Positions 1 to 58,878 of a DNA stretch of 58,878 nt are shown here, piece by piece; position 1 is the stretch's first letter; the number at the start of each line of letters is the position of its first letter. The notes below the pieces were generated by a model, which did no database searches, was not told where the DNA came from, and saw nothing but the letters and a program-made list of their open reading frames with translations. Made by a program: the position numbers and the translations under genes. The stretch is from a virus (lineage: Duplodnaviria > Caudoviricetes): positions 1 through 58,878 of the IMG/VR virus record IMGVR_UViG_3300032242_000714; one strand, 5' to 3'.

Positions 1-18
1 AATCCAGCATATGTTAAG

Positions 19-465
19 ATGTATGAGACTTGGCGAGAAGAAGAAGCAAAAGAAATTATAGATCCAGAATGGCAAAAAGACAATATGGAATACGATCTAC
101 GTAGCACCAAATGGATCTGCGACAAAGTCAAGGCCAGTGAGAACTATGCTCAAAACTTGTATGCGGCCATGTGTAATATGCAGTTTCAAAAATTGGATGT
201 TATGCCAATCCTAAAAGATCAACGTTGGTCGTGCTCTTGGCGAAGTGCTGGTGGCATTGTTGCCGACATGCGTGAACAAGGTGATTATATCGACTGGTAC
301 TGTTCAGGTATTGGTAGTCAAGGACAAGGATATGGATTAGACAGCCGTACTCCAGATTTAGATCCCGATGGTAGAACTTATGTACCAGAAGGCGTAGTCA
401 CTGAAGAAATTAAAATGGATTTACAACAATTGGGCTGGGTGCCCGTAGAATGGGAAGAAGAATAA
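19..465 (+). CDS. Hypothetical phage protein (true start may lie upstream of the window)
   Basis: 148-aa ORF; its frame is open back to the window edge; its stop overlaps the next ATG. Confidence 0.7.
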   Translation: MYETWREEEAKEIIDPEWQKDNMEYDLRSTKWICDKVKASENYAQNLYAAMCNMQFQKLDVMPILKDQRWSCSWRSAGGIVADMREQGDYIDWYCSGIGSQGQGYGLDSRTPDLDPDGRTYVPEGVVTEEIKMDLQQLGWVPVEWEEE

Positions 466-704
466 TGGATATTGATAATGCCGCAGAAATTCTAGCAGGA
501 AGTATTTTAACCGGGTTGGCTCTTGTAGTTGCTATAATCACTATTGTGGCAATTAACAATATTTTACACAAATATTGGAAGCCTGTTCGTGTATTTACAG
601 ACGATAGTTTTTCACACTACACCACTCCAAAACGCTTCTTAAGCCAGGAAGAAGAAGCCAAAATTCCGCCTAAATTGGACAATTCTGGTAAAACCAGTAC
701 TTGA
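465..704 (+). CDS. Small single-pass membrane protein
   Basis: ATG at 465 coupled to the upstream TAA; hydrophobic stretch ILAGSILTGLALVVAIITIVAI. Confidence 0.65.
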   Translation: MDIDNAAEILAGSILTGLALVVAIITIVAINNILHKYWKPVRVFTDDSFSHYTTPKRFLSQEEEAKIPPKLDNSGKTST

Positions 705-729
705 CAAATCTCCAAAACTCCTGTATAAT
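701..729 (+). promoter_or_regulatory. sigma70-type early promoter
   Basis: Perfect TTGACA(701-706)-17 nt-TATAAT(724-729); AAGGAG SD precedes ATG 759. Confidence 0.85.
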
Positions 730-758
730 TAAAACTTATACAACACTAAGGAGCAGAT

Positions 759-1925
759 ATGGCTACAAAGCAATCTACACGTACTCGCAGTAAACAAGAC
801 CCAAGTCCAGATTGGACAGGCTATGAAGAATGGACTAGTCAATATTTTGGACAGTTCTTTCATCGTGCTATGGAATACTATCGTTTAGAATCCACAGGCA
901 AAGACCTAAAACCCAAGGTTATCAACTGGATGGCACTAAATGGCTACGATACCAAGACAGTTGCCGCTTTTAAGAAGACCAAAGATAATCGGTGTAATGG
1001 CACAATGGGCGGTGTTGCCGCTAATCTGCTTCGCGGAATGCCAGAGTCTTACGCAGGGTTTAATAATGGTGCTAATACCGCAGATTGGTTGCGTGAGGCA
1101 ATTGCTACTGTAATTGACGATGGTCGCAATGATGTTGAACCAGAGATAGCGGCAGTTAAAGAAAAAACTCCTGTCAACCCAATCACTAACATTCAGGATC
1201 GTATCCGCGAACAAGCAGGTGAGATGAGTGAGGAGTTGGACTATGCTATCGACAAATGGATTACAGATCCAGAGGCGTTCAATCTCAAAGAGTTCAAAGT
1301 CGTTAATCTGTTAAAAGGCAAGGGAGTCAAAGCCGCTCAAAGCCGACACATCAAACAAATCTTCAAACGCAATTATGAAGAATTGTTAGAGTTAGCCAGT
1401 GGCAATGCAGACGAACAGTTGCGTGAAGGCTACAAACATGTCAGTCGTAAAAATGTAAAGAAACTGATTGAATTTTATGAAAGCATTATGGCGGCTTGTG
1501 ATCAGATTGCCGCAGAAGCCAAAGTGCTCAAGAAGCCTCGTACTGCTAAGATCAAACCCGCAGAGGACTTGGTCAAGAAGCTCAAATTCTTGTTGTCAGA
1601 CACTAAGTTAGGAATTACGTCAGTGCCTCCCGCAGGTCTAATCGGTGCTCAAGGTGCTGTTGTTTATAATACCAAGACTCGTAAGATTGGCCTGTATGTT
1701 AGCAAGACATCAGCAGGACTTGGTGTTAAGGGTACAACAATTACAGAATTTACTGACAAGAGTTTCCAACGCACTTTGCGTAAACCTCTAGAACAACTCA
1801 AAGAGTTCAAAGAGCAGAATACACAGAAGCGTATTGAAACTTGGTTTAGTAAGATCAAGACAACAGAAACAGTCCTTAATGGACGTATGAATGAAGACAT
1901 TGTATTATTGAAAGTGTTTAAATGA
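759..1925 (+). CDS. Hypothetical early phage protein (388 aa, basic C-terminus)
   Basis: Long ORF with strong SD and consensus promoter; no recognisable motif. Confidence 0.8.
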   Translation: MATKQSTRTRSKQDPSPDWTGYEEWTSQYFGQFFHRAMEYYRLESTGKDLKPKVINWMALNGYDTKTVAAFKKTKDNRCNGTMGGVAANLLRGMPESYAGFNNGANTADWLREAIATVIDDGRNDVEPEIAAVKEKTPVNPITNIQDRIREQAGEMSEELDYAIDKWITDPEAFNLKEFKVVNLLKGKGVKAAQSRHIKQIFKRNYEELLELASGNADEQLREGYKHVSRKNVKKLIEFYESIMAACDQIAAEAKVLKKPRTAKIKPAEDLVKKLKFLLSDTKLGITSVPPAGLIGAQGAVVYNTKTRKIGLYVSKTSAGLGVKGTTITEFTDKSFQRTLRKPLEQLKEFKEQNTQKRIETWFSKIKTTETVLNGRMNEDIVLLKVFK

Positions 1926-2203
1926 TGGACTCAAAAACTAAAGAAGTAATGGACATCCTCCAAGAGGAATGTGCGGAAGTTATACAAGCAGTAAGCAAGA
2001 TCAGCCGCTTTGGCTTAGACAACTTCAAACCCGGTAAGCCAAAGACTAACCGAGAGCATCTTGAAGAAGAACTAGGCGACCTGTACGCAATGATCAATAT
2101 CCTACAAGAAATGGACATTGTGTCTTGGAGTGCCATTGAGAAGGCCAGTGATGCTAAAATTGAGAAGTTAAAAAAGTGGAGCACTATCTATGACCCTGCC
2201 TGA
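1922..2203 (+). CDS. MazG-like NTP pyrophosphohydrolase
   Basis: EECAEVIQA...EEELGDL motifs of the all-alpha NTP-PPase family. Confidence 0.75.
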   Translation: MMDSKTKEVMDILQEECAEVIQAVSKISRFGLDNFKPGKPKTNREHLEEELGDLYAMINILQEMDIVSWSAIEKASDAKIEKLKKWSTIYDPA

Positions 2204-2453
2204 TGAGAGATATCGTGCTGTAGCAATGACACGACGATTCTTAGAGTCAATTGTTGATCGGCGCAGTGGGCTAAGTGAAGACATGATAAATGAAGCACGT
2301 GGTTTATTAAGACATTACCCTACCGACTACGATCTCGATCAAGCAGGTGAAGCCGCTCCTATGATATTTCAAAAACGCATGGAGCCCTTGTACCGAATGG
2401 TTAAACAATACAAACAGGATAAAGAAAATGGCAACGATAATCAGACACGGTGA
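2190..2453 (+). CDS. Hypothetical protein (BPSL0761-like)
   Basis: MTLPDERYRAV...ARGLLRHYP pattern recalled from this small phage family. Confidence 0.55.
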   Translation: MTLPDERYRAVAMTRRFLESIVDRRSGLSEDMINEARGLLRHYPTDYDLDQAGEAAPMIFQKRMEPLYRMVKQYKQDKENGNDNQTR

Positions 2454-2667
2454 TACCTGTACAATTAAAATGTCTAAGAGTTCTAAGACTGTAGAGGCTG
2501 TTGTACATAACTTTGTTTTTGAAAAAACACTTGACGTAGTACTGAATAAGAGTGTAAAATTAAGTTTAAAGTGGAACGGTAGGATCTACGAAGGCCGAGG
2601 TGCCGGAATGGATGTAGAGAGTACTGGTCCAGAAATTTACAAAACACAAACTGGTATTAGAGGTTAA
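2428..2667 (+). CDS. Hypothetical protein
   Basis: 79-aa ORF in tightly packed operon. Confidence 0.65.
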   Translation: MATIIRHGDTCTIKMSKSSKTVEAVVHNFVFEKTLDVVLNKSVKLSLKWNGRIYEGRGAGMDVESTGPEIYKTQTGIRG

Positions 2668-2668
2668 A

Positions 2669-3100
2669 ATGAAAATTGGACTAAGTTTTAGCCGTTGTAT
2701 GTTAGATATCTACAAAGGCCTTGTTGATAGTCACGATGTATTGGTTATCATTGCTCGTACAGATTTTGATCCTCACAATGACGAACAGTGGAAAGACATC
2801 TGGGCCGGATACGGTGGTGGTGGTAGATTTGGACATGGAATGACCTACCCCGAGTGGATGGGTATTCCAGCAGAGGAAGAAGAACAGTTTAGACATATTG
2901 TATTAGAAATGTACGATGCAGGACTGATCCATCAACCACGTAAGTTTGGTGCTCATCCAAGACGTCGTTCAGAAATTTGGCTTGAGACTGTACTACCTAG
3001 TGAAGAACTAGAACACAACCAAGCCGCAAAGAAAGCCTGGGACAATTTCCAGACTATAGCAGGTTTAACTAATGTTAGTTTAGATAAGGAATACAAATGA
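2669..3100 (+). CDS. Hypothetical protein
   Basis: 143-aa ORF with GAGG SD. Confidence 0.7.
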   Translation: MKIGLSFSRCMLDIYKGLVDSHDVLVIIARTDFDPHNDEQWKDIWAGYGGGGRFGHGMTYPEWMGIPAEEEEQFRHIVLEMYDAGLIHQPRKFGAHPRRRSEIWLETVLPSEELEHNQAAKKAWDNFQTIAGLTNVSLDKEYK

Positions 3101-3639
3101 TCACAATGAAAGAATTTATGGAGTTAATAGACTACCGTATTACTGAAGGTAGTGAATATACTTGGAGTTGCTACGGCGATAATGCTTATCAACTGTCAAG
3201 TTGGAACGGCATCCACGGTAAAGGTGGATGGAGTTTAAACATTGTGTTTAGCACAAAGAGTCAAAAGGTCTATCAAGTAGAAGTGTGTGATTACACCAAT
3301 GACCGTGCTTATCGCATGATCCATCCAGACAAAATTGAGAAGTTTGAGAAAGAAGCAAAGAATCGAGATTCCGATCCCTATGAAGCCTGGGATAATATTA
3401 ACTTTATAGATTTAGGAGTCGATGATGATTTCATTCAAAAGGCACTGGCTATTGTAGCAGGTGAAGAATATGACACAGGTGTTATGGTCGAATTAGATTT
3501 GCCAGATGATCTTTTACTAAAAGCCGCACTGAATGCACATAAACAGAACATCACACTTAACGACTACATCAATCAAGCATTAGCAAGTATGGTTGAAGTC
3601 TATAAAGCAGAAGGTCGATATAAAGGTATAGATATATGA
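3097..3639 (+). CDS. Hypothetical protein with C-terminal HicB-like ribbon-helix-helix DNA-binding domain
   Basis: C-terminal LDLPDDLLLKAALNAHKQNITLNDYINQAL fits an RHH pattern. Confidence 0.55.
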   Translation: MITMKEFMELIDYRITEGSEYTWSCYGDNAYQLSSWNGIHGKGGWSLNIVFSTKSQKVYQVEVCDYTNDRAYRMIHPDKIEKFEKEAKNRDSDPYEAWDNINFIDLGVDDDFIQKALAIVAGEEYDTGVMVELDLPDDLLLKAALNAHKQNITLNDYINQALASMVEVYKAEGRYKGIDI

Positions 3640-4088
3640 AACAAGAGAATGACGAATACCTATGTAAGGTATTCCCTAAGATGACAGCCAACCGCAATCT
3701 GCCGATGACCGAAACTGCTATGTGTTGGGGATTTGAATGTGGCGATGGTTGGTTCCCGCTTATAAATCAATTGATGAGCAATATCCAACATCACCTTGAT
3801 TGGAAAAATAAAGATAGCGAAGTTGTTCCACAAGTAACGCTGGACCAAGTTAAAGAAAAGTTTGGCACACTAAGATTTTATTACACAGGCGGCGATGACT
3901 ATATTAGAGGGATGGTTGCAATGGCAGAAGCAATGTCAGGGATCCTTTGTGAGAAGTGTGGGAAACCTGCTACTACCAATTGGCCTACACTCCCCAAAGG
4001 AGGATGGGTCAGAACTTTATGTGTAGAACACGGTGGTGAAGATTACAGTATGTCAGAAGAAGAATTTTTAGAAAAGGAAAAAGAATGA
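3636..4088 (+). CDS. Conserved phage hypothetical protein with CxxC
   Basis: ECGDGW...[12 protein letters not shown]...CEKCG...RTLC, a common phage family. Confidence 0.65.
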
Positions 4089-4675
4089 GTTTAATTCCAA
4101 TGGTCATTGAAAAGACCAGTACAGGTGAGCGAGCATTTGACATTTATAGCCGTTTGTTAAACGAGCGTATTGTATTTTTGAACGGACCAGTTGATGATCA
4201 CTCAGCCAATGTGATTGTAGCACAGTTCCTGCATCTTGAAAGTTCGGATAGTGAAAAGGATATTCACTTTTATATCAATTCACCCGGTGGGGTTGTCACA
4301 GCAGGTATGAGCATTTATGACACAATGCAGTTCATCAAACCCGATGTTTGTACCTATGTCATGGGTCAAGCCTGTTCTATGGGTTCATTGTTGGCCCAGG
4401 CAGGATCTCCCGGCAAACGCTACATGTTGCCTAATGCTCGACATATGATTCATCAACCATCAGGCGGTGCTGGCGGGCAGGCCACAGACATGGAAATCCA
4501 AGTTAAAGAAATCCTAAAGATGAAAGAAATCCTAACTAATATCTATGTTAAGCACAATTCTGCAGGAAAAACATTTGCTCAACTGTCTTTTGACATGGAA
4601 AGAGATAAATTTATGAGTGCCACAGAAGCATTAGACTATGGACTTATAGATGAAATTGTTGAAAAGCGTACTTAA
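4085..4675 (+). CDS. clpP: ATP-dependent Clp protease proteolytic subunit
   Basis: [25 protein letters not shown], catalytic ACSMGS, MIHQP, ERD motifs. Confidence 0.97.
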
Positions 4676-5468
4676 TGTATTACTGATTGTTTGCGTATTC
4701 TCAGGAGCGGCTTGGGCCAAAAAAGCCCCTGCTCCTCATATTCTTGCCACCAGTTATGCAGTAATGGATCTTGAAACTGGAGAAATGCTCAAAGAGCAGA
4801 ACTCTACCGAGGTCCGTAGTATAGCCAGCATCACCAAGATGATGACTGCTATCATTACTCTTGATGCTCATTTAGATATGGATGAGTTAATTCGAGTAGA
4901 AGCAGTTAGAGGCATCAGTACCCACCTACATATCGGACAATTAATTAGCAGAAGCGATCTTTTACATATTGCCCTAATGAGCTCTGATAACCTAGCGGCG
5001 AAAACCCTGGCAATGACTTACCCAGGAGGAGAATATACGTTTATTCGCCGCATGAATGACAAAGCATACAGTCTAGGTATGACTAATACAACATTCACAG
5101 ACCCCACCGGACTTGAAGAAACTAATGTTAGTACAGCACAAGATTTAATTAAAATGTTAATTGTTGCTGGTACATATGATACTATTCGAATTTATAGTAC
5201 TAGCGAATCGGCACAGATCGCCGTTCCTACAAAGAAAAAAGTTCAAATGGTACGATTTGGAACTACTAATACTCTTGTAAAAAAGTACAAAGATATCATA
5301 GTCAGTAAAACTGGCTGGATACAAAAAGCAGGAGGATGCTTAATTATGCTAGTTGAAGATCCTTCTAGCAAGCGAGCAATTGTTGTACTAAATAGTAGAA
5401 ACACCCACACCAGGTTGGTGGACGGGGATCTACTACACGGAATATACAACAATGGTAAAAGTTTTTGA
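4650..5468 (+). CDS. D-alanyl-D-alanine endopeptidase/carboxypeptidase (peptidase S11, PBP7/PbpG-like)
   Basis: Signal peptide; SxxK (ASITK), SxN (SSDN), DPTGL and KTG motifs. Confidence 0.9.
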
Positions 5469-6531
5469 TGGTCAAACACTTGACAATATAACACGAGATA
5501 GTCTACAACTAAACCCCGGAGACTTTTCCGGCGACCTAATAGCAGGTGGTACAATTGCCAATTTTGGTAGTACCGGTATTAAAGACCTTGCTACAAAACA
5601 AACACTGGTAGTAGAAGATGGTAAAATTACCGTTGATTCTATAACAGTTTCTACTATTAACAGTAATTTTACTGTACGTGGGGATGTTAAAGTCTACGGT
5701 GTTCTAGATGCAGGATTTGTTCGCACCACAGAACTTATCACAAATCAACGATACGAAAAACAATATTTAGAGTTTGGACCTGGAGAAAAAGGCACAAATG
5801 TAGGCACAGGGTTAATGTGGCCAAACGATCCATACAATAAACAATTTGTATTGATGAACAATCCAGATCGATTCCTTAGTACAGAAAGTTTAGAATTAAT
5901 AGAAAATCGTAATTACATAATTAATGGTAATTGGGTACTTGGTGAAACTTCTCTAGGTCCTACAGTTGTAAACAGTAATTTAACATCAGTAGGCACATTA
6001 CACGGTTTGTCTACCTCAGGTGATCTAAATATAGATGATCAAATTTTTTACAATAGTACCTCAAAGAGATTCAGTATTGGTGTAGAAGATGCAAGTGCCA
6101 TTTTTACTGTTCAAGACGAAAAAAATAACATCGAAATCATTATTGACGGTTCTGGCAATGGTGCCAGAATTGGACCAAGAAATACAAAAAATCTAGAACT
6201 GATCACAGACGATCAAGCACGTATTACAATTGGACTAAATGGAGATATTACATTTGGACATGAGTACAAAGATTCAACTGTAACTCGAGCATACGGAAAA
6301 CTTTCTGTAGGTGTTAAGAACCCTAAAGAACAGTTTGAAGTAATGGGCAACATACGTTTTGCTAATAAATTAATGGCCACAGGAACTGAGCCTCCAACAG
6401 AAGGTTCCTATAATACTGGTGATATAGTTTGGCATGCTACTCCTATCCCCGGAGGTAATATTGGTTGGATCTGTATACAAGGCGGTAGTCCTGGTCAGTG
6501 GGTACGCTGGGGATCAATCGACTACTCATAA
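5452..6531 (+). CDS. Probable virion structural/fibre-associated protein
   Basis: Beta-rich G/T/N composition; C-terminal PPTEGSYNTGDIVW...GWICIQGGSPGQW module typical of fibre/spike ends. Confidence 0.55.
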   Translation: MVKVFDGQTLDNITRDSLQLNPGDFSGDLIAGGTIANFGSTGIKDLATKQTLVVEDGKITVDSITVSTINSNFTVRGDVKVYGVLDAGFVRTTELITNQRYEKQYLEFGPGEKGTNVGTGLMWPNDPYNKQFVLMNNPDRFLSTESLELIENRNYIINGNWVLGETSLGPTVVNSNLTSVGTLHGLSTSGDLNIDDQIFYNSTSKRFSIGVEDASAIFTVQDEKNNIEIIIDGSGNGARIGPRNTKNLELITDDQARITIGLNGDITFGHEYKDSTVTRAYGKLSVGVKNPKEQFEVMGNIRFANKLMATGTEPPTEGSYNTGDIVWHATPIPGGNIGWICIQGGSPGQWVRWGSIDYS

Positions 6532-6599
6532 TCTGCGTAGAAATAATGTGTCTAATCCTGAGTAAATATTCTACTTAGGGCATCATCAAGGAAAACATT

Positions 6600-6779
6600 A
6601 TGGAAACAATAATTCTTATTTTAGGCGCATTAGGCATTCTTCTAGCATTTGTTTGGTGGGTATGGACTATGAATACCATCAACAAAGTAATCGAACATCG
6701 TGTTGAAGAACAACATCTTATACGAAGTATCTTAGAAGATATCCGAGAATTGAAGAAACTTTTTAGAGAAATCCGTTGA
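6600..6779 (+). CDS. Small membrane protein (59 aa), missing from ORF track
   Basis: Hand translation METIILILGALGILLAFVWWVWTMNTINK...FREIR*; AAGGA SD; TAAATA at 6563. Confidence 0.65.
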   Translation: METIILILGALGILLAFVWWVWTMNTINKVIEHRVEEQHLIRSILEDIRELKKLFREIR

Positions 6780-6804
6780 CAGTTAAATACTAATCTGTTA
6801 TATT
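6776..6804 (+). promoter_or_regulatory. sigma70-type promoter for queD operon, with nested TAAATA at 6784-6789
   Basis: TTGACA(6776-6781)-17 nt-TATATT(6799-6804). Confidence 0.75.
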
Positions 6805-6810
6805 AACAGT

Positions 6811-6890
6811 TAGCGGTCTTTAACGACTTTCAACCCGCTTTATAAATTCTGCATGTCGTCAAACTTGCTACTTTTTAAAAGGAGACTAGA
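6811..6890 (+). ncRNA. Candidate cis-regulatory RNA: preQ1-I-like pseudoknot leader of queD
   Basis: P1 AGCGG(6812-16)/CCGCT(6835-39); A-rich TATAAA after P1; loop ACGAC(6823-27) complementary to GTCGT(6855-59); starts at the predicted TSS. Confidence 0.5.
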
Positions 6891-6891
6891 G

Positions 6892-7341
6892 ATGGCAAAA
6901 TTTTTCTCAACAAAACATTACGGACACAACATTGGTCTGTCAGCGGTATTCCGTCAACCAAACGCAGATCACAGTCACTGTCACCTGCTACATGGTTATA
7001 GCCTAGCATTTACATTTACATTTGGTTGTGACACACTAGACAACAAGAACTGGGCAGTGGACTTTGGCGGACTTAAGACACTCAAAGCATGGCTAGAAGA
7101 TCATTTTGATCACAAGTTGGCTCTGGATCTTGCTGATCCACACCTGGCTAAATTTCAAGAATTAGAAGCATTAGGTCTAGCAGAGATTAGAATCTTTGAT
7201 GGAGTGGGTGCAGAGAAGTTTGCCGAACACGCTTTCAATTTTGCCAACACACTGATACGTGAAAAGACCAATAATCGTTGTTACTGTGTACGAGTTGAAT
7301 GTGCAGAACATGGCGCTAATTCAGCAACATACGAAGGATAA
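6892..7341 (+). CDS. queD: 6-carboxy-5,6,7,8-tetrahydropterin synthase (QueD/PTPS family)
   Basis: CHLLHGY, VDFGGLK, FDH, GAEKFA and E.H..N.A motifs; AGGAG SD before ATG 6892. Confidence 0.85.
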   Translation: MAKFFSTKHYGHNIGLSAVFRQPNADHSHCHLLHGYSLAFTFTFGCDTLDNKNWAVDFGGLKTLKAWLEDHFDHKLALDLADPHLAKFQELEALGLAEIRIFDGVGAEKFAEHAFNFANTLIREKTNNRCYCVRVECAEHGANSATYEG

Positions 7342-7343
7342 TA

Positions 7344-7685
7344 ATGAAAAAATATAGTACAATGGATATAGGTGGTGAGGTTGTAAAAGACAACGAAACC
7401 TATCTATTAAAAGACAATAAAACTTTAAAGAATTTAGTATTAAGTAGCACTCAACTAAGAGTTGGACAGCAGACACGAGGACATCGTCATCCCGGACAAG
7501 AAGAAGTTTATATCTTTGTACAAGGGCATGGACAGATGATTGTAGGAGATGAAACAGATGAACCATTCTTTGTCACTGCCGGAGATATTATTTTAATTCC
7601 GGACGGGGCATTTCATCGTGTAATCAATGATGGCGAAATGAATCTTTTATTCAATTGTGTATTCGATGGGAAGCGCAATCATTAA
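7344..7685 (+). CDS. Cupin-domain protein
   Basis: H.H..QEEVYIF..G.G and GD.I.IP.G.FH cupin motifs. Confidence 0.85.
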   Translation: MKKYSTMDIGGEVVKDNETYLLKDNKTLKNLVLSSTQLRVGQQTRGHRHPGQEEVYIFVQGHGQMIVGDETDEPFFVTAGDIILIPDGAFHRVINDGEMNLLFNCVFDGKRNH

Positions 7686-7845
7686 ACGCTTCTGGCGTAT
7701 TTGGGCAAAAGCATTAGGGGAAAAATCAGGCAATACGGATAAGGAATCGGACCGTATTGCTTGTATTCGCACCGTAATTGTGCTATCATATATTATAACA
7801 AATTGCTTTATCATAGCAGGTGTAATCAGGCATTGGAACCAATAA
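7666..7845 (+). CDS. Small phage membrane protein
   Basis: WRIWAKALG...[12 protein letters not shown] with one TM segment; stop overlaps next ATG. Confidence 0.6.
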
Positions 7846-8780
7846 TGAAAAAAATATTAGTAACCGGCGGTGCCGGATTTCTTGGATCACATTTATGTGA
7901 AAGATTAGTTAACGAAGGGCATCATGTTCTTTGTGTAGACAATTATTTTACAGGTAGTAAAAAGAATATTGAACATTTACTTGACCATAAGAACTTCGAA
8001 GTTTTACGTCAAGATGTCTGCTTTCCCCTATACGTAGAAGTTGATGAAATTTACAATCTTGCCTGTCCAGCAAGTCCGTTCTATTATCAATGGGATCCAA
8101 TTCAAACAATGAAAACTTCTGTGTTAGGAAGTTATAATTTGTTAGGATTGGCAAAACGTACAGGTGCTAAGATCTTACAAGCATCAACTAGCGAAGTATA
8201 TGGTGATCCTCAAGTTCATCCACAAACTGAAGACTATTGGGGCAATGTAAACCCAATCGGTATTCGTAGTTGTTACGATGAAGGCAAAAGAGCCGCAGAA
8301 ACTCTGTTTATGGATTACTGGCGTGTTCACTCTGTTAGAGCCAAGATTGTGCGTATCTTCAATACATATGGTCCCAGAATGGCAGAAGGAGATGGCCGTG
8401 TAGTTTCAAACTTTGTAGTACAAGCACTACAAGGCAAGCCAATTACCGTTTACGGATCAGGCGAGCAGACTCGTTCATTCTGTTATGTTGACGATCTTGT
8501 AGACGGGTTAATCAAGTTTATGGCTGACGATGATGACGAGTTTATTGGTCCGGTCAATATGGGCAATCCCGGGGAGTTTACTATGAACGAACTTGCCCAA
8601 AAAGTAATCGAGTTAACAGGTAGTCAGAGTATCCTCCTACAACAACCTTTACCAAAAGACGACCCACAACAAAGGCGTCCAGATATCAGTTTGGCCAAAT
8701 CAAGACTTGGTTGGGAACCTAGTATTGATTTAACAACAGGTCTACAAAAAACAATTGACTTTTTTCGTAAAACAATGTAA
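7845..8780 (+). CDS. UDP-glucuronate decarboxylase (UDP-xylose synthase), extended SDR
   Basis: [50 protein letters not shown]; real start ATG 7845. Confidence 0.92.
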
Positions 8781-8783
8781 AAT
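8755..8783 (+). promoter_or_regulatory. sigma70-type promoter
   Basis: TTGACT-17 nt-TAAAAT; ATG 8790 lies about at +1. Confidence 0.7.
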
Positions 8784-8789
8784 AGTATT

Positions 8790-8972
8790 ATGACAAAGAA
8801 ACTCTGGACAATCATACCCGAAGAAGATCCCCAAACAGGCGACCTTGTCATTACCTTTCCGCCAGAAGCACTTGAAGAAGTAGGCTGGAAAGAAGGCGAT
8901 ATTTTAACATGGACCATGAAAACAAATGGATCAATAATTCTTAGCAAGAAAGAAAACGATGAATCAATTTAA
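8790..8972 (+). CDS. AbrB/MazE-like small DNA-binding protein
   Basis: GDLVITFPPEALEEVGWKEGDILTW swapped-hairpin pattern. Confidence 0.65.
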   Translation: MTKKLWTIIPEEDPQTGDLVITFPPEALEEVGWKEGDILTWTMKTNGSIILSKKENDESI

Positions 8973-9123
8973 TTACACATTTCCAGTTCCTATGCCTCAA
9001 GGTGCTTTTCAAGCATGGGCTAATCATTATCAAGCAATGAGAGACGAACTTGTTGAGCAGTGGGTTGAAACTAGCGATTACGCAGATGCCCTTTCCGTAA
9101 TCGAAAAAATTAAAAATCTATGA
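8959..9123 (+). CDS. Small hypothetical protein (54 aa), missing from ORF track
   Basis: MNQFNYTFPVPMPQGAFQAW...EKIKNL* fills the gap and overlaps the uvsE start (ATGA). Confidence 0.5.
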   Translation: MNQFNYTFPVPMPQGAFQAWANHYQAMRDELVEQWVETSDYADALSVIEKIKNL

Positions 9124-10148
9124 CCAAACGCATAGGCTTTGCCTGTAAGTGGATCGATCGTGCAGATCAAGTAGACGGTATTAAATCATCAGATGATTGT
9201 AAACAATTCAACACAGGTAGTACAACTGTCACCTGGCTTAACCGTCAAACCCGTGAAGTAGCAGAACAAAAACTTTGGGACTTAATGGTACAAAACATTG
9301 AGTCAGTTCGTAAACTTATAGAAAGAGTAGGAACCCTAGATGACCATTTACGCATGGTACGTATTGGCAGTGATATACTGCCTGTGTACACTCACGATGA
9401 TTGGATGTATTTCTGGCGCAGGACTGATGTCATTAACTACTGCGAAAAACACTTCCGAGAGGCAGGCGATATTGCTCGGCTACGGAACGTTCGCTTGTCT
9501 TTCCATCCTGGCCAGTTTACTGTCCTGGCATCGGACAATCCAGATATTGTCAACAGAAGTATAATGGAGTTTGAGTATCATGCAGATATGGCCCGTTGGA
9601 TGGGATTTGGTAGACAATTCCAGGACTTCAAGATCAATGTACACATTGCCGGACGTAGAGGCCCCCAAGGTATCCGAGACGTCCTCCCTCGACTCTCTCC
9701 AGAAGCCAGAAACTGTCTTACAATCGAAAACGATGAAATGTCCTGGGGCCTGGACGCCAGCCTTGAGCTTGGTCGAGATGTCGCCTTGGTTTTGGACATA
9801 CACCACCACTGGATCAATACAGGAGAGTATATATCACCACAGGATGATAGATGTTTACGTGTAATTGATAGTTGGCGTGGTGTCAGACCTGTAATACACT
9901 ACTCTGTTAGTAGAGAAGATGTTGTAGTAGGACATGAGTTGGTTACTCGCCCTAATTTGCCTGTATTATTAGAATCTGGCTACAAAAAACAAAAACTGCG
10001 GGCCCATAGTAATTTCTATTGGAACACCGCAGTTAATGAGTGGGCACTTGAGTTCACAGATAATTTTGATATTATGTGTGAATCCAAAGCCAAAAACTTA
10101 GCAAGTTTTGCTCTTGCCAAGCAGGCTAAAGAATTAAATCTTCTTTGA
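9120..10148 (+). CDS. uvsE: UV DNA damage endonuclease (UVDE)
   Basis: RIGFAC, RLSFHPGQFTVL, NVH, IEND, LDIHHH, IHYS, RAHS, MCESKAK motifs. Confidence 0.92.
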   Translation: MTKRIGFACKWIDRADQVDGIKSSDDCKQFNTGSTTVTWLNRQTREVAEQKLWDLMVQNIESVRKLIERVGTLDDHLRMVRIGSDILPVYTHDDWMYFWRRTDVINYCEKHFREAGDIARLRNVRLSFHPGQFTVLASDNPDIVNRSIMEFEYHADMARWMGFGRQFQDFKINVHIAGRRGPQGIRDVLPRLSPEARNCLTIENDEMSWGLDASLELGRDVALVLDIHHHWINTGEYISPQDDRCLRVIDSWRGVRPVIHYSVSREDVVVGHELVTRPNLPVLLESGYKKQKLRAHSNFYWNTAVNEWALEFTDNFDIMCESKAKNLASFALAKQAKELNLL

Positions 10149-10478
10149 TTTTGTTCTTGCTTTAGGAGTAGCCTTGGCCTTTGGTGCTGCCTTTGGCTTG
10201 GCTACTTTAGGAGCGGCGGCTTTAGGAGTACGTGGCTTGCGTGGCTTCTTGGCAGGTTCTGCAACCTGAACTGTTTCAAGGTCAAGTGCAACAGATACTG
10301 GATCTAGTGTAGTCTTGGCCTCTACCTGCACTTCTTCTTTAGCGGCAAACTTAATACCGTTGTCAGAAGATACTGTTTCTACTTTATAAGGTGCTTCTGT
10401 TGTTTTAGTTGATCTTGTGCTCTTAATAAGCAAATAACCAATAACGAGAATAAAAGCACCACCGATAAATAATTCCAT
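10134..10478 (-). CDS. Membrane-anchored protein with histone H1-like K/A/P-rich tail
   Basis: Start MELFIGGAFILVIGYLLI (TM) with AGGA SD; C-terminal KKPRKPRTPKAAAPKVAKPKAAPK; TATAAATA on minus strand at 10514-10507. Confidence 0.7.
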   Translation of the reverse strand: MELFIGGAFILVIGYLLIKSTRSTKTTEAPYKVETVSSDNGIKFAAKEEVQVEAKTTLDPVSVALDLETVQVAEPAKKPRKPRTPKAAAPKVAKPKAAPKAKATPKARTKSKKI

Positions 10479-10542
10479 GATAGGATTCCTTTCAATTAAG
10501 TACGTATATTTATAACACTGGAAATTATAGGTAAATATTTTC

Positions 10543-11103
10543 ATGTATAATTTTATAAAACGAGTCATTCAGGAAGGAAAGGGCCACGAGCCGTTAAAAC
10601 AAATTACGTTAGACTACGATCGGAAAGAGTTAGATCCGGCACTAAGTGAAGACACCTTAGATTATCATTTTGGTAAATTATACAAAGCCTATGTTGATCG
10701 ATTTAACAAAGGCGAAGGTGATCCAGATTTTAATGAAGCAGGTGCTTTCTTACATAGCATTTACTTTAGTCAGTTTCAAGAGTACAGCACAGGCAATAAA
10801 CCGTCAGGAATTGCCTTAGAATTCATTGAAAAGCATCACAAATCTTGGGATAAATTTAAAGAATCCTTTGAAGAAATTGCTATGAAGATACAGGGTAGTG
10901 GCTGGGCCTATCTTGCCAAAGACGGTAAAATCAAAACAATTATCAACCACGAAATTAAAAATGATATTATTCTATTGATAGATTGGTGGGAACACGCATG
11001 GGCTCTCGACTATCAAGCAGATAAAAAGAAATATCTTACCAACCAATGGAAGATTATAAACTGGGAAATCATCAACATAAGACTTCTGCCAATTTCCAAA
11101 TAA
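10543..11103 (+). CDS. Fe/Mn superoxide dismutase family protein
   Basis: LDP.LS..TLDYH, FLH, QGSGWAYL, DWWEHA motifs. Confidence 0.88.
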   Translation: MYNFIKRVIQEGKGHEPLKQITLDYDRKELDPALSEDTLDYHFGKLYKAYVDRFNKGEGDPDFNEAGAFLHSIYFSQFQEYSTGNKPSGIALEFIEKHHKSWDKFKESFEEIAMKIQGSGWAYLAKDGKIKTIINHEIKNDIILLIDWWEHAWALDYQADKKKYLTNQWKIINWEIINIRLLPISK

Positions 11104-11151
11104 ATACTTGTTAAGCGACATTTGCTAATAACACAGCAGTTTAAGCCTGAA

Positions 11152-11157
11152 TAAATA
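11152..11157 (+). promoter_or_regulatory. Late promoter motif TAAATA for the structural block (second copy at 11101-11106)
   Basis: Core of the T4 late promoter TATAAATA; recurs in intergenic gaps across the window. Confidence 0.65.
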
Positions 11158-11175
11158 TGGCTAACAGAGGAAATT

Positions 11176-14100
11176 ATGGCTACTAATCAACAACTGATCA
11201 ATATCGGAAGTCAACCAAATGACGGGACAGGCGACAGCATTTATACCGCCTTTCAAAAGGTAAATCAAAACTTCACTGATGTTTACTCATTGCTTGGATT
11301 TGGTGCGAGTTTCAGTTTTTTACGATTAAAAGAAGCACCCACAAGTTTAACTCCTGGTGCATTGTTAGGTGTTAACCAGTACGGTACAAAGATACAAAAT
11401 GTTACTTTGTACGAAAGCACCGGTATTCATATTGTTACCAGTGCTACCGGTCTTGTAATTTCAAACTCAGCCAGTAGTCTCAAATCTGATACAGCGCCTA
11501 CTTTAGCAGGTGACTTAAATGCACAAGGTACATTTAATTTAGTTAATATCTATCCAGGTGCTCCTACCAATGATTACGATGCTACTACCCGTAGATGGGT
11601 CTATGATCATTTTGTATCAAGAAACGGTTATGTATTGACAGGCACTAACAGTATCTCATCTAGTACAATCAACGAAAATATTGAACTACTACAGTATCCA
11701 CCAACTACTTCTACTCATCTTGTTAATAAACAATATGCTGATACTAAGATTGGCCTAGCAGGTATATCTACTATCGACGAATTTACTGGCATGGCTAATT
11801 CCATATTTGGAACAATGACTGGTGCATTATATCTGTTTAGAGATCCTATCGAAACTGATCATCCTAGCCAAGCGGCTACAAAGGCTTATGTTGATTCATC
11901 TAGTTTTGTAAGTCCAGTAAACTATTATGTTTCTTTAAGTGGCGATGATAACCAGTTTAGTACTCCGGTGCGTAAGAGAGGTAGAGGGCCTGCGTATTCA
12001 TTTAAGACTATTAACAGAGCCGCAAGAGCCGCTGAACAGTTTATCGAAGCCAGTCAAATTATCCTAGGCCCTTATAAGAAAACAATCACATACAATAATA
12101 CTATAAATGCCGCCACTATCGGAACTATTGTTGCAAGTCCTGTACTCGATGCTACCCTATTTGGTGTTAGATTGACTTTATTAGGAATGGGTGCTAATGG
12201 CTCTGACCCATATAAAAATAGCAGTATTTTTCCTGGACAGTATATCATTGGTGATGAAAGCGAAGCAGTTGCCTTAATTGAAGCAATTAATGTCGATATC
12301 AATGGAAACGAAATCTATGATGTTGTTCCTGTAGACTATGCTAAAACATATAATGTTCCAATTTCACCAAACGGTGTAAACACAGTTACAACATTTACGT
12401 TTATGCCAAGTGACTTAATAGAAGTGCAAGACTTCTGGGTAGGTTATAAATTTACAGTTTCAAATGGTTCAGGCAGTGTTTTAAGTTATGGATACATTAC
12501 AGCAGTCAGTGATGCAGTTGACGGATCAGGTAATCTTGTAAACACTATTACTGTAGATTTTACACTAGGAGTTGGTTTACAAAGCAGTAATCAAATTGCT
12601 GGAGACCGTTGGCATGTGTTTGCTGGAGATTTCCAAACTAACGAACAATTGCAATTTGGTCAGTTAGAACAACTTAACCAATGCTGTATTTTCTTAGAGT
12701 CAGGCGATCATGCAGATCAATATCCAATTAGACTAGCAGATAATGTGTCTGTTCGTGGCGATGAATTTAGACGAAGCATTATTCGTCCAGGTGTTGTTCA
12801 AGGAACTCGTAAACCTAGTATTTCTTCAAGTAAATGGGTTAACACTTATTTCTATAGAGATACTCAAATTGATGGTATTATTACAACACAACTGAGTACA
12901 GGTACAAATTATGCCCCAGTTGGTGCTAGTATCAAAATTAATTCTTTAACCAACGATCCAGTAACTGGTGTTGTAGTTGTTTCTGTGTATGACGGTAGTG
13001 GCAATCCTTTAACTGTATCAAACAGTTTTATAGGTAAGGTTTTAGTATTAGGTGGTAGTTCATTAGGCAACGGTGTTATCAGTTCTGTCAGTGCTAATAC
13101 ATTCTCTGTTATACTTGCTCAAAATTCTAACTTTAATCAACAGATTGAAAACTATACCGTTGGCAATTCAATTGCTACAGGTAATTGGTATATCTACAGT
13201 CCTATAAGTTACGGTTATCATTACTTACGTGATGCTAGTCGTCCACTTAATCTGTTAACCACTGTCACCAACTATGGTGGATTAAATCAAGCGGCTCAGT
13301 TATTAAATGATAATAAATCATTTATTCAAAATCAAACAGTTGCCTATATTAAACATTTTTATCCAGGTTTTACTTCTACAGCAACTTACAGCACTGATAT
13401 AGGATATATTGTTGATGCTCTTGTTCACGATATGCAGACTGGAGGAAACAATTGGACCATTAATGTAGGGGATCAATATAAAACAATATCTTCAACTGCA
13501 ACTGATTATATAAATGTACTTGGCCAACAGATCATTCAAAATACTACTTCTACTGTTTATGATACATTATCTCATCAGGTATTTGACTACACACTGATGG
13601 CAGAAGATGTTGCTCCTGCTGTATTGACTGACCTTGTGCAAGCATGTAGCAGAATTATTGATAACAATCCTGCATTTAACCCTTCTTTATATAACGACCA
13701 ATTAGACGTGTTCTTAATGAATGACGCTACAATGTTGCGTTATCTCAGTGGACAAGGTCACGGTGGTTTCATGAAGGTGTTAGATCCGTTTGGTCAGATT
13801 AAAGCCAAATCTCCTTACACACAAACTGCTTCTTCATTTAGTAAGAGTTATAACAGACATGTGTTCAGTGGCGGTATATTTGTTGACGGCTTTGCAGGAA
13901 ACTTACCTATTGTTCCGGCAACTGTTACAAACGATAGTAACAATAATCCTGTGCAAGTTAATGTTACCGCTCATGGTGGATTAGGGAGGCCAGCAATAAC
14001 AACCAGTACATCTGTAATGTACGAAAAACCAGAAGCACCTTGTTTCTTTGTACAGAATGGTGTGACTTATGAAGTAGACTTTATTAGTAATTTTAGTCCA

Positions 14101-17100
14101 TTGAACGGTACTGGTACATTAAACTTAAACCCTCATAGACCGGGAGGTATCAGTGTTGTAACAGGTATTGTAGCAACAGGATTTCAAACCAGTGCTGGTA
14201 ATATTTCGATTCCAGTTAGATTCGGCAATCCAACTCAAGCAGGCGGATTAACCTCAACAGGTACCGCAACATTAAATGCCAGCGGTAATGTAACTGCCAT
14301 TAATATCAGTTTTCCAGGCAGCGGATATGTTAATGGAACATTCAATCAAAGTAACGCAAACTGTCCAGTTATAATTTTTGGCGGTGCTCGTTTAAGTTGG
14401 ACAATTAATAACACTGGCGGTATTTCAAACTACTCAATTATTGACGGCGGTGCTGGTTATGCTGTGGGAACACAAATCAATTTCCCACAAGAAGGAAATG
14501 GTACTCCGGCCACTGCTACTGTAAACGGTGTAGATGTTAATGGTGCTATCACTTCAATATCTATTAGTTCTGCAGGAACAGGATATACAACTGATCCTCA
14601 GGTAACATTTGGTACAGGACTAGCATATACTGTAACAGTTAAACCTGGTTTGATTACAACAACAAACTATCCATTACCAAGTAGCATAACATTGGTCACT
14701 GCTGGTAATCGTAGTATGTTGGCTAATGACTATACTCAGATTAACGATTTAGGTTATGGTATCTTTGTTACTAATGGTGGTTTCATGGAAAACGTTTCCA
14801 TGTTCACTTATTATTGCCATAGTTCATATTATGCACTAAATGGCGCCCAGGTTAGAACTATTACAGGTTCTACTGCTTACGGACAATATGGTATTATTTC
14901 TGAAGGTAGCGATCCTACTGAAGTACCCATTCCTGTTAGAAACAAATATGCAACTACTCAAATTGGTACAGTTAATGCTACAGGAACCTATACCAACACT
15001 CTTAACGAAGCAACAATTTATGTTGGTAGTTTAAGTTATCCACCTTTGGCACAAAGTCAATTAGAAATTAATCACAGTGGTGTATGGAAAACTTATAACA
15101 TTAAGAGTGCGGCACAAGATCCTATTACTACAGGATTGTATAATTTAAGTATCGACGACGGCGCAGGCAACGGATTATATGCGGCAGTAACAAACGGTAC
15201 AAAGGTAATTGTTCGTCAATATTATGATCAAATATTAATGGACCTTAATGCTTCAACATTAACTCGTCCTAGTACTGTTCTTACATACAACGAAGATCCT
15301 ACTCATGTATATAGAGTTCTTCAATTTACAGACCAGGGTGGAAATAATGCCTTAGCAGAAGGAGATGCTCCTTACAATTATATTATATTAAGCCCATACA
15401 CAGAAGGCGGCTTATATAAACAAGGTCTAGGAAATATAACATTTACAAATACAGGATCTGGATATACACCAGGTGCTCATGTAACTGCGGTTATTCCTGC
15501 ACCAAACTTTACTAGTCAAACTGCTAGCGTAACATCGAGTTCAATAGCAATTGATTTAATTACTATCAGCGGCAGGGCTGGGCCTATCCATATTGGTTCT
15601 AGAGTAACAGTTGCTGGAGGCGGAGATCCAGGCGGTGTACCAACTTACGTAAATTGGGTTAATTCTAGTCAAACTCAGATCAGAGTCAGTAATGCTACTA
15701 CCTGGGCCGCAGGCACATTAACATTTACAAATGTGCAGGCCAGCGGTTATGGTATTGCCGATAGTAATGGTCATATTTCACAATTAGTATTAACTGAATC
15801 AGGAGTAGGCTACGATTACACTTCTCCAGTAAGTATTACATTCACCGGTAGTGGCGGATCAAGTGCCGCCGCAACTGCAAAGGTAGCAGGTATTGCTGGA
15901 AGTAAAACAATTAAGGTAGTTGAATTATCATCTACTGACCAAGCAAGAATTGCCGGAGGCACTACTTACATATTTGGTTTTGAAGGCGATATCTATCAAA
16001 TTACAAGTTACACTTCTCAAAGTGCAACAGGCAATGCTTGGGCAGAAGTAGGTGTTCAAAGATATAGCGATTCAGCCGCACTACAATACGAAGTCGGAAG
16101 CAATGTATTAAAAGCAGGTATTACTGGGAATCAGTCAGGTGGTATTACTGTAAGAATATCTACTATACGTGCTACATCACACGATATGATTGATGTAGGT
16201 ACTGGCGGATACGCAGACAGTAAGATTCCAAATGATCTGTATGGTCCTCCATTAAATGCTCCTGATTCTTCTAAACAGGTTAGACAAATTGGAAAAGGTC
16301 GTGCTTATTATGTAACAACTGATCAGGACGGTAATTTTAGAGTTGGTAATTATTTCTCAGTTGATCAAGGACGCGGTACTGTAAGTATCAGTGCTCCGAT
16401 CAGTTTGACCAATGTTGATGGTCTAAGTTTCAAACGTGGCCAAACACTTGTTCAAGTATTCAGCGTTGACGGTACAATGGGTAACGAATCTAATAACTCT
16501 GTTCCAACAGAGAAAGCAATTGTTACCTACGTTGATAGTCGATTAGGCCTAAACAAAAATAACACCACAGCAGGTATTACTCCAATAGGATCTGGATACC
16601 TAGACTTAGGCGGTATACGAGCCATGGCTGCTGATTTGAACATAGGCGGATTTCGTCTTAAAAATCTTGCGGCGCCGGTAATAGGTGCAGATGCGGCAAC
16701 CAAATCATATGCTGATACCAAGTTAAGTCGTTCAGGAACATTTGATGTATTAGGTGTAGGTGCTGGTACAATCAGCGGTCCTATCTTAACAAACGAAATT
16801 ACTCCAAATGCTGACAATACATACTGGCTAGGAACAAATTCTAATAGATGGAGTAATATTGCTACAGTAAATCTCAGTGCTGATAAACTGTACGATAATG
16901 GAATAAGAGTAATTACAACAGTTAATACAGGAACTGGTGTATATGGCGGCGGAACTGGCCCGTCAATTACGTTAAGTATAGGACAAAATGTTACTACAGA
17001 CTCTACACCTACATTTGCAGGTATTGCTAAATCAGGAACTAACGGTACTGGAGACATTGGCCAAACCGGAAATAGATTTGGTACAGTATGGGCAACAACA

Positions 17101-17502
17101 TTTAGTGGAGTAGCAACAACAGCACAATATGCTGACTTGGCAGAAAAATATATGCCAGATCGTGAATACGAGCCAGGTACAGTATTAGTATTCGGCGGCG
17201 ATGCTGAAGTTACTATTGCTAATAGTTATATGGATACAAGAATAGCGGGAGTTGTTTCTACAAATCCTGCTTACATGATGAACTCGGATCAGGAAGGCGG
17301 TGTGTATGTTGCACTACAAGGACGAGTTCCATGTAAAGTAACAGGTAAAATACGAAAAGGTGATATGTTAGTTGCCGCAGGTGGATTAGGTGTAGCAACA
17401 GCCAGTGACAATCCTAAGATGGGATCTGTTATAGGCAAGGCTTTAGAAAACTATGACAGCCATGATATAGGTATCATAGAAGTTGTAGTAGGGAGAATCT
17501 AA
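11176..17502 (+). CDS. Very large virion structural protein (tail fibre/baseplate-like) with C-terminal autocleaving chaperone-like domain
   Basis: N-terminal INIGSQPNDGTGD..AFQKVNQNF (T4 gp9/10-like start), AATKAYVD fibre repeats, G.GY repeats, C-terminal YADLAEKY...GRVPCKV...IGKALE. Confidence 0.8.
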   Translation: MATNQQLINIGSQPNDGTGDSIYTAFQKVNQNFTDVYSLLGFGASFSFLRLKEAPTSLTPGALLGVNQYGTKIQNVTLYESTGIHIVTSATGLVISNSASSLKSDTAPTLAGDLNAQGTFNLVNIYPGAPTNDYDATTRRWVYDHFVSRNGYVLTGTNSISSSTINENIELLQYPPTTSTHLVNKQYADTKIGLAGISTIDEFTGMANSIFGTMTGALYLFRDPIETDHPSQAATKAYVDSSSFVSPVNYYVSLSGDDNQFSTPVRKRGRGPAYSFKTINRAARAAEQFIEASQIILGPYKKTITYNNTINAATIGTIVASPVLDATLFGVRLTLLGMGANGSDPYKNSSIFPGQYIIGDESEAVALIEAINVDINGNEIYDVVPVDYAKTYNVPISPNGVNTVTTFTFMPSDLIEVQDFWVGYKFTVSNGSGSVLSYGYITAVSDAVDGSGNLVNTITVDFTLGVGLQSSNQIAGDRWHVFAGDFQTNEQLQFGQLEQLNQCCIFLESGDHADQYPIRLADNVSVRGDEFRRSIIRPGVVQGTRKPSISSSKWVNTYFYRDTQIDGIITTQLSTGTNYAPVGASIKINSLTNDPVTGVVVVSVYDGSGNPLTVSNSFIGKVLVLGGSSLGNGVISSVSANTFSVILAQNSNFNQQIENYTVGNSIATGNWYIYSPISYGYHYLRDASRPLNLLTTVTNYGGLNQAAQLLNDNKSFIQNQTVAYIKHFYPGFTSTATYSTDIGYIVDALVHDMQTGGNNWTINVGDQYKTISSTATDYINVLGQQIIQNTTSTVYDTLSHQVFDYTLMAEDVAPAVLTDLVQACSRIIDNNPAFNPSLYNDQLDVFLMNDATMLRYLSGQGHGGFMKVLDPFGQIKAKSPYTQTASSFSKSYNRHVFSGGIFVDGFAGNLPIVPATVTNDSNNNPVQVNVTAHGGLGRPAITTSTSVMYEKPEAPCFFVQNGVTYEVDFISNFSPLNGTGTLNLNPHRPGGISVVTGIVATGFQTSAGNISIPVRFGNPTQAGGLTSTGTATLNASGNVTAINISFPGSGYVNGTFNQSNANCPVIIFGGARLSWTINNTGGISNYSIIDGGAGYAVGTQINFPQEGNGTPATATVNGVDVNGAITSISISSAGTGYTTDPQVTFGTGLAYTVTVKPGLITTTNYPLPSSITLVTAGNRSMLANDYTQINDLGYGIFVTNGGFMENVSMFTYYCHSSYYALNGAQVRTITGSTAYGQYGIISEGSDPTEVPIPVRNKYATTQIGTVNATGTYTNTLNEATIYVGSLSYPPLAQSQLEINHSGVWKTYNIKSAAQDPITTGLYNLSIDDGAGNGLYAAVTNGTKVIVRQYYDQILMDLNASTLTRPSTVLTYNEDPTHVYRVLQFTDQGGNNALAEGDAPYNYIILSPYTEGGLYKQGLGNITFTNTGSGYTPGAHVTAVIPAPNFTSQTASVTSSSIAIDLITISGRAGPIHIGSRVTVAGGGDPGGVPTYVNWVNSSQTQIRVSNATTWAAGTLTFTNVQASGYGIADSNGHISQLVLTESGVGYDYTSPVSITFTGSGGSSAAATAKVAGIAGSKTIKVVELSSTDQARIAGGTTYIFGFEGDIYQITSYTSQSATGNAWAEVGVQRYSDSAALQYEVGSNVLKAGITGNQSGGITVRISTIRATSHDMIDVGTGGYADSKIPNDLYGPPLNAPDSSKQVRQIGKGRAYYVTTDQDGNFRVGNYFSVDQGRGTVSISAPISLTNVDGLSFKRGQTLVQVFSVDGTMGNESNNSVPTEKAIVTYVDSRLGLNKNNTTAGITPIGSGYLDLGGIRAMAADLNIGGFRLKNLAAPVIGADAATKSYADTKLSRSGTFDVLGVGAGTISGPILTNEITPNADNTYWLGTNSNRWSNIATVNLSADKLYDNGIRVITTVNTGTGVYGGGTGPSITLSIGQNVTTDSTPTFAGIAKSGTNGTGDIGQTGNRFGTVWATTFSGVATTAQYADLAEKYMPDREYEPGTVLVFGGDAEVTIANSYMDTRIAGVVSTNPAYMMNSDQEGGVYVALQGRVPCKVTGKIRKGDMLVAAGGLGVATASDNPKMGSVIGKALENYDSHDIGIIEVVVGRI

Positions 17503-18125
17503 TGGCATTAGTTTATATCAATACTGGCTCATCATCGAACGCAGGCAACGGGGATACATTAAGAGTTGCTTTTACAAAAATCAACGGAATGTTTAGAGAA
17601 TTATATTCTTCTTTAATTCCACAAGTTGCTACTGCATCAACCGCGGGTCTAGTTAAACCAGGTATAGGATTAAGCGTTGGCGGAGATGGATCTTTAAGTG
17701 TAACAGGTGAAGCATCTACATCAACACTAACAATATTAGACAATCAAGGAATTGCCCGTATAGACATTGTTTCGTATTCGGGTACAGCAACACTATCTAA
17801 CAATACAATTACTCCTACACCATTGTTCACATTTGATAAAACAAAATATTACAATGCCAGTATAGATATATTTGCTACAGATACTACAGATAATACTCAA
17901 GATATAGGGAGTGGCTATACTGTATCTTGGTGGGGAAATAGTGCCAGTGTAATAGGTCCAGGAATAATCAGTATGGACAATAATGGTCGTACAGACAACG
18001 CTACATGGGATTTAACCAGTGCTACTGTTACTGCTACTGCGGTTACTGTAATAGCAAATAATGTTTCAACTTCAACGAGCCATACAATTAATTGGAAAGC
18101 CAAAGTAAGTTTGTTTAGGATTTAA
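17502..18125 (+). CDS. Virion structural protein
   Basis: N-terminal INTGSSSNAGNGDTLRVAFTKIN baseplate-wedge-like motif; ATASTAGLVKPG fibre motif. Confidence 0.7.
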   Translation: MALVYINTGSSSNAGNGDTLRVAFTKINGMFRELYSSLIPQVATASTAGLVKPGIGLSVGGDGSLSVTGEASTSTLTILDNQGIARIDIVSYSGTATLSNNTITPTPLFTFDKTKYYNASIDIFATDTTDNTQDIGSGYTVSWWGNSASVIGPGIISMDNNGRTDNATWDLTSATVTATAVTVIANNVSTSTSHTINWKAKVSLFRI

Positions 18126-18127
18126 AT

Positions 18128-20710
18128 ATGGCGGCTCCAACATGGGTAACATATAATAGTTTTTTAGGAACAATTACACAGCGCACACCTGTTAATATTC
18201 CTATTACTACTAACGGCACAGAAACTAATTTTAGGTTGATTGCTGGAGATTTTCCTCCAGGTCTCCAATTAGACGTAACAACAACTTCAACTTCGGCAAC
18301 AACTACTGCATTTGTTTTTGGATTTGCTGAAACCGTTCCTACACTTACTTCAAACAAATTTGTTATACGTGCATCAAACACCGATGGTATAAATGATAAA
18401 ACATTTCAAATAGATGTTGCAGGAGGAACTCCGCCACTTTGGTCAACTCCGTCAGGATTTTTACCATTAGGTACTAGCGGGGAACAGTTTGTTATTAATC
18501 ATCAAATAGTAGATTATCAACTAATAGCAGAACCTAATTCATTATTAGATGGTATGAAGATGCACTATTATATCCAAGATGGCGATGGTGTATTACCTAA
18601 CGGATTAACATTAACTGAAGATGGTAGGATTATAGGAACAGTAAAGGAAATTACTGTTCAAGATGTTGATGCTAGTCTAAGGCAAAATTTTGGCTACGAT
18701 GGACTTCGCTATGACGGATACGGATATGACAGTGTTAATGTTATTACTGGAATAGCCAATGTACCAAAATTTATTCCAGCAACTCAACAATTTTATGTCA
18801 CAGCATCAGATGGATTTAATACTTCACGACGTTTATTCAAAATACAGGTAGTCGATGCTAATAGTCTAAGAGCAGATACAGCATACATTACTGCCGATGA
18901 AACTTATTTTTTAAGCAACGACAGTTACCTGTTTACACCTAATTGGTTAAATCCTGCAAACCTAGGTGTAAGACGTGCATCTGCTTATCAAATTATTCCT
19001 ATCAATTTATACGATCCTACTCCAAATGAAGGTCCAGTAACCTATAATTGGGATTCTATTACAGTTAATCCAGAAATTCAATGTAGAGCCAGTTCAGCAA
19101 TCAACCCTAATACATATTTTCAAACTACTAATTTAGCAGGACAAAATATACTGACAATAAAAAATGTCAGTAGTTTGCCTCAGATAGGACAACAATTTAG
19201 ATTTGATACTTACTTAACAGGCGTTACGACTACAACATATTCAATAACATCTGTGTCAGGTAACACAAAATTGTGTCGATTAGGTTTTACACAACTAAAC
19301 ACAACTACTAATACACTTGTTGATGACATACCAGATAATAGTTTATTTTATATAGGTAGCCCTAGTGTTCATCCTAAAGGATTTAATTTAGATACAACTG
19401 GCGGGAATCTTTATGGTCAAATTCCTTTCCTACCTTCTTACAGTATTAATTACAAATTTACTGTTAGAATGACAAGAAAGAATAACACTTACGGAGATGT
19501 TACAAAATACGATCGTGTGTTTAGCCTAACATTACAAGGTAATGAAAATAATGATATACAATGGCTAACAACTTCTACTGTTGGTGTTGTTAAAACAGGT
19601 TATCAATGTGAATTATTTGTGCAGGCTCAACATACAACTGCCCCTGACATAAAAATGATCTATAAGTTAGTTGATGGAAATCTACCACCAGGACTAATAT
19701 TTAAGTCAGACGGAACCATTGTAGGAAAAATTCCTTATCAAAATTCAATTACCACTCTTGATGCCGATACAGGTAAATTTGACGAAGGCAGTTTAGATTT
19801 TACAATAGACGGCGGATCTAGTACCATTGACCGCGATTACACATTTACGGTAGAAGCAACTGATGTCTATAGTTCAAGTGCTATTAGTAAACAATTTACA
19901 ATTATCATAGGTGACAATAGTCTAACTCCATTCAGTTCTTTATATGTCAAACCGTTTATGTATAGAGATAAGCGTAAATCTTATCGAAACTTTGTAAATG
20001 ATACAAGCGTCTTTGATCCTCGTGTAATGTACAGACCAAGCGATCCTGCATTTGGTATACAACCCGAAATCAGACTTATTATAGAACACGGATTAGAAAC
20101 ACTGAACCTGGCAGAATATGTATTAGGATTTCAACAATATTTTTACAACAAACGATTCTTCTTTGGTGATATTAAAACACTACCTGCAGAAGATGAGCAT
20201 AGAAATTATGTCTATGATGTTGTCTATGTAGATATTATAGACAGTCAAATGATTGCTAATCGTAGTCCCAATTCTATGAAATTTTTGATAAGTCAAAATG
20301 TTGCATCATACCAAATAGCCAGTATCAATAATTGGCAGAAGGCATTAGAATCTATTCCTATTTTAGGACGTACTATTATGGTAGACGAATACCTGCGTCC
20401 TAGATTTATGCGTACATTACAAAAATCAACAGGTGCTCCTTTGGGATTTATCAAGGCTGTTCCTATTTGCTATACTAAACCGGGACAAGGTGCTACAGTA
20501 GTTGAAAAAGTTAATCTTAGTGGATTTGATTTTAAATTATTAGACTTTGAAGTAGATCGTCTCATTATCACAAATACTATAGATTCCGCTGTCGATAAAT
20601 ATCTCAAGTTCCCAATTACAGATGTAGACAGTCAACGTGTAATAGACGTTATTGCTGGACCAGACGGTATTATTCTACAGACAGAAGACGGACAGGATCT
20701 ATTTACATAA
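18128..20710 (+). CDS. Virion structural protein with putative Ig-like repeats
   Basis: Repeated G.LP.GL.L..DG.I.G motifs (He_PIG-like). Confidence 0.7.
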
Positions 20711-22932
20711 TGAGTGCAATAAGCAATTTACCTCCATATACAGCATCAAACACTGCAACTTTATTAGTTCCTGTTGCTGATATTTCTGTCCAACCTGCTA
20801 AAACTTATGCTGCCACATTTGGAGATATAGCAACCTTTGTTGCTAATACTGTATTAGCAGGCGGTACAGGCGCTACTGGTCCTACTGGAGGATTTGGTCC
20901 TACAGGTCCAATTGGCGGTACCGGTTCAACTGGGGCAACTGGTGCTACCGGAGCAACAGGCCCTATTGGTAGTACTGGTTCTACAGGTGCTACTGGAAAA
21001 ACAGGTGCTACTGGTCCTCAAGGTCTCCCAGGGACTGTTGCACAAGCAGGCGGAACTGGTGCTACAGGTGCCACTGGTGCTACAGGAAATCCCGGTGCTA
21101 CTGGCGCAACTGGATCAACAGGTGCTACTGGTCCCATAGGATCAACTGGTGCTACTGGACCTCAAGGTATACCAGGAACATTTGCAGGTCTAGGTGGAAC
21201 AGGTGCTACTGGTGCTACAGGACCAATTGGATCAACTGGTGCTACAGGACCGATAGGAACTACAGGTGCTACCGGGCCTGCTGGAGCCACAGGTAATGGT
21301 TACCCAACGGTTACATCTAACACAACTAATACCATAGGTACAGGCAATCTTACATTTACTACAAATGTATATGATATTTCAAACACTGCCTATACAGTTG
21401 GTATTACTCTTATTATCAATGCTTACCTAACACAAAATTCCATGTATGCAACTATTGTTAGTTGGAATGGATTTACACTGATTGTTAATGTATTCGGCAC
21501 TAACGGGTCAGGAACATTCTCAGATTGGCGAATAGTTGCTTCAGGTCCTCAGGGTGCTACAGGCGCTCAAGGTATACCAGGTACCGCCGCTAATTTTGGC
21601 GGAACAGGTGCTACAGGTGCCACTGGTGCTACAGGACAGCAAGGATCAACAGGTGCTACTGGTTTTGGATTCCCAGGCGCATCTGGTGCTACAGGCAGTC
21701 CGGGGGCTACAGGCGCCACAGGCGCCACCGGTATAGGATCAACAGGAGCCACAGGCCTACAAGGACAATTAGGCTTAACAGGCGCCACAGGTGCCACCGG
21801 TAGTGGTGCTACAGGTGCAACAGGTGCTACTGGAAGCACTGGGCCCCAAGGTGCTACAGGACAATTAGGTAGCACAGGTGCTACGGGACCGCAAGGTGCT
21901 ACTGGAGTAAGTAATGTTCCAGGTGCTACCGGGGCTACAGGTGGACCTGGTTCTACAGGTGCTACAGGTTCAACTGGTGCTACTGGGCCTGCTGGGCCTC
22001 CTGGTGCTACAGGTAGTGGTGCTACAGGTGTACAAGGACAACAAGGTAACCCAGGTTCAACTGGGGCTACCGGCCCTGCTGGTAGTGGTGCGACAGGTGC
22101 CACCGGTGCTACTGGTGCAACAGGTCCTTTAGGCAACGACGGTGCTACTGGAGCCACAGGAATTGGAGCATCTGGACCAACTGGTGCAACAGGTCCATTA
22201 GGTCCAATTGGAGCAACTGGTGCCACTGGACGAGACGGTGTTGCCGCCATGCAGGGTGGAACAGGATCAACAGGAGCCACAGGTGCTACTGGTGCTACTG
22301 GACCGCAAGGTGATATAGGCGGAACTGGTGCTACTGGTGCTACTGGTGCAACAGGTGCTACTGGACCTATAGGGGCTACTGGGGCTACTGGTGCAACAGG
22401 TTCTACAGGTGCTACTGGCTACATTGGTGCTACTGGCGCTACAGGAGCATACGGAGTTGCTGGCGGGTATGTGTTTATACAATCTACCCCTTCAACAACT
22501 TGGAATATTCCGCATAATCTAGGTTATAGATATGTTCAAGTTGAACCAATTGATTCAAGCAATAATAGTTTTGTCGGACGTTATGATTACCCCACAATCA
22601 ACTTTGTTGATAGTAATAATTTAACTCTAACATTTAGCACAGCCCAATCTGGTTATGCTAATGTTAGTTCAGGTGGTGGACAGCAAGGACCTCAAGGTGC
22701 AACTGGATCAGTAGGTCCTCGAGGTGCTACTGGTGCTACTGGTGCTGTTGGTAATGACGGAGCAACTGGTGCAACTGGTCCAACTGGTGCTACAGGTGTT
22801 GTTACCGGAGCCAGTGGAGTTCCTTATAGTCCTGCAAATCCTACTGTATGGTCTGGTACACCGCCTGATAATATACAAGATGCAATAGACAGATTAGCCT
22901 ATCATTTATACCTAACATCAGGAGTAAGTTAA
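20710..22932 (+). CDS. Collagen-like fibre protein 1 (Gly-Ala-Thr repeats)
   Basis: Long G-X-Y runs dominated by GAT, interrupted by two globular inserts. Confidence 0.88.
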
Positions 22933-25900
22933 TTGAGCGCAATAACAAACCTAACACCGCTTAACACCGTAACTGGTGGTATGCTGTTGCCTATTGTAGA
23001 TACTACAGTAGAGCCATATACCACCAAACAGGTCAATATTGACAAGTTAGGGCACTATGTTAACAATGCTTTATTAAGCACAATTATTCCGCCTGCTACA
23101 ACAAGTACCTTAGGAGGTGTTATTGTAGGTGGCGGATTATCAGTTACTACCGCAACTAATACAGGAACCTTATCCCTAATTCCTGCTACTACAACCACAC
23201 TTGGTGGTGTTATTGTTGGGCAAGGACTCACAGTAACTACCAGCGGTGTATTAGTGGCTGTAAGTCAAATTCAGACAACTACTTGGGCAACACTAGCACA
23301 CGTTAATGACGGCCAAGGTCCGCTACAGGTAAACATAGGGCGTAATGCTGGTATATCAGGACAGGGTACATATTCTATAGCAATTGGATATCAGGCAGGT
23401 GAATTTAATCAAGGTATTACTCAAGGTGCTCCCTACGGAAATGCTGTTGCTATTGGTACACAGGCAGGACAAACTAATCAAGGTAATTCATCTGTTGCTA
23501 TAGGTAACAATGCAGGTACCACAAATCAAGCAGTCGATGCTATCGCTATTGGATGCTTTGCTGGTAATACAGGTCAAAACACTATGTCTGTTTCAATCGG
23601 TATTAGTGCAGGGCAATTTAATCAAGGCCGTGAGTCTATAGCAATTGGGCATAATGCAGGTGTTAATCATCAGGCGGCTAATTCCATTGTTTTAAATGCT
23701 ACAGGAATTACACTAGATACAGCACAAACTGGATTTTATGTTGCACCATTAAACATTAACAGTGGTAGTGGATTGATTTTATACTACAACACCACAACCA
23801 AAGAAGTAAGTTATGGAGTTATAAGTACCGCACTTATAGGTGCAACTGGATTTGGAGGTGCAACTGGTGCTACCGGTCTTTATATTACAACTGGTACTAT
23901 TGTTAATGGAACTGATTTACAACTAGTTTTTAATAACGGAAACGTAGCCAACGTTGGTCGTGTCATTGGGCCAATTGGCCCAAAAGGAGATCCAGGTACT
24001 ACAGGTGCTACTGGACCTGCAGGACAATCATTACCCGGGTCTACTGGTGCTACTGGCCCGCAAGGACCTTCGGGACTTGCTACATATCAAGGTGCTACAG
24101 GACCAAATGGTGCTACTGGTGCTACTGGACCTAAAGGTGATCCAGGCGGACCTATAGGATCAACAGGTGCTACTGGACCTCAGGGTATTCCCGGAAGAGG
24201 ATATGCAGGTCCAAAAGGTGATATGGGTACTTCAGGAGCCACCGGATCAACAGGCGCTACTGGATATTCGGGCAGTACTGGAAGTACAGGTTATCAGGGA
24301 GCAACAGGTGCTACTGGACAATATGGTTCAACAGGTGCTACTGGACCACAAGGTGCTATTGGATCAACAGGACCACAAGGTGCTATTGGATCAACAGGAC
24401 CACAAGGTAGCACAGGTGCTACCGGACCACAGGGGGTTATTGGATCAACAGGACCGCAAGGTTCTATAGGTAGCACAGGTGCTACTGGTATGGGTTCTAC
24501 AGGAGCAACTGGTTTAACTGGTGCTACTGGCGCCGCGATGCTCGCTGGCGCATACATATATACTCAATCTACTGCTACTACAACTTGGACCATAACTCAT
24601 AATCTAGGTTATCAATACCTACAAGTTGAGCCAGTTGATTCTAGCAATTATAGTTTTGTTGGTCGTTATGATTATCCATCAATTGATTTTATTGATACTA
24701 GTACACTAACATTAACATTTAGTTCACCACAAACAGGATTTGTAAATGTTAGTTCTGGAGGCGGACCAGTTGGTGCTACTGGTGCTGGGGCTACAGGTGC
24801 GTATGGATCTACCGGTGCAACAGGTTTACAAGGACAATTTGGATCTACCGGTGCAACTGGATTGGGAGGATCAACAGGTGCAACTGGAATAGGAACCACA
24901 GGTGCAACTGGAATAGGAACCACAGGTGCAACTGGATTGGGAGGATCGACAGGTGCAACTGGACAATTAGGTAGCACAGGTGCTACGGGAATTGGATCAA
25001 CAGGAGCCACAGGTGCTACAGGTGCTACTGGACTTAAAGGCTCTACAGGAGCAACTGGTTTAGGTGCTACTGGTGCTACTGGAAACAATGGCGCAACTGG
25101 TTCTACTGGACCACAAGGAGCAACTGGTCCTTCAGGTATTAACGGAGCGGCAGGTTCCCAAGGAGAATTAGGTGCTACTGGTGCAACTGGACCTCAAGGA
25201 GATCCAGGTGGTGCTACTGGCAATGACGGTGCTACAGGTGCGACTGGATTTACAGGGTATGACGGTGCTACCGGAGCCACAGGCCCTGCTGGATCAGGTG
25301 CCACTGGAGCCACAGGTAGTTGGGGGAGTTCAGGTGCTACGGGTGCTACCGGACAAACAGGTGCTACCGGAGCACAGGGAATATCTGGTGTTAAAGGAAC
25401 AACCGGTGCTCAAGGATCTACCGGTGCTACTGGACAGACAGGTGCTACTGGAGTTAGTAATGTACCCGGCGCAACGGGTGCTACTGGTCCTGCTGGTGCG
25501 ACAGGATTACCAGGAACATTTGCTGGTCAAGGCGGAACTGGTGCTACAGGAGTTCCAGGTGCTACTGGACAAACAGGTCCTGCAGGTGCAACTGGCGCAG
25601 GTGCAACTGGTGCCCAAGGATTAAAAGGTACTACTGGTGCCACAGGACCTGCGGGTATTAATGGTACTCAAGGTGCTACAGGTGCTAGTGGATATGTAGG
25701 AATGGACGGTGCTACCGGCGCGACTGGAGCCACTGGACCGCAAGGTGCTACTGGTATTCCGGGTGTTGCCGCTATGCAAGGTGGAACTGGTGCTACGGGA
25801 CCACAAGGTAGTACCGGTGCTCGGGGATCTACTGGTGCAACAGGTCCACAGGGGCAAATTGGTGCTACAGGTGCACAAGGTCAGATCGGTGCTACTGGCT

Positions 25901-26487
25901 CGCAAGGAGCAACTGGAGCAGGTGCTACCGGTTCACAAGGACCTATAGGATTTACAGGTGCATCAGGTTCAATTGGATTCACAGGTGGAACTGGGGCAAC
26001 TGGAGCAGGTGCTACAGGTGCCACTGGCGCACAAGGTGCTACAGGACCTGCAGGTGCAACTGGATTTGGATTAACTGGTGCATCAGGTTCAACTGGTGCT
26101 ACAGGGCCTGCTGGTGCTACAGGCAGTGGTGCTACAGGTGCAACTGGTGCTAGCGGGCCACAAGGTGCAACTGGAAATACAGGAACTGTTACTCTTGTAG
26201 GAAATACATACACTGTACAAACTCTAGTAGTGAGCACGTTGACAGTAGGCACAATAGGATTAGGTTCAATTGTATCTGGTAACGATTTAGCACTTAAAGC
26301 CGCAGGTCAAATTACTACAAATGCTCCATTTGTTTTAACAACTGCTACAACAAGTACATTAGCAACTGTTGCAGGTATAACGCAAAGAGGTGCTATGGTA
26401 TTTGCTTTGGACGCTGTTGGAGTTGCTCAACCTGTTTATTACGATGGAACATATTGGTGGACAATGAATAGAACAAGGATCTATTGA
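22933..26487 (+). CDS. Collagen-like fibre protein 2 with YadA-head-like repeats
   Basis: TTG start after GGAG; N-terminus paralogous to the previous gene (MSAI.NL); [12 protein letters not shown] repeats; (S/A)(I/V)AIG..AG repeats; long G-X-Y runs. Confidence 0.88.
24343..24408 (+). repeat. 27-bp exact tandem repeat (about 2.4 copies) in collagen gene
   Basis: ggaccacaaggtgctattggatcaaca at 24343 and 24370, partial copy at 24397. Confidence 0.85.
24874..24936 (+). repeat. 24-bp exact tandem repeat (about 2.6 copies) in collagen gene
   Basis: acaggtgcaactggaataggaacc at 24874 and 24898, partial copy at 24922. Confidence 0.85.
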
Positions 26488-28061
26488 TGCGTAAGTATTA
26501 TGTCGTTGCTGATCATCCTACTCACAAACCAACAGTACATGCTGAATTAATAGCACCAACAGGTAGTGATACAATTCCTCACAGATCTGTCGAAGTTATT
26601 GATTCAATGCCAGGTAGTGAGCACAATGGTACATTTTATCTTACAGATCAAGAAGCAGAAACTCTTAAAGCAGATCCTAGAATTAGAGATGTCTGTCTCA
26701 GTGCAGAAGAACAAGGTCTTGTAAAAGGTGTTACAAAAGTTCGACCTGGCTTATTTGATAAGGCAACTTCTGCTACAACATCATCCCACAATTGGGGACT
26801 TATCAGATGTATTAACACAAACAGTGATGCAACATTTACTCAAGGTTATGGAAGTACTACTACAAACTACACCTATAACTTAGACGGTACAGGTGTGGAT
26901 ATTATTTTTATCGATACAGGGATAGAACCAGGACACCCAGAGTTTGCTGTTAACTCAGATGGTACAGGCGGATCCAGAGTTGTTAACATAGATTGGACAC
27001 AATTTGGAATCATAACTACTCAACCAACTGGCGGATTTATGGGAGACTGGGACGGACACGGAAGTAATTGTGCCAGTATAGCCGCAGGAAATACGCAAGG
27101 ATGGGCAACTGGTGCTTCAATTTATAGCCTTAGATGTATTCCCAGTGAGACTGGTGGTGTTACAAGTATATACAGCGGTGCAACCTTAGGTGCTGTCGAT
27201 AATTTGCAAGCATGGCAAACTATTAGGGCATTTCATTTAGCCAAACCTATTACATCAACAGGGTACCGTAGGCCAACAATTGTTTCATGTAGTTACGGTT
27301 ATAGTACAGGTTATACTCGATTATCCAGTATTACCTACAGAGGAACTACTCACGTAGTATCTACAACTACTGCCGCATATGGCACAATAGGTGCTCCACA
27401 AGGTGGCACAGGGTCATTCAATCAATTTTACTCTCCAGAAGATGCAGATATACAAAGTGCAATCAATGCGGGAGTTATTGTAGTAGGTGCCGCTGGTAAC
27501 AACAGCCACAAATGCGATGTACCCAGCGGACTAGATTATAATAACTATTGGACAGAATTTGGAACAGGATTTAATTATTACTATCATCAAGGCGGTACAC
27601 CCGGATCTACTCCCGGAGTAATTTGCGTAGGATGTATAGCCGCGTTTACAGCAGATACTGCAAGCGGTGAGGAACACAAACGCCAGTTTAGTGAAACTGG
27701 GCCACGTATTAGTATTTTTGCTCCCGGTGATTATATTATGGGTGCTTATGCTAACAGAGCATATGCTGGTGCCGCAGTTGCTGACTACAGAAATAGTGGA
27801 TATTATCTAAACAAAATATCAGGAACAAGCCAGGCTACTCCGCAGGTAGCAGGAGTGCTGGCATTAGTCTGTTCAATTAGACCCTGGTTCACTGCTACCA
27901 ATGCCTTAAATTTTATACAGGCTTCTGCAACTACATGGAACGTAAATGAAAATTATTATTCAGTAGCAACTGATTATAGTAATTTAGGTTTGTTACAAGG
28001 TGCTCCTTATAAGGTATTGTACAATCCGTTTAACTCTGCAACAGTGCTTAAAATTGACTAA
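26487..28061 (+). CDS. Subtilisin-like serine protease (peptidase S8), probably virion-associated
   Basis: Catalytic triad motifs IDTG, HGSNCASIAAG, SGTSQA; oxyanion AAGN; N-terminal propeptide-like region. Confidence 0.9.
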   Translation: MRKYYVVADHPTHKPTVHAELIAPTGSDTIPHRSVEVIDSMPGSEHNGTFYLTDQEAETLKADPRIRDVCLSAEEQGLVKGVTKVRPGLFDKATSATTSSHNWGLIRCINTNSDATFTQGYGSTTTNYTYNLDGTGVDIIFIDTGIEPGHPEFAVNSDGTGGSRVVNIDWTQFGIITTQPTGGFMGDWDGHGSNCASIAAGNTQGWATGASIYSLRCIPSETGGVTSIYSGATLGAVDNLQAWQTIRAFHLAKPITSTGYRRPTIVSCSYGYSTGYTRLSSITYRGTTHVVSTTTAAYGTIGAPQGGTGSFNQFYSPEDADIQSAINAGVIVVGAAGNNSHKCDVPSGLDYNNYWTEFGTGFNYYYHQGGTPGSTPGVICVGCIAAFTADTASGEEHKRQFSETGPRISIFAPGDYIMGAYANRAYAGAAVADYRNSGYYLNKISGTSQATPQVAGVLALVCSIRPWFTATNALNFIQASATTWNVNENYYSVATDYSNLGLLQGAPYKVLYNPFNSATVLKID

Positions 28062-28073
28062 TAAATATATAAT

Positions 28074-30503
28074 ATGAAAAGTAAAATATCTAGGTATACC
28101 GTTAATATTGACACTGCATTCCCGGTAGCAGGGCAGGACAATGATCCACAGGGATTTAGAGATAACTTTTCTAATATAAAATTTGCTCTTACTCAAGCAT
28201 CTATAGAAATAAATACCGCATCTCAAAATCTAAATCCTATAATTCATACTGATCTAATTATAGATCCGCCTACAAAATCATTAAACATAAATTCTGCTAC
28301 AATTGCATTAAGTCAAACTTTAAATGGAACGCCCATATTAAATATTTCTGGTGTTCATGATATATCGTTAAACAACGAAAAATTAGCAGCCAGCATTTCT
28401 TTAGGTAACATAAGTTTGCAATATCCTGAAATTGGACAAATGGCGTTATCTCCTACAGGTTCTTATATTGCCACAGGTAGTACAGGAACCGTAAGTCTAG
28501 GTACAGGAACATGGACAAAATTAAATTCGGGCATAGAAAGTAATAGACTTATTGTTGTTAAACCAACAGCATCGGTTAGTGCAATATCTCCTATACCAAA
28601 TGTTACCTGCGATGTATCAATGGGTACAAGATTTTATATACCTAATCCGGGAACAAATATTGCATTGAATTTTATAAATTTACCTCCTTCACCGTTTGAA
28701 GTAGAAGTATATGTTACAGTTAAATTAGCCCCTAATACATATAGCGCAATAGAGGGAATATTTATAAATGGTGGTGCTATTCAGACCACTATGACTGATA
28801 ATCCTGGAAGGTTTGTAGATGGGGGTGGGGGTGGTTTAACATATAGTTTAGACTCTCCGGGATGGGGATTCAAACAAAAAATTACAATTATGTCTACTGA
28901 AAAAGATCAGTATAGCATTTTTAGTACAGAAGACATATTCTTATCTCCTAGATCAGTATATTCATCTCAGTTAACACAAGATCAACTTACAAGTTATGTA
29001 CCTCCAGCAGGCGGATATGTTCCTCCTTTAGCAAATAACATACCTGGACAACAAGCATTAACAATAAACGGAGTAGGAGATGGCGGAACGCTAAATCTAC
29101 CAATTGCATATGGCGGGGTTCCATATTCATATACATTTACAATTGGAGGGACACAGTTTAATCCAAACATAAACTATGCTATAACTAGTGTAGGATCTAT
29201 AATTTCGGGACTATCATTAGCAATAGGAAAAAATAGTGCCACGCTACAGGGAGCGGCTGGATTAACTCTTGTAACTTCAAATTTTGATATAATTGTTTCA
29301 CCAAAGTATAATCCTACAGGTATTTCGTGTAGGGTACATGTTTCATTGCCAAATGCCAATGCACAAACCCAATCAACAAGAGTTGTAGAAGATGTCATTG
29401 CATCGGCTCCAACACCACCTCCAACACCATATACACCAGAACCTCCGCAGAAACCTTTTGTACAAGCATCTGCTGTTGCTGTTTCTAAACTGGATCCTAA
29501 GCCAGCACAACCTGTTGTAACTAATAATGTAACACCACCTGTGGCACCATCACAGGCAACAATAAAGCCTGGAGATCCAGTACCTGGTCAACCAGGGTTG
29601 GTTTACACAGGTGTAAGCAGTATTGGAACAGATAAAAACGGAAACGTTGGACTGATCCCTCAAACTGCAACCATAGAGCAAATGAGGCCGATATCGATAG
29701 AGGAGGGGAATGCACGGCTGGCGGCAGCGTTGGCGATAGTAGCGCCTTCCCAAAAGGTGGTCGATGTAAAATTAGAGGCTATTAATACTTATGGAGCACC
29801 ATTACCCGGATCAACTCCATACGATGACGGTACTTATGGATCACAATATCTTAACTATAATACAACAAATGCTGTCAAAATTCAAGCAACAATAAAAACA
29901 GCAGACGGCAGAACTAGAATACAGACTCTTGACTCAATAGATGCTGGTGGCTCATCCACCGTAGTCGGTGATGGGTTGCCCGGATTGGACGGAAAAGTCA
30001 TTGACTATAGGTATAGCAGTACGGCTGCCCCTGGAGGAGGGGTCTATTTACAGAACGGTGGTAATCTTACATATACCGTGCGTGATAATACAACTCAACC
30101 AACAGTAAATACTGTACCATTAAACAATATCTCAGCACCAACTACAGTAGCAGTAAATGACAACACTAGTGTTAGTGTAAATGCAGGTTCATCATATGCT
30201 GGTGCAACTTTAAACTTAATTACCACTACACCAGATAATACTAAAACTACTCAGCCAGTTGTAGCAGACAGTTCTGGAAATATTAATATTACAGGAATAC
30301 CTACTAGTCAACCAGGTAATGTTAATGTTACAGTTGTAGCAGATAACAGTAATCAGGTTTCTGCTAATATAGGCGTGGGTTATCGATCGCAACAGCAGAT
30401 CATACATCAGCAATACTTAGATTCTTTAACCACTCCTAGCACGAGCGGTGACGGGGGTGGTAGCGGTGACGTCTCAGGTGGTGGTGGCAGCGCAGGCAAT
30501 TAA
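28074..30503 (+). CDS. Virion structural/fibre protein (paralog of next gene, long C-terminal extension)
   Basis: N-terminus NIDTAFPVAGQDNDPQGFRDNF shared with 30525; Pro-rich linker; TAAATA at 28062. Confidence 0.7.
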   Translation: MKSKISRYTVNIDTAFPVAGQDNDPQGFRDNFSNIKFALTQASIEINTASQNLNPIIHTDLIIDPPTKSLNINSATIALSQTLNGTPILNISGVHDISLNNEKLAASISLGNISLQYPEIGQMALSPTGSYIATGSTGTVSLGTGTWTKLNSGIESNRLIVVKPTASVSAISPIPNVTCDVSMGTRFYIPNPGTNIALNFINLPPSPFEVEVYVTVKLAPNTYSAIEGIFINGGAIQTTMTDNPGRFVDGGGGGLTYSLDSPGWGFKQKITIMSTEKDQYSIFSTEDIFLSPRSVYSSQLTQDQLTSYVPPAGGYVPPLANNIPGQQALTINGVGDGGTLNLPIAYGGVPYSYTFTIGGTQFNPNINYAITSVGSIISGLSLAIGKNSATLQGAAGLTLVTSNFDIIVSPKYNPTGISCRVHVSLPNANAQTQSTRVVEDVIASAPTPPPTPYTPEPPQKPFVQASAVAVSKLDPKPAQPVVTNNVTPPVAPSQATIKPGDPVPGQPGLVYTGVSSIGTDKNGNVGLIPQTATIEQMRPISIEEGNARLAAALAIVAPSQKVVDVKLEAINTYGAPLPGSTPYDDGTYGSQYLNYNTTNAVKIQATIKTADGRTRIQTLDSIDAGGSSTVVGDGLPGLDGKVIDYRYSSTAAPGGGVYLQNGGNLTYTVRDNTTQPTVNTVPLNNISAPTTVAVNDNTSVSVNAGSSYAGATLNLITTTPDNTKTTQPVVADSSGNINITGIPTSQPGNVNVTVVADNSNQVSANIGVGYRSQQQIIHQQYLDSLTTPSTSGDGGGSGDVSGGGGSAGN

Positions 30504-30524
30504 ATATACATAACGAGACCAAGA

Positions 30525-31715
30525 ATGATTAGCACAATCACAAACTATAGCAATAATATTGACACACTATATCCTATCTCCGGACAGGACAATAACTCAC
30601 AGGGTTTTAGAGATAACTTTGCTAATATCAGGCAGGCCCTAAATATTGCGGCTAATGAAATTGACACATTAAATTTAAACCTTTCGCCTGTTGTTAACAA
30701 AACTGTGGTCCTACAAAATAGTTTAGGGCCTATACAGGGTACAACACTGGCACTAAGTAGTGCTACAATAAGTCTTGGACAAAACGAAGTTGATCCATCT
30801 CGAAGCCAACCTGTACTTAACATTGCCGGAGTTAAAGGAATATCTCTCAATGACGGATCAGTTTCACAGGTAAAGATTGTAAATTTACAACCTAGTGGAA
30901 CATGGCCGTATTCTAGTGCATTTGCTGTTGACAAACCAAATTTAGTTACAATAGGTGCAACGTTTCGGTTTTTTGGAAACGATACAACCTATACAATTCT
31001 TGATGTTAACTCAACTACAGTTTATCTAAACGGAGAATTTGATCCTGTTTATCTTTATAGCAAAGGAGTTAATACTGGTACAACGTTAACTCTTAACAAC
31101 GGAAAATTAGCAGGCAGTGTTTTCCAAACTAGAAATATTCCTGCGTCACCTGTCGGAAACGTTGGTGATCAGAAAGGGGCTATTAGCATTTCAACAAACT
31201 CTGTTCATATTTGTACAGCAAATTTTGATGGAACAACAAACATTTGGCAACCGCTAAACACTAACATAGAAAACAATGTGTTAGGTATTCTTAAGGCATC
31301 TTCAAGCACAATAAGTACATACCAAATTGGTAATACTGTGTTCACTTGTACATACGGTGTTTATACATGTGATTTATCTCAATATACAAGATTTCATATT
31401 CCCAGTCCCGGAAATGATACAGGTGCATTCCTTAATTTTATCAATGTGCCGCCAAGTCCTTGTCAGGTAGAAACTTCTATTACCATCAGTGTTCCTGAAA
31501 CTACCAGTCAATTATTCAGTGCAACGTCAGTACCAAAAATATTTGTCAACGGTGGCATTCCATTATCTTCAATTGATCGAGGGTTTGGATCAGTAAGCGG
31601 AGCGGCATGGCAATTAGCAACTCCTTCAACTGGCGGATATTATAAACACCGAATAACAATTTTATCAGAGACTCCTGGATCATACACTGCATTTTTAACC
31701 ACTAATGTATTCTAA
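30525..31715 (+). CDS. Virion structural/fibre protein
   Basis: N-terminus NIDTLYPISGQDNNSQGFRDNF; PASPVGNVGDQKG motif; TAAATA at 30501. Confidence 0.7.
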   Translation: MISTITNYSNNIDTLYPISGQDNNSQGFRDNFANIRQALNIAANEIDTLNLNLSPVVNKTVVLQNSLGPIQGTTLALSSATISLGQNEVDPSRSQPVLNIAGVKGISLNDGSVSQVKIVNLQPSGTWPYSSAFAVDKPNLVTIGATFRFFGNDTTYTILDVNSTTVYLNGEFDPVYLYSKGVNTGTTLTLNNGKLAGSVFQTRNIPASPVGNVGDQKGAISISTNSVHICTANFDGTTNIWQPLNTNIENNVLGILKASSSTISTYQIGNTVFTCTYGVYTCDLSQYTRFHIPSPGNDTGAFLNFINVPPSPCQVETSITISVPETTSQLFSATSVPKIFVNGGIPLSSIDRGFGSVSGAAWQLATPSTGGYYKHRITILSETPGSYTAFLTTNVF

Positions 31716-31957
31716 TGTTCAATCCACTACTTGAAGATCTTACACAACTGAAGGATTCTGAAATAGAAGCCAAAATAAACGAACTGTCTACAAAATATAG
31801 ACAGGCCGCTCGATTCAGTAGTATTAGTGTAACTCAACAATTGGCTATTGTGTACGAAGCATATAAAACAGAACAAAGTCGGAGACAGCAAGAAGCACTC
31901 AAACGAGCATTTTCAACCTCCAATAAGAGTCTAGATGGCTTGATTAAAAAAACTTAA
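31715..31957 (+). CDS. Hypothetical helical protein
   Basis: 80-aa ORF translationally coupled to upstream gene. Confidence 0.7.
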   Translation: MFNPLLEDLTQLKDSEIEAKINELSTKYRQAARFSSISVTQQLAIVYEAYKTEQSRRQQEALKRAFSTSNKSLDGLIKKT

Positions 31958-31968
31958 CCTGTTATAAT
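31940..31968 (+). promoter_or_regulatory. sigma70-type promoter
   Basis: TTGATT-17 nt-TATAAT; ATG 31974 lies about at +1. Confidence 0.65.
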
Positions 31969-31973
31969 AGTTC

Positions 31974-32495
31974 ATGAGAACTGACAAATACGGACAGGTA
32001 GTTTTAGATAAAGATGAAATATTTGCTGGATTGTATTCTGGTAAAATTACAAACTTGACTAACTTATTGATTGAAAATCCAGAATTGGTTAAAGAATTCA
32101 ATCAAGCCCTGCGATCAAATTACGATCATATTCCCCAAATAAAAGAATATGTTGATCCCAATATCACTGTAAAAGAATTTGATAAACTTAATCAAAATCA
32201 GTGGTATATGCCCGATAGGTACAGAACATATGATATTGTAGATTGGTTATATTGTGAATGCCATACAATTGAACAAAAAGAACGTGTAACACAAGAGTTG
32301 ACACTTTTTGCCCAACATAATATGATTGACCTTCTCAAGTATATTAAATACTTAGTAGACACAATGCGTGAACACAAAATTGTGTGGGGTGTAGGACGAG
32401 GTAGTAGTGTAGCAAGTTACGTACTATTTCTAATAGGTGTTCATAAAATTGACAGTATAAAATACGAACTCAATATAGAAGAGTTTTTAAGATAA
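31974..32495 (+). CDS. Stand-alone fragment homologous to DNA polymerase III alpha (DnaE) palm N-part
   Basis: GVGRGSSVASYVLFLIGVHKIDSIKYEL..EEFLR matches DnaE GPGRGSAAGSLVAY.LGIT.IDP....L.FERFL. Confidence 0.8.
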   Translation: MRTDKYGQVVLDKDEIFAGLYSGKITNLTNLLIENPELVKEFNQALRSNYDHIPQIKEYVDPNITVKEFDKLNQNQWYMPDRYRTYDIVDWLYCECHTIEQKERVTQELTLFAQHNMIDLLKYIKYLVDTMREHKIVWGVGRGSSVASYVLFLIGVHKIDSIKYELNIEEFLR

Positions 32496-32505
32496 GGAAA
32501 ATAAA

Positions 32506-32817
32506 ATGGCAAGAACTGTAAAAACAATGATGGGCAGAGAAATTGATATGGATGCTTTATTAGAAAGAAACCAAACAATGCCTGCTGTAGGTAATGTACG
32601 TATGAACGCTCGCGGGGACGAATTAGGACCCGGAGGTAAAATTGTTAAAAAGCGTGAAGAACAAGTTGCCGCTTATTATGAAAATAATCCAATGGCAAGA
32701 CCAGTTGTTAAAACTCCTGCTCCAGCAACCGCAGTTCAAACTGAGACTGCTCCAGTAGCCCCAGTTGTTACTGAAATCAAATCTGAAAAGAAGAAAGGCG
32801 ATACTAATGGCAGTTAA
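32506..32817 (+). CDS. Hypothetical protein
   Basis: AAGGA SD; conserved-looking AVGNVRMNARGDELGPGG and a P/A/T-rich tail. Confidence 0.75.
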   Translation: MARTVKTMMGREIDMDALLERNQTMPAVGNVRMNARGDELGPGGKIVKKREEQVAAYYENNPMARPVVKTPAPATAVQTETAPVAPVVTEIKSEKKKGDTNGS

Positions 32818-33142
32818 AGGTAAAATTATGCCCCTAGGGGCTAAGGTAATGGTCACTGGAATAGAATTTGGTATGACCAAAACTTCATCGGGCCTATTCA
32901 TTCCATCCACTGATGGTAAGACTACAGGTATTCATCCACGTTGGGGCAAGGTCTATGCAATCGGACCAGACCAGACAGATGTAGAAGTAGGACAGTGGAT
33001 TCTTATAGAACACGGTCGTTGGACACGTTCTATCAAGGTAGTAGAAGAAGATGGCAAAGAGATTAAAATTCAAATGATCGATAACGATGCTATTATGGTC
33101 ATTTCGGACGAACAGCCAGCAACTGGCGATATTATTGCTTGA
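32807..33142 (+). CDS. groES: GroES-like co-chaperonin
   Basis: I.PLG.KVMV, mobile loop TKTSSGLFIP, GKVYAIGP, VEVGQ.I. Confidence 0.8.
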   Translation: MAVKGKIMPLGAKVMVTGIEFGMTKTSSGLFIPSTDGKTTGIHPRWGKVYAIGPDQTDVEVGQWILIEHGRWTRSIKVVEEDGKEIKIQMIDNDAIMVISDEQPATGDIIA

Positions 33143-33167
33143 CATGAGAGCCTGTACAACGTATAAT
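33139..33167 (+). promoter_or_regulatory. sigma70-type promoter
   Basis: Perfect TTGACA-17 nt-TATAAT; ATG 33173 lies about at +1. Confidence 0.85.
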
Positions 33168-33172
33168 GGAGT

Positions 33173-33415
33173 ATGGGCTACAAATATAATTACAACATCA
33201 CAGACGCAATCATCCAAGTCAATAAGGCTCAGAGAGAGTGTTGCGGTCCAGGGGTAGATGGATTCATCGCCTTTGGTATTAAACAAGACCTATATCAACT
33301 AAAATTTATTTTAGAAGACGCACTTCGGCGATGTCCCACATTTGCCGGAGAAGCAGAATGGCTTAGGGAACAAGAAAAAGAAAAAGTTATGAGGATACTT
33401 AAAGATGAAATGTAA
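33173..33415 (+). CDS. Hypothetical protein
   Basis: 80-aa ORF directly after consensus promoter. Confidence 0.7.
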   Translation: MGYKYNYNITDAIIQVNKAQRECCGPGVDGFIAFGIKQDLYQLKFILEDALRRCPTFAGEAEWLREQEKEKVMRILKDEM

Positions 33416-33554
33416 TATTTGTCGGCAAGAATATAGTCCTACGTGCGATTGGAGGCAAGGTCGTTGCCCCGGTCATCCATCTTTATGGTCAAGATTTAAG
33501 GAATGGTTAAATGAAAGAAAAAATAAAAGAAATAGCATTACAAGCGGGCGGTAG
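33405..33554 (+). CDS. Cys-rich microprotein (49 aa), possible zinc finger; missing from ORF track
   Basis: MKCNICRQEYSPTCDWRQGRCPGHP...; GAGGA SD; fills an otherwise empty gap. Confidence 0.55.
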   Translation: MKCNICRQEYSPTCDWRQGRCPGHPSLWSRFKEWLNERKNKRNSITSGR

Positions 33555-33771
33555 TCATTACCCGGAGGTAGGAGGAGACATCCTTGAACTGTTTGCTGAC
33601 TTGTTGGTCAAAGATGTGTTGCGTGAAATTGAGGGATGCAATATTAAACCTGGATGCACAACTACATATGATTATAGTGTAGCAGAAGGCACAAAAGAAA
33701 GAATTATGAAACACATCAAAGATTCATATGATATCAAATACAAATTTTTGGAGAGAGTCAATGATCTTTAA
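33511..33771 (+). CDS. Hypothetical protein
   Basis: MKEKIKEIALQAG...FADLLVKD, a common phage small-protein pattern. Confidence 0.65.
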   Translation: MKEKIKEIALQAGGSHYPEVGGDILELFADLLVKDVLREIEGCNIKPGCTTTYDYSVAEGTKERIMKHIKDSYDIKYKFLERVNDL

Positions 33772-34234
33772 TAAAATTAAATCAATCAAAGCCAAAGGAA
33801 TGAAAGTAGGAATTGTATTTTCTACTTTTGATCTGCTTCATGCAGGGCATATTGCTATGTTGGCAGAAGTTAAAAATCATTGCGATTACCTAATTGCTGG
33901 ATTACAAACTGATCCAACTATTGATCGTCCTGATACTAAAAATAAACCTATTCAAAGTATTGTTGAACGTCAAATCTGTTTGAGTGCTACTCGTTATGTG
34001 GACGAAATTGTAGTTTATCAAACTGAAAAAGATCTTGAAGACATCTTGCTTACACTACCTATTGATGTTAGAATTTTAGGTGTAGAGTACGAAGGCAAAG
34101 AATTTACTGGTAGAGATATTTGTTTTGATCGAGGAATTGCAATTGTTTTTAACAGTAGAGATCATTCCTTTAGTTCAAGTAGCCTACGCAAACGTGTAGT
34201 ACAAGCAGAGGTACAAAAAGGATTAACACAATGA
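33761..34234 (+). CDS. Cytidylyltransferase (TagD/glycerol-3-phosphate CTase-like, HIGH family)
   Basis: STFDLLHAGH, GLQTDP, ER, VDE, SFSSS motifs. Confidence 0.85.
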   Translation: MIFNKIKSIKAKGMKVGIVFSTFDLLHAGHIAMLAEVKNHCDYLIAGLQTDPTIDRPDTKNKPIQSIVERQICLSATRYVDEIVVYQTEKDLEDILLTLPIDVRILGVEYEGKEFTGRDICFDRGIAIVFNSRDHSFSSSSLRKRVVQAEVQKGLTQ

Positions 34235-34563
34235 GCAGACATGGTATAATGGTAGGAGCAAGACTATCAACAGTAAGAGCAAGACCTATGAAATTAACTT
34301 TAAAACAACGTATCCGTAATTGGTTAAACAATGATGACGACTCTATTGAAGCGATTTCATCCGATGATGAAACAAATGTTCATTTAACCAGAGAGACGTC
34401 CTTGAGGTTTGAAGTACATCAAGCACAAGGTGGTCGGGTTGTACAAACTCGCAGATATGACGAGCGTAAAGATCGTAATATTGAAAACTTATATATTATT
34501 ACACCAGATCAAGACTTTGGTAGAGAAATTGACAAAATTATCACAATGGAAGCATTACGATGA
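34231..34563 (+). CDS. Hypothetical protein
   Basis: 110-aa ORF overlapping both neighbours (ATGA junctions). Confidence 0.7.
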   Translation: MSRHGIMVGARLSTVRARPMKLTLKQRIRNWLNNDDDSIEAISSDDETNVHLTRETSLRFEVHQAQGGRVVQTRRYDERKDRNIENLYIITPDQDFGREIDKIITMEALR

Positions 34564-35483
34564 AAGAACTATGGGTAGAAAAATATCGTCCTAAGACCAC
34601 AGACGAATATGTGTTTAGAGATGAAGCACAACGCAGACAGATTAAAGGCTGGATTGTTGATGGTTCAATTCCACACTTGTTGTTAAGTGGTAGCCCAGGC
34701 ATTGGTAAAACTACCCTTGCTAAGGTTCTGCTCAACGAACTTGAAATTCCAGAGTTTGATATTTTAGAAATTAATGCATCACGTGAACGTGGGATTGATG
34801 AAGTTAAGAAACGTATCACTAACTTTATCAGCATGATTCCGTTTGGTCCGTTTAAGTGTGTGCTATTAGACGAAGCAGATCGACTGACTCCGGAAGCACA
34901 GGACGCACTTAAAGGTGTGATGGAAGAATATTCTAGTACCAGCAGATTTATCTTAACTTGTAATACACCTAATCGTATTGTGCCAGCACTACACAGTCGT
35001 TGCCAACAGATGCACTTTGCGTCTATTGACCAAACTGAGTTTACTGCTCGTGCCGCAACTATTCTCGTTGAAGAAAATGTAGAGTTTGATTTAGACACAC
35101 TGGATTTGTATGTGCGTAGTGTATATCCAGATTTGCGTAAGTGTATCAATCTGCTACAACAAAACAACGTCGGTAGCAAGTTAATCAATCCTAAAGCAGA
35201 AGACAGCGGTGTCAGCGACTATAAGATTGAAATGGTTGAATTGTTCAAGGCAAGAAAATATCGAGAAGCACGTAAATTGTTATGTGCCAAAGCCACAGCA
35301 GATGAAATGGGCGAGATCCTTCGCTGGTGTTATGACAACATTGAACTGTTTGGCTCAGATGAAGAAACAATGGATCAGGCTGTGATTGTTATTAAACAAG
35401 GTTTGTGTGATCATGTAATCTGTGCTGATCCAGAAATTAACTTGAGTGCTGTGCTTATTAAACTAGCGAGGTTAAATCAATGA
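34560..35483 (+). CDS. Clamp loader AAA+ subunit (T4 gp44/RFC small-subunit-like)
   Basis: LWVEKYRP, GSPGIGKTT, EINAS, LLDEAD, SRC motifs. Confidence 0.93.
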   Translation: MKELWVEKYRPKTTDEYVFRDEAQRRQIKGWIVDGSIPHLLLSGSPGIGKTTLAKVLLNELEIPEFDILEINASRERGIDEVKKRITNFISMIPFGPFKCVLLDEADRLTPEAQDALKGVMEEYSSTSRFILTCNTPNRIVPALHSRCQQMHFASIDQTEFTARAATILVEENVEFDLDTLDLYVRSVYPDLRKCINLLQQNNVGSKLINPKAEDSGVSDYKIEMVELFKARKYREARKLLCAKATADEMGEILRWCYDNIELFGSDEETMDQAVIVIKQGLCDHVICADPEINLSAVLIKLARLNQ

Positions 35484-35830
35484 CACAAGAACAAATACTA
35501 TATGCTGTAGGTATATGGTTAGTATTAATGGTTATCTGTTATACACATAGCGGTTGGCGCAATATGCGAGACTGTTATATGATGTGGTTTACAAAAGAAT
35601 ATTGGACTGCTTATAACACAGTTGAATTTGTAAGTTGGTTAGCAAAAGCCATTATTATTATTCCAGGATTAATATTTGGCATTAATATATGGGAATTGTA
35701 TTATCTTACTCTATTAACAAGTGTAACGCTTATATGGGCTAGCAGGAAAAAAGCACTACCAACACTTGTAGGATTTAATACCATGTGGGCTTGGCTAAGT
35801 CTTATGGTCCTGTGCCAACACTGGTTCTAA
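35480..35830 (+). CDS. Multi-pass membrane protein
   Basis: 3-4 hydrophobic Trp-rich segments. Confidence 0.7.
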   Translation: MTQEQILYAVGIWLVLMVICYTHSGWRNMRDCYMMWFTKEYWTAYNTVEFVSWLAKAIIIIPGLIFGINIWELYYLTLLTSVTLIWASRKKALPTLVGFNTMWAWLSLMVLCQHWF

Positions 35831-35832
35831 AC

Positions 35833-35876
35833 AAAAACCGCATAGTCGATTGCAGGTCGTTTACTATGCGGTTTTT
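35833..35876. terminator. Bidirectional intrinsic terminator
   Basis: aaaaaccgcatagt...actatgcggttttt inverted repeat between convergent genes. Confidence 0.88.
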
Positions 35877-35902
35877 CCTTGAGTGTTCGTTTAGTTTATA
35901 AC

Positions 35903-36679
35903 TTATTCGATAGAATCTTCCTTATAGATTTTAAGTATTTCTTTTACCACAGGGTGACGTTCTACGTCTTTTGCCTCAAACCTTGCCATCGCAATCATAC
36001 GATACTCACCTCCTTGGCCGTATAATTCGCAAAATTGTAGCAAGCCGTTCTCTGTAGGACGGTCCGCTTGATTTAAATCTCCTGTGACTACCATGCGGGA
36101 GTTTTCTCCCAATCGAGTTAATAACATTTTCATCTGTGACGGTGTGGCGTTTTGCATTTCGTCTGCTATTACAAACGCATTTTTAAAAGTTCGTCCACGC
36201 ATATATGCAAGTGGGCTAATTTCAATTATGCCATCCTCAAGCATTTCTTGAATTTCTTTTGGATGATAATACTCTTCGAAAACATCAAATATCGGTCTTG
36301 TCCACGGTTCCATCTTTTGGTTAAGAGTACCGGGTAAGAATCCATGTTCTTCATCCACACTGACTGCTGGCCTTGTGACTATAATCTTAGAGATTTCTCC
36401 CTCTTTGTATAGTTTAATAGCCATTTGTACAGCCAACATTGTTTTACCTGTTCCCGCGGGACCAATGGCAAACACAATGAATTTTTTAGGATTTTTTAGG
36501 AATTCTACGTAGTGCTCTTGAGATAGATTACGTGGAACAACAACGACTTGTTGTTTTCTGCGCAGATAATGCTTGATTTGAATCAAATTTTGATCCTGTT
36601 GTTCAGGACGAGTATTTGTGAATACTCTTTCTTTTCGTTTGGCTCTGGACAATATTGCCTCCTTTTGAGCGACCTGCAT
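35903..36679 (-). CDS. phoH: PhoH-family ATPase (start may be TTG at 36652 after AGGAGG)
   Basis: GPAGTGKT, TRPAV, GFLPG, AYMRGRTF, DEMQN, TGDLNQAD, DVERH motifs. Confidence 0.95.
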   Translation of the reverse strand: MQVAQKEAILSRAKRKERVFTNTRPEQQDQNLIQIKHYLRRKQQVVVVPRNLSQEHYVEFLKNPKKFIVFAIGPAGTGKTMLAVQMAIKLYKEGEISKIIVTRPAVSVDEEHGFLPGTLNQKMEPWTRPIFDVFEEYYHPKEIQEMLEDGIIEISPLAYMRGRTFKNAFVIADEMQNATPSQMKMLLTRLGENSRMVVTGDLNQADRPTENGLLQFCELYGQGGEYRMIAMARFEAKDVERHPVVKEILKIYKEDSIE

Positions 36680-36762
36680 AGATATTTACTTCCAAAACTA
36701 AAAAAGCATATCAAATAGGCTTTTTTCAAACAACATAAATAATACTACTTAAGAGATTCCTT

Positions 36763-37335
36763 ATGCACGATATTGTTGATGTTATAAAAAATATTCAGAC
36801 CTTGTCCGCTAACGACAGTTCTTTCAACATCCTGAAAGATTTTGAACGTGTGTTAGACGAACTTGATCTGTATGTTTTTAAGAATTGGGAAGATGGCGAA
36901 CTACTTGCTGGACCACAGGTAGAGCGTTATGCCGTTACCTGTAAATTCTTATGGCCCAGAGAAGACATGCCAGATCCCGATGGCGCAAAAAGATTATTAG
37001 ACTACGGCTGTAAAGTAACATATCAAAAAGAAAATATGTTAGTTCCACGCAAGGTTCGTAGCCCAGGCGACTTCCGTCCAGGTACAAAGAAAGGCAAAAT
37101 AGATGCTCATCCTATTTGGGTTGTATCTATTACTATTCCTAAAAAATTAATGCAGGATATTTTCCAAGGCTTTGTGGATCGTGAAAATAGAGAAATTGCA
37201 GACCATATGCACACTGAGCAGATCAATCAACAGATGAATCAAGCCAATGCCGCACAAGAAACAGCCGGTGGAGCACCAGAGCCCACACCAGCACCAACTC
37301 CAGGAGCAACTGATGTACCGCCGCCGACTGCTTGA
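36763..37335 (+). CDS. Hypothetical late protein
   Basis: 190-aa ORF after TAAATA(36736), divergent from phoH. Confidence 0.75.
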   Translation: MHDIVDVIKNIQTLSANDSSFNILKDFERVLDELDLYVFKNWEDGELLAGPQVERYAVTCKFLWPREDMPDPDGAKRLLDYGCKVTYQKENMLVPRKVRSPGDFRPGTKKGKIDAHPIWVVSITIPKKLMQDIFQGFVDRENREIADHMHTEQINQQMNQANAAQETAGGAPEPTPAPTPGATDVPPPTA

Positions 37336-38062
37336 AGGCCTTAGAGCCAAGGACCTAAAAGGGTTCGTTGAAAATACTTTTACTGTTGATCAATATACCA
37401 GTAAGATGGGCGAGGATCGAGATGTAGTTGTTATTGGATTCAAAGTCAATGACAAAGCACCTGCACTTGACCTAATGGAGTTCATTGAAAAAGGTTATAA
37501 ATTTGTTCTCGATGCTGACATGAGTTCAGGCGAAGAACGTGATGGACACTATCAGGTGTTTGTTGAAATGGAGCGCACTCGACATGTTCCTATCTATCTT
37601 AAAGATTTATTAAACGGTATCAGTCAATTAACTGACAACTATGATTGGCGTTTCCGTTATCACAAAGAAATGAAAAGTCATGAATTTACAGAACAGACAA
37701 TCGTAGAGCATGTGCCTTTAGATCAAACCAGTTACAAAATGAAAATGATGGAATCTAGAACTGAAGCAGTTCGTAGATTCTTTAATCAGACTGCGTTTGA
37801 CAGTATTCAATTAGATGAGGACAATACTATAACAATTACCAAACCTTATTCAGGTTCAGTGACCTTACAGTTATTGGCATTTGGAAATTATTCAGAAGTT
37901 AAAGACAGTATTCAAGGTGGACTTCAATTAGACGAAACAAGTCAAAGTCAAGTTACATTCCTTGAAAAGTATTTGGGCAATTACGAACTACACAAAATTG
38001 CCGATAAATTTTTAATTAGAAACGGTAACAAAGCAATGATCTTTGCAAAGGAACGTTGGTAA
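37313..38062 (+). CDS. Hypothetical protein, possibly head-associated
   Basis: Start MYRRRLLEG after AGGAG SD; N-terminal L-x-E motif. Confidence 0.7.
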   Translation: MYRRRLLEGLRAKDLKGFVENTFTVDQYTSKMGEDRDVVVIGFKVNDKAPALDLMEFIEKGYKFVLDADMSSGEERDGHYQVFVEMERTRHVPIYLKDLLNGISQLTDNYDWRFRYHKEMKSHEFTEQTIVEHVPLDQTSYKMKMMESRTEAVRRFFNQTAFDSIQLDEDNTITITKPYSGSVTLQLLAFGNYSEVKDSIQGGLQLDETSQSQVTFLEKYLGNYELHKIADKFLIRNGNKAMIFAKERW

Positions 38063-38529
38063 TGTGGTTCTTGAGTTTTATTCCAGATAGCATTTTATTA
38101 ATGGCTATCTATTCAGTTATAGCCGCCGGAGCAGGACTATATCTGTTAGGAATGTTTTTAAAATTCTTTCCAGCACTGACTCTTTATAAAGAACCAATTA
38201 GAATTTTAGCCACCCTACTTATAATTGCCGGAGTTTATTTTTACGGTAGTTACGATACAGAAATGAAATGGCGAGCAAGAGTTGCCGAAGTACAGGCTAA
38301 GGTAGAAGAATACAAAAAAGAAAGTGACGATGCTAATACAAAATTAGCCGCCAAGAGCAAAGAGAAACAAAAAGTTCGTGTTGAATATTACTCACAGGTT
38401 AAAGAACGTATTGTAGAAAAAGCAGTACAGATAGATGCCAAGTGTGAGTTAGATCCCGAAGTTGCTAAACTACACAACCAAGCGGCCGGTAATCCAGCAG
38501 GTAAAGTAACTGTAGGAGAAGTTAAATGA
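38062..38529 (+). CDS. Putative inner-membrane spanin (Rz-like)
   Basis: N-terminal TM segments plus coiled coil; directly before a lipoprotein and near the endolysin. Confidence 0.6.
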   Translation: MWFLSFIPDSILLMAIYSVIAAGAGLYLLGMFLKFFPALTLYKEPIRILATLLIIAGVYFYGSYDTEMKWRARVAEVQAKVEEYKKESDDANTKLAAKSKEKQKVRVEYYSQVKERIVEKAVQIDAKCELDPEVAKLHNQAAGNPAGKVTVGEVK

Positions 38530-38795
38530 TGAGATACTCAATCATTGCCGTAGTATTATTACTAACTGCCTGTTCAACTCCTGTGCCTGTGGTCCCGCCC
38601 TGGCCTAATACTCCAGATGATCTAAAGGTCACCTGTCCTAATCTAAAAACAGTAGATGAAACTACTACAAAGTTAAGTGATATAATCAGTACAGTTACAG
38701 CCAATTATCAACAATACTATGACTGTAAAGGCAAAGTAGACGATTGGATTGAATGGTACAACACACAAAAATCTTTACAAAGTATAATAAAATGA
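38526..38795 (+). CDS. Putative outer-membrane spanin lipoprotein (Rz1-like)
   Basis: Lipobox LTAC, Pro-rich segment, P..L...CP.L and N...Y..C pattern. Confidence 0.65.
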   Translation: MMRYSIIAVVLLLTACSTPVPVVPPWPNTPDDLKVTCPNLKTVDETTTKLSDIISTVTANYQQYYDCKGKVDDWIEWYNTQKSLQSIIK

Positions 38796-39199
38796 AAAAA
38801 CTACTGTTAGTATTGGCATTGTCCTTATCTGGTTGTTCAAGTATACAGACACTTAAAGAAACATTCTTTATGACCTATGATCCAAACGAATACGCACAGA
38901 TTACCTCAATTAGAACCAATGCTCAACTAGCAACAGCATCTTGTGATAAACCCGATGATGCCAAAGTTAACGCACAGGTACTATCAAAACAAACTGCTCT
39001 GTTTAAAAATCAAACAGAATTCTTACCATACAACACAAAAGTTATTGCTTCTGCGGGAGAACTGGATGCAATGGCACAAGGGTTGATAACACAGTACCAA
39101 AAAGGACCAGTAAGTCCTGTATTTTGTAAAATTAAATTTGAATCAATAGCCAAATCGGCTGAGATAATTCAGAAAACCGTAGGAGCGAAACCAAGATGA
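38792..39199 (+). CDS. Lipoprotein
   Basis: MKKLLLVLALSLSGC lipobox. Confidence 0.75.
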   Translation: MKKLLLVLALSLSGCSSIQTLKETFFMTYDPNEYAQITSIRTNAQLATASCDKPDDAKVNAQVLSKQTALFKNQTEFLPYNTKVIASAGELDAMAQGLITQYQKGPVSPVFCKIKFESIAKSAEIIQKTVGAKPR

Positions 39200-39459
39200 G
39201 CCAAGAACAAATACACTACAATCAAAGCCTGTTGGCCAGTATCAGCAGTCAAAACCCAGATGTAATGTCTGCGGCCGCAACTGTTAATCAATATACAGAA
39301 ATGTGTAAATCAGGACAGATTACACCAGCAGAGTATGCTGAACTGATCAAAGACATACAACGTCAGATTAATATACAAGCAAACATGGCAGAACTTGAAG
39401 CCATGGAAAAATTAAATACAGCCATCAACGGTCTTATCACTGTTGCTGGAATGGCATAA
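39196..39459 (+). CDS. Hypothetical protein
   Basis: 87-aa helical ORF with AGGAG SD. Confidence 0.7.
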   Translation: MSQEQIHYNQSLLASISSQNPDVMSAAATVNQYTEMCKSGQITPAEYAELIKDIQRQINIQANMAELEAMEKLNTAINGLITVAGMA

Positions 39460-39469
39460 AGGAGATAAC

Positions 39470-40093
39470 ATGGCAGATTTTATTTTATCAAGAGATCAAT
39501 TAGCACAGATTATACCAAAAAATCCTTATATCGATCATTGGTATCACGCACTATCACAGGCATTACCTGATTATGATATTAACACAACACCACGTGTTGC
39601 GGCTTTCTTAGCACAATGCGGACACGAATCAGGCGACTTTATATTCTTACAGGAGAATTTAAACTATAAAGCAGAAAGTCTGATGCGTGTATGGCCTAAA
39701 TATTTCCCTAACATGGAAATTGCCAATCAGTATGCTCATAACCCTGAAAAGATTGCCAACAGAGCCTATGCAGGACGTATGGGTAACGGCCCAGAAGAGT
39801 CAGGTGACGGTTGGGCACACTGCGGTCGTGGCTTAATTCAACTAACCGGTCGTGCTAACTATCAAGCATTTGCTGACAGCATAGAAACTCCTATCCAAGA
39901 TATTCCACACTATTTGGCTACATTTGAAGGAGCAGTTCAATCAGCATGTTGGTTCTGGGAATCAAACAATCTAAATGCTGTAGCCGATGCCGGTGATATG
40001 GTTAAGATGACTAAAATTATCAATGGCGGAACATTAGGATTAGACGATCGAGTAGCCCGCTTTAACAAAATCACAAACATTTTGAGAGCCTAA
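39470..40093 (+). CDS. Glycoside hydrolase family 19 endolysin
   Basis: AAFLAQCGHESG, ENLNY, GRGLIQLTGRANY, SACWFW, TKIINGG..GL.DR motifs. Confidence 0.92.
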   Translation: MADFILSRDQLAQIIPKNPYIDHWYHALSQALPDYDINTTPRVAAFLAQCGHESGDFIFLQENLNYKAESLMRVWPKYFPNMEIANQYAHNPEKIANRAYAGRMGNGPEESGDGWAHCGRGLIQLTGRANYQAFADSIETPIQDIPHYLATFEGAVQSACWFWESNNLNAVADAGDMVKMTKIINGGTLGLDDRVARFNKITNILRA

Positions 40094-40119
40094 ATAAAGT
40101 ACCAACTTTAATTTATTAT

Positions 40120-40164
40120 AAACCGCTTTAAATATTAAGTTATAATATTATGGAGCGGTTTTTT
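40120..40164 (+). promoter_or_regulatory. Hairpin/terminator that sequesters the GGAG SD and contains a TAAATA late promoter in its 5' arm
   Basis: aaaccgcttta-aatatta/taatatt-atggagcggttt pairing followed by a T run; TAAATA at 40129-40134. Confidence 0.7.
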
Positions 40165-40165
40165 A

Positions 40166-41047
40166 ATGGACCCACTAACACTCTTTGCTTTAGCAAATGG
40201 CGCTGTAGCCGCTGTTAAAAAAGGGTGCCAACTCTACAAAGACATCAAAGGTGCCGCTGGGGATGTGAAAGCAGTCCTCAAGGATCTTGACGAGCAATTC
40301 AACGCAAATCACCCACCAGATAAACCTGCCACAGTTACTCAACGTAATGCTTACATTGAAGAAAAGAATCGTGTCATTGAGTTAAACAAAAAGCAAGGTG
40401 AAACTGCTGGTATCTATCAAGAACTTGCTAACTACCTTGGTGACTTCTTTGACAACATGAATAAGTGTATAGCAGTTATTGAAGAAGAAGAACGTAAAAA
40501 TCGTGAAGAAATATATGAAGGTGATCAAAGTTTAGGGCGCCGTGCCCTACAACTTGTTATAATGAAAAAACAATTAGAACAGATGGAAACTGAATTACGT
40601 GAGATGCTGGTTTATAATTCTCCCCCTGAATTAGGTGGATTATGGACCGATGTAAGTGAAATGATGGAATCAATGGGTGGTCAACAAAAAGTGCTACTCA
40701 CTAGAAAAATGCGTGAAGATGCCCGAATTGCAGAAAGAAGGCGTGCCAAGATCAAACATTATATGGAAGAATTAGTGTTGGGCGGTCTAGCCTTTGTGTT
40801 AGCAATCACAGTAGTGCTATTGATGTGGTATGTGTCTTATGATAGAAAACAAAGATGGCCGGAATTAGAACCTGATGTGGTCAAGCAACGTCAAGAACAA
40901 AGACATCGAGATCATTTGATATGGTTACAGGCACAACAGGAAAGAATTGCCAAGGAAGATCAGGAGTTTAATCAACGGCAAAGAGATTTCATTACGAATC
41001 GTCGTGCTAATGATGAAACCCAAAATGAAGATACAACAAAAGAATAG
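40166..41047 (+). CDS. Coiled-coil protein with one TM segment, next to endolysin
   Basis: MDPLTLFALAN.A..AVKKG start; TM LVLGGLAFVLAITVVLLMWYV. Confidence 0.75.
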   Translation: MDPLTLFALANGAVAAVKKGCQLYKDIKGAAGDVKAVLKDLDEQFNANHPPDKPATVTQRNAYIEEKNRVIELNKKQGETAGIYQELANYLGDFFDNMNKCIAVIEEEERKNREEIYEGDQSLGRRALQLVIMKKQLEQMETELREMLVYNSPPELGGLWTDVSEMMESMGGQQKVLLTRKMREDARIAERRRAKIKHYMEELVLGGLAFVLAITVVLLMWYVSYDRKQRWPELEPDVVKQRQEQRHRDHLIWLQAQQERIAKEDQEFNQRQRDFITNRRANDETQNEDTTKE

Positions 41048-41153
41048 CCATAGTAACAGTCCATAGTCCTATTCCGCTCAGCAGAACAATAACAAAAAAC
41101 TTTTTTGTTGGCATATATACTATTTCATCCATAAAGGTTTGTTGCTCTGTCAT
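41007..41153 (-). CDS. Small antisense single-TM protein (48 aa), missing from ORF track
   Basis: MTEQQTFMDEIVYMPTKKFFVIVLLSGIGLWTVTMAILLLYLHFGFHH*; minus-strand TAAATA (41164-41159) 5 nt before ATG. Confidence 0.55.
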   Translation of the reverse strand: MTEQQTFMDEIVYMPTKKFFVIVLLSGIGLWTVTMAILLLYLHFGFHH

Positions 41154-41322
41154 AAAAATATTTAATACTAAATTACACATACTTTACATAGTAGATAATT
41201 TAATAAATAATAGTAACATGTTGATTGGAGTATACAACGATCAAAAGAAGATTTTTGAAAGTGTGAAATAAAACTTTATATTGGCAGATAAATAAAACTA
41301 TACATAACACTGGAGCGAGCCA

Positions 41323-41619
41323 ATGTCATCACACAACGACATAAGATTAGTAAAATATCTATTCCTACTTATGCTATTTCCTTTGGCGTTAGCAATGTGT
41401 AGTGGAGATAGATTCCGTTACCCTTGCCAAGACCCGAGTAACTGGGACAAGGATATGTGTAAATTTCCTGTATGTGATGTGACAAGAACTTGTCCAGAGC
41501 ACATATTTAAAGGTCAAAGAGACCCAAGATTAGGACCACCAAAAGATGATAACTCTAAACCAGATATTAAGCCGATGGCTTCCGTCGCACCATCACAAGG
41601 AGCAAACTGTGGAAAATAA
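41323..41619 (+). CDS. Exported Cys-rich small protein/lipoprotein
   Basis: Hydrophobic N-terminus; C..DRFRYPCQDP.NW....C..P.C....CP; GGAG SD; TAAATA at 41289. Confidence 0.7.
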   Translation: MSSHNDIRLVKYLFLLMLFPLALAMCSGDRFRYPCQDPSNWDKDMCKFPVCDVTRTCPEHIFKGQRDPRLGPPKDDNSKPDIKPMASVAPSQGANCGK

Positions 41620-42271
41620 TAACAATCAACCACACCAACATATTTTTTACACAGAAGAGCAGTTAATGGCTCGTCTGAAATTCTTTATCGGTATTTGTTT
41701 ATCATTAACATTGTTCGGTATTGTTTTTGTTGTGCTGTATTCATTAATTTTTGTAACACAACCATTGAATGCCATTAGCCCAATTGATCAAAAGTTTTTT
41801 GAACTTATTGTTCCTATTGCTACATTCTTAACAGGTACACTATCCGGTATTATGTTAGCAGGTAATGATAAGGACTCTCAAGCGGCAGCATTGAAGGCCG
41901 CAAACTCAGGGTGGGATCGACCACCAACACCAGTAAGTCCATCACCTGGAGGATTAAGCAATGGCGGATTCAGTTCAACGACATCAGCAACAGGATTTGG
42001 CGGCGGGGCTACAGCATTTGGCGCACCTGCGGCAGGAGGATTCGGAGCACAAGCCAGTGGTTTTGGCTCAACACAACCCGCAGGAGGCTTTGGCGCAAAT
42101 CCAAGCACTGGAGCGGCAGCGTTTGGGGGTAGCGGAGGCGGCTTTGGAGGCACACCTGCACCAGTTAGTACGCCAGCGTTTACAGCACCAACAGAAACAT
42201 TAACAGTACAAGTAGTAGCAGGATACGGTGGAAAACCAGCACCAATCCAACCAGACCAACCAGTAATTTAA
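41609..42271 (+). CDS. Two-TM membrane protein with Gly/Phe-rich disordered tail
   Basis: GTG start after AAGGAG; two TM helices; repeated GGFG/AFG/GFG. Confidence 0.75.
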   Translation: MENNNNQPHQHIFYTEEQLMARLKFFIGICLSLTLFGIVFVVLYSLIFVTQPLNAISPIDQKFFELIVPIATFLTGTLSGIMLAGNDKDSQAAALKAANSGWDRPPTPVSPSPGGLSNGGFSSTTSATGFGGGATAFGAPAAGGFGAQASGFGSTQPAGGFGANPSTGAAAFGGSGGGFGGTPAPVSTPAFTAPTETLTVQVVAGYGGKPAPIQPDQPVI

Positions 42272-42280
42272 GGATATAAC

Positions 42281-42484
42281 ATGAAAAAAGTATTATTAAC
42301 ATTATCACTATTAGCATTCTTAGGCACAGCATTTGCCGAAGCAGAAGTAAAAGAAGTTTGTCACGATAAAGTAGACAAAGCAGGTAAAGTTGTAAATGGC
42401 AAGGACGGCAACCCTGTTCAAGAATGTAAAAAGATCAAAGTACATAAGAAACTTGAAGGTACAGACGTTCCAGTTAAAAAATAA
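42281..42484 (+). CDS. Small secreted protein
   Basis: Signal peptide MKKVLLTLSLLAFLGTAFA; two Cys; KIKVHKKLEGT. Confidence 0.7.
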   Translation: MKKVLLTLSLLAFLGTAFAEAEVKEVCHDKVDKAGKVVNGKDGNPVQECKKIKVHKKLEGTDVPVKK

Positions 42485-42490
42485 TAGAAC

Positions 42491-42534
42491 TTGACTTAGC
42501 CACAAAGGTATAGTATAATTTTACTATACCTTTT
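42491..42534 (+). promoter_or_regulatory. sigma70 promoter for dnaJ-def-clpA overlapped by a 12-bp inverted repeat/terminator
   Basis: TTGACT(42491)-17-TATAAT(42514-19); aaaggtatagta(42504-15)/tactataccttt(42522-33). Confidence 0.75.
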
Positions 42535-42543
42535 CTTATTAAC

Positions 42544-43377
42544 ATGTCAGATCACTACCAAACGTTAGGTGTTGGCAAAAATGCCAGTCCAGATGAAATT
42601 AAACGAGCATATCGCAAGTTAGCGAGCCAGCATCACCCCGACAAGGGCGGAGACACTCAACGGTTCCAAGAAATTCAAGCGGCCTACGAAACACTTAGTG
42701 ATCCTGCCAAACGATCCGAGTACGATAATCCACAACCACAATTCGGTGGAATGAATTTTGGCGGCGGCGGTGTGCCTCCGGGCTTTGAAGATATCTTTGG
42801 ACAAATGTTCGGTAATGGTAATCCATTCTTTGGTGCCGGATTTCAACAAAGACCTCAACATCGAAATAGTAATGTTCAAATGCAGATGAATATTACTTTA
42901 GAAGAAGCGTATCACGGTAAAGAAATTATCACAGATATACAATTGCCCAGCGGTATTAAAACTGTAGAGATTAAAATTCCTGCAGGTATTAACACAGGAC
43001 AGACACTGAGAGTCAGTGGTGCTGGAGAAAGCATTCATAGAGGAATGCCTCCCGGAGATCTACTAATTCAAATCAATGTAATAAATCATCACAGATACAA
43101 CAGACAAGGTGACGACTTATACTCGGATATTCATTTAAGTGTTTGGGAAGCAATGGTGGGAACTGAACGTGACTTTATCTGTATTGATGGAACACAATTA
43201 ACAGTATCAGTACCCCCAGGTATTCAATTTGGACAGGCAATTAGACTTGTGGGGCGAGGTATGCCAATGTTACATCAAAATCACTTCAAAGGAAATCAAT
43301 TCCTTAAAGTGAATATAGAAATCCCAAGAACACTAACAGATCAACAAAAAGATCTTGTTCGCCAATTTATAAATTAA
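42544..43377 (+). CDS. dnaJ: DnaJ-class chaperone (type II, CbpA-like, no Zn finger)
   Basis: J-domain with HPD, G/F-rich linker, C-terminal substrate-binding domains. Confidence 0.92.
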   Translation: MSDHYQTLGVGKNASPDEIKRAYRKLASQHHPDKGGDTQRFQEIQAAYETLSDPAKRSEYDNPQPQFGGMNFGGGGVPPGFEDIFGQMFGNGNPFFGAGFQQRPQHRNSNVQMQMNITLEEAYHGKEIITDIQLPSGIKTVEIKIPAGINTGQTLRVSGAGESIHRGMPPGDLLIQINVINHHRYNRQGDDLYSDIHLSVWEAMVGTERDFICIDGTQLTVSVPPGIQFGQAIRLVGRGMPMLHQNHFKGNQFLKVNIEIPRTLTDQQKDLVRQFIN

Positions 43378-43388
43378 ATATTACAACT

Positions 43389-43892
43389 ATGCTAAAACTT
43401 GTAACATTCCCCAATACAATTCTCGCGGAGCGTATGCCGGATTTTGATTTTGAAAATCCTATCATGGATCCAAAAGAATTAGAAAAACAAATGATCGAAT
43501 TTATGTTTGCCAACAACGGTTTAGGCCTTGCCGCCAATCAAATCGGCATTCGTGCTCGTGTGTTTACCATGGGGCACAGCCAAGATCCAGATTCGGCACA
43601 GGCATTCTTTAACCCAATCATTGAAAACATTTCAGAAGAACTGTATGATGTGGAAGAAGGATGTTTGAGTTTCCCCGGAATTTTTGTTAAAATAAAACGT
43701 CCCAGAAAGATTCAGGTCACTTATCAAACTTCATCAGAAGAAACTAAAACTGAAATATTAGAAGACTACAATGCCAAATGCTTCTTACACAAGTATGATC
43801 ATTTAGAAGGCATTACATATAAAGACAGAACCAGCACCCTTAGATGGGCAATGGCAATTAAAAAATCAAAACCAAAGAGGAAGTTTAAGTAA
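43389..43892 (+). CDS. def: Peptide deformylase with catalytic HExxH altered to HKYDH
   Basis: GLGLAANQ, EEGCLS and HKYDHLEG motifs. Confidence 0.85.
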   Translation: MLKLVTFPNTILAERMPDFDFENPIMDPKELEKQMIEFMFANNGLGLAANQIGIRARVFTMGHSQDPDSAQAFFNPIIENISEELYDVEEGCLSFPGIFVKIKRPRKIQVTYQTSSEETKTEILEDYNAKCFLHKYDHLEGITYKDRTSTLRWAMAIKKSKPKRKFK

Positions 43893-46166
43893 ATGTTAGA
43901 ACCAAATAGTGATCTCGAAGCCATGTTTGAACGTGCGGTTAGTGTAGCAACTAAACAACAGCACGAGTATATTACATTAGAGCATTTTTTATACAGCATG
44001 GTATTGGACCAGAAGTTTAGCGAATTGCTAAAAAACTTTGGTGCCGAAGTAGATCAATTAAAAAAGAACCTTGAAAAGTTCATTGAAGTTGATTTGGTTG
44101 ATATCAAAACTAACAATCCTAATCAAAAGCCTAAGAAAACAAACACAGTCGAGCGTATGTTGAATCGTGCGTTTACACAGGTACTGTTCAGTGGTCGTTC
44201 TACAATTGAACCAATTGACTGCTTTATCAGTTTGTTCTCAGAAAAGAAAAGTTTTGCCAACTTCTTCATGCGTAAGGCCAAGATTGACAAAGATAAGTTT
44301 ATTGAATATGTAAACAATGAAGTAGTTCAAGAAGGACAAGAAGTCGGTGATGCCAGCAACAACCAACTTGAGCGTATGTTGGTTCAGTACTGCGCTAACT
44401 TGAATAATAAGGTTAAACAGAAGAAAGTAGATCCTGTTATTGGACGTGAAAAAGAAATTGAGGACATGCAACTGATCCTTGCTCGTCGTCAAAAGGCTAA
44501 TGTAATGTTGATCGGTGATCCTGGCGTCGGGAAGACTGCCATAGCCGAAGGCTTAGCCAAGAAGATTGTAGAAGGTAATGTTCCTAAGTTTATTCAGGAT
44601 CATACTGTCTACAGTTTAGATATCAGTGCTATGTTAGCAGGCTCTAAATACCGAGGTGACTTTGAAGAGCGTCTAAAGATGGTATTGGCCGCACTTGAGA
44701 AAAAAGGTAAGTGTATTCTATTCATTGACGAGGCACACATGATGAGCGGTGCTGGTGCTGTCAGTGGTGGAAGTAATGACATGGCCAATATGTTGAAGCC
44801 AGCATTGGGCAAAGGTGTATTAAAAGTTATTGCTTCAACTACATGGGAAGAATTCCGTAAACACTTTGAAAAGGATCGTGCTCTAATGCGCAGGTTCCAA
44901 CGTGTTACAGTCGACGAGCCTTCAGAAGCATTGGCTATCAAGATCATCAAAGGTCTTAAAAAGTATTACGAAAAACATCACGGTGTTAAGATCACTAACC
45001 AAGCGGTTATTGATTCAGTAAAGTATTCTATCAAGTATATGACAGACAAGAAGTTGCCCGATAAGGCAATTGACTTACTTGACTGTGCCTGTGCCCGCTT
45101 TAAGATCAAAGATGTAGAAGGTGGCATTGTTGATCACGATGAGATTGTATTTGAAGTTAGCAAGGCCGCAAACTTGCCAGTAGAACGCATTGCGGCCAAA
45201 GAAGATCGCAACTTAAAAGACCTCGACAAGAACATGCGTGGTAAGGTCTTTGGACAAGAGTCAGCAATTGAGATTTTGTTAGACAAGATTTATATTGCTC
45301 AAGCAGGACTAAAATCACTGAATCGTCCTGTAGGTAACTTCTTGTTTGTCGGCCCAACTGGTGTTGGTAAGACTGAAACTGCTAAAGTATTAGCATCAAG
45401 TCTTGGTGTACAACTTGTACGTTTTGACATGAGTGAATTCCAAGAGCAACATTCAGTGGCTAAATTCATCGGTGCTCCTCCCGGATATGTTGGCTTTGAA
45501 GACAACGCAGGACAACTTATTACTAAGTTACAAGAGCATCCAAATGCTGTAATACTGTTTGACGAGATTGAAAAGGCACATCCAAGCGTAGCAAATGTCC
45601 TGTTAGGTCTAATGGATAATGGATTCGTAACAGGATCGAACGGTAAAGTAGCAGATGGTCGCAACGCAATCATCATCATGACTTCGAATCTCGGAGCCGC
45701 TGATGCTGAAAAGAACGCCGTGGGCTTTGGTAGTTTAGAACGTGGCGATGAAAGCAATGATGCTATCAACAGTTTCTTCAAACCAGAATTCCGCAATCGT
45801 TTAGATGGCATTATCAAGTTTGGCAAGTTAGATCATAACACAATGGCCAAGATTGTTAAGAAGTTTATTGACGAATTGAATGGTTTGTTGAAAGACAAAC
45901 ATGTTGCTATCAAACTTACAGCAGATGCCGCAGAACTATTGATCAAGAAAGGATTTAATCGTAAAATGGGTGCTCGCCCATTGGCACGTACAATCGACGA
46001 AATGATCAAGAAACCTTTGAGTAAGGAAATCTTATTTGGTAATCTTACCAACGGTGGAATCGTAGAAGTAGGTTGCGATAAAGATAAAATTGTGTTAAAC
46101 TATGTTGAAGTTCTACCTATTGTAGAACCCGTCAAAGTGGACACAGATGAAGTACCTTCTAACTGA
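43893..46166 (+). CDS. clpA: ATP-dependent Clp protease ATP-binding subunit ClpA
   Basis: Clp N-domain HEYITLEH, two AAA+ modules (GDPGVGKT, GPTGVGKT), GYVG pore loop, VGF ClpP-docking loop, no ClpB middle domain. Confidence 0.93.
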   Translation: MLEPNSDLEAMFERAVSVATKQQHEYITLEHFLYSMVLDQKFSELLKNFGAEVDQLKKNLEKFIEVDLVDIKTNNPNQKPKKTNTVERMLNRAFTQVLFSGRSTIEPIDCFISLFSEKKSFANFFMRKAKIDKDKFIEYVNNEVVQEGQEVGDASNNQLERMLVQYCANLNNKVKQKKVDPVIGREKEIEDMQLILARRQKANVMLIGDPGVGKTAIAEGLAKKIVEGNVPKFIQDHTVYSLDISAMLAGSKYRGDFEERLKMVLAALEKKGKCILFIDEAHMMSGAGAVSGGSNDMANMLKPALGKGVLKVIASTTWEEFRKHFEKDRALMRRFQRVTVDEPSEALAIKIIKGLKKYYEKHHGVKITNQAVIDSVKYSIKYMTDKKLPDKAIDLLDCACARFKIKDVEGGIVDHDEIVFEVSKAANLPVERIAAKEDRNLKDLDKNMRGKVFGQESAIEILLDKIYIAQAGLKSLNRPVGNFLFVGPTGVGKTETAKVLASSLGVQLVRFDMSEFQEQHSVAKFIGAPPGYVGFEDNAGQLITKLQEHPNAVILFDEIEKAHPSVANVLLGLMDNGFVTGSNGKVADGRNAIIIMTSNLGAADAEKNAVGFGSLERGDESNDAINSFFKPEFRNRLDGIIKFGKLDHNTMAKIVKKFIDELNGLLKDKHVAIKLTADAAELLIKKGFNRKMGARPLARTIDEMIKKPLSKEILFGNLTNGGIVEVGCDKDKIVLNYVEVLPIVEPVKVDTDEVPSN

Positions 46167-46848
46167 AAAATTATTCTATAACAAATACCCTTATAAGGTA
46201 GAGTGTAATGTGCCCTATGCCACATGTCTCGGACATGAAAGGTATGGGTTCACTTACAACTTGTTGAACAAACGCAGAGCAGGAGATAAACTCTCAATGG
46301 CCACATTCCCTGGCCAGGCTCTGCGAGCAGTAAGTGATATTAAGTTTAGGAAATTTGCTGAAGCAGTTGAACGATATATCTTTCAACACAACGATCTTAA
46401 CATCAAAATTCGTACCGAAAACAATATTATCAGTTTTTTCTGCGCAGATGAAACTGTTATTGATGATTTAGTAAAACGTGTTCCTGAGTTTATTGATGTT
46501 GTATATAAACCCAAGGACACAGAAGCCTTAGAATATCTGCTGAAAAACAATAGGAAGGTATTGGTTAAATTATTGCCTTACGGAAAGTATCGTTATAAGA
46601 TCACCCTACGTGAAAGTATGCCCTCAGATGATCGGGATAAGTTTTATACATGGGTCAATAAATTCACCAGCGATGGTTTGAAGTATCATATCAGTCCAAG
46701 CACTCATAGATTTTTAAGTAATCAGTCTTGGTACGTTCAAAATCCGTTCTTCTACGCAGAAACACAGGGCGATGCTTCAATGGCTACTCTGTTTTTAGGC
46801 ACTAACATCAAAAACATCTATGAATATGTAGCAACTGAAACAGCATAA
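46147..46848 (+). CDS. Hypothetical protein
   Basis: 233-aa ORF overlapping end of clpA. Confidence 0.7.
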   Translation: MKYLLTEKLFYNKYPYKVECNVPYATCLGHERYGFTYNLLNKRRAGDKLSMATFPGQALRAVSDIKFRKFAEAVERYIFQHNDLNIKIRTENNIISFFCADETVIDDLVKRVPEFIDVVYKPKDTEALEYLLKNNRKVLVKLLPYGKYRYKITLRESMPSDDRDKFYTWVNKFTSDGLKYHISPSTHRFLSNQSWYVQNPFFYAETQGDASMATLFLGTNIKNIYEYVATETA

Positions 46849-46874
46849 ATATAGGTTTAAGAACCTATATTATG
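46844..46874 (+). promoter_or_regulatory. TAAATA late promoter embedded in a hairpin that covers the start codon
   Basis: cataaatataggtt-taag-aacctatattatg; TAAATA 46846-46851; ATG 46872. Confidence 0.65.
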
Positions 46875-47327
46875 TCCGCACTCAGTAAAGCATACAAATT
46901 CATTGTAAGTACAGGATTACTAACTACCGCTACCAGTGCGGCCGCAAGTTATCCAGTATATCCTATTGGAGTATCAGGTCCGCAGACCTTTGTTAGTTTC
47001 CAAGAAAAAGGTCCAGGATACTACGGTACAACAACTGGTCAGCAGACAATTGCCCTAACCAATACTCCTAACTTCTTAGGCACAGTATTGATACAGGGAA
47101 CACTGAGTTTAGATCCAGCAGAGTCAGATTGGTTTGATTTAGATGGCGGCTTATTCAGTTATAATGAAGCAAGCCCTGGATACAACGCAGGATCTGGCTT
47201 AGGTTATAGCATGAACGGTAATGGACTTAGAACTGATTCGTTAGTAGCAACAGGTTTATTTGCTTATACAAGAGCAATTGTAACTGCTACCCAAGGTACA
47301 GTTATGTTTATCAACTTTAATTACTAA
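46872..47327 (+). CDS. Probable virion structural protein
   Basis: Beta-rich; GYYG, IQGTLSLDPAESDWFD motif; late promoter. Confidence 0.6.
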   Translation: MSALSKAYKFIVSTGLLTTATSAAASYPVYPIGVSGPQTFVSFQEKGPGYYGTTTGQQTIALTNTPNFLGTVLIQGTLSLDPAESDWFDLDGGLFSYNEASPGYNAGSGLGYSMNGNGLRTDSLVATGLFAYTRAIVTATQGTVMFINFNY

Positions 47328-47374
47328 CAAAATCCTGCTAAATACTCTAACTGGAGTCAAACTGAGGCACAACT

Positions 47375-47749
47375 ATGCTATTAAACGAATTTTTTGGTTC
47401 TTATGACGCCGCTGGCGCTAAGAAGGAAGATGAAAAACATAAAAAGAAATATGAAGAAGCCGAGTTGGCTGACGCAATTTATGAATTCATTCTTCACAAC
47501 GACAAACTCCACAAAGAGCAGTTTATTCCTATTGCTCAGAAAATACACCGCAACCCCACAAAAGAACACGATAACGAAATTTGGATGCCACTAGTAACCA
47601 AAGGCTGTATGGAATTCTACCATCACAACAAGATGATGGAAGATCCACTAAAGATGTTTCATAAAAAATTCCGCAGTGATCTTTGCGAACTATTTGCCAC
47701 AGAGTGTAATAAAGACATTCTCAAGGGCGAATTTGAGTTAGGGGATTAA
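47375..47749 (+). CDS. Putative head-internal protein
   Basis: N-terminus MLLNEFF; TAAATA at 47339. Confidence 0.6.
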   Translation: MLLNEFFGSYDAAGAKKEDEKHKKKYEEAELADAIYEFILHNDKLHKEQFIPIAQKIHRNPTKEHDNEIWMPLVTKGCMEFYHHNKMMEDPLKMFHKKFRSDLCELFATECNKDILKGEFELGD

Positions 47750-47750
47750 T

Positions 47751-48737
47751 GTGTTTCTAAATGAACTATTCAACAACACAAAAACTCCTCTAAATGAAGG
47801 TGGTAATGTATTTGCAGGTAAGACCACTGCTATCAAGCGTGAAGATATTCCTTCAACACTAAACGCTTACTTTGCTGAACTGAAAAGTATGTTCCCAAAG
47901 AAGGCCGCAATCTTTAATGAAAAGAATTTTATGCCACTTGGCTCTGTTGGTAAAAAAGCAGTCAGTGGAGATATTGATTTAGGTGTTAGTGCCACAGACA
48001 TTCTTGATAAAACAATGAGCGATGCAAGTATTGCGGCTTGGGGAGTTGATCCTAAAGCAGTAGCCGCAGAGTTTGAAGCACTAAAGAAACGTGCTCGTAC
48101 AAGTACTCCAGAACAACTAAGAATGAAAGCATTCTTAAAACATCTAACACTATACATCAATAGCCATGCTCCGAGTCTATACACTGATGAAAAGAAAGTC
48201 ACAGACGGCAACATCTTTGGATTATTTCCACAAATAGACGCACAAGGACAACATGTAGGCAGTGGTGTTCAAATTGATTGGATGATTGGTGATCTAAATT
48301 GGTTAAAGTTCAGTTATTACTCTGCGGCTTACCCAGAAGGCAGTAATGTCAAAGGACTTCACAGAACACAATTGATGCTAAGTGCTTTCCAAGTAGCAGG
48401 TCTAAGTTTCAATCACGTCGGTGGTGTTAAAGACAAAGAGACTGGAGAAGTCATTGCTCGCGATCCAGACCAAGCATTAGGTGTGTTAGGTCAAAGACTA
48501 GGATTTAAGATCACACAAGCAGATGCAGAAGACTATTATAAACTTCACAAACTATTCCAAACAAAGATGAGTCCAGAGAATTACAACTCGCTAATCAACA
48601 TTTACTTTAAGATCTTGGACAGCACTCGTGCTGACATTCCAGATGATCTACAAGGCGAATGGCGTAAGCGTCAGGGAAGTCTTGGACTAACAGGTAAGTT
48701 CCTACCTGACAATTCAGCATTAAAGGCGAGACAATAA
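47751..48737 (+). CDS. Pol-beta/PolX-superfamily nucleotidyltransferase, putatively head-packaged
   Basis: GTG start MFLNELF...LNEGGN; LGSVGKKAVSGDIDL and VQIDWM give the GS..DxD..D triad. Confidence 0.7.
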   Translation: MFLNELFNNTKTPLNEGGNVFAGKTTAIKREDIPSTLNAYFAELKSMFPKKAAIFNEKNFMPLGSVGKKAVSGDIDLGVSATDILDKTMSDASIAAWGVDPKAVAAEFEALKKRARTSTPEQLRMKAFLKHLTLYINSHAPSLYTDEKKVTDGNIFGLFPQIDAQGQHVGSGVQIDWMIGDLNWLKFSYYSAAYPEGSNVKGLHRTQLMLSAFQVAGLSFNHVGGVKDKETGEVIARDPDQALGVLGQRLGFKITQADAEDYYKLHKLFQTKMSPENYNSLINIYFKILDSTRADIPDDLQGEWRKRQGSLGLTGKFLPDNSALKARQ

Positions 48738-51661
48738 TGAGTGGCGTAGCAGGTGCCGATCGTGTAAAAAGTCGTCAAGACTTTCAACAGTTCTTAAAAT
48801 CTTACAAAAGTCTGATCAGTCAGTTCCCTGGATTTGTAAGTTTAAATCCCAGCGGTAGTTATAACAGCAATCTTGAGAAGAATGACTTTGGTGATATAGA
48901 TCTTATTGTTCATATCCAAAGCGATCAAGACAAAGCCACAGTTAAAAAACAACTACAGGCATTCTTTATGAAACAGCCTGAAACAGTTATTGTTCCTTTC
49001 AGTTCTGCCAAACACGCAGGTAAGCGTAGTTATAATGCAGGCGAATTGGTCAGTGTTCGGTATCACGATGATCATTTAGGTTATTCAGCACAGATTGACA
49101 ACATAGTAGCATTAGATCAAAAGGAAGCAGGATTTAAACAACAATTCTTAGATTGGCCTGCAGAAAAGCAAGGCTTAATTTTAGGTTTAATTAAAATTGC
49201 CGCAATTGAAACTGATCCAAGAATTCTGTTTAAGAAATTAGGCATACCTGATCCAGGTCCTCTTGAAGAAGGTCAGGAATATGAATTTAATCTTAGTTCA
49301 GTAGAACTACAGTTAAGAAGAATTACCTACAAGCCAGGTACCTACGAACAATTAGGCAGAGAAGTCCTTTGGAATAGTAGAGACTTTGAAGACATACAAA
49401 AGTTATTGTATCAATATAACTTAAACGCAGACTTTGACCAACTATTAGCACAGGCTAAACAGGTAATAAAGAATCCACGTAGTAATGCAAGGATGCAGGG
49501 TGTGTTCTCAAGTATGATCACAGTCAAAAGCGGAGAAGTAGGTACAGCCAAAGGTGCTGGCAAAGAAGCCGCATTGGCCAAAATACAAAATACATTTAGA
49601 GAATCACGTAGCCTACTACATGCTCTAACAGAATCTGCCAATCCAGGAACAATCGTATTTGCGTTTGGAAGACTACAGCCTCCTACAATTGGACATGAAC
49701 TACTTGTCAATACTGTTAAACAGGTAGCAAAACAAAATGGTTGTCCTTACATTATCTATATCAGCAAAACAGTTGGCAAGAGTCCGGCAGATAAATTAAA
49801 GAATCCTCTCACTGTAGATCAAAAGATGATGTACTTAGGAAAAATGTTCCCAGGTACACACTTTGCTCCGGCTACTGATCAAGTTCGTACTCCTATTGAA
49901 GCCGCTAAATTTCTAAATCAAAAGTATCAAAATCTTATTCTTGTAGCAGGCGGTAGCCGTGCTGAAGAATTTGATAAACTATTAAATGACTACAATGGCA
50001 GAGATTATAATTTTGATAGCATTCGTGTTGTTAAGATTGATAGAGACCCAGACGCAGATGATGCTTCGGGTATGAGCGGAACTAAAATGCGTCAAGCGGC
50101 CATGGCTGATGACTTTGAAGCATTTAGATCAGGACTGCCAGGAGCATTAGATGATGCTACAGCACAACAACTTATGCAGGATGTGAAAGCCGGTATGACT
50201 CCAACACCTAAAATTAAAAAAACAAAAGAAGCAATGTTACCTACAAGTGCGTTTGCAGGATCTAAGAAAAACAAATTAGGGCCAGCAGGACAGTGGAAGA
50301 ACACAGGACCAAGTAAGAATCGTCCAGCCAAGGCAGGCGACTTAGTAGGCGGTGCCGCTGAAAGCGTAGAACAGAAGAAACCAGAAGAGAAAAAGAAATC
50401 GTGGGATGATTATGGCCTACCACGAGGTACAGGTAAAACAGAACCCAAAGAAAAAGTCTATCGCGGTTGGAATGATTACGAATATTCAAAGAAAAAAGAA
50501 AAAGAAGTAGCAGAATCTAACGATGTAAAAGGCACATTAAGAACAATTGCTAATGATATCGGCGAGCCTGTTACCAATGTATACGAAACACTAAAACATA
50601 TGGCCAAACGTTTCTATGATAGTCACGGAGACTTAAAAGGTTTTGGCATGGTCGCAGGCGGTGTAGGAGGTCGTTGGTTCCAGACATTCTATTTTAATAG
50701 ATTACAAAATGAACTATTTGATTTAACCAGACAGAGTCCAAAACATACAGTACCTTTACAACAGTTTTTACGAGGTGTAGAAGTCAAAGGCAAAATTGAA
50801 AATGCCAAAGGTTTTAGTACTATCAGTAAAGAACTTCCAGATATACTTGCTGATATAGGTACTAAAATAGGATATCCACCGTTGGCTCACAATGCTCGTC
50901 GTTGGATGCAGAACAGAGAAGATTACGAACAGTACCTAAGTGATTTAGAATTAAGTGATTATGAAGACGACGATGACTTTGATTCTGTACCCAAAACTCC
51001 TAAAGATCCAGAGATGGGCAAACAGCGTAGTCAAGCAGAAGACATTGTCAACGATGTTTTAAGAAAATTACCAAGCAGAATTGCTGGCGATATTCGTAAT
51101 GCTATTGCTCGTGCGCCAAACAAACTACAGGCTTTACAACAAGAACTACAAAAACGTGGTGTCAAGGTTCCTATGGAAAACATGGCTGGTGTAGGTGATA
51201 TGGATAATCCAGAATTAAACGCTGTGTATGAAGCCAAAGCCACAAAAACAAGACTTGATCCAAGTTGTTGGAAAGGCTATCATAAAGCAGGTACCAAAGT
51301 CAAAGGTGGTACAAGAGTCAATAATTGTGTGCCCAATGAAGCCGCTAATCCTGCGCAACAGGCCGCTATTGCTATTGCTAAAAAGAAAAAGCGAGGCACA
51401 ACAGAAGCAGACGATATAGAACATGGATACCCTATGATGGCTACAGAACACAAGAAGGGTGTTAAGGCTGTGAAGTATACCAAGAAACCTAAAGGTATTG
51501 AACCACCGAAACCCAGAAATTTTGTTGCCAAAAACGCAGTAATGGGAGGTGCTGGTGCTCATAAGAATAAGAAAAAAGAAGCAAAGCATAAACATGTAGA
51601 GATCGGTGAGGCTTGGGAACGAGAAATGGCTCGTGCTATTAGACTTTTGGAAAATAAATAA
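48737..51661 (+). CDS. Multidomain polyprotein: Pol-beta/PolX-type nucleotidyltransferase, HIGH-type cytidylyltransferase-like domain, and short Glu-delimited modules
   Basis: SGSY...FGDIDL...AQIDNI; FAFGRLQPPTIGH...KNPL...GMSGTKMR; repeated xxE(S/A/N) junctions. Confidence 0.72.
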   Translation: MSGVAGADRVKSRQDFQQFLKSYKSLISQFPGFVSLNPSGSYNSNLEKNDFGDIDLIVHIQSDQDKATVKKQLQAFFMKQPETVIVPFSSAKHAGKRSYNAGELVSVRYHDDHLGYSAQIDNIVALDQKEAGFKQQFLDWPAEKQGLILGLIKIAAIETDPRILFKKLGIPDPGPLEEGQEYEFNLSSVELQLRRITYKPGTYEQLGREVLWNSRDFEDIQKLLYQYNLNADFDQLLAQAKQVIKNPRSNARMQGVFSSMITVKSGEVGTAKGAGKEAALAKIQNTFRESRSLLHALTESANPGTIVFAFGRLQPPTIGHELLVNTVKQVAKQNGCPYIIYISKTVGKSPADKLKNPLTVDQKMMYLGKMFPGTHFAPATDQVRTPIEAAKFLNQKYQNLILVAGGSRAEEFDKLLNDYNGRDYNFDSIRVVKIDRDPDADDASGMSGTKMRQAAMADDFEAFRSGLPGALDDATAQQLMQDVKAGMTPTPKIKKTKEAMLPTSAFAGSKKNKLGPAGQWKNTGPSKNRPAKAGDLVGGAAESVEQKKPEEKKKSWDDYGLPRGTGKTEPKEKVYRGWNDYEYSKKKEKEVAESNDVKGTLRTIANDIGEPVTNVYETLKHMAKRFYDSHGDLKGFGMVAGGVGGRWFQTFYFNRLQNELFDLTRQSPKHTVPLQQFLRGVEVKGKIENAKGFSTISKELPDILADIGTKIGYPPLAHNARRWMQNREDYEQYLSDLELSDYEDDDDFDSVPKTPKDPEMGKQRSQAEDIVNDVLRKLPSRIAGDIRNAIARAPNKLQALQQELQKRGVKVPMENMAGVGDMDNPELNAVYEAKATKTRLDPSCWKGYHKAGTKVKGGTRVNNCVPNEAANPAQQAAIAIAKKKKRGTTEADDIEHGYPMMATEHKKGVKAVKYTKKPKGIEPPKPRNFVAKNAVMGGAGAHKNKKKEAKHKHVEIGEAWEREMARAIRLLENK

Positions 51662-51665
51662 TATT

Positions 51666-52544
51666 ATGAAAATAGATCAATTATTCGAATCAGGTGACGA
51701 TTTAGCATCTCAGTTTGCTCAGATGGCTAAAGATAAAGGCATGAATGTTAGAGTTCGTGGAACCCCAGACCAAGAACGACAACGTACACAAGATATGTTG
51801 GCGCAACGTCGTGCTGATCAAGAAAAACAAAGTCAATTAGCAGGTGAAAAAGATTTTGCTAATCTTGACCAACTTGAAGCCGAATACGCAAAAATGAAAG
51901 ACGAATATCAATCATTAGGCGGATCTAATTGGCAGTATGCTGATCGTGAACAGAATCTATCAGCCAGCGAACGTAAGGCCCGCAGTATGGAAGATGGATT
52001 AAGAGCACTATGGTCGAGAATCCAACGTGCTAAGAAATATGGTGGAGGTTTAGCGGAAGGTGATGCTCTTGCTGACTTTTTAGCAAAGGGCGGAAAAATT
52101 CATCAATTACCTTACAAAAACCCACGTAAGGCCGATAAAACAGATTATGGTAGTAAACATATTGGTACATTAGGCGGCAAAGGTACAAAAGGTAAAGTCA
52201 CCGGCAAGGCGGCAAATGTAGGAAAAGTAGGGAAACCTGTTGTAAGTGCCGAAAGTTCACATCCTGACGAAAAAGAAGATAAAGCACTTATTCGTAAAAT
52301 GGTTAAACAACAGGCATTGAAAAAAGAAAACATGATGGCAAAAGAACAGCATGAAGATCATGAAATATCAATGGCCACAAGCGAATTAAAAAATGTTTAC
52401 ATCAATGCTAAAAAATTGTTTGATATTATTAAACAACGCAGTGAACAAGAAGGATTAGATGCTTGGCAACAGAGCAAGATTACCAAAGCCTCAGATTACT
52501 TAAATAGTGTATTAACAGCCATTAGAGGCGAACCACGTAGATAA
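51666..52544 (+). CDS. Putative head-internal polyprotein
   Basis: Start MKIDQLFES 5 nt after TAAATA; modules FLAKGGKI and DHEISMA...LDAWQQSKITKASDYL. Confidence 0.65.
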   Translation: MKIDQLFESGDDLASQFAQMAKDKGMNVRVRGTPDQERQRTQDMLAQRRADQEKQSQLAGEKDFANLDQLEAEYAKMKDEYQSLGGSNWQYADREQNLSASERKARSMEDGLRALWSRIQRAKKYGGGLAEGDALADFLAKGGKIHQLPYKNPRKADKTDYGSKHIGTLGGKGTKGKVTGKAANVGKVGKPVVSAESSHPDEKEDKALIRKMVKQQALKKENMMAKEQHEDHEISMATSELKNVYINAKKLFDIIKQRSEQEGLDAWQQSKITKASDYLNSVLTAIRGEPRR

Positions 52545-52545
52545 T

Positions 52546-52917
52546 ATGAGAGCAAAAGAATTCATAGTCGAAACTAAACCAGAAGGCAAGATGCACCCAC
52601 ATCACGCGAATGTAGGACAAGGCGTATCAAGATCACGTGATGTAGGCGGATATGATCGTGTGTATCACATGAATCGACTAATGATGGCTATGGGAATGGC
52701 AGACGGTAAAAGTGAAAAACCTGTAGAGATGGATTCTGCATCATGGACAGAAAAATACAATACACATCATCCATATACAGAAGAAGAACATACCATGATC
52801 AAGTCTGCATTGAACACAATTCCTACAGACAGTAAAGAAATTACTCCTTGGTCAAAGAGTATTGAACCAGATGATACACATAAAGTAAGTCCTGTTGCAA
52901 ATTGGATGAAGAAATGA
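52546..52917 (+). CDS. Putative head-internal protein
   Basis: N-terminus MRAKEFIVE resembles the T4 internal-protein capsid-targeting sequence MKTYQEFIAE. Confidence 0.65.
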   Translation: MRAKEFIVETKPEGKMHPHHANVGQGVSRSRDVGGYDRVYHMNRLMMAMGMADGKSEKPVEMDSASWTEKYNTHHPYTEEEHTMIKSALNTIPTDSKEITPWSKSIEPDDTHKVSPVANWMKK

Positions 52918-53909
52918 GAGCATCTGAAATTATTATCAAAACCAAACGTAAAAGTTCTGCTGTAAAACTACAGAGTGCTTGGGAAAAGCAACAGGCTAAA
53001 TCTACTGCCAGTCGCAAGCGTGGCGAAGAATATATGGCCAAGATCAAACAAGATATTGCTAAGAAAAATCAAGGTGTGGAAGAAGCATTTCCTAATCAAC
53101 AAATGTCACTATATAATCCAAATGGAAAAACATATAGAACCGACAAGAAAATGCCAACATTAGATCCAAATGATCCAGTACATAACGCTGATCGTTATGG
53201 ACAAGAACACGACGAGCCTTACCAACAAGATTTTAATCGTGAAGAAATAAAAAGATTAGTTAAACAACATTTAGACGAACTTAATGATCGTCAAAAGCAA
53301 GTCTTAAAACTGATGTATTGGGAAGAAATGACCCTCGAAGAAATAGCAGTCGAACTAAAGGTTACTCGAGAGCGTGTTCGTCAAATATGGGCCAGAGCCA
53401 TGCGAATGTTAAGACAGAATATGAAATCTAAAAACTATGACTTTGATATGTCAGAAGATTGGCAAAAGGTCAATAGACACGATAAGACAGACGGTCTAAG
53501 CAAAAAGGCTGTTAGTGCTTATCGTAGAGAGCACCCCGGTTCAAAATTAAAAACTGCTGTCACAACCAAACCTTCAAAATTAAAGAAAGGTTCTAAGTCT
53601 GCTAAACGCAGAGCAAGTTTTTGTGCTCGTATGAGCGGTATGAAAAAACACCGAACTGGTGCTAAAACAAAACGTGATCCAGATAGCAATATTAATAAAG
53701 CACTTCGCCGTTGGCATTGTGAAAGTATCGAAGAGATGCAGGAACTAATTATGATTGGAGAACAATATATCTCCCAATTACGAGAGTCAGCAACTGGCGG
53801 TGCTACTTCATCTGGTTCAGTTGCAAGCGTGGCAATGCCCTTAGGCGGCAAAAAGAAAAAGAAAGGCGGCGGAGTAAACTTACTCGGCGGACCTGTATTC
53901 AAACGCTAA
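52914..53909 (+). CDS. Putative head-internal polyprotein with sigma-70 region-4 HTH domain
   Basis: LDELNDRQKQVLKLMYWEEMTLEEIAVELKVTRERVRQIWARAMRMLR is a classic sigma R4; then a basic RRASFCARM..ALRRW.C module. Confidence 0.75.
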   Translation: MRASEIIIKTKRKSSAVKLQSAWEKQQAKSTASRKRGEEYMAKIKQDIAKKNQGVEEAFPNQQMSLYNPNGKTYRTDKKMPTLDPNDPVHNADRYGQEHDEPYQQDFNREEIKRLVKQHLDELNDRQKQVLKLMYWEEMTLEEIAVELKVTRERVRQIWARAMRMLRQNMKSKNYDFDMSEDWQKVNRHDKTDGLSKKAVSAYRREHPGSKLKTAVTTKPSKLKKGSKSAKRRASFCARMSGMKKHRTGAKTKRDPDSNINKALRRWHCESIEEMQELIMIGEQYISQLRESATGGATSSGSVASVAMPLGGKKKKKGGGVNLLGGPVFKR

Positions 53910-53921
53910 TTTGTCCAGAGA

Positions 53922-53951
53922 CTTGACTTCCGCAGTCAAGCAACGTATAAT
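53922..53951 (+). promoter_or_regulatory. sigma70 promoter whose -35 is one arm of an inverted repeat
   Basis: TTGACT(53923)-17-TATAAT(53946); cttgact-tccgc-agtcaag palindrome. Confidence 0.78.
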
Positions 53952-53971
53952 TAAACGCATAGGAGAATTAT

Positions 53972-54241
53972 ATGAGCAAAGTTTTCGGCACCCCTGAACA
54001 AACAAAAATCAAACAAATTATTTCTGAAGGCATGACTGTAATGCAGGAAATTCAAGATCTCACAGAAGGTCTAAATGAAACAATCAAAGCAGTAGCAGAA
54101 GAATTAGAAGTTAAACCAAGTGTTATTAAAAAAGCAATTCGTATCGCACAAAAAGATCAATGGGATCAAGTATTCCGTGAGTTTGATGATCTTGAAACCA
54201 TTGTTGATATCAGTGGACATGCTAATCGCAGGGAAGGCTAA
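53972..54241 (+). CDS. T4 DsbA-like double-stranded DNA-binding protein
   Basis: 89-aa helical protein with ..IK.VAEELEVKP..I.K pattern; located in replication module. Confidence 0.55.
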   Translation: MSKVFGTPEQTKIKQIISEGMTVMQEIQDLTEGLNETIKAVAEELEVKPSVIKKAIRIAQKDQWDQVFREFDDLETIVDISGHANRREG

Positions 54242-54537
54242 TGAATGACCTACTCTACGGAATCTTCCGCTGGATTAGAGAAGATTACAGAAGTCATCCA
54301 TTACGTTTTTGTCTTGAGATCATTGCTTGGGCTATATCTATTGGCTGTTCTATCACAATGGCCCTCACCGTGCCTAATCCTCCTCTTCTCATCTTGTACC
54401 CAATCTGGATTACAGGTTGTGTTATCTATGCTGGGTGTGCTTATAGTCGGCGTTCCTTTGGTATGCTGGCTAATTATGGACTTCTTGTCTCCATCGACTC
54501 AGTCGGACTTGTGAGAATGATGTTAGGGTTACAATAA
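54241..54537 (+). CDS. Small multi-pass membrane protein
   Basis: Three hydrophobic segments. Confidence 0.7.
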   Translation: MNDLLYGIFRWIREDYRSHPLRFCLEIIAWAISIGCSITMALTVPNPPLLILYPIWITGCVIYAGCAYSRRSFGMLANYGLLVSIDSVGLVRMMLGLQ

Positions 54538-54556
54538 ATAATCTTGAGTAAGGTTC

Positions 54557-54608
54557 GATCAGCCACAAATGATCAAATTGGTATTTGTCTGCCGCAAAAG
54601 ACAAGGAG
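54557..54608 (+). promoter_or_regulatory. Twin-hairpin translational operator candidate in DNA polymerase leader
   Basis: GATCA-GCCACAAA-TGATC (54557-74) and TTGTCT-GCCGCAAA-AGACAA (54585-604), directly before GGAG SD. Confidence 0.7.
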
Positions 54609-54614
54609 AAAAAT

Positions 54615-57284
54615 ATGAGTTATGTTGATGCCATTTGGGATCGCGAAAAGGACATTGTCCACGTCGTTGAAAGAGATCCTAAAAAAGGTAGAGTATATAC
54701 GGACTATCCAGCCCGCTATGTATTTTACTATCCAGATGCTAAAGGTAAGTATCGTTCAATTTTTAATGAACCACTTAACCGAGTCACAGCAAAAAATTAC
54801 AAAGAATTTGTAAAAGAACAAAAAACATTTTCCAGCACTCGACTGTACGAAAATGATATCAATCCTATCTTCCGTTGTTTAGAAGAAAACTATCTCGGCA
54901 AAGATGCTCCAAAACTAAATGTAGCATTTTTCGATATTGAGGTGGACTTTGATCCAGAGCGTGGCTACGCATCACCCGATGATCCGTTTATGCCAATTAC
55001 TGCGATTGCGGTTCACTTACAATGGATGGATACAATAGTCTGTCTTGCCCTTCCTCCCAAAACACTAACAATGGAACAGGCTAAAGAACAGGTCAAAGAA
55101 TTTCCTAACACACATCTGTTTGATAACGAAGGCGATCTGTTAGAAACATTCTTACAACTCATTCAAGATGCAGATGTACTAAGTGGTTGGAATTCAGAAG
55201 GCTTTGATATTCCTTATACAGTTAATCGTGTTATCAAAGTTTTAAGCAAAGAAGATACAAGACGTTTTTGTTTGTTTGACAAGTTTCCTAAGAAACGTGA
55301 ATACGAAAAATACGGCAAGACCGCAGAAACTTATGACTTGATTGGTCGTGTACATATGGACAGTTTAGAATTGTATCGCAAGTATACATATGAAGAACGA
55401 CACAGTTATAGACTTGATGCTATTGCTGAACATGAATTAGGTGAACATAAAACACAGTATGAAGGAACACTTGATCAATTATATAACAATGACTTTAAAA
55501 AGTTTATCGAATATAATAGACAAGACTGTTTGCTTCTTGACAAATTAGATAAGAAATTAAAGTTTATCGATCTTGCTAATACAGTTGCTCATGAGAATAC
55601 TGTGTTGCTAGCAACTACAATGGGTGCTGTGGCGGTTACTGAACAGGCTATTATTAACGAAGCACATCATAGAGGTATGATTGTACCAAGTCGCCCTAAG
55701 CGTGATGAAGATATCAGTAATCAGGCCGCAGGTGCTTATGTTGCTTATCCTAAAAAAGGTTTACATGATTATATCGGATCAATGGATATTAACTCATTGT
55801 ATCCTTCTGTGATTCGTGCGCTAAACATGGGACCAGAAACTATTATCGGTCAATTACGACAGGATTATACCAAAGCAGAAATTGAAGCCAAGATTGCCAA
55901 AGGTAATAGTTTTGCCGCGGCATGGGAAGGTAAGTTTGGCAGTAATGAATACGAACTTGTCATGAGTAAAGATCGTGCCAAAGAAATTATCATCGACTGG
56001 GAATCAGGCAGTACAGATATTTTATCGGGCGCACAGATATATGAACTTATCTTTGAAAGCAATCAACCTTGGATGCTGAGTGCTAATGGTACAATCTTTA
56101 CACACGAAACAGAAGGAGTTATTCCCGGACTGCTAAAACGTTGGTATGCTGAACGTAAAGAGATGCAGGCCAAATTAAAGGAATCAATTAAGGCGGAGAA
56201 TAAAATTGAAGAAGAATACTGGGACAAAAGACAACTCGTTAAAAAGATTAACCTTAATAGTTTGTATGGTGCTATTCTTAATGTTGGGTGTCGTTTTTTT
56301 GATAATCGTATCGGGCAGTCAACCACCCTTACAGGCCGAGGAATTGCAAAACATATGGCCGCTAAAATTAACGAAGTAATTACAGGAGAATACGATCATA
56401 TAGGCAAGTCAATTATCTATGGCGATACAGACTCTGCTTACTTCTCAGCATATAGTACACTGAGACGTGAGATTGAAAAGAAAGAAATCCCCTGGGACAA
56501 AGACAATGTCATTATACTGTATGACACAATTGCCTCGGAAGTTAATTCAACATTCCCACAATTTATGTTGGATGCTCATCATTGTCCAAAATCAAGAGGC
56601 GATGTTATTAAAGCCGGTCGTGAAATTGTTGCTATCAAAGGTCTGTTCATTACTAAGAAACGATATGCCGTACTTTATTATGACAAAGAAGGCAAACGTC
56701 AAGACGTAGAAGGCAAACCAGGTAAGATCAAAGCCATGGGCTTGGATTTGAAACGTTCAGACACTCCTGAATTTATGCAGAAGTTCTTAGAAGAAGTTTT
56801 AACTAAAGTTCTAAATGGTAGCCAAGAAGCAGAAATTCTCGATATGATTGCTGAATTTAGAACTGAGTTCAAGGCTCGTCCAGGTTGGGAAAAAGGTAGT
56901 CCCAAACGTGCTAACAACATTACTGACTATCAGGATAAAGAAAAGAAATCAGGCAAAGCAAACATGCCCGGCCATGTACGTGCGTCTATTAATTGGAATA
57001 CACTAAAACGCATGAATGGCGACAAATACAGTCAGCAGATTGTTGATGGTATGAAAGTTATTGTCTGTAAGGTAAAAGATAATCCACTGGGATTTACAAG
57101 TGTTGCCTATCCTGTAGATGAACTTAGACTACCTAAATGGTTTCAGGATCTGCCATTTAATCATGCAGAGATGGAAGCAACCATTATCAACAACAAATTA
57201 GAAAATCTAATCGGCGTTCTGGAGTGGGACTTAGAATCCACTACGCAGAACAATACATTCAACCAACTGTTCAGTTTTGAATAA
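54615..57284 (+). CDS. Family B DNA polymerase (T4 gp43-like)
   Basis: Exo motifs FFDIEV, GWNSEGFD, YNRQD; pol motifs DINSLYPS, K..LNSLYG, YGDTDS, KKRY. Confidence 0.97.
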   Translation: MSYVDAIWDREKDIVHVVERDPKKGRVYTDYPARYVFYYPDAKGKYRSIFNEPLNRVTAKNYKEFVKEQKTFSSTRLYENDINPIFRCLEENYLGKDAPKLNVAFFDIEVDFDPERGYASPDDPFMPITAIAVHLQWMDTIVCLALPPKTLTMEQAKEQVKEFPNTHLFDNEGDLLETFLQLIQDADVLSGWNSEGFDIPYTVNRVIKVLSKEDTRRFCLFDKFPKKREYEKYGKTAETYDLIGRVHMDSLELYRKYTYEERHSYRLDAIAEHELGEHKTQYEGTLDQLYNNDFKKFIEYNRQDCLLLDKLDKKLKFIDLANTVAHENTVLLATTMGAVAVTEQAIINEAHHRGMIVPSRPKRDEDISNQAAGAYVAYPKKGLHDYIGSMDINSLYPSVIRALNMGPETIIGQLRQDYTKAEIEAKIAKGNSFAAAWEGKFGSNEYELVMSKDRAKEIIIDWESGSTDILSGAQIYELIFESNQPWMLSANGTIFTHETEGVIPGLLKRWYAERKEMQAKLKESIKAENKIEEEYWDKRQLVKKINLNSLYGAILNVGCRFFDNRIGQSTTLTGRGIAKHMAAKINEVITGEYDHIGKSIIYGDTDSAYFSAYSTLRREIEKKEIPWDKDNVIILYDTIASEVNSTFPQFMLDAHHCPKSRGDVIKAGREIVAIKGLFITKKRYAVLYYDKEGKRQDVEGKPGKIKAMGLDLKRSDTPEFMQKFLEEVLTKVLNGSQEAEILDMIAEFRTEFKARPGWEKGSPKRANNITDYQDKEKKSGKANMPGHVRASINWNTLKRMNGDKYSQQIVDGMKVIVCKVKDNPLGFTSVAYPVDELRLPKWFQDLPFNHAEMEATIINNKLENLIGVLEWDLESTTQNNTFNQLFSFE

Positions 57285-57291
57285 AATTTAT

Positions 57292-57320
57292 TTGACTCTG
57301 ACCAAAATTCTAAATATACT
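57292..57320 (+). promoter_or_regulatory. sigma70 promoter with overlapping TAAATA (57311-57316)
   Basis: TTGACT-17 nt-TATACT; AAGGA SD before ATG 57338. Confidence 0.7.
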
Positions 57321-57337
57321 TAACAAAAGGAAATTAT

Positions 57338-58072
57338 ATGCAAGACCTACTCAAAGATATCGTAAGCCATACTCACAATTTAGGCTTTTTAAATGTCGTT
57401 AAAATTACCGGCGATGAAGAATCCACCAAGATCGATTCAATGGCCGATGACCGTACTGTTATCATGTACGCAAAGACCGCTAATCCATATCCCGATATGA
57501 TTGGTACATTTGGCATGCCACAACTTAACAAATTGAAATATTTGTTAGATGGTGCTGAATACAAGGAAGGTGCTACTATTGAGATTGTTCAAGAAGATCG
57601 CAATGGTGAAACTATTCCAACAGGTATTCACTTTGAAAACAAAGACGGCGACTTCAAGAATGATTATCGTTTTATGAATGTTGCTCAAATCAATGAGAAA
57701 CTAAAAACTGTTAAATTCAACGGTGTTAAGTGGGACGTAACTATTCAACCTTCACTACAGTCTGTACAACGTTTTGCTTTCCAAGCAGGTGCTAATAGTG
57801 AGCACATTTCTTTTACTGCTAAAACAGATGGCGACAAATTAAAATTTACATTTGGCGATCAAGCCAGCCACGCAGGTGAGTTTATTTTTGCTACAGGTGT
57901 GACAGGCAAACTAAGCAAAGCATGGGCTTGGCCAGTTGCTCCAGTATTGAGCATTTTAAAAATTGCCGATGTTGGTAATGCTACTATGAGTCTAAGTGAT
58001 AATGGTGCTCTCCGTATTACTATTGACAGCGGGTTGGTACAATACGAATACATTATTCCAGCAGGTGCTTGA
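57338..58072 (+). CDS. Probable DNA sliding clamp (gp45/PCNA-like)
   Basis: 244 aa (clamp-sized), two-lobed pattern, PCNA-like C-terminus GALRITIDSGLVQYEYIIPA, adjacent to polymerase. Confidence 0.6.
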   Translation: MQDLLKDIVSHTHNLGFLNVVKITGDEESTKIDSMADDRTVIMYAKTANPYPDMIGTFGMPQLNKLKYLLDGAEYKEGATIEIVQEDRNGETIPTGIHFENKDGDFKNDYRFMNVAQINEKLKTVKFNGVKWDVTIQPSLQSVQRFAFQAGANSEHISFTAKTDGDKLKFTFGDQASHAGEFIFATGVTGKLSKAWAWPVAPVLSILKIADVGNATMSLSDNGALRITIDSGLVQYEYIIPAGA

Positions 58073-58076
58073 TGAC

Positions 58077-58878
58077 ATGACAAAACCACCAGTTAACCTA
58101 ACCCCATTACAGAAAGACTATGCTGTATATTTGCCAGCAATTAGTTCATTCTATTCTACATATATTGCTAAACAACGTTTAGAAGAATTTGTTCCTAACG
58201 ATCGTATTCCTGCAGGGTTTGATCGCGGCATCGAAGGAATGAACTTTTTAAATCCCGAACAAGGATATTTTACATACAAATATGGATTGTATTCAGCAGG
58301 TCATGCACAGTTAGATCTTAATAAATCTCTAACTCAAGAGTCTATGATTCAACAACGTGATCGTAGTAATACAATGATCCTCGGCGACTCAGGTGGATAC
58401 CAGATTGGTAAAGGTGTTCTTAAATTTGATTGGTTAGACTTTGAGGGTCCTAGTGCTAACAAAACACGTCAACAAATTTTAGAGTGGCTTGAATTAACCG
58501 CTGACTGGTCGATGATGCTAGACGTTCCAACATGGGCATGTGATCATATACACAGCCCTAAAACAGGACTAAAAACATTTGAAGACTGTTTAGAAAAAAC
58601 TCGGTTTAACAACAAGTATTTCTTAGATAACCGATTAGGTCAAACTAAGTGGCTTAATGTGCTACAAGGTTCAGATTGGGAAACTGCTGAGAAGTGGTAT
58701 AACGGAGTTAAAGAATTTAGTGACTCAAAAGGTCCTTATGCTGGTAGAGAAGCAGAAGGCTGGGCCTTTGGTGGTGCTAATATGTGTAAAATGGATATCA
58801 CTCTCAAGCGTCTAATGACCATGAGGGAAGAAGGTTTGCTAACAGGCAAAAACTGGATCCACTTCTTGGGTACAGCAC
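58077..58878 (+). CDS. tRNA-guanine transglycosylase-fold protein (DpdA-like deazaguanine DNA transglycosylase), runs off the window; missing from ORF track
   Basis: Hand translation shows TGT motifs LGDSGGYQ, MMLDVP, NVLQG, GWAFGG and IHFLG in order. Confidence 0.82.
   Translation, partial: MTKPPVNLTPLQKDYAVYLPAISSFYSTYIAKQRLEEFVPNDRIPAGFDRGIEGMNFLNPEQGYFTYKYGLYSAGHAQLDLNKSLTQESMIQQRDRSNTMILGDSGGYQIGKGVLKFDWLDFEGPSANKTRQQILEWLELTADWSMMLDVPTWACDHIHSPKTGLKTFEDCLEKTRFNNKYFLDNRLGQTKWLNVLQGSDWETAEKWYNGVKEFSDSKGPYAGREAEGWAFGGANMCKMDITLKRLMTMREEGLLTGKNWIHFLGTA

What the first reader, a model, noticed from the sequence alone, without database searches (positions are those of the whole stretch)
47751..50210. 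Three nucleotidyltransferase domains in tandem: two PolX/Pol-beta-type and one HIGH-type
Seen: the translationally coupled ORFs 47751 and 48737 each have a complete GS-x(7-10)-DID...QID catalytic pattern yet are otherwise divergent. The second is fused, via LTES, to a HIGH-family domain (FGRLQPPTIGH...SGTKMR). Neither shows an obvious PolX lyase/HhH or PHP domain. Known: this fold includes CD-NTases, CCA/poly(A) enzymes, MenT-type tRNA-modifying toxins and protein AMPylases; HIGH-type folds include NMN and phosphopantetheine adenylyltransferases. Inference: this is an uncharacterised paired-NTase system, probably virion-delivered. It might repair cleaved tRNA/DNA ends, make decoy signalling nucleotides, modify host proteins or replenish NAD+.
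Basis: partly seen in the sequence, partly recalled or inferred. Interest (0 to 1): 0.78.

Follow-up and report, generated by a model that had tools for sequence, protein, structure and literature searches.

The report
Paired PolX-like enzymes plus adenylyltransferase
A large freshwater phage carries two back-to-back genes for stripped-down relatives of repair DNA polymerase beta, the second fused to an NMN-adenylyltransferase-like enzyme; this trio recurs in many uncultured phages, has no name or tested function, and probably works on DNA ends or gaps.

Summary
ORF1 (47751-48737, 328 aa) and ORF2 (48737-51661, 974 aa; the finding's end at 50210 cuts it short) overlap in TAATG. Each has a GS...DxD...QID triad that is invariant in 60 and 50 relatives.

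AlphaFold models (pLDDT 94 and 85.5) match family X DNA polymerases best, over palm plus thumb: Z 9.1 and 11.7, and ASFV PolX aligns almost end to end. ORF2 residues 303-490 match NadM-type NMN adenylyltransferases (Z 12.8).

In 76 of 81 related loci the ORF2 N-domain directly follows ORF1. The other 5 loci end at the contig edge. In 13 loci the two are one ORF. The HIGH domain is fused in three different orders among distant relatives.

Neighbours are DNA polymerase, ligase, helicase, UvdE and ribonucleotide reductase genes.

Two complete relatives carry a separate NMNAT-Nudix gene as well as Nampt. The fused HIGH domain is therefore probably not the phage's main NAD enzyme.

Best reading, at moderate confidence: a heteromeric, minimal PolX-like enzyme of the replication/repair module that works on nucleic-acid 3' ends, with an accessory adenylyltransferase. 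Nothing supports virion delivery. The family is viral, large, absent from Pfam, and not found in print.

The parts
47375..47749 (+). Upstream 124-aa ORF. It is conserved with the pair only in the window's own clade and is sometimes called as one protein with ORF1.
   Evidence: tblastn finds it in 22 of 81 loci. ORF1 relatives of 440-450 aa and locus ORFs of 442-445 aa include it. No Pfam or PHROG hit.
47751..48737 (+). ORF1, PolX-like nucleotidyltransferase A (palm plus thumb, an inserted helical segment around aa 81-140, and a C-terminal helical part around aa 265-328).
   Evidence: Model pLDDT 94.1. VIA top 9 are all family X polymerases, Z 7.3-9.1 over 161-185 aligned residues. 1668 relatives. 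No Pfam or PHROG family.
47940..47978 (+). ORF1 GS-x8-DID motif (G64-D76), the metal and triphosphate site.
   Evidence: G64, S65, D74, D76 invariant and K68, S72 at least 90% conserved in 60 sequences. Coordinates.
48267..48278 (+). ORF1 VQID, holding the third carboxylate D176.
   Evidence: Q174 and D176 invariant. Coordinates.
48351..48374 (+). ORF1 KGLHRTQL, a nearly invariant helix start in the thumb-like part.
   Evidence: K201-L208 all at least 90% conserved. Helix 202-215 in the model.
48735..48739 (+). TAATG stop/start overlap between ORF1 and ORF2.
   Evidence: In 63 loci with separate ORFs the median gap is -1 base, and 59 of 63 gaps lie between -4 and +2.
48737..49621 (+). ORF2 N-domain (aa 1-295), PolX-like nucleotidyltransferase B.
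   Evidence: VIA: TdT Z 11.7 (176 aligned), Pol beta catalytic domain Z 11.6 (183 aligned), ASFV PolX Z 10.7 (163 of 176 aligned). Weak PF14792 hit at aa 16-76, 12.6 bits. The 43%-identical relative P0257 reaches 25.7 bits against a cut-off of 25.
48854..48901 (+). ORF2 GS-x11-DID motif (G40-D55).
   Evidence: G40, K48, G52, D53, D55 invariant in 50 sequences. Coordinates.
49088..49099 (+). ORF2 AQID, holding the third carboxylate D121.
   Evidence: Q119, D121, N122 invariant.
49622..50221 (+). ORF2 HIGH-type nucleotidyltransferase domain (aa 296-495), with TIGH (within 49667-49696) and SGTKMR (50075-50092).
   Evidence: PHROG 3041 'cytidyltransferase' E 3.8e-57 and PHROG 395 E 5.8e-37. VIA: NadM NMNAT 2qjt Z 12.8, 1f9a Z 12.6, PPAT Z 11.4. 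PF01467 reaches only 15.5 bits against a cut-off of 21.
50222..51661 (+). ORF2 C-terminal tail (aa 496-974): basic, lysine-rich and variable. It is not part of the conserved core.
   Evidence: pI 9.5, 13% Lys. Relatives are 562-1408 aa long. pLDDT is below 50 from aa 493. No Pfam hit. Only short PHROG hits of unknown function at aa 834-879. A DNA run carries a form with 148 bases replaced by 13.

Best explanation
ORF1 and the N-domain of ORF2 are two anciently diverged, catalytically intact nucleotidyltransferases. Their fold is that of the palm plus thumb of family X DNA polymerases. They are minimal, like ASFV PolX, with no 8-kDa lyase, HhH fingers or PHP domain. They are made together through a TAATG coupling and most likely act as one heteromeric enzyme: in other phages they are a single polypeptide. 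Inferred mechanism: each subunit uses its Asp triad and two metals to add nucleotides from (d)NTPs to a 3'-OH of nucleic acid. The most likely task is filling gaps or processing ends in phage DNA, within the replication/repair module. For example, it could act after incision by the phage's UvdE endonuclease and before sealing by the phage ligase. The fused HIGH domain is an active-looking NadM/PPAT-like adenylyl (or cytidylyl) transferase. It transfers NMP from NTP to a phosphate-bearing acceptor. The acceptor is unknown, but the domain is functionally tied to the pair, not merely adjacent. The long basic tail is a variable appendage that may bind nucleic acid. Shown here: folds, conserved catalytic residues, obligate pairing, fusions and gene context. 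Inferred: physical heteromer, nucleic-acid substrate, DNA repair role and the HIGH domain's acceptor.
For: Fold, ORF1: model pLDDT 94.1. All 50 Foldseek PDB rows shown are Pol beta or Pol mu (E from 2.3e-5). The VIA top 9 are all family X polymerases (Z 7.3-9.1, 161-185 aligned). Other NTases follow at Z up to 6.6 over about 100 residues.
Fold, ORF2 N-domain: TdT Z 11.7, Pol beta Z 11.6, ASFV PolX Z 10.7 with 163 of its 176 residues aligned. TUTase, PAP and CD-NTase hits reach Z up to 9.6 over about 105 residues. Foldseek's best matches for the N-domain are Tth PolX, Pol lambda, Pol mu and Pol beta.
Other fold and profile support: BFVD's nearest annotated viral models are giant-virus PolX and ASFV O174L. 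Atlas structural neighbours include PolX clusters. PF14792 exceeds its cut-off in relative P0257.
Catalytic residues are invariant.
Pairing: ORF2-N follows ORF1 in 76 of 81 loci, and the other 5 end at the contig edge. 13 loci have one fused ORF. The median gap is -1 base.
HIGH linkage: among 36 long 50%-identity representatives, HIGH-ORF1-ORF2N occurs 6 times, HIGH-ORF1 5, ORF1-HIGH 5 and ORF1-ORF2N-HIGH once. In the loci, HIGH is fused to ORF2N in 21, lies within 1 kb downstream in 10 and elsewhere in the locus in 14.
Context: DNA polymerase in 36 loci, ATP-dependent ligase in 20, DnaB-like helicase in 18, RNR small/large subunit in 14/13, a weak PD-(D/E)XK match in 12, UvdE in 11. The window itself has UvdE and a clamp-loader-like AAA+ ATPase. 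In phage immuto the pair follows primase and exonuclease genes.
Precedent: passages of preprint 10.1101/2025.03.26.645540 report gap-filling and AP-endonuclease activity for phage YerA41 PolX working with the phage ligase.
Expression hint: contigs from three lake RNA libraries cover parts of ORF1, the junction, ORF2-N and HIGH at 95-99% identity. This is weak, because DNA carry-over is not excluded.
Against: No activity has been tested. By sequence, the window's proteins fail the Pfam PolX models. PF14792 scores 12.6 bits against a cut-off of 25. PF14791 (thumb) gives no hit in the pair in 5 related genomes. Only 3 of 50 relatives hit PF14792 at E<=0.01. A1 profile and single-sequence searches of PDB sequences find no polymerase. 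VIA Z scores of 9-12 are only moderately above the tool's stated background of 7-8. Foldseek TM scores are low, 0.33-0.38. A Pol-beta-like fold also occurs in enzymes that act on RNA, proteins or small molecules. A repair polymerase does not obviously need two catalytic subunits or a HIGH-type transferase. Many of these phages already have a replicative polymerase and a ligase. Neighbourhood in a replication module is generic evidence. The loci were not de-duplicated, and some are near-identical. Both proteins are only mildly basic (pI 8.5-8.7).
Confidence: 0.42

Rival explanations
1. RNA-end enzyme. The pair tails or repairs RNA or tRNA 3' ends in two successive steps, as the split CC- and A-adding enzymes do. 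The HIGH domain, which shares its fold with class I aminoacyl-tRNA synthetases and with TmcAL, acts on the same RNA.
For: TUTases, poly(A) polymerases and TRAMP match the ORF2 N-domain core at Z 9.2-9.6. The HIGH domain also matches TmcAL (Z 10.1, 186 aligned) and ArgRS/TyrRS (Z 9.2-9.4). PF16581 hits 6 of 50 relatives. RNA-library contigs cover the genes. The split CCA-enzyme precedent is recalled, not tested here.
Against: PolX hits cover about 60-70 more residues (the thumb) and score higher for both proteins. No tRNA gene lies in the window. The neighbours are DNA replication and repair genes.
Confidence: 0.15
2. Small-molecule nucleotide synthase for host takeover or counter-defence. The HIGH domain makes a pyrophosphate-linked dinucleotide (NAD-like or ApnA-like). 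The two NTase sites extend or cyclise nucleotides into a signal, decoy or cofactor.
For: There are three nucleotidyl-transfer active sites in one module, fused in several orders. CD-NTases and OAS share the core fold (Z 4.2-4.7 for ORF1, 8.6-8.8 for ORF2-N). These phages invest in NAD metabolism (Nampt in 3 of 3 near-complete relatives).
Against: CD-NTase and OAS matches cover only the core and rank below PolX. No defence or anti-defence gene was recognised beside the pair.
Confidence: 0.13
3. The HIGH domain is simply the phage's NMN adenylyltransferase for NAD+ salvage (NARP2-like, working with Nampt). Its fusion to the PolX-like pair has no mechanistic meaning.
For: The best structural matches are NadM-type NMNATs (Z 12.8, 12.6). 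Some sources name relatives NMNAT or NaMNAT. Nampt-family genes are present in 3 of 3 near-complete relatives. NARP2 (nicotinamide converted into NAD+ via nicotinamide mononucleotide) is described in the abstract of PMC13464706.
Against: Complete relatives G002 and G004 carry a separate NMNAT+NUDIX ORF, in G004 2.5 kb from Nampt. The PolX-linked HIGH domain is therefore an extra copy. It is fused to ORF1 or ORF2N in three different orders, which is hard to explain by chance adjacency. PPAT, NaMNAT and FAD synthetase match within about 1-2.5 Z units, so the acceptor is not determined. The same HIGH family occurs without the pair in 565 phage records, mostly cyanophages.
Confidence: 0.12
4. Phosphotransfer from a nucleotide-activated donor. 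The HIGH domain makes a CDP- or ADP-activated alcohol or sugar phosphate. The two Pol-beta-fold proteins then transfer that group in succession onto DNA or a glycan, following the logic of ISPD with FKTN and FKRP, or of LicD (recalled).
For: One HIGH 'cytidylyltransferase-like' domain is combined with two successive Pol-beta-fold enzymes. Sugar-nucleotide epimerase genes lie in the window and in 10 loci. Passages of preprint 10.1101/2023.04.13.536721 show that immuto DNA is fully modified.
Against: No LicD or FKRP-type structure appears among the 50 VIA rows shown for either model. That absence does not exclude the idea. The PolX thumb points to nucleic-acid 3' ends. No link to the known deazaguanine genes was found.
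Confidence: 0.06
5. The proteins are packaged in the virion and injected with the DNA. This could hold for any of the activities above.
For: ORF1 and four neighbouring ORFs begin with a similar short motif, M..(K/N/D)(E/Q)(F/L/I)(F/I). From memory, this resembles capsid-targeting peptides of T4 internal proteins. That is a recalled lead and was not tested.
Against: The genes are not in the structural block. Most distant ORF1 relatives start at MGGNVF without this extension. ORF2 lacks the motif.
Confidence: 0.05

Closest known systems
ASFV DNA polymerase X (pO174L), the minimal family X polymerase
   Same: It consists of palm plus thumb only, with no 8-kDa lyase or fingers domain, and has the GS...DxD...D triad. 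165 and 163 of its 176 residues align to ORF1 and ORF2-N (Z 8.9 and 10.7). It also appears in the BFVD search.
   Different: There is no detectable sequence similarity. The phage proteins have extra helical segments, always come as two divergent copies, and are often joined to a HIGH transferase. DNA polymerase activity is untested here.
Phage-encoded PolX of YerA41/SP15-like phages
   Same: It is a phage family X polymerase working in gap repair with the phage ligase (passages of preprint 10.1101/2025.03.26.645540).
   Different: That enzyme is a single gene that its authors identified as DNA polymerase X. tblastn of 50,697 phage records with three ORF1-family queries finds only the four immuto records.
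NadM-type NMN adenylyltransferases, and the phage 'cytidyltransferase' families PHROG 3041 and 395
   Same: Same fold (Z 12.6-12.8), a TxGH motif in place of HxGH, an SxTxxR motif, and a strong PHROG match. The family is widespread in cyanomyoviruses, pelagiphage HTVC008M and jumbo coliphages.
   Different: Here it is fused to a PolX-like domain. It falls below the Pfam PF01467 cut-off. The acceptor is unknown. Relatives carry a separate canonical NMNAT-Nudix gene. In syn9 and HTVC008M the family has no PolX-like neighbour.
Giant-virus PolX fused to an NAD-dependent ligase domain (Atlas cluster)
   Same: A viral PolX module joined in one protein to a second nucleotidyl-transfer enzyme of DNA repair (row 10).
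   Different: The partner there is a ligase adenylation domain, not a HIGH transferase. That PolX has fingers, palm and thumb Pfam domains.
Phage NAD+ reconstitution pathways NARP1-3
   Same: All involve phage-encoded adenylyltransferase chemistry around NAD+ (abstract of PMC13464706; listing of 10.1101/2024.02.11.579819).
   Different: As the abstract of PMC13464706 describes them, none includes a Pol-beta-fold protein. The Nampt and NMNAT-Nudix genes of this phage group lie elsewhere in the genome.

Membership tests
Family X DNA polymerases | Pol-beta-type palm with hG[GS]...DxD and a third acidic residue on a later strand | tested here: met
   ORF1: G64, S65, D74, D76, D176. ORF2: G40, S41, D53, D55, D121. 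The glycines and aspartates of both triads and ORF1's S65 are invariant across 60 and 50 relatives; ORF2's S41 is at least 90% conserved.
Family X DNA polymerases | PolX thumb subdomain directly after the palm (fold level) | tested here: met
   Family X chains align over 161-185 residues, against about 100 for other NTases, and rank first. ORF1 Z 7.3-9.1. ORF2-N Z 10.3-11.7. The Z values are moderate.
Family X DNA polymerases | Sequence-profile membership: Pfam DNA_pol_B_palm (PF14792) at its gathering score | tested here: not met
   ORF2 aa 16-76 scores 12.6 bits against a cut-off of 25. Pfam scans of ORF1 and ORF2 found nothing. Relative P0257 scores 25.7 bits. 3 of 50 relatives hit at E<=0.01.
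Family X DNA polymerases | Pfam DNA_pol_B_thumb (PF14791) | tested here: not met
   No match within the pair in 5 related phage genomes at E<=1. The three weak matches lie elsewhere.
Family X DNA polymerases | 8-kDa dRP-lyase and HhH fingers domains, or a PHP domain (present in most members, absent in ASFV PolX) | tested here: not met
   No such Pfam hit. The models begin essentially at the palm. VIA ranges start at Pol beta residue ~102 (ORF1) or ~142-145.
Family X DNA polymerases | Template-directed DNA synthesis or gap filling | not testable with these tools
   Needs a primer-extension assay.
HIGH-signature nucleotidyltransferases (PF01467) / NMNAT | (H/T)xGH motif after the first strand, and an ISxTxxR-like motif | tested here: met
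   GRLQPPTIGH (aa 311-320) and SGTKMR (aa 447-452). Equivalent motifs occur in relatives.
HIGH-signature nucleotidyltransferases (PF01467) / NMNAT | Rossmann-like fold of NMNAT/PPAT | tested here: met
   2qjt Z 12.8, 1f9a Z 12.6 (152 aligned, rmsd 3.2), PPAT 4nah Z 11.4.
HIGH-signature nucleotidyltransferases (PF01467) / NMNAT | Pfam PF01467 at its gathering score | tested here: not met
   15.5 bits against a cut-off of 21 for the window's domain. 31 of 50 relatives hit at E<=0.01. PHROG 3041 E 3.8e-57.
HIGH-signature nucleotidyltransferases (PF01467) / NMNAT | NMN (or NaMN) as the acceptor | not testable with these tools
   NMNAT, NaMNAT, PPAT and FAD synthetase all match within about 2.5 Z units. 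A separate NMNAT-Nudix gene exists in 2 of 3 near-complete relatives.
NARP2-type NAD+ salvage (Nampt plus NMNAT) | The adenylyltransferase is the partner of a Nampt gene | tested here: not met
   A Nampt-family gene is present in 3 of 5 related records searched, which are the 3 that are at least 90% complete. It lies far from the pair. In G004 it sits 2.5 kb from a different NMNAT-Nudix ORF. The window, estimated at 17% of the genome, was not searched for Nampt.
CD-NTases (cGAS/DncV-like) | CD-NTase fold including its C-terminal helical lobe | tested here: inconclusive
   CdnC, CdnG, CdnE, DwCdnB and OAS match at Z 4.2-4.7 (ORF1) and 8.6-8.8 (ORF2-N), over 97-113 residues of the core only.
MenT / DUF1814 NTase toxins | MenT-like fold | tested here: inconclusive
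   MenT1 8an4 matches ORF1 at Z 4.8 over 91 aligned residues. It is not in the rows shown for ORF2.

The most novel reading that the evidence does not exclude
The three active sites form one self-contained DNA end- or nick-processing machine with a chemistry not yet described. The HIGH domain would adenylylate a 5'-phosphate of DNA directly, giving AppDNA, because a 5'-phosphate is the kind of acceptor HIGH enzymes use. One PolX-like subunit would fill the gap from dNTPs. The other would use the activated 5' end as its 'incoming nucleotide', so that the 3'-OH attacks and AMP leaves. That would seal or cap DNA without a lysine-adenylate ligase. This would explain why two divergent catalytic PolX-like subunits are obligatory. 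It would also explain why a HIGH adenylyltransferase is fused to them in several orders, and why some ORF1 relatives instead carry a C-terminal domain with ligase-like motifs. That last resemblance is unverified.
Probability: 0.05. Interest if true: 0.9.

Novelty: new variant of a known kind. Interest (0 to 1): 0.62.

Why it matters
The family is large: 1668 clusters at 90% identity and 305 representatives at 50% identity, from Atlas clusters labelled 92-100% viral. It has no Pfam or PHROG family and no name beyond 'hypothetical protein'. It now has a confident fold assignment to the repair-polymerase family X.

An obligate pair of two catalytic minimal PolX-like proteins, repeatedly fused to a HIGH adenylyltransferase, is an arrangement I did not find in print. 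If it is a DNA repair enzyme, it adds a new polymerase type to the replication/repair toolkit of large aquatic phages, next to UvdE and ligase. It would also be a compact, possibly useful enzyme.

If the HIGH domain feeds or caps the polymerase substrate, the chemistry would be new. The same HIGH family is a long-unexplained 'cytidyltransferase' gene widespread in marine cyanophages, so a function found here may carry over to them.

A cultured system exists for testing: Flavobacterium phage immuto, genes 181 and 182.

Tried and rejected
- Complex prediction of ORF1 with ORF2 aa 1-295 gave no support (score 0.01 against a mark of 0.32).
- Sequence searches of PDB chains found no polymerase or NTase. 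This covers single sequences and the A1 profile.
- blastn of the region against phage records found no match.
- My first two profile comparisons of ORF1 with ORF2-N were invalid. Alignments A2 and A3 turned out to contain ORF1+ORF2N fusion proteins. I redid the comparison with stand-alone sequences. The global mode gave nonsense and the local mode gave the result used. Because of those fusions, the HIGH part of the alignment used for the ORF2 model is shallower than 50 rows.
- The extra C-terminal domain fused to ORF1 in P0248 and P0280 (stand-alone in P0392 and others; alignment A4) has motifs that look like ligase motifs I, III, IV and V. It has no PDB hit by sequence or profile. hhalign against the phages' ATP-dependent ligase gave probability 0.6%. 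It remains a lead only.
- HMM searches found no PolX-like genes beside the 'cytidyltransferase' genes of syn9 and HTVC008M.
- The promoter and terminator scan was not above shuffled expectation.
- RNA-library contigs did not cover the ORF2 tail. This is no evidence of absence.
- LicD/FKRP-type and RelA-type structures were not among the VIA rows shown. They are not excluded.
Whether the family occurs in bacteria or prophages is untested, apart from Atlas cluster labels of 92-100% viruses.
- Literature searches that returned nothing relevant: searches gave 0 papers. The listings yielded only the YerA41 PolX work, and the passages searched in the immuto preprints (found) do not mention these genes. 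Supplementary files were not seen and could hold annotations of immuto genes 181/182.

Full report
WHAT IS THERE

The region holds two same-strand genes. ORF1 runs 47751-48737 (GTG start, 328 aa). ORF2 runs 48737-51661 (974 aa). ORF1's TAA stop shares a base with ORF2's ATG (TAATG). The finding's end coordinate, 50210, cuts ORF2 short. After the HIGH domain come about 480 more residues that are basic (pI 9.5), 13% lysine, and predicted disordered from residue 493.

- ORF1: G64-S65, 8 residues, D74-I-D76, then Q174-I-D176.
- ORF2: G40-S41, 11 residues, D53-I-D55, then Q119-I-D121.
- ORF2 also has LTES at 297-300, GRLQPPTIGH at 311-320 and SGTKMR at 447-452.

They are not chance. In 60 ORF1 relatives of 28-80% identity, G64, S65, D74, D76, Q174, D176 and P297 are invariant, and KGLHRTQL (201-208) is nearly so. 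In 50 ORF2-N relatives, G40, K48, G52, D53, D55, Q119, D121 and N122 are among the invariant columns.

The two proteins are barely alike in sequence. BLASTP gives E 0.25. A profile-profile comparison of stand-alone members gives probability 14.5% and E 0.0019, but the GS, DID and QID motifs fall in register.

WHAT STANDARD ANNOTATION SAYS

Pfam gives nothing for either protein at E<=0.1. PHROGs gives nothing for ORF1 or the ORF2 N-domain. ORF2 residues 288-495 hit the 'cytidyltransferase' families PHROG 3041 (E 3.8e-57) and PHROG 395 (E 5.8e-37). Scanned alone, the HIGH region reaches only 15.5 bits on PF01467 against a cut-off of 21. NCBIfam adds nothing. PDB sequence searches find nothing.

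FOLDS

The ORF1 model is confident (pLDDT 94.1, pTM 0.88).
- All 50 Foldseek PDB rows shown are DNA polymerase beta or mu (E from 2.3e-5; TM 0.33-0.38).
- In the Foldseek-independent VIA search, the top nine chains are all family X polymerases: Pol beta 4rpx Z 9.1 (179 aligned), ASFV PolX 5hr9 Z 8.9 (165 aligned of 176), then Leishmania Pol beta, Pol lambda, TdT, Tth PolX and Pol mu.
- There is then a step down to Mg662 (Z 6.6) and to TUTases, CD-NTases, OAS and MenT1 (Z 4-6). Those align only about 90-117 residues of the core.

The ORF2(1-520) model has pLDDT 85.5.
- Its N-domain matches TdT (Z 11.7, 176 aligned, rmsd 3.3), the Pol beta catalytic domain (Z 11.6), Pol lambda (Z 11.0) and ASFV PolX (Z 10.7, 163 of 176).
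- TUTase, PAP and CD-NTase cores score at most 9.6 over about 105 residues.
- Foldseek's best matches over the N-domain are Tth PolX, Pol lambda, Pol mu and Pol beta; one NaMNAT chain (rank 35) also appears among the rows shown.
- Residues 303-490 match NadM-type NMN adenylyltransferases (2qjt Z 12.8; 1f9a Z 12.6, 152 aligned, rmsd 3.2). Close behind are PPAT (11.4), NaMNAT (11.2), FAD synthetase (10.3) and TmcAL (10.1).

Three further results point the same way.
- BFVD's nearest annotated viral models for ORF1 are giant-virus PolX proteins and ASFV O174L. An Agrobacterium phage Atu_ph07 protein also matches.
- The ESM Atlas returns clusters labelled 92-100% viral, almost all 'hypothetical'. 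Its structural neighbours include PolX clusters and a giant-virus PolX fused to an NAD-ligase domain.
- By sequence profile the link to PolX is marginal. PF14792 hits ORF2 aa 16-76 at 12.6 bits. It reaches 25.7 bits (cut-off 25) in the 43%-identical relative P0257 and hits 3 of 50 relatives at E<=0.01. PF14791 does not hit the pair.

I therefore say the proteins fold like, and probably descend from, the PolX palm-thumb module. I do not file them as family X members.

THE PAIR IS OBLIGATE AND THE HIGH DOMAIN IS LINKED

ORF1 has 1668 relatives in the 90% database, none with a Pfam domain or a name beyond 'hypothetical protein'. It has 305 representatives at 50% identity. ORF2-N has 803 relatives among proteins of 535-1705 aa, with total lengths of 562-1408 aa among the 120 listed.

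A scan of IMG/VR gave 347 confirmed places, of which 80 were fetched. Adding the immuto locus gives 81 loci. They are not de-duplicated, and L002 is the same or a near-identical virus. In these loci:
- An ORF2-N homologue follows ORF1 in 76. The other five end 0-446 bases after ORF1.
- In 13 loci the two are a single ORF of about 612-633 aa.
- In the 63 loci with separate ORFs the median gap is -1 base, and 59 gaps lie between -4 and +2.
- A HIGH domain is fused to ORF2-N in 21 loci, is a separate ORF within 1 kb downstream in 10, lies elsewhere in the locus in 14, and is not found in 29. Two more loci are truncated.

Among 36 long representatives at 50% identity, the domain orders are HIGH-ORF1-ORF2N (6), HIGH-ORF1 (5), ORF1-HIGH (5), ORF1-ORF2N (5) and ORF1-ORF2N-HIGH (1). 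Fusion in three different orders argues for a functional tie between the HIGH domain and the pair, not mere adjacency.

Among 50,697 deposited phage records, tblastn with three ORF1-family queries finds only the four Flavobacterium phage immuto records. There, gene 181 (45% identical) is followed by gene 182 (42% identical, annotated NMNAT).

CONTEXT

The record is an IMG/VR fragment estimated at 17% of a genome. Near-complete relatives are 353-360 kb. Near-identical DNA occurs in lake and freshwater metagenomes from several studies.

In the window the pair lies after an endolysin, DnaJ, peptide deformylase and a ClpA-like ATPase. It lies before a sigma-70-region-4/DUF6321 protein and the DNA polymerase. 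UvdE (9120-10148), a clamp-loader-like AAA+ ATPase and PhoH lie further upstream.

Across the loci, the recurrent neighbours within 10 kb are:
- DNA polymerase: 36 loci
- ATP-dependent DNA ligase: 20
- DnaB-like helicase: 18
- RNR small and large subunits: 14 and 13
- ferritin-like protein: 14
- a cluster with a weak, sub-threshold PD-(D/E)XK match: 12
- UvdE: 11

In immuto the upstream neighbours are primase and exonuclease, and a 5'-nucleotidase follows. The pair therefore belongs to the replication, repair and nucleotide-metabolism module, not the structural module. No tRNA gene lies in the window.

IS THE HIGH DOMAIN THE PHAGE'S NMNAT?

All three near-complete relatives searched carry a Nampt-family gene. 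Two of them, G002 and G004, also carry a separate ORF with CTP_transf_like plus NUDIX domains. In G004 that ORF lies 2.5 kb from Nampt. [quoted passage not shown] The bifunctional NMNAT-Nudix form of that route is recalled from memory, not read here.

The PolX-linked HIGH domain is thus an additional paralogue. The same HIGH family occurs alone in 565 phage records, mostly T4-like cyanophages annotated 'cytitidyltransferase'. There it has no PolX-like neighbour. Its acceptor cannot be read from the fold.

MECHANISM

Shown: two Pol-beta-type active sites with complete, invariant triads; a PolX-like thumb on each; co-translation or fusion; a HIGH-type active site with both signature motifs; and a replication/repair neighbourhood.

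Inferred: the two subunits form one enzyme that adds nucleotides to nucleic-acid 3'-OH ends, most likely filling gaps or processing ends in phage DNA. There is precedent in ASFV PolX. Phage YerA41 PolX also fills gaps and cuts AP sites together with the phage ligase (passages of preprint 10.1101/2025.03.26.645540). UV-exposed aquatic phages that carry UvdE and a ligase plausibly need such a polymerase.

I put this at about 0.4. The broader claim that the pair acts on nucleic-acid 3' ends (DNA or RNA) I put at about 0.6. The structural identity I put at about 0.9.

What the HIGH domain adds is unexplained. It could supply a dinucleotide cofactor or act on a 5'-phosphate.

The rivals are an RNA-end enzyme, a small-molecule nucleotide synthase, a plain NAD+ salvage enzyme, CDP/ADP-donor phosphotransfer, and virion delivery. 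Each is listed with its evidence in the rival explanations. Contigs from three lake RNA libraries cover parts of ORF1, the junction, ORF2-N and HIGH at 95-99% identity. This is a weak hint of expression, because DNA carry-over is not excluded.

KNOWN OR NEW

Searches of the held literature found no description of these genes or of a PolX-HIGH arrangement. Searches returned 0 papers. The listings showed nothing on such genes beyond the YerA41 work; one search served only to find the immuto papers. In the papers that mention phage immuto, the passages I searched concern its deazaguanine DNA modification and a divergent PolA. The PolA paper has no occurrence of 'PolX' or 'family X', and its only 'nucleotidyltransferase' refers to PolC's fold.

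I rate this a new variant of a known kind. The folds and chemistries are familiar. What is undescribed is the family itself, the obligate two-subunit form and the link to a HIGH transferase.

LIMITS

- No biochemistry was done.
- Z scores are moderate.
- Complex prediction gave no verdict.
- Loci are redundant.
- Cellular genomes could not be scanned.

Noticed in passing
window 9120-10148 (+): A UvdE-family UV-damage endonuclease gene (PF03851, E 7.5e-39; PHROG 8420 'endonuclease'). UvdE also lies about 3 kb upstream of the pair in 11 related loci.
   Followed up: partly
window 47375, 47751, 51666, 52546, 52914 (N-termini of five neighbouring + strand ORFs): Five adjacent ORFs start with a similar short motif: MLLNEFF, VFLNELF, MKIDQLFE, MRAKEFIVE and MRASEIII. 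From memory it resembles capsid-targeting or propeptide signals of T4 internal proteins. Most distant ORF1 relatives lack the extension. Its meaning is unknown.
   Followed up: no
window 50222-51661 (ORF2 tail); relatives P0123-P0242: The ORF2 C-terminal tail is hypervariable. Relatives are 562-1408 aa, and some tails carry sigma-70 region 4 or DUF6321, like the downstream gene at 52902-53909. One lake DNA run holds a form with 148 bases (50365-50512) replaced by 13 letters. A CWKGYHKAG-type motif at aa 844-852 hits small PHROGs of unknown function.
   Followed up: partly
proteins P0248, P0280, P0392 and others (alignment A4): Some ORF1 relatives carry, in place of ORF2-N, a ~320-aa domain that also exists on its own. 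Its invariant motifs (TEKLAGQ, YxFExI, NRPDY, EG[LI][FY], FKIP) look like ligase/capping-enzyme motifs I, III, IV and V. Profile tests did not support this.
   Followed up: partly
L085-L090 (related complete phage genomes G002, G003, G004): The 353-360 kb relatives encode a Nampt-family protein. Two also encode an NMNAT+NUDIX protein, which looks like a NARP2-type NAD+ salvage set. G003 has an NAD-dependent ligase and a HIGH+GNAT protein.
   Followed up: partly
window 42544-46166 (+): A run of proteostasis genes: full-length DnaJ (42544-43377), peptide deformylase (43389-43892) and a 757-aa ClpA/ClpB-like double-AAA ATPase (43893-46166). This run recurs upstream of the pair in about 20 loci.
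   Followed up: no
window 20710-26487 (+): Two large collagen-like or repeat-rich tail-fibre genes. They coincide with a local GC rise to 0.45-0.52, against about 0.39 elsewhere.
   Followed up: no
window 53923-53951 (+): The best sigma-70-like promoter match in the scanned 12 kb (11 of 12: TTGACT, 17 bases, TATAAT). It lies just upstream of the 89-aa ORF at 53972 that precedes the DNA polymerase. The overall site count was not above the shuffled controls.
   Followed up: no
L083 (Synechococcus phage syn9, NC_008296.2 149735-152474): syn9 has two adjacent genes annotated 'cytidyltransferase' (gp184 at 382 aa, gp185 at 529 aa), about 3 kb downstream of the gp41 helicase and MazG genes. The window's HIGH domain matches within gp184; gp185 was not compared. 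The function of this cyanophage gene is still unexplained.
   Followed up: no
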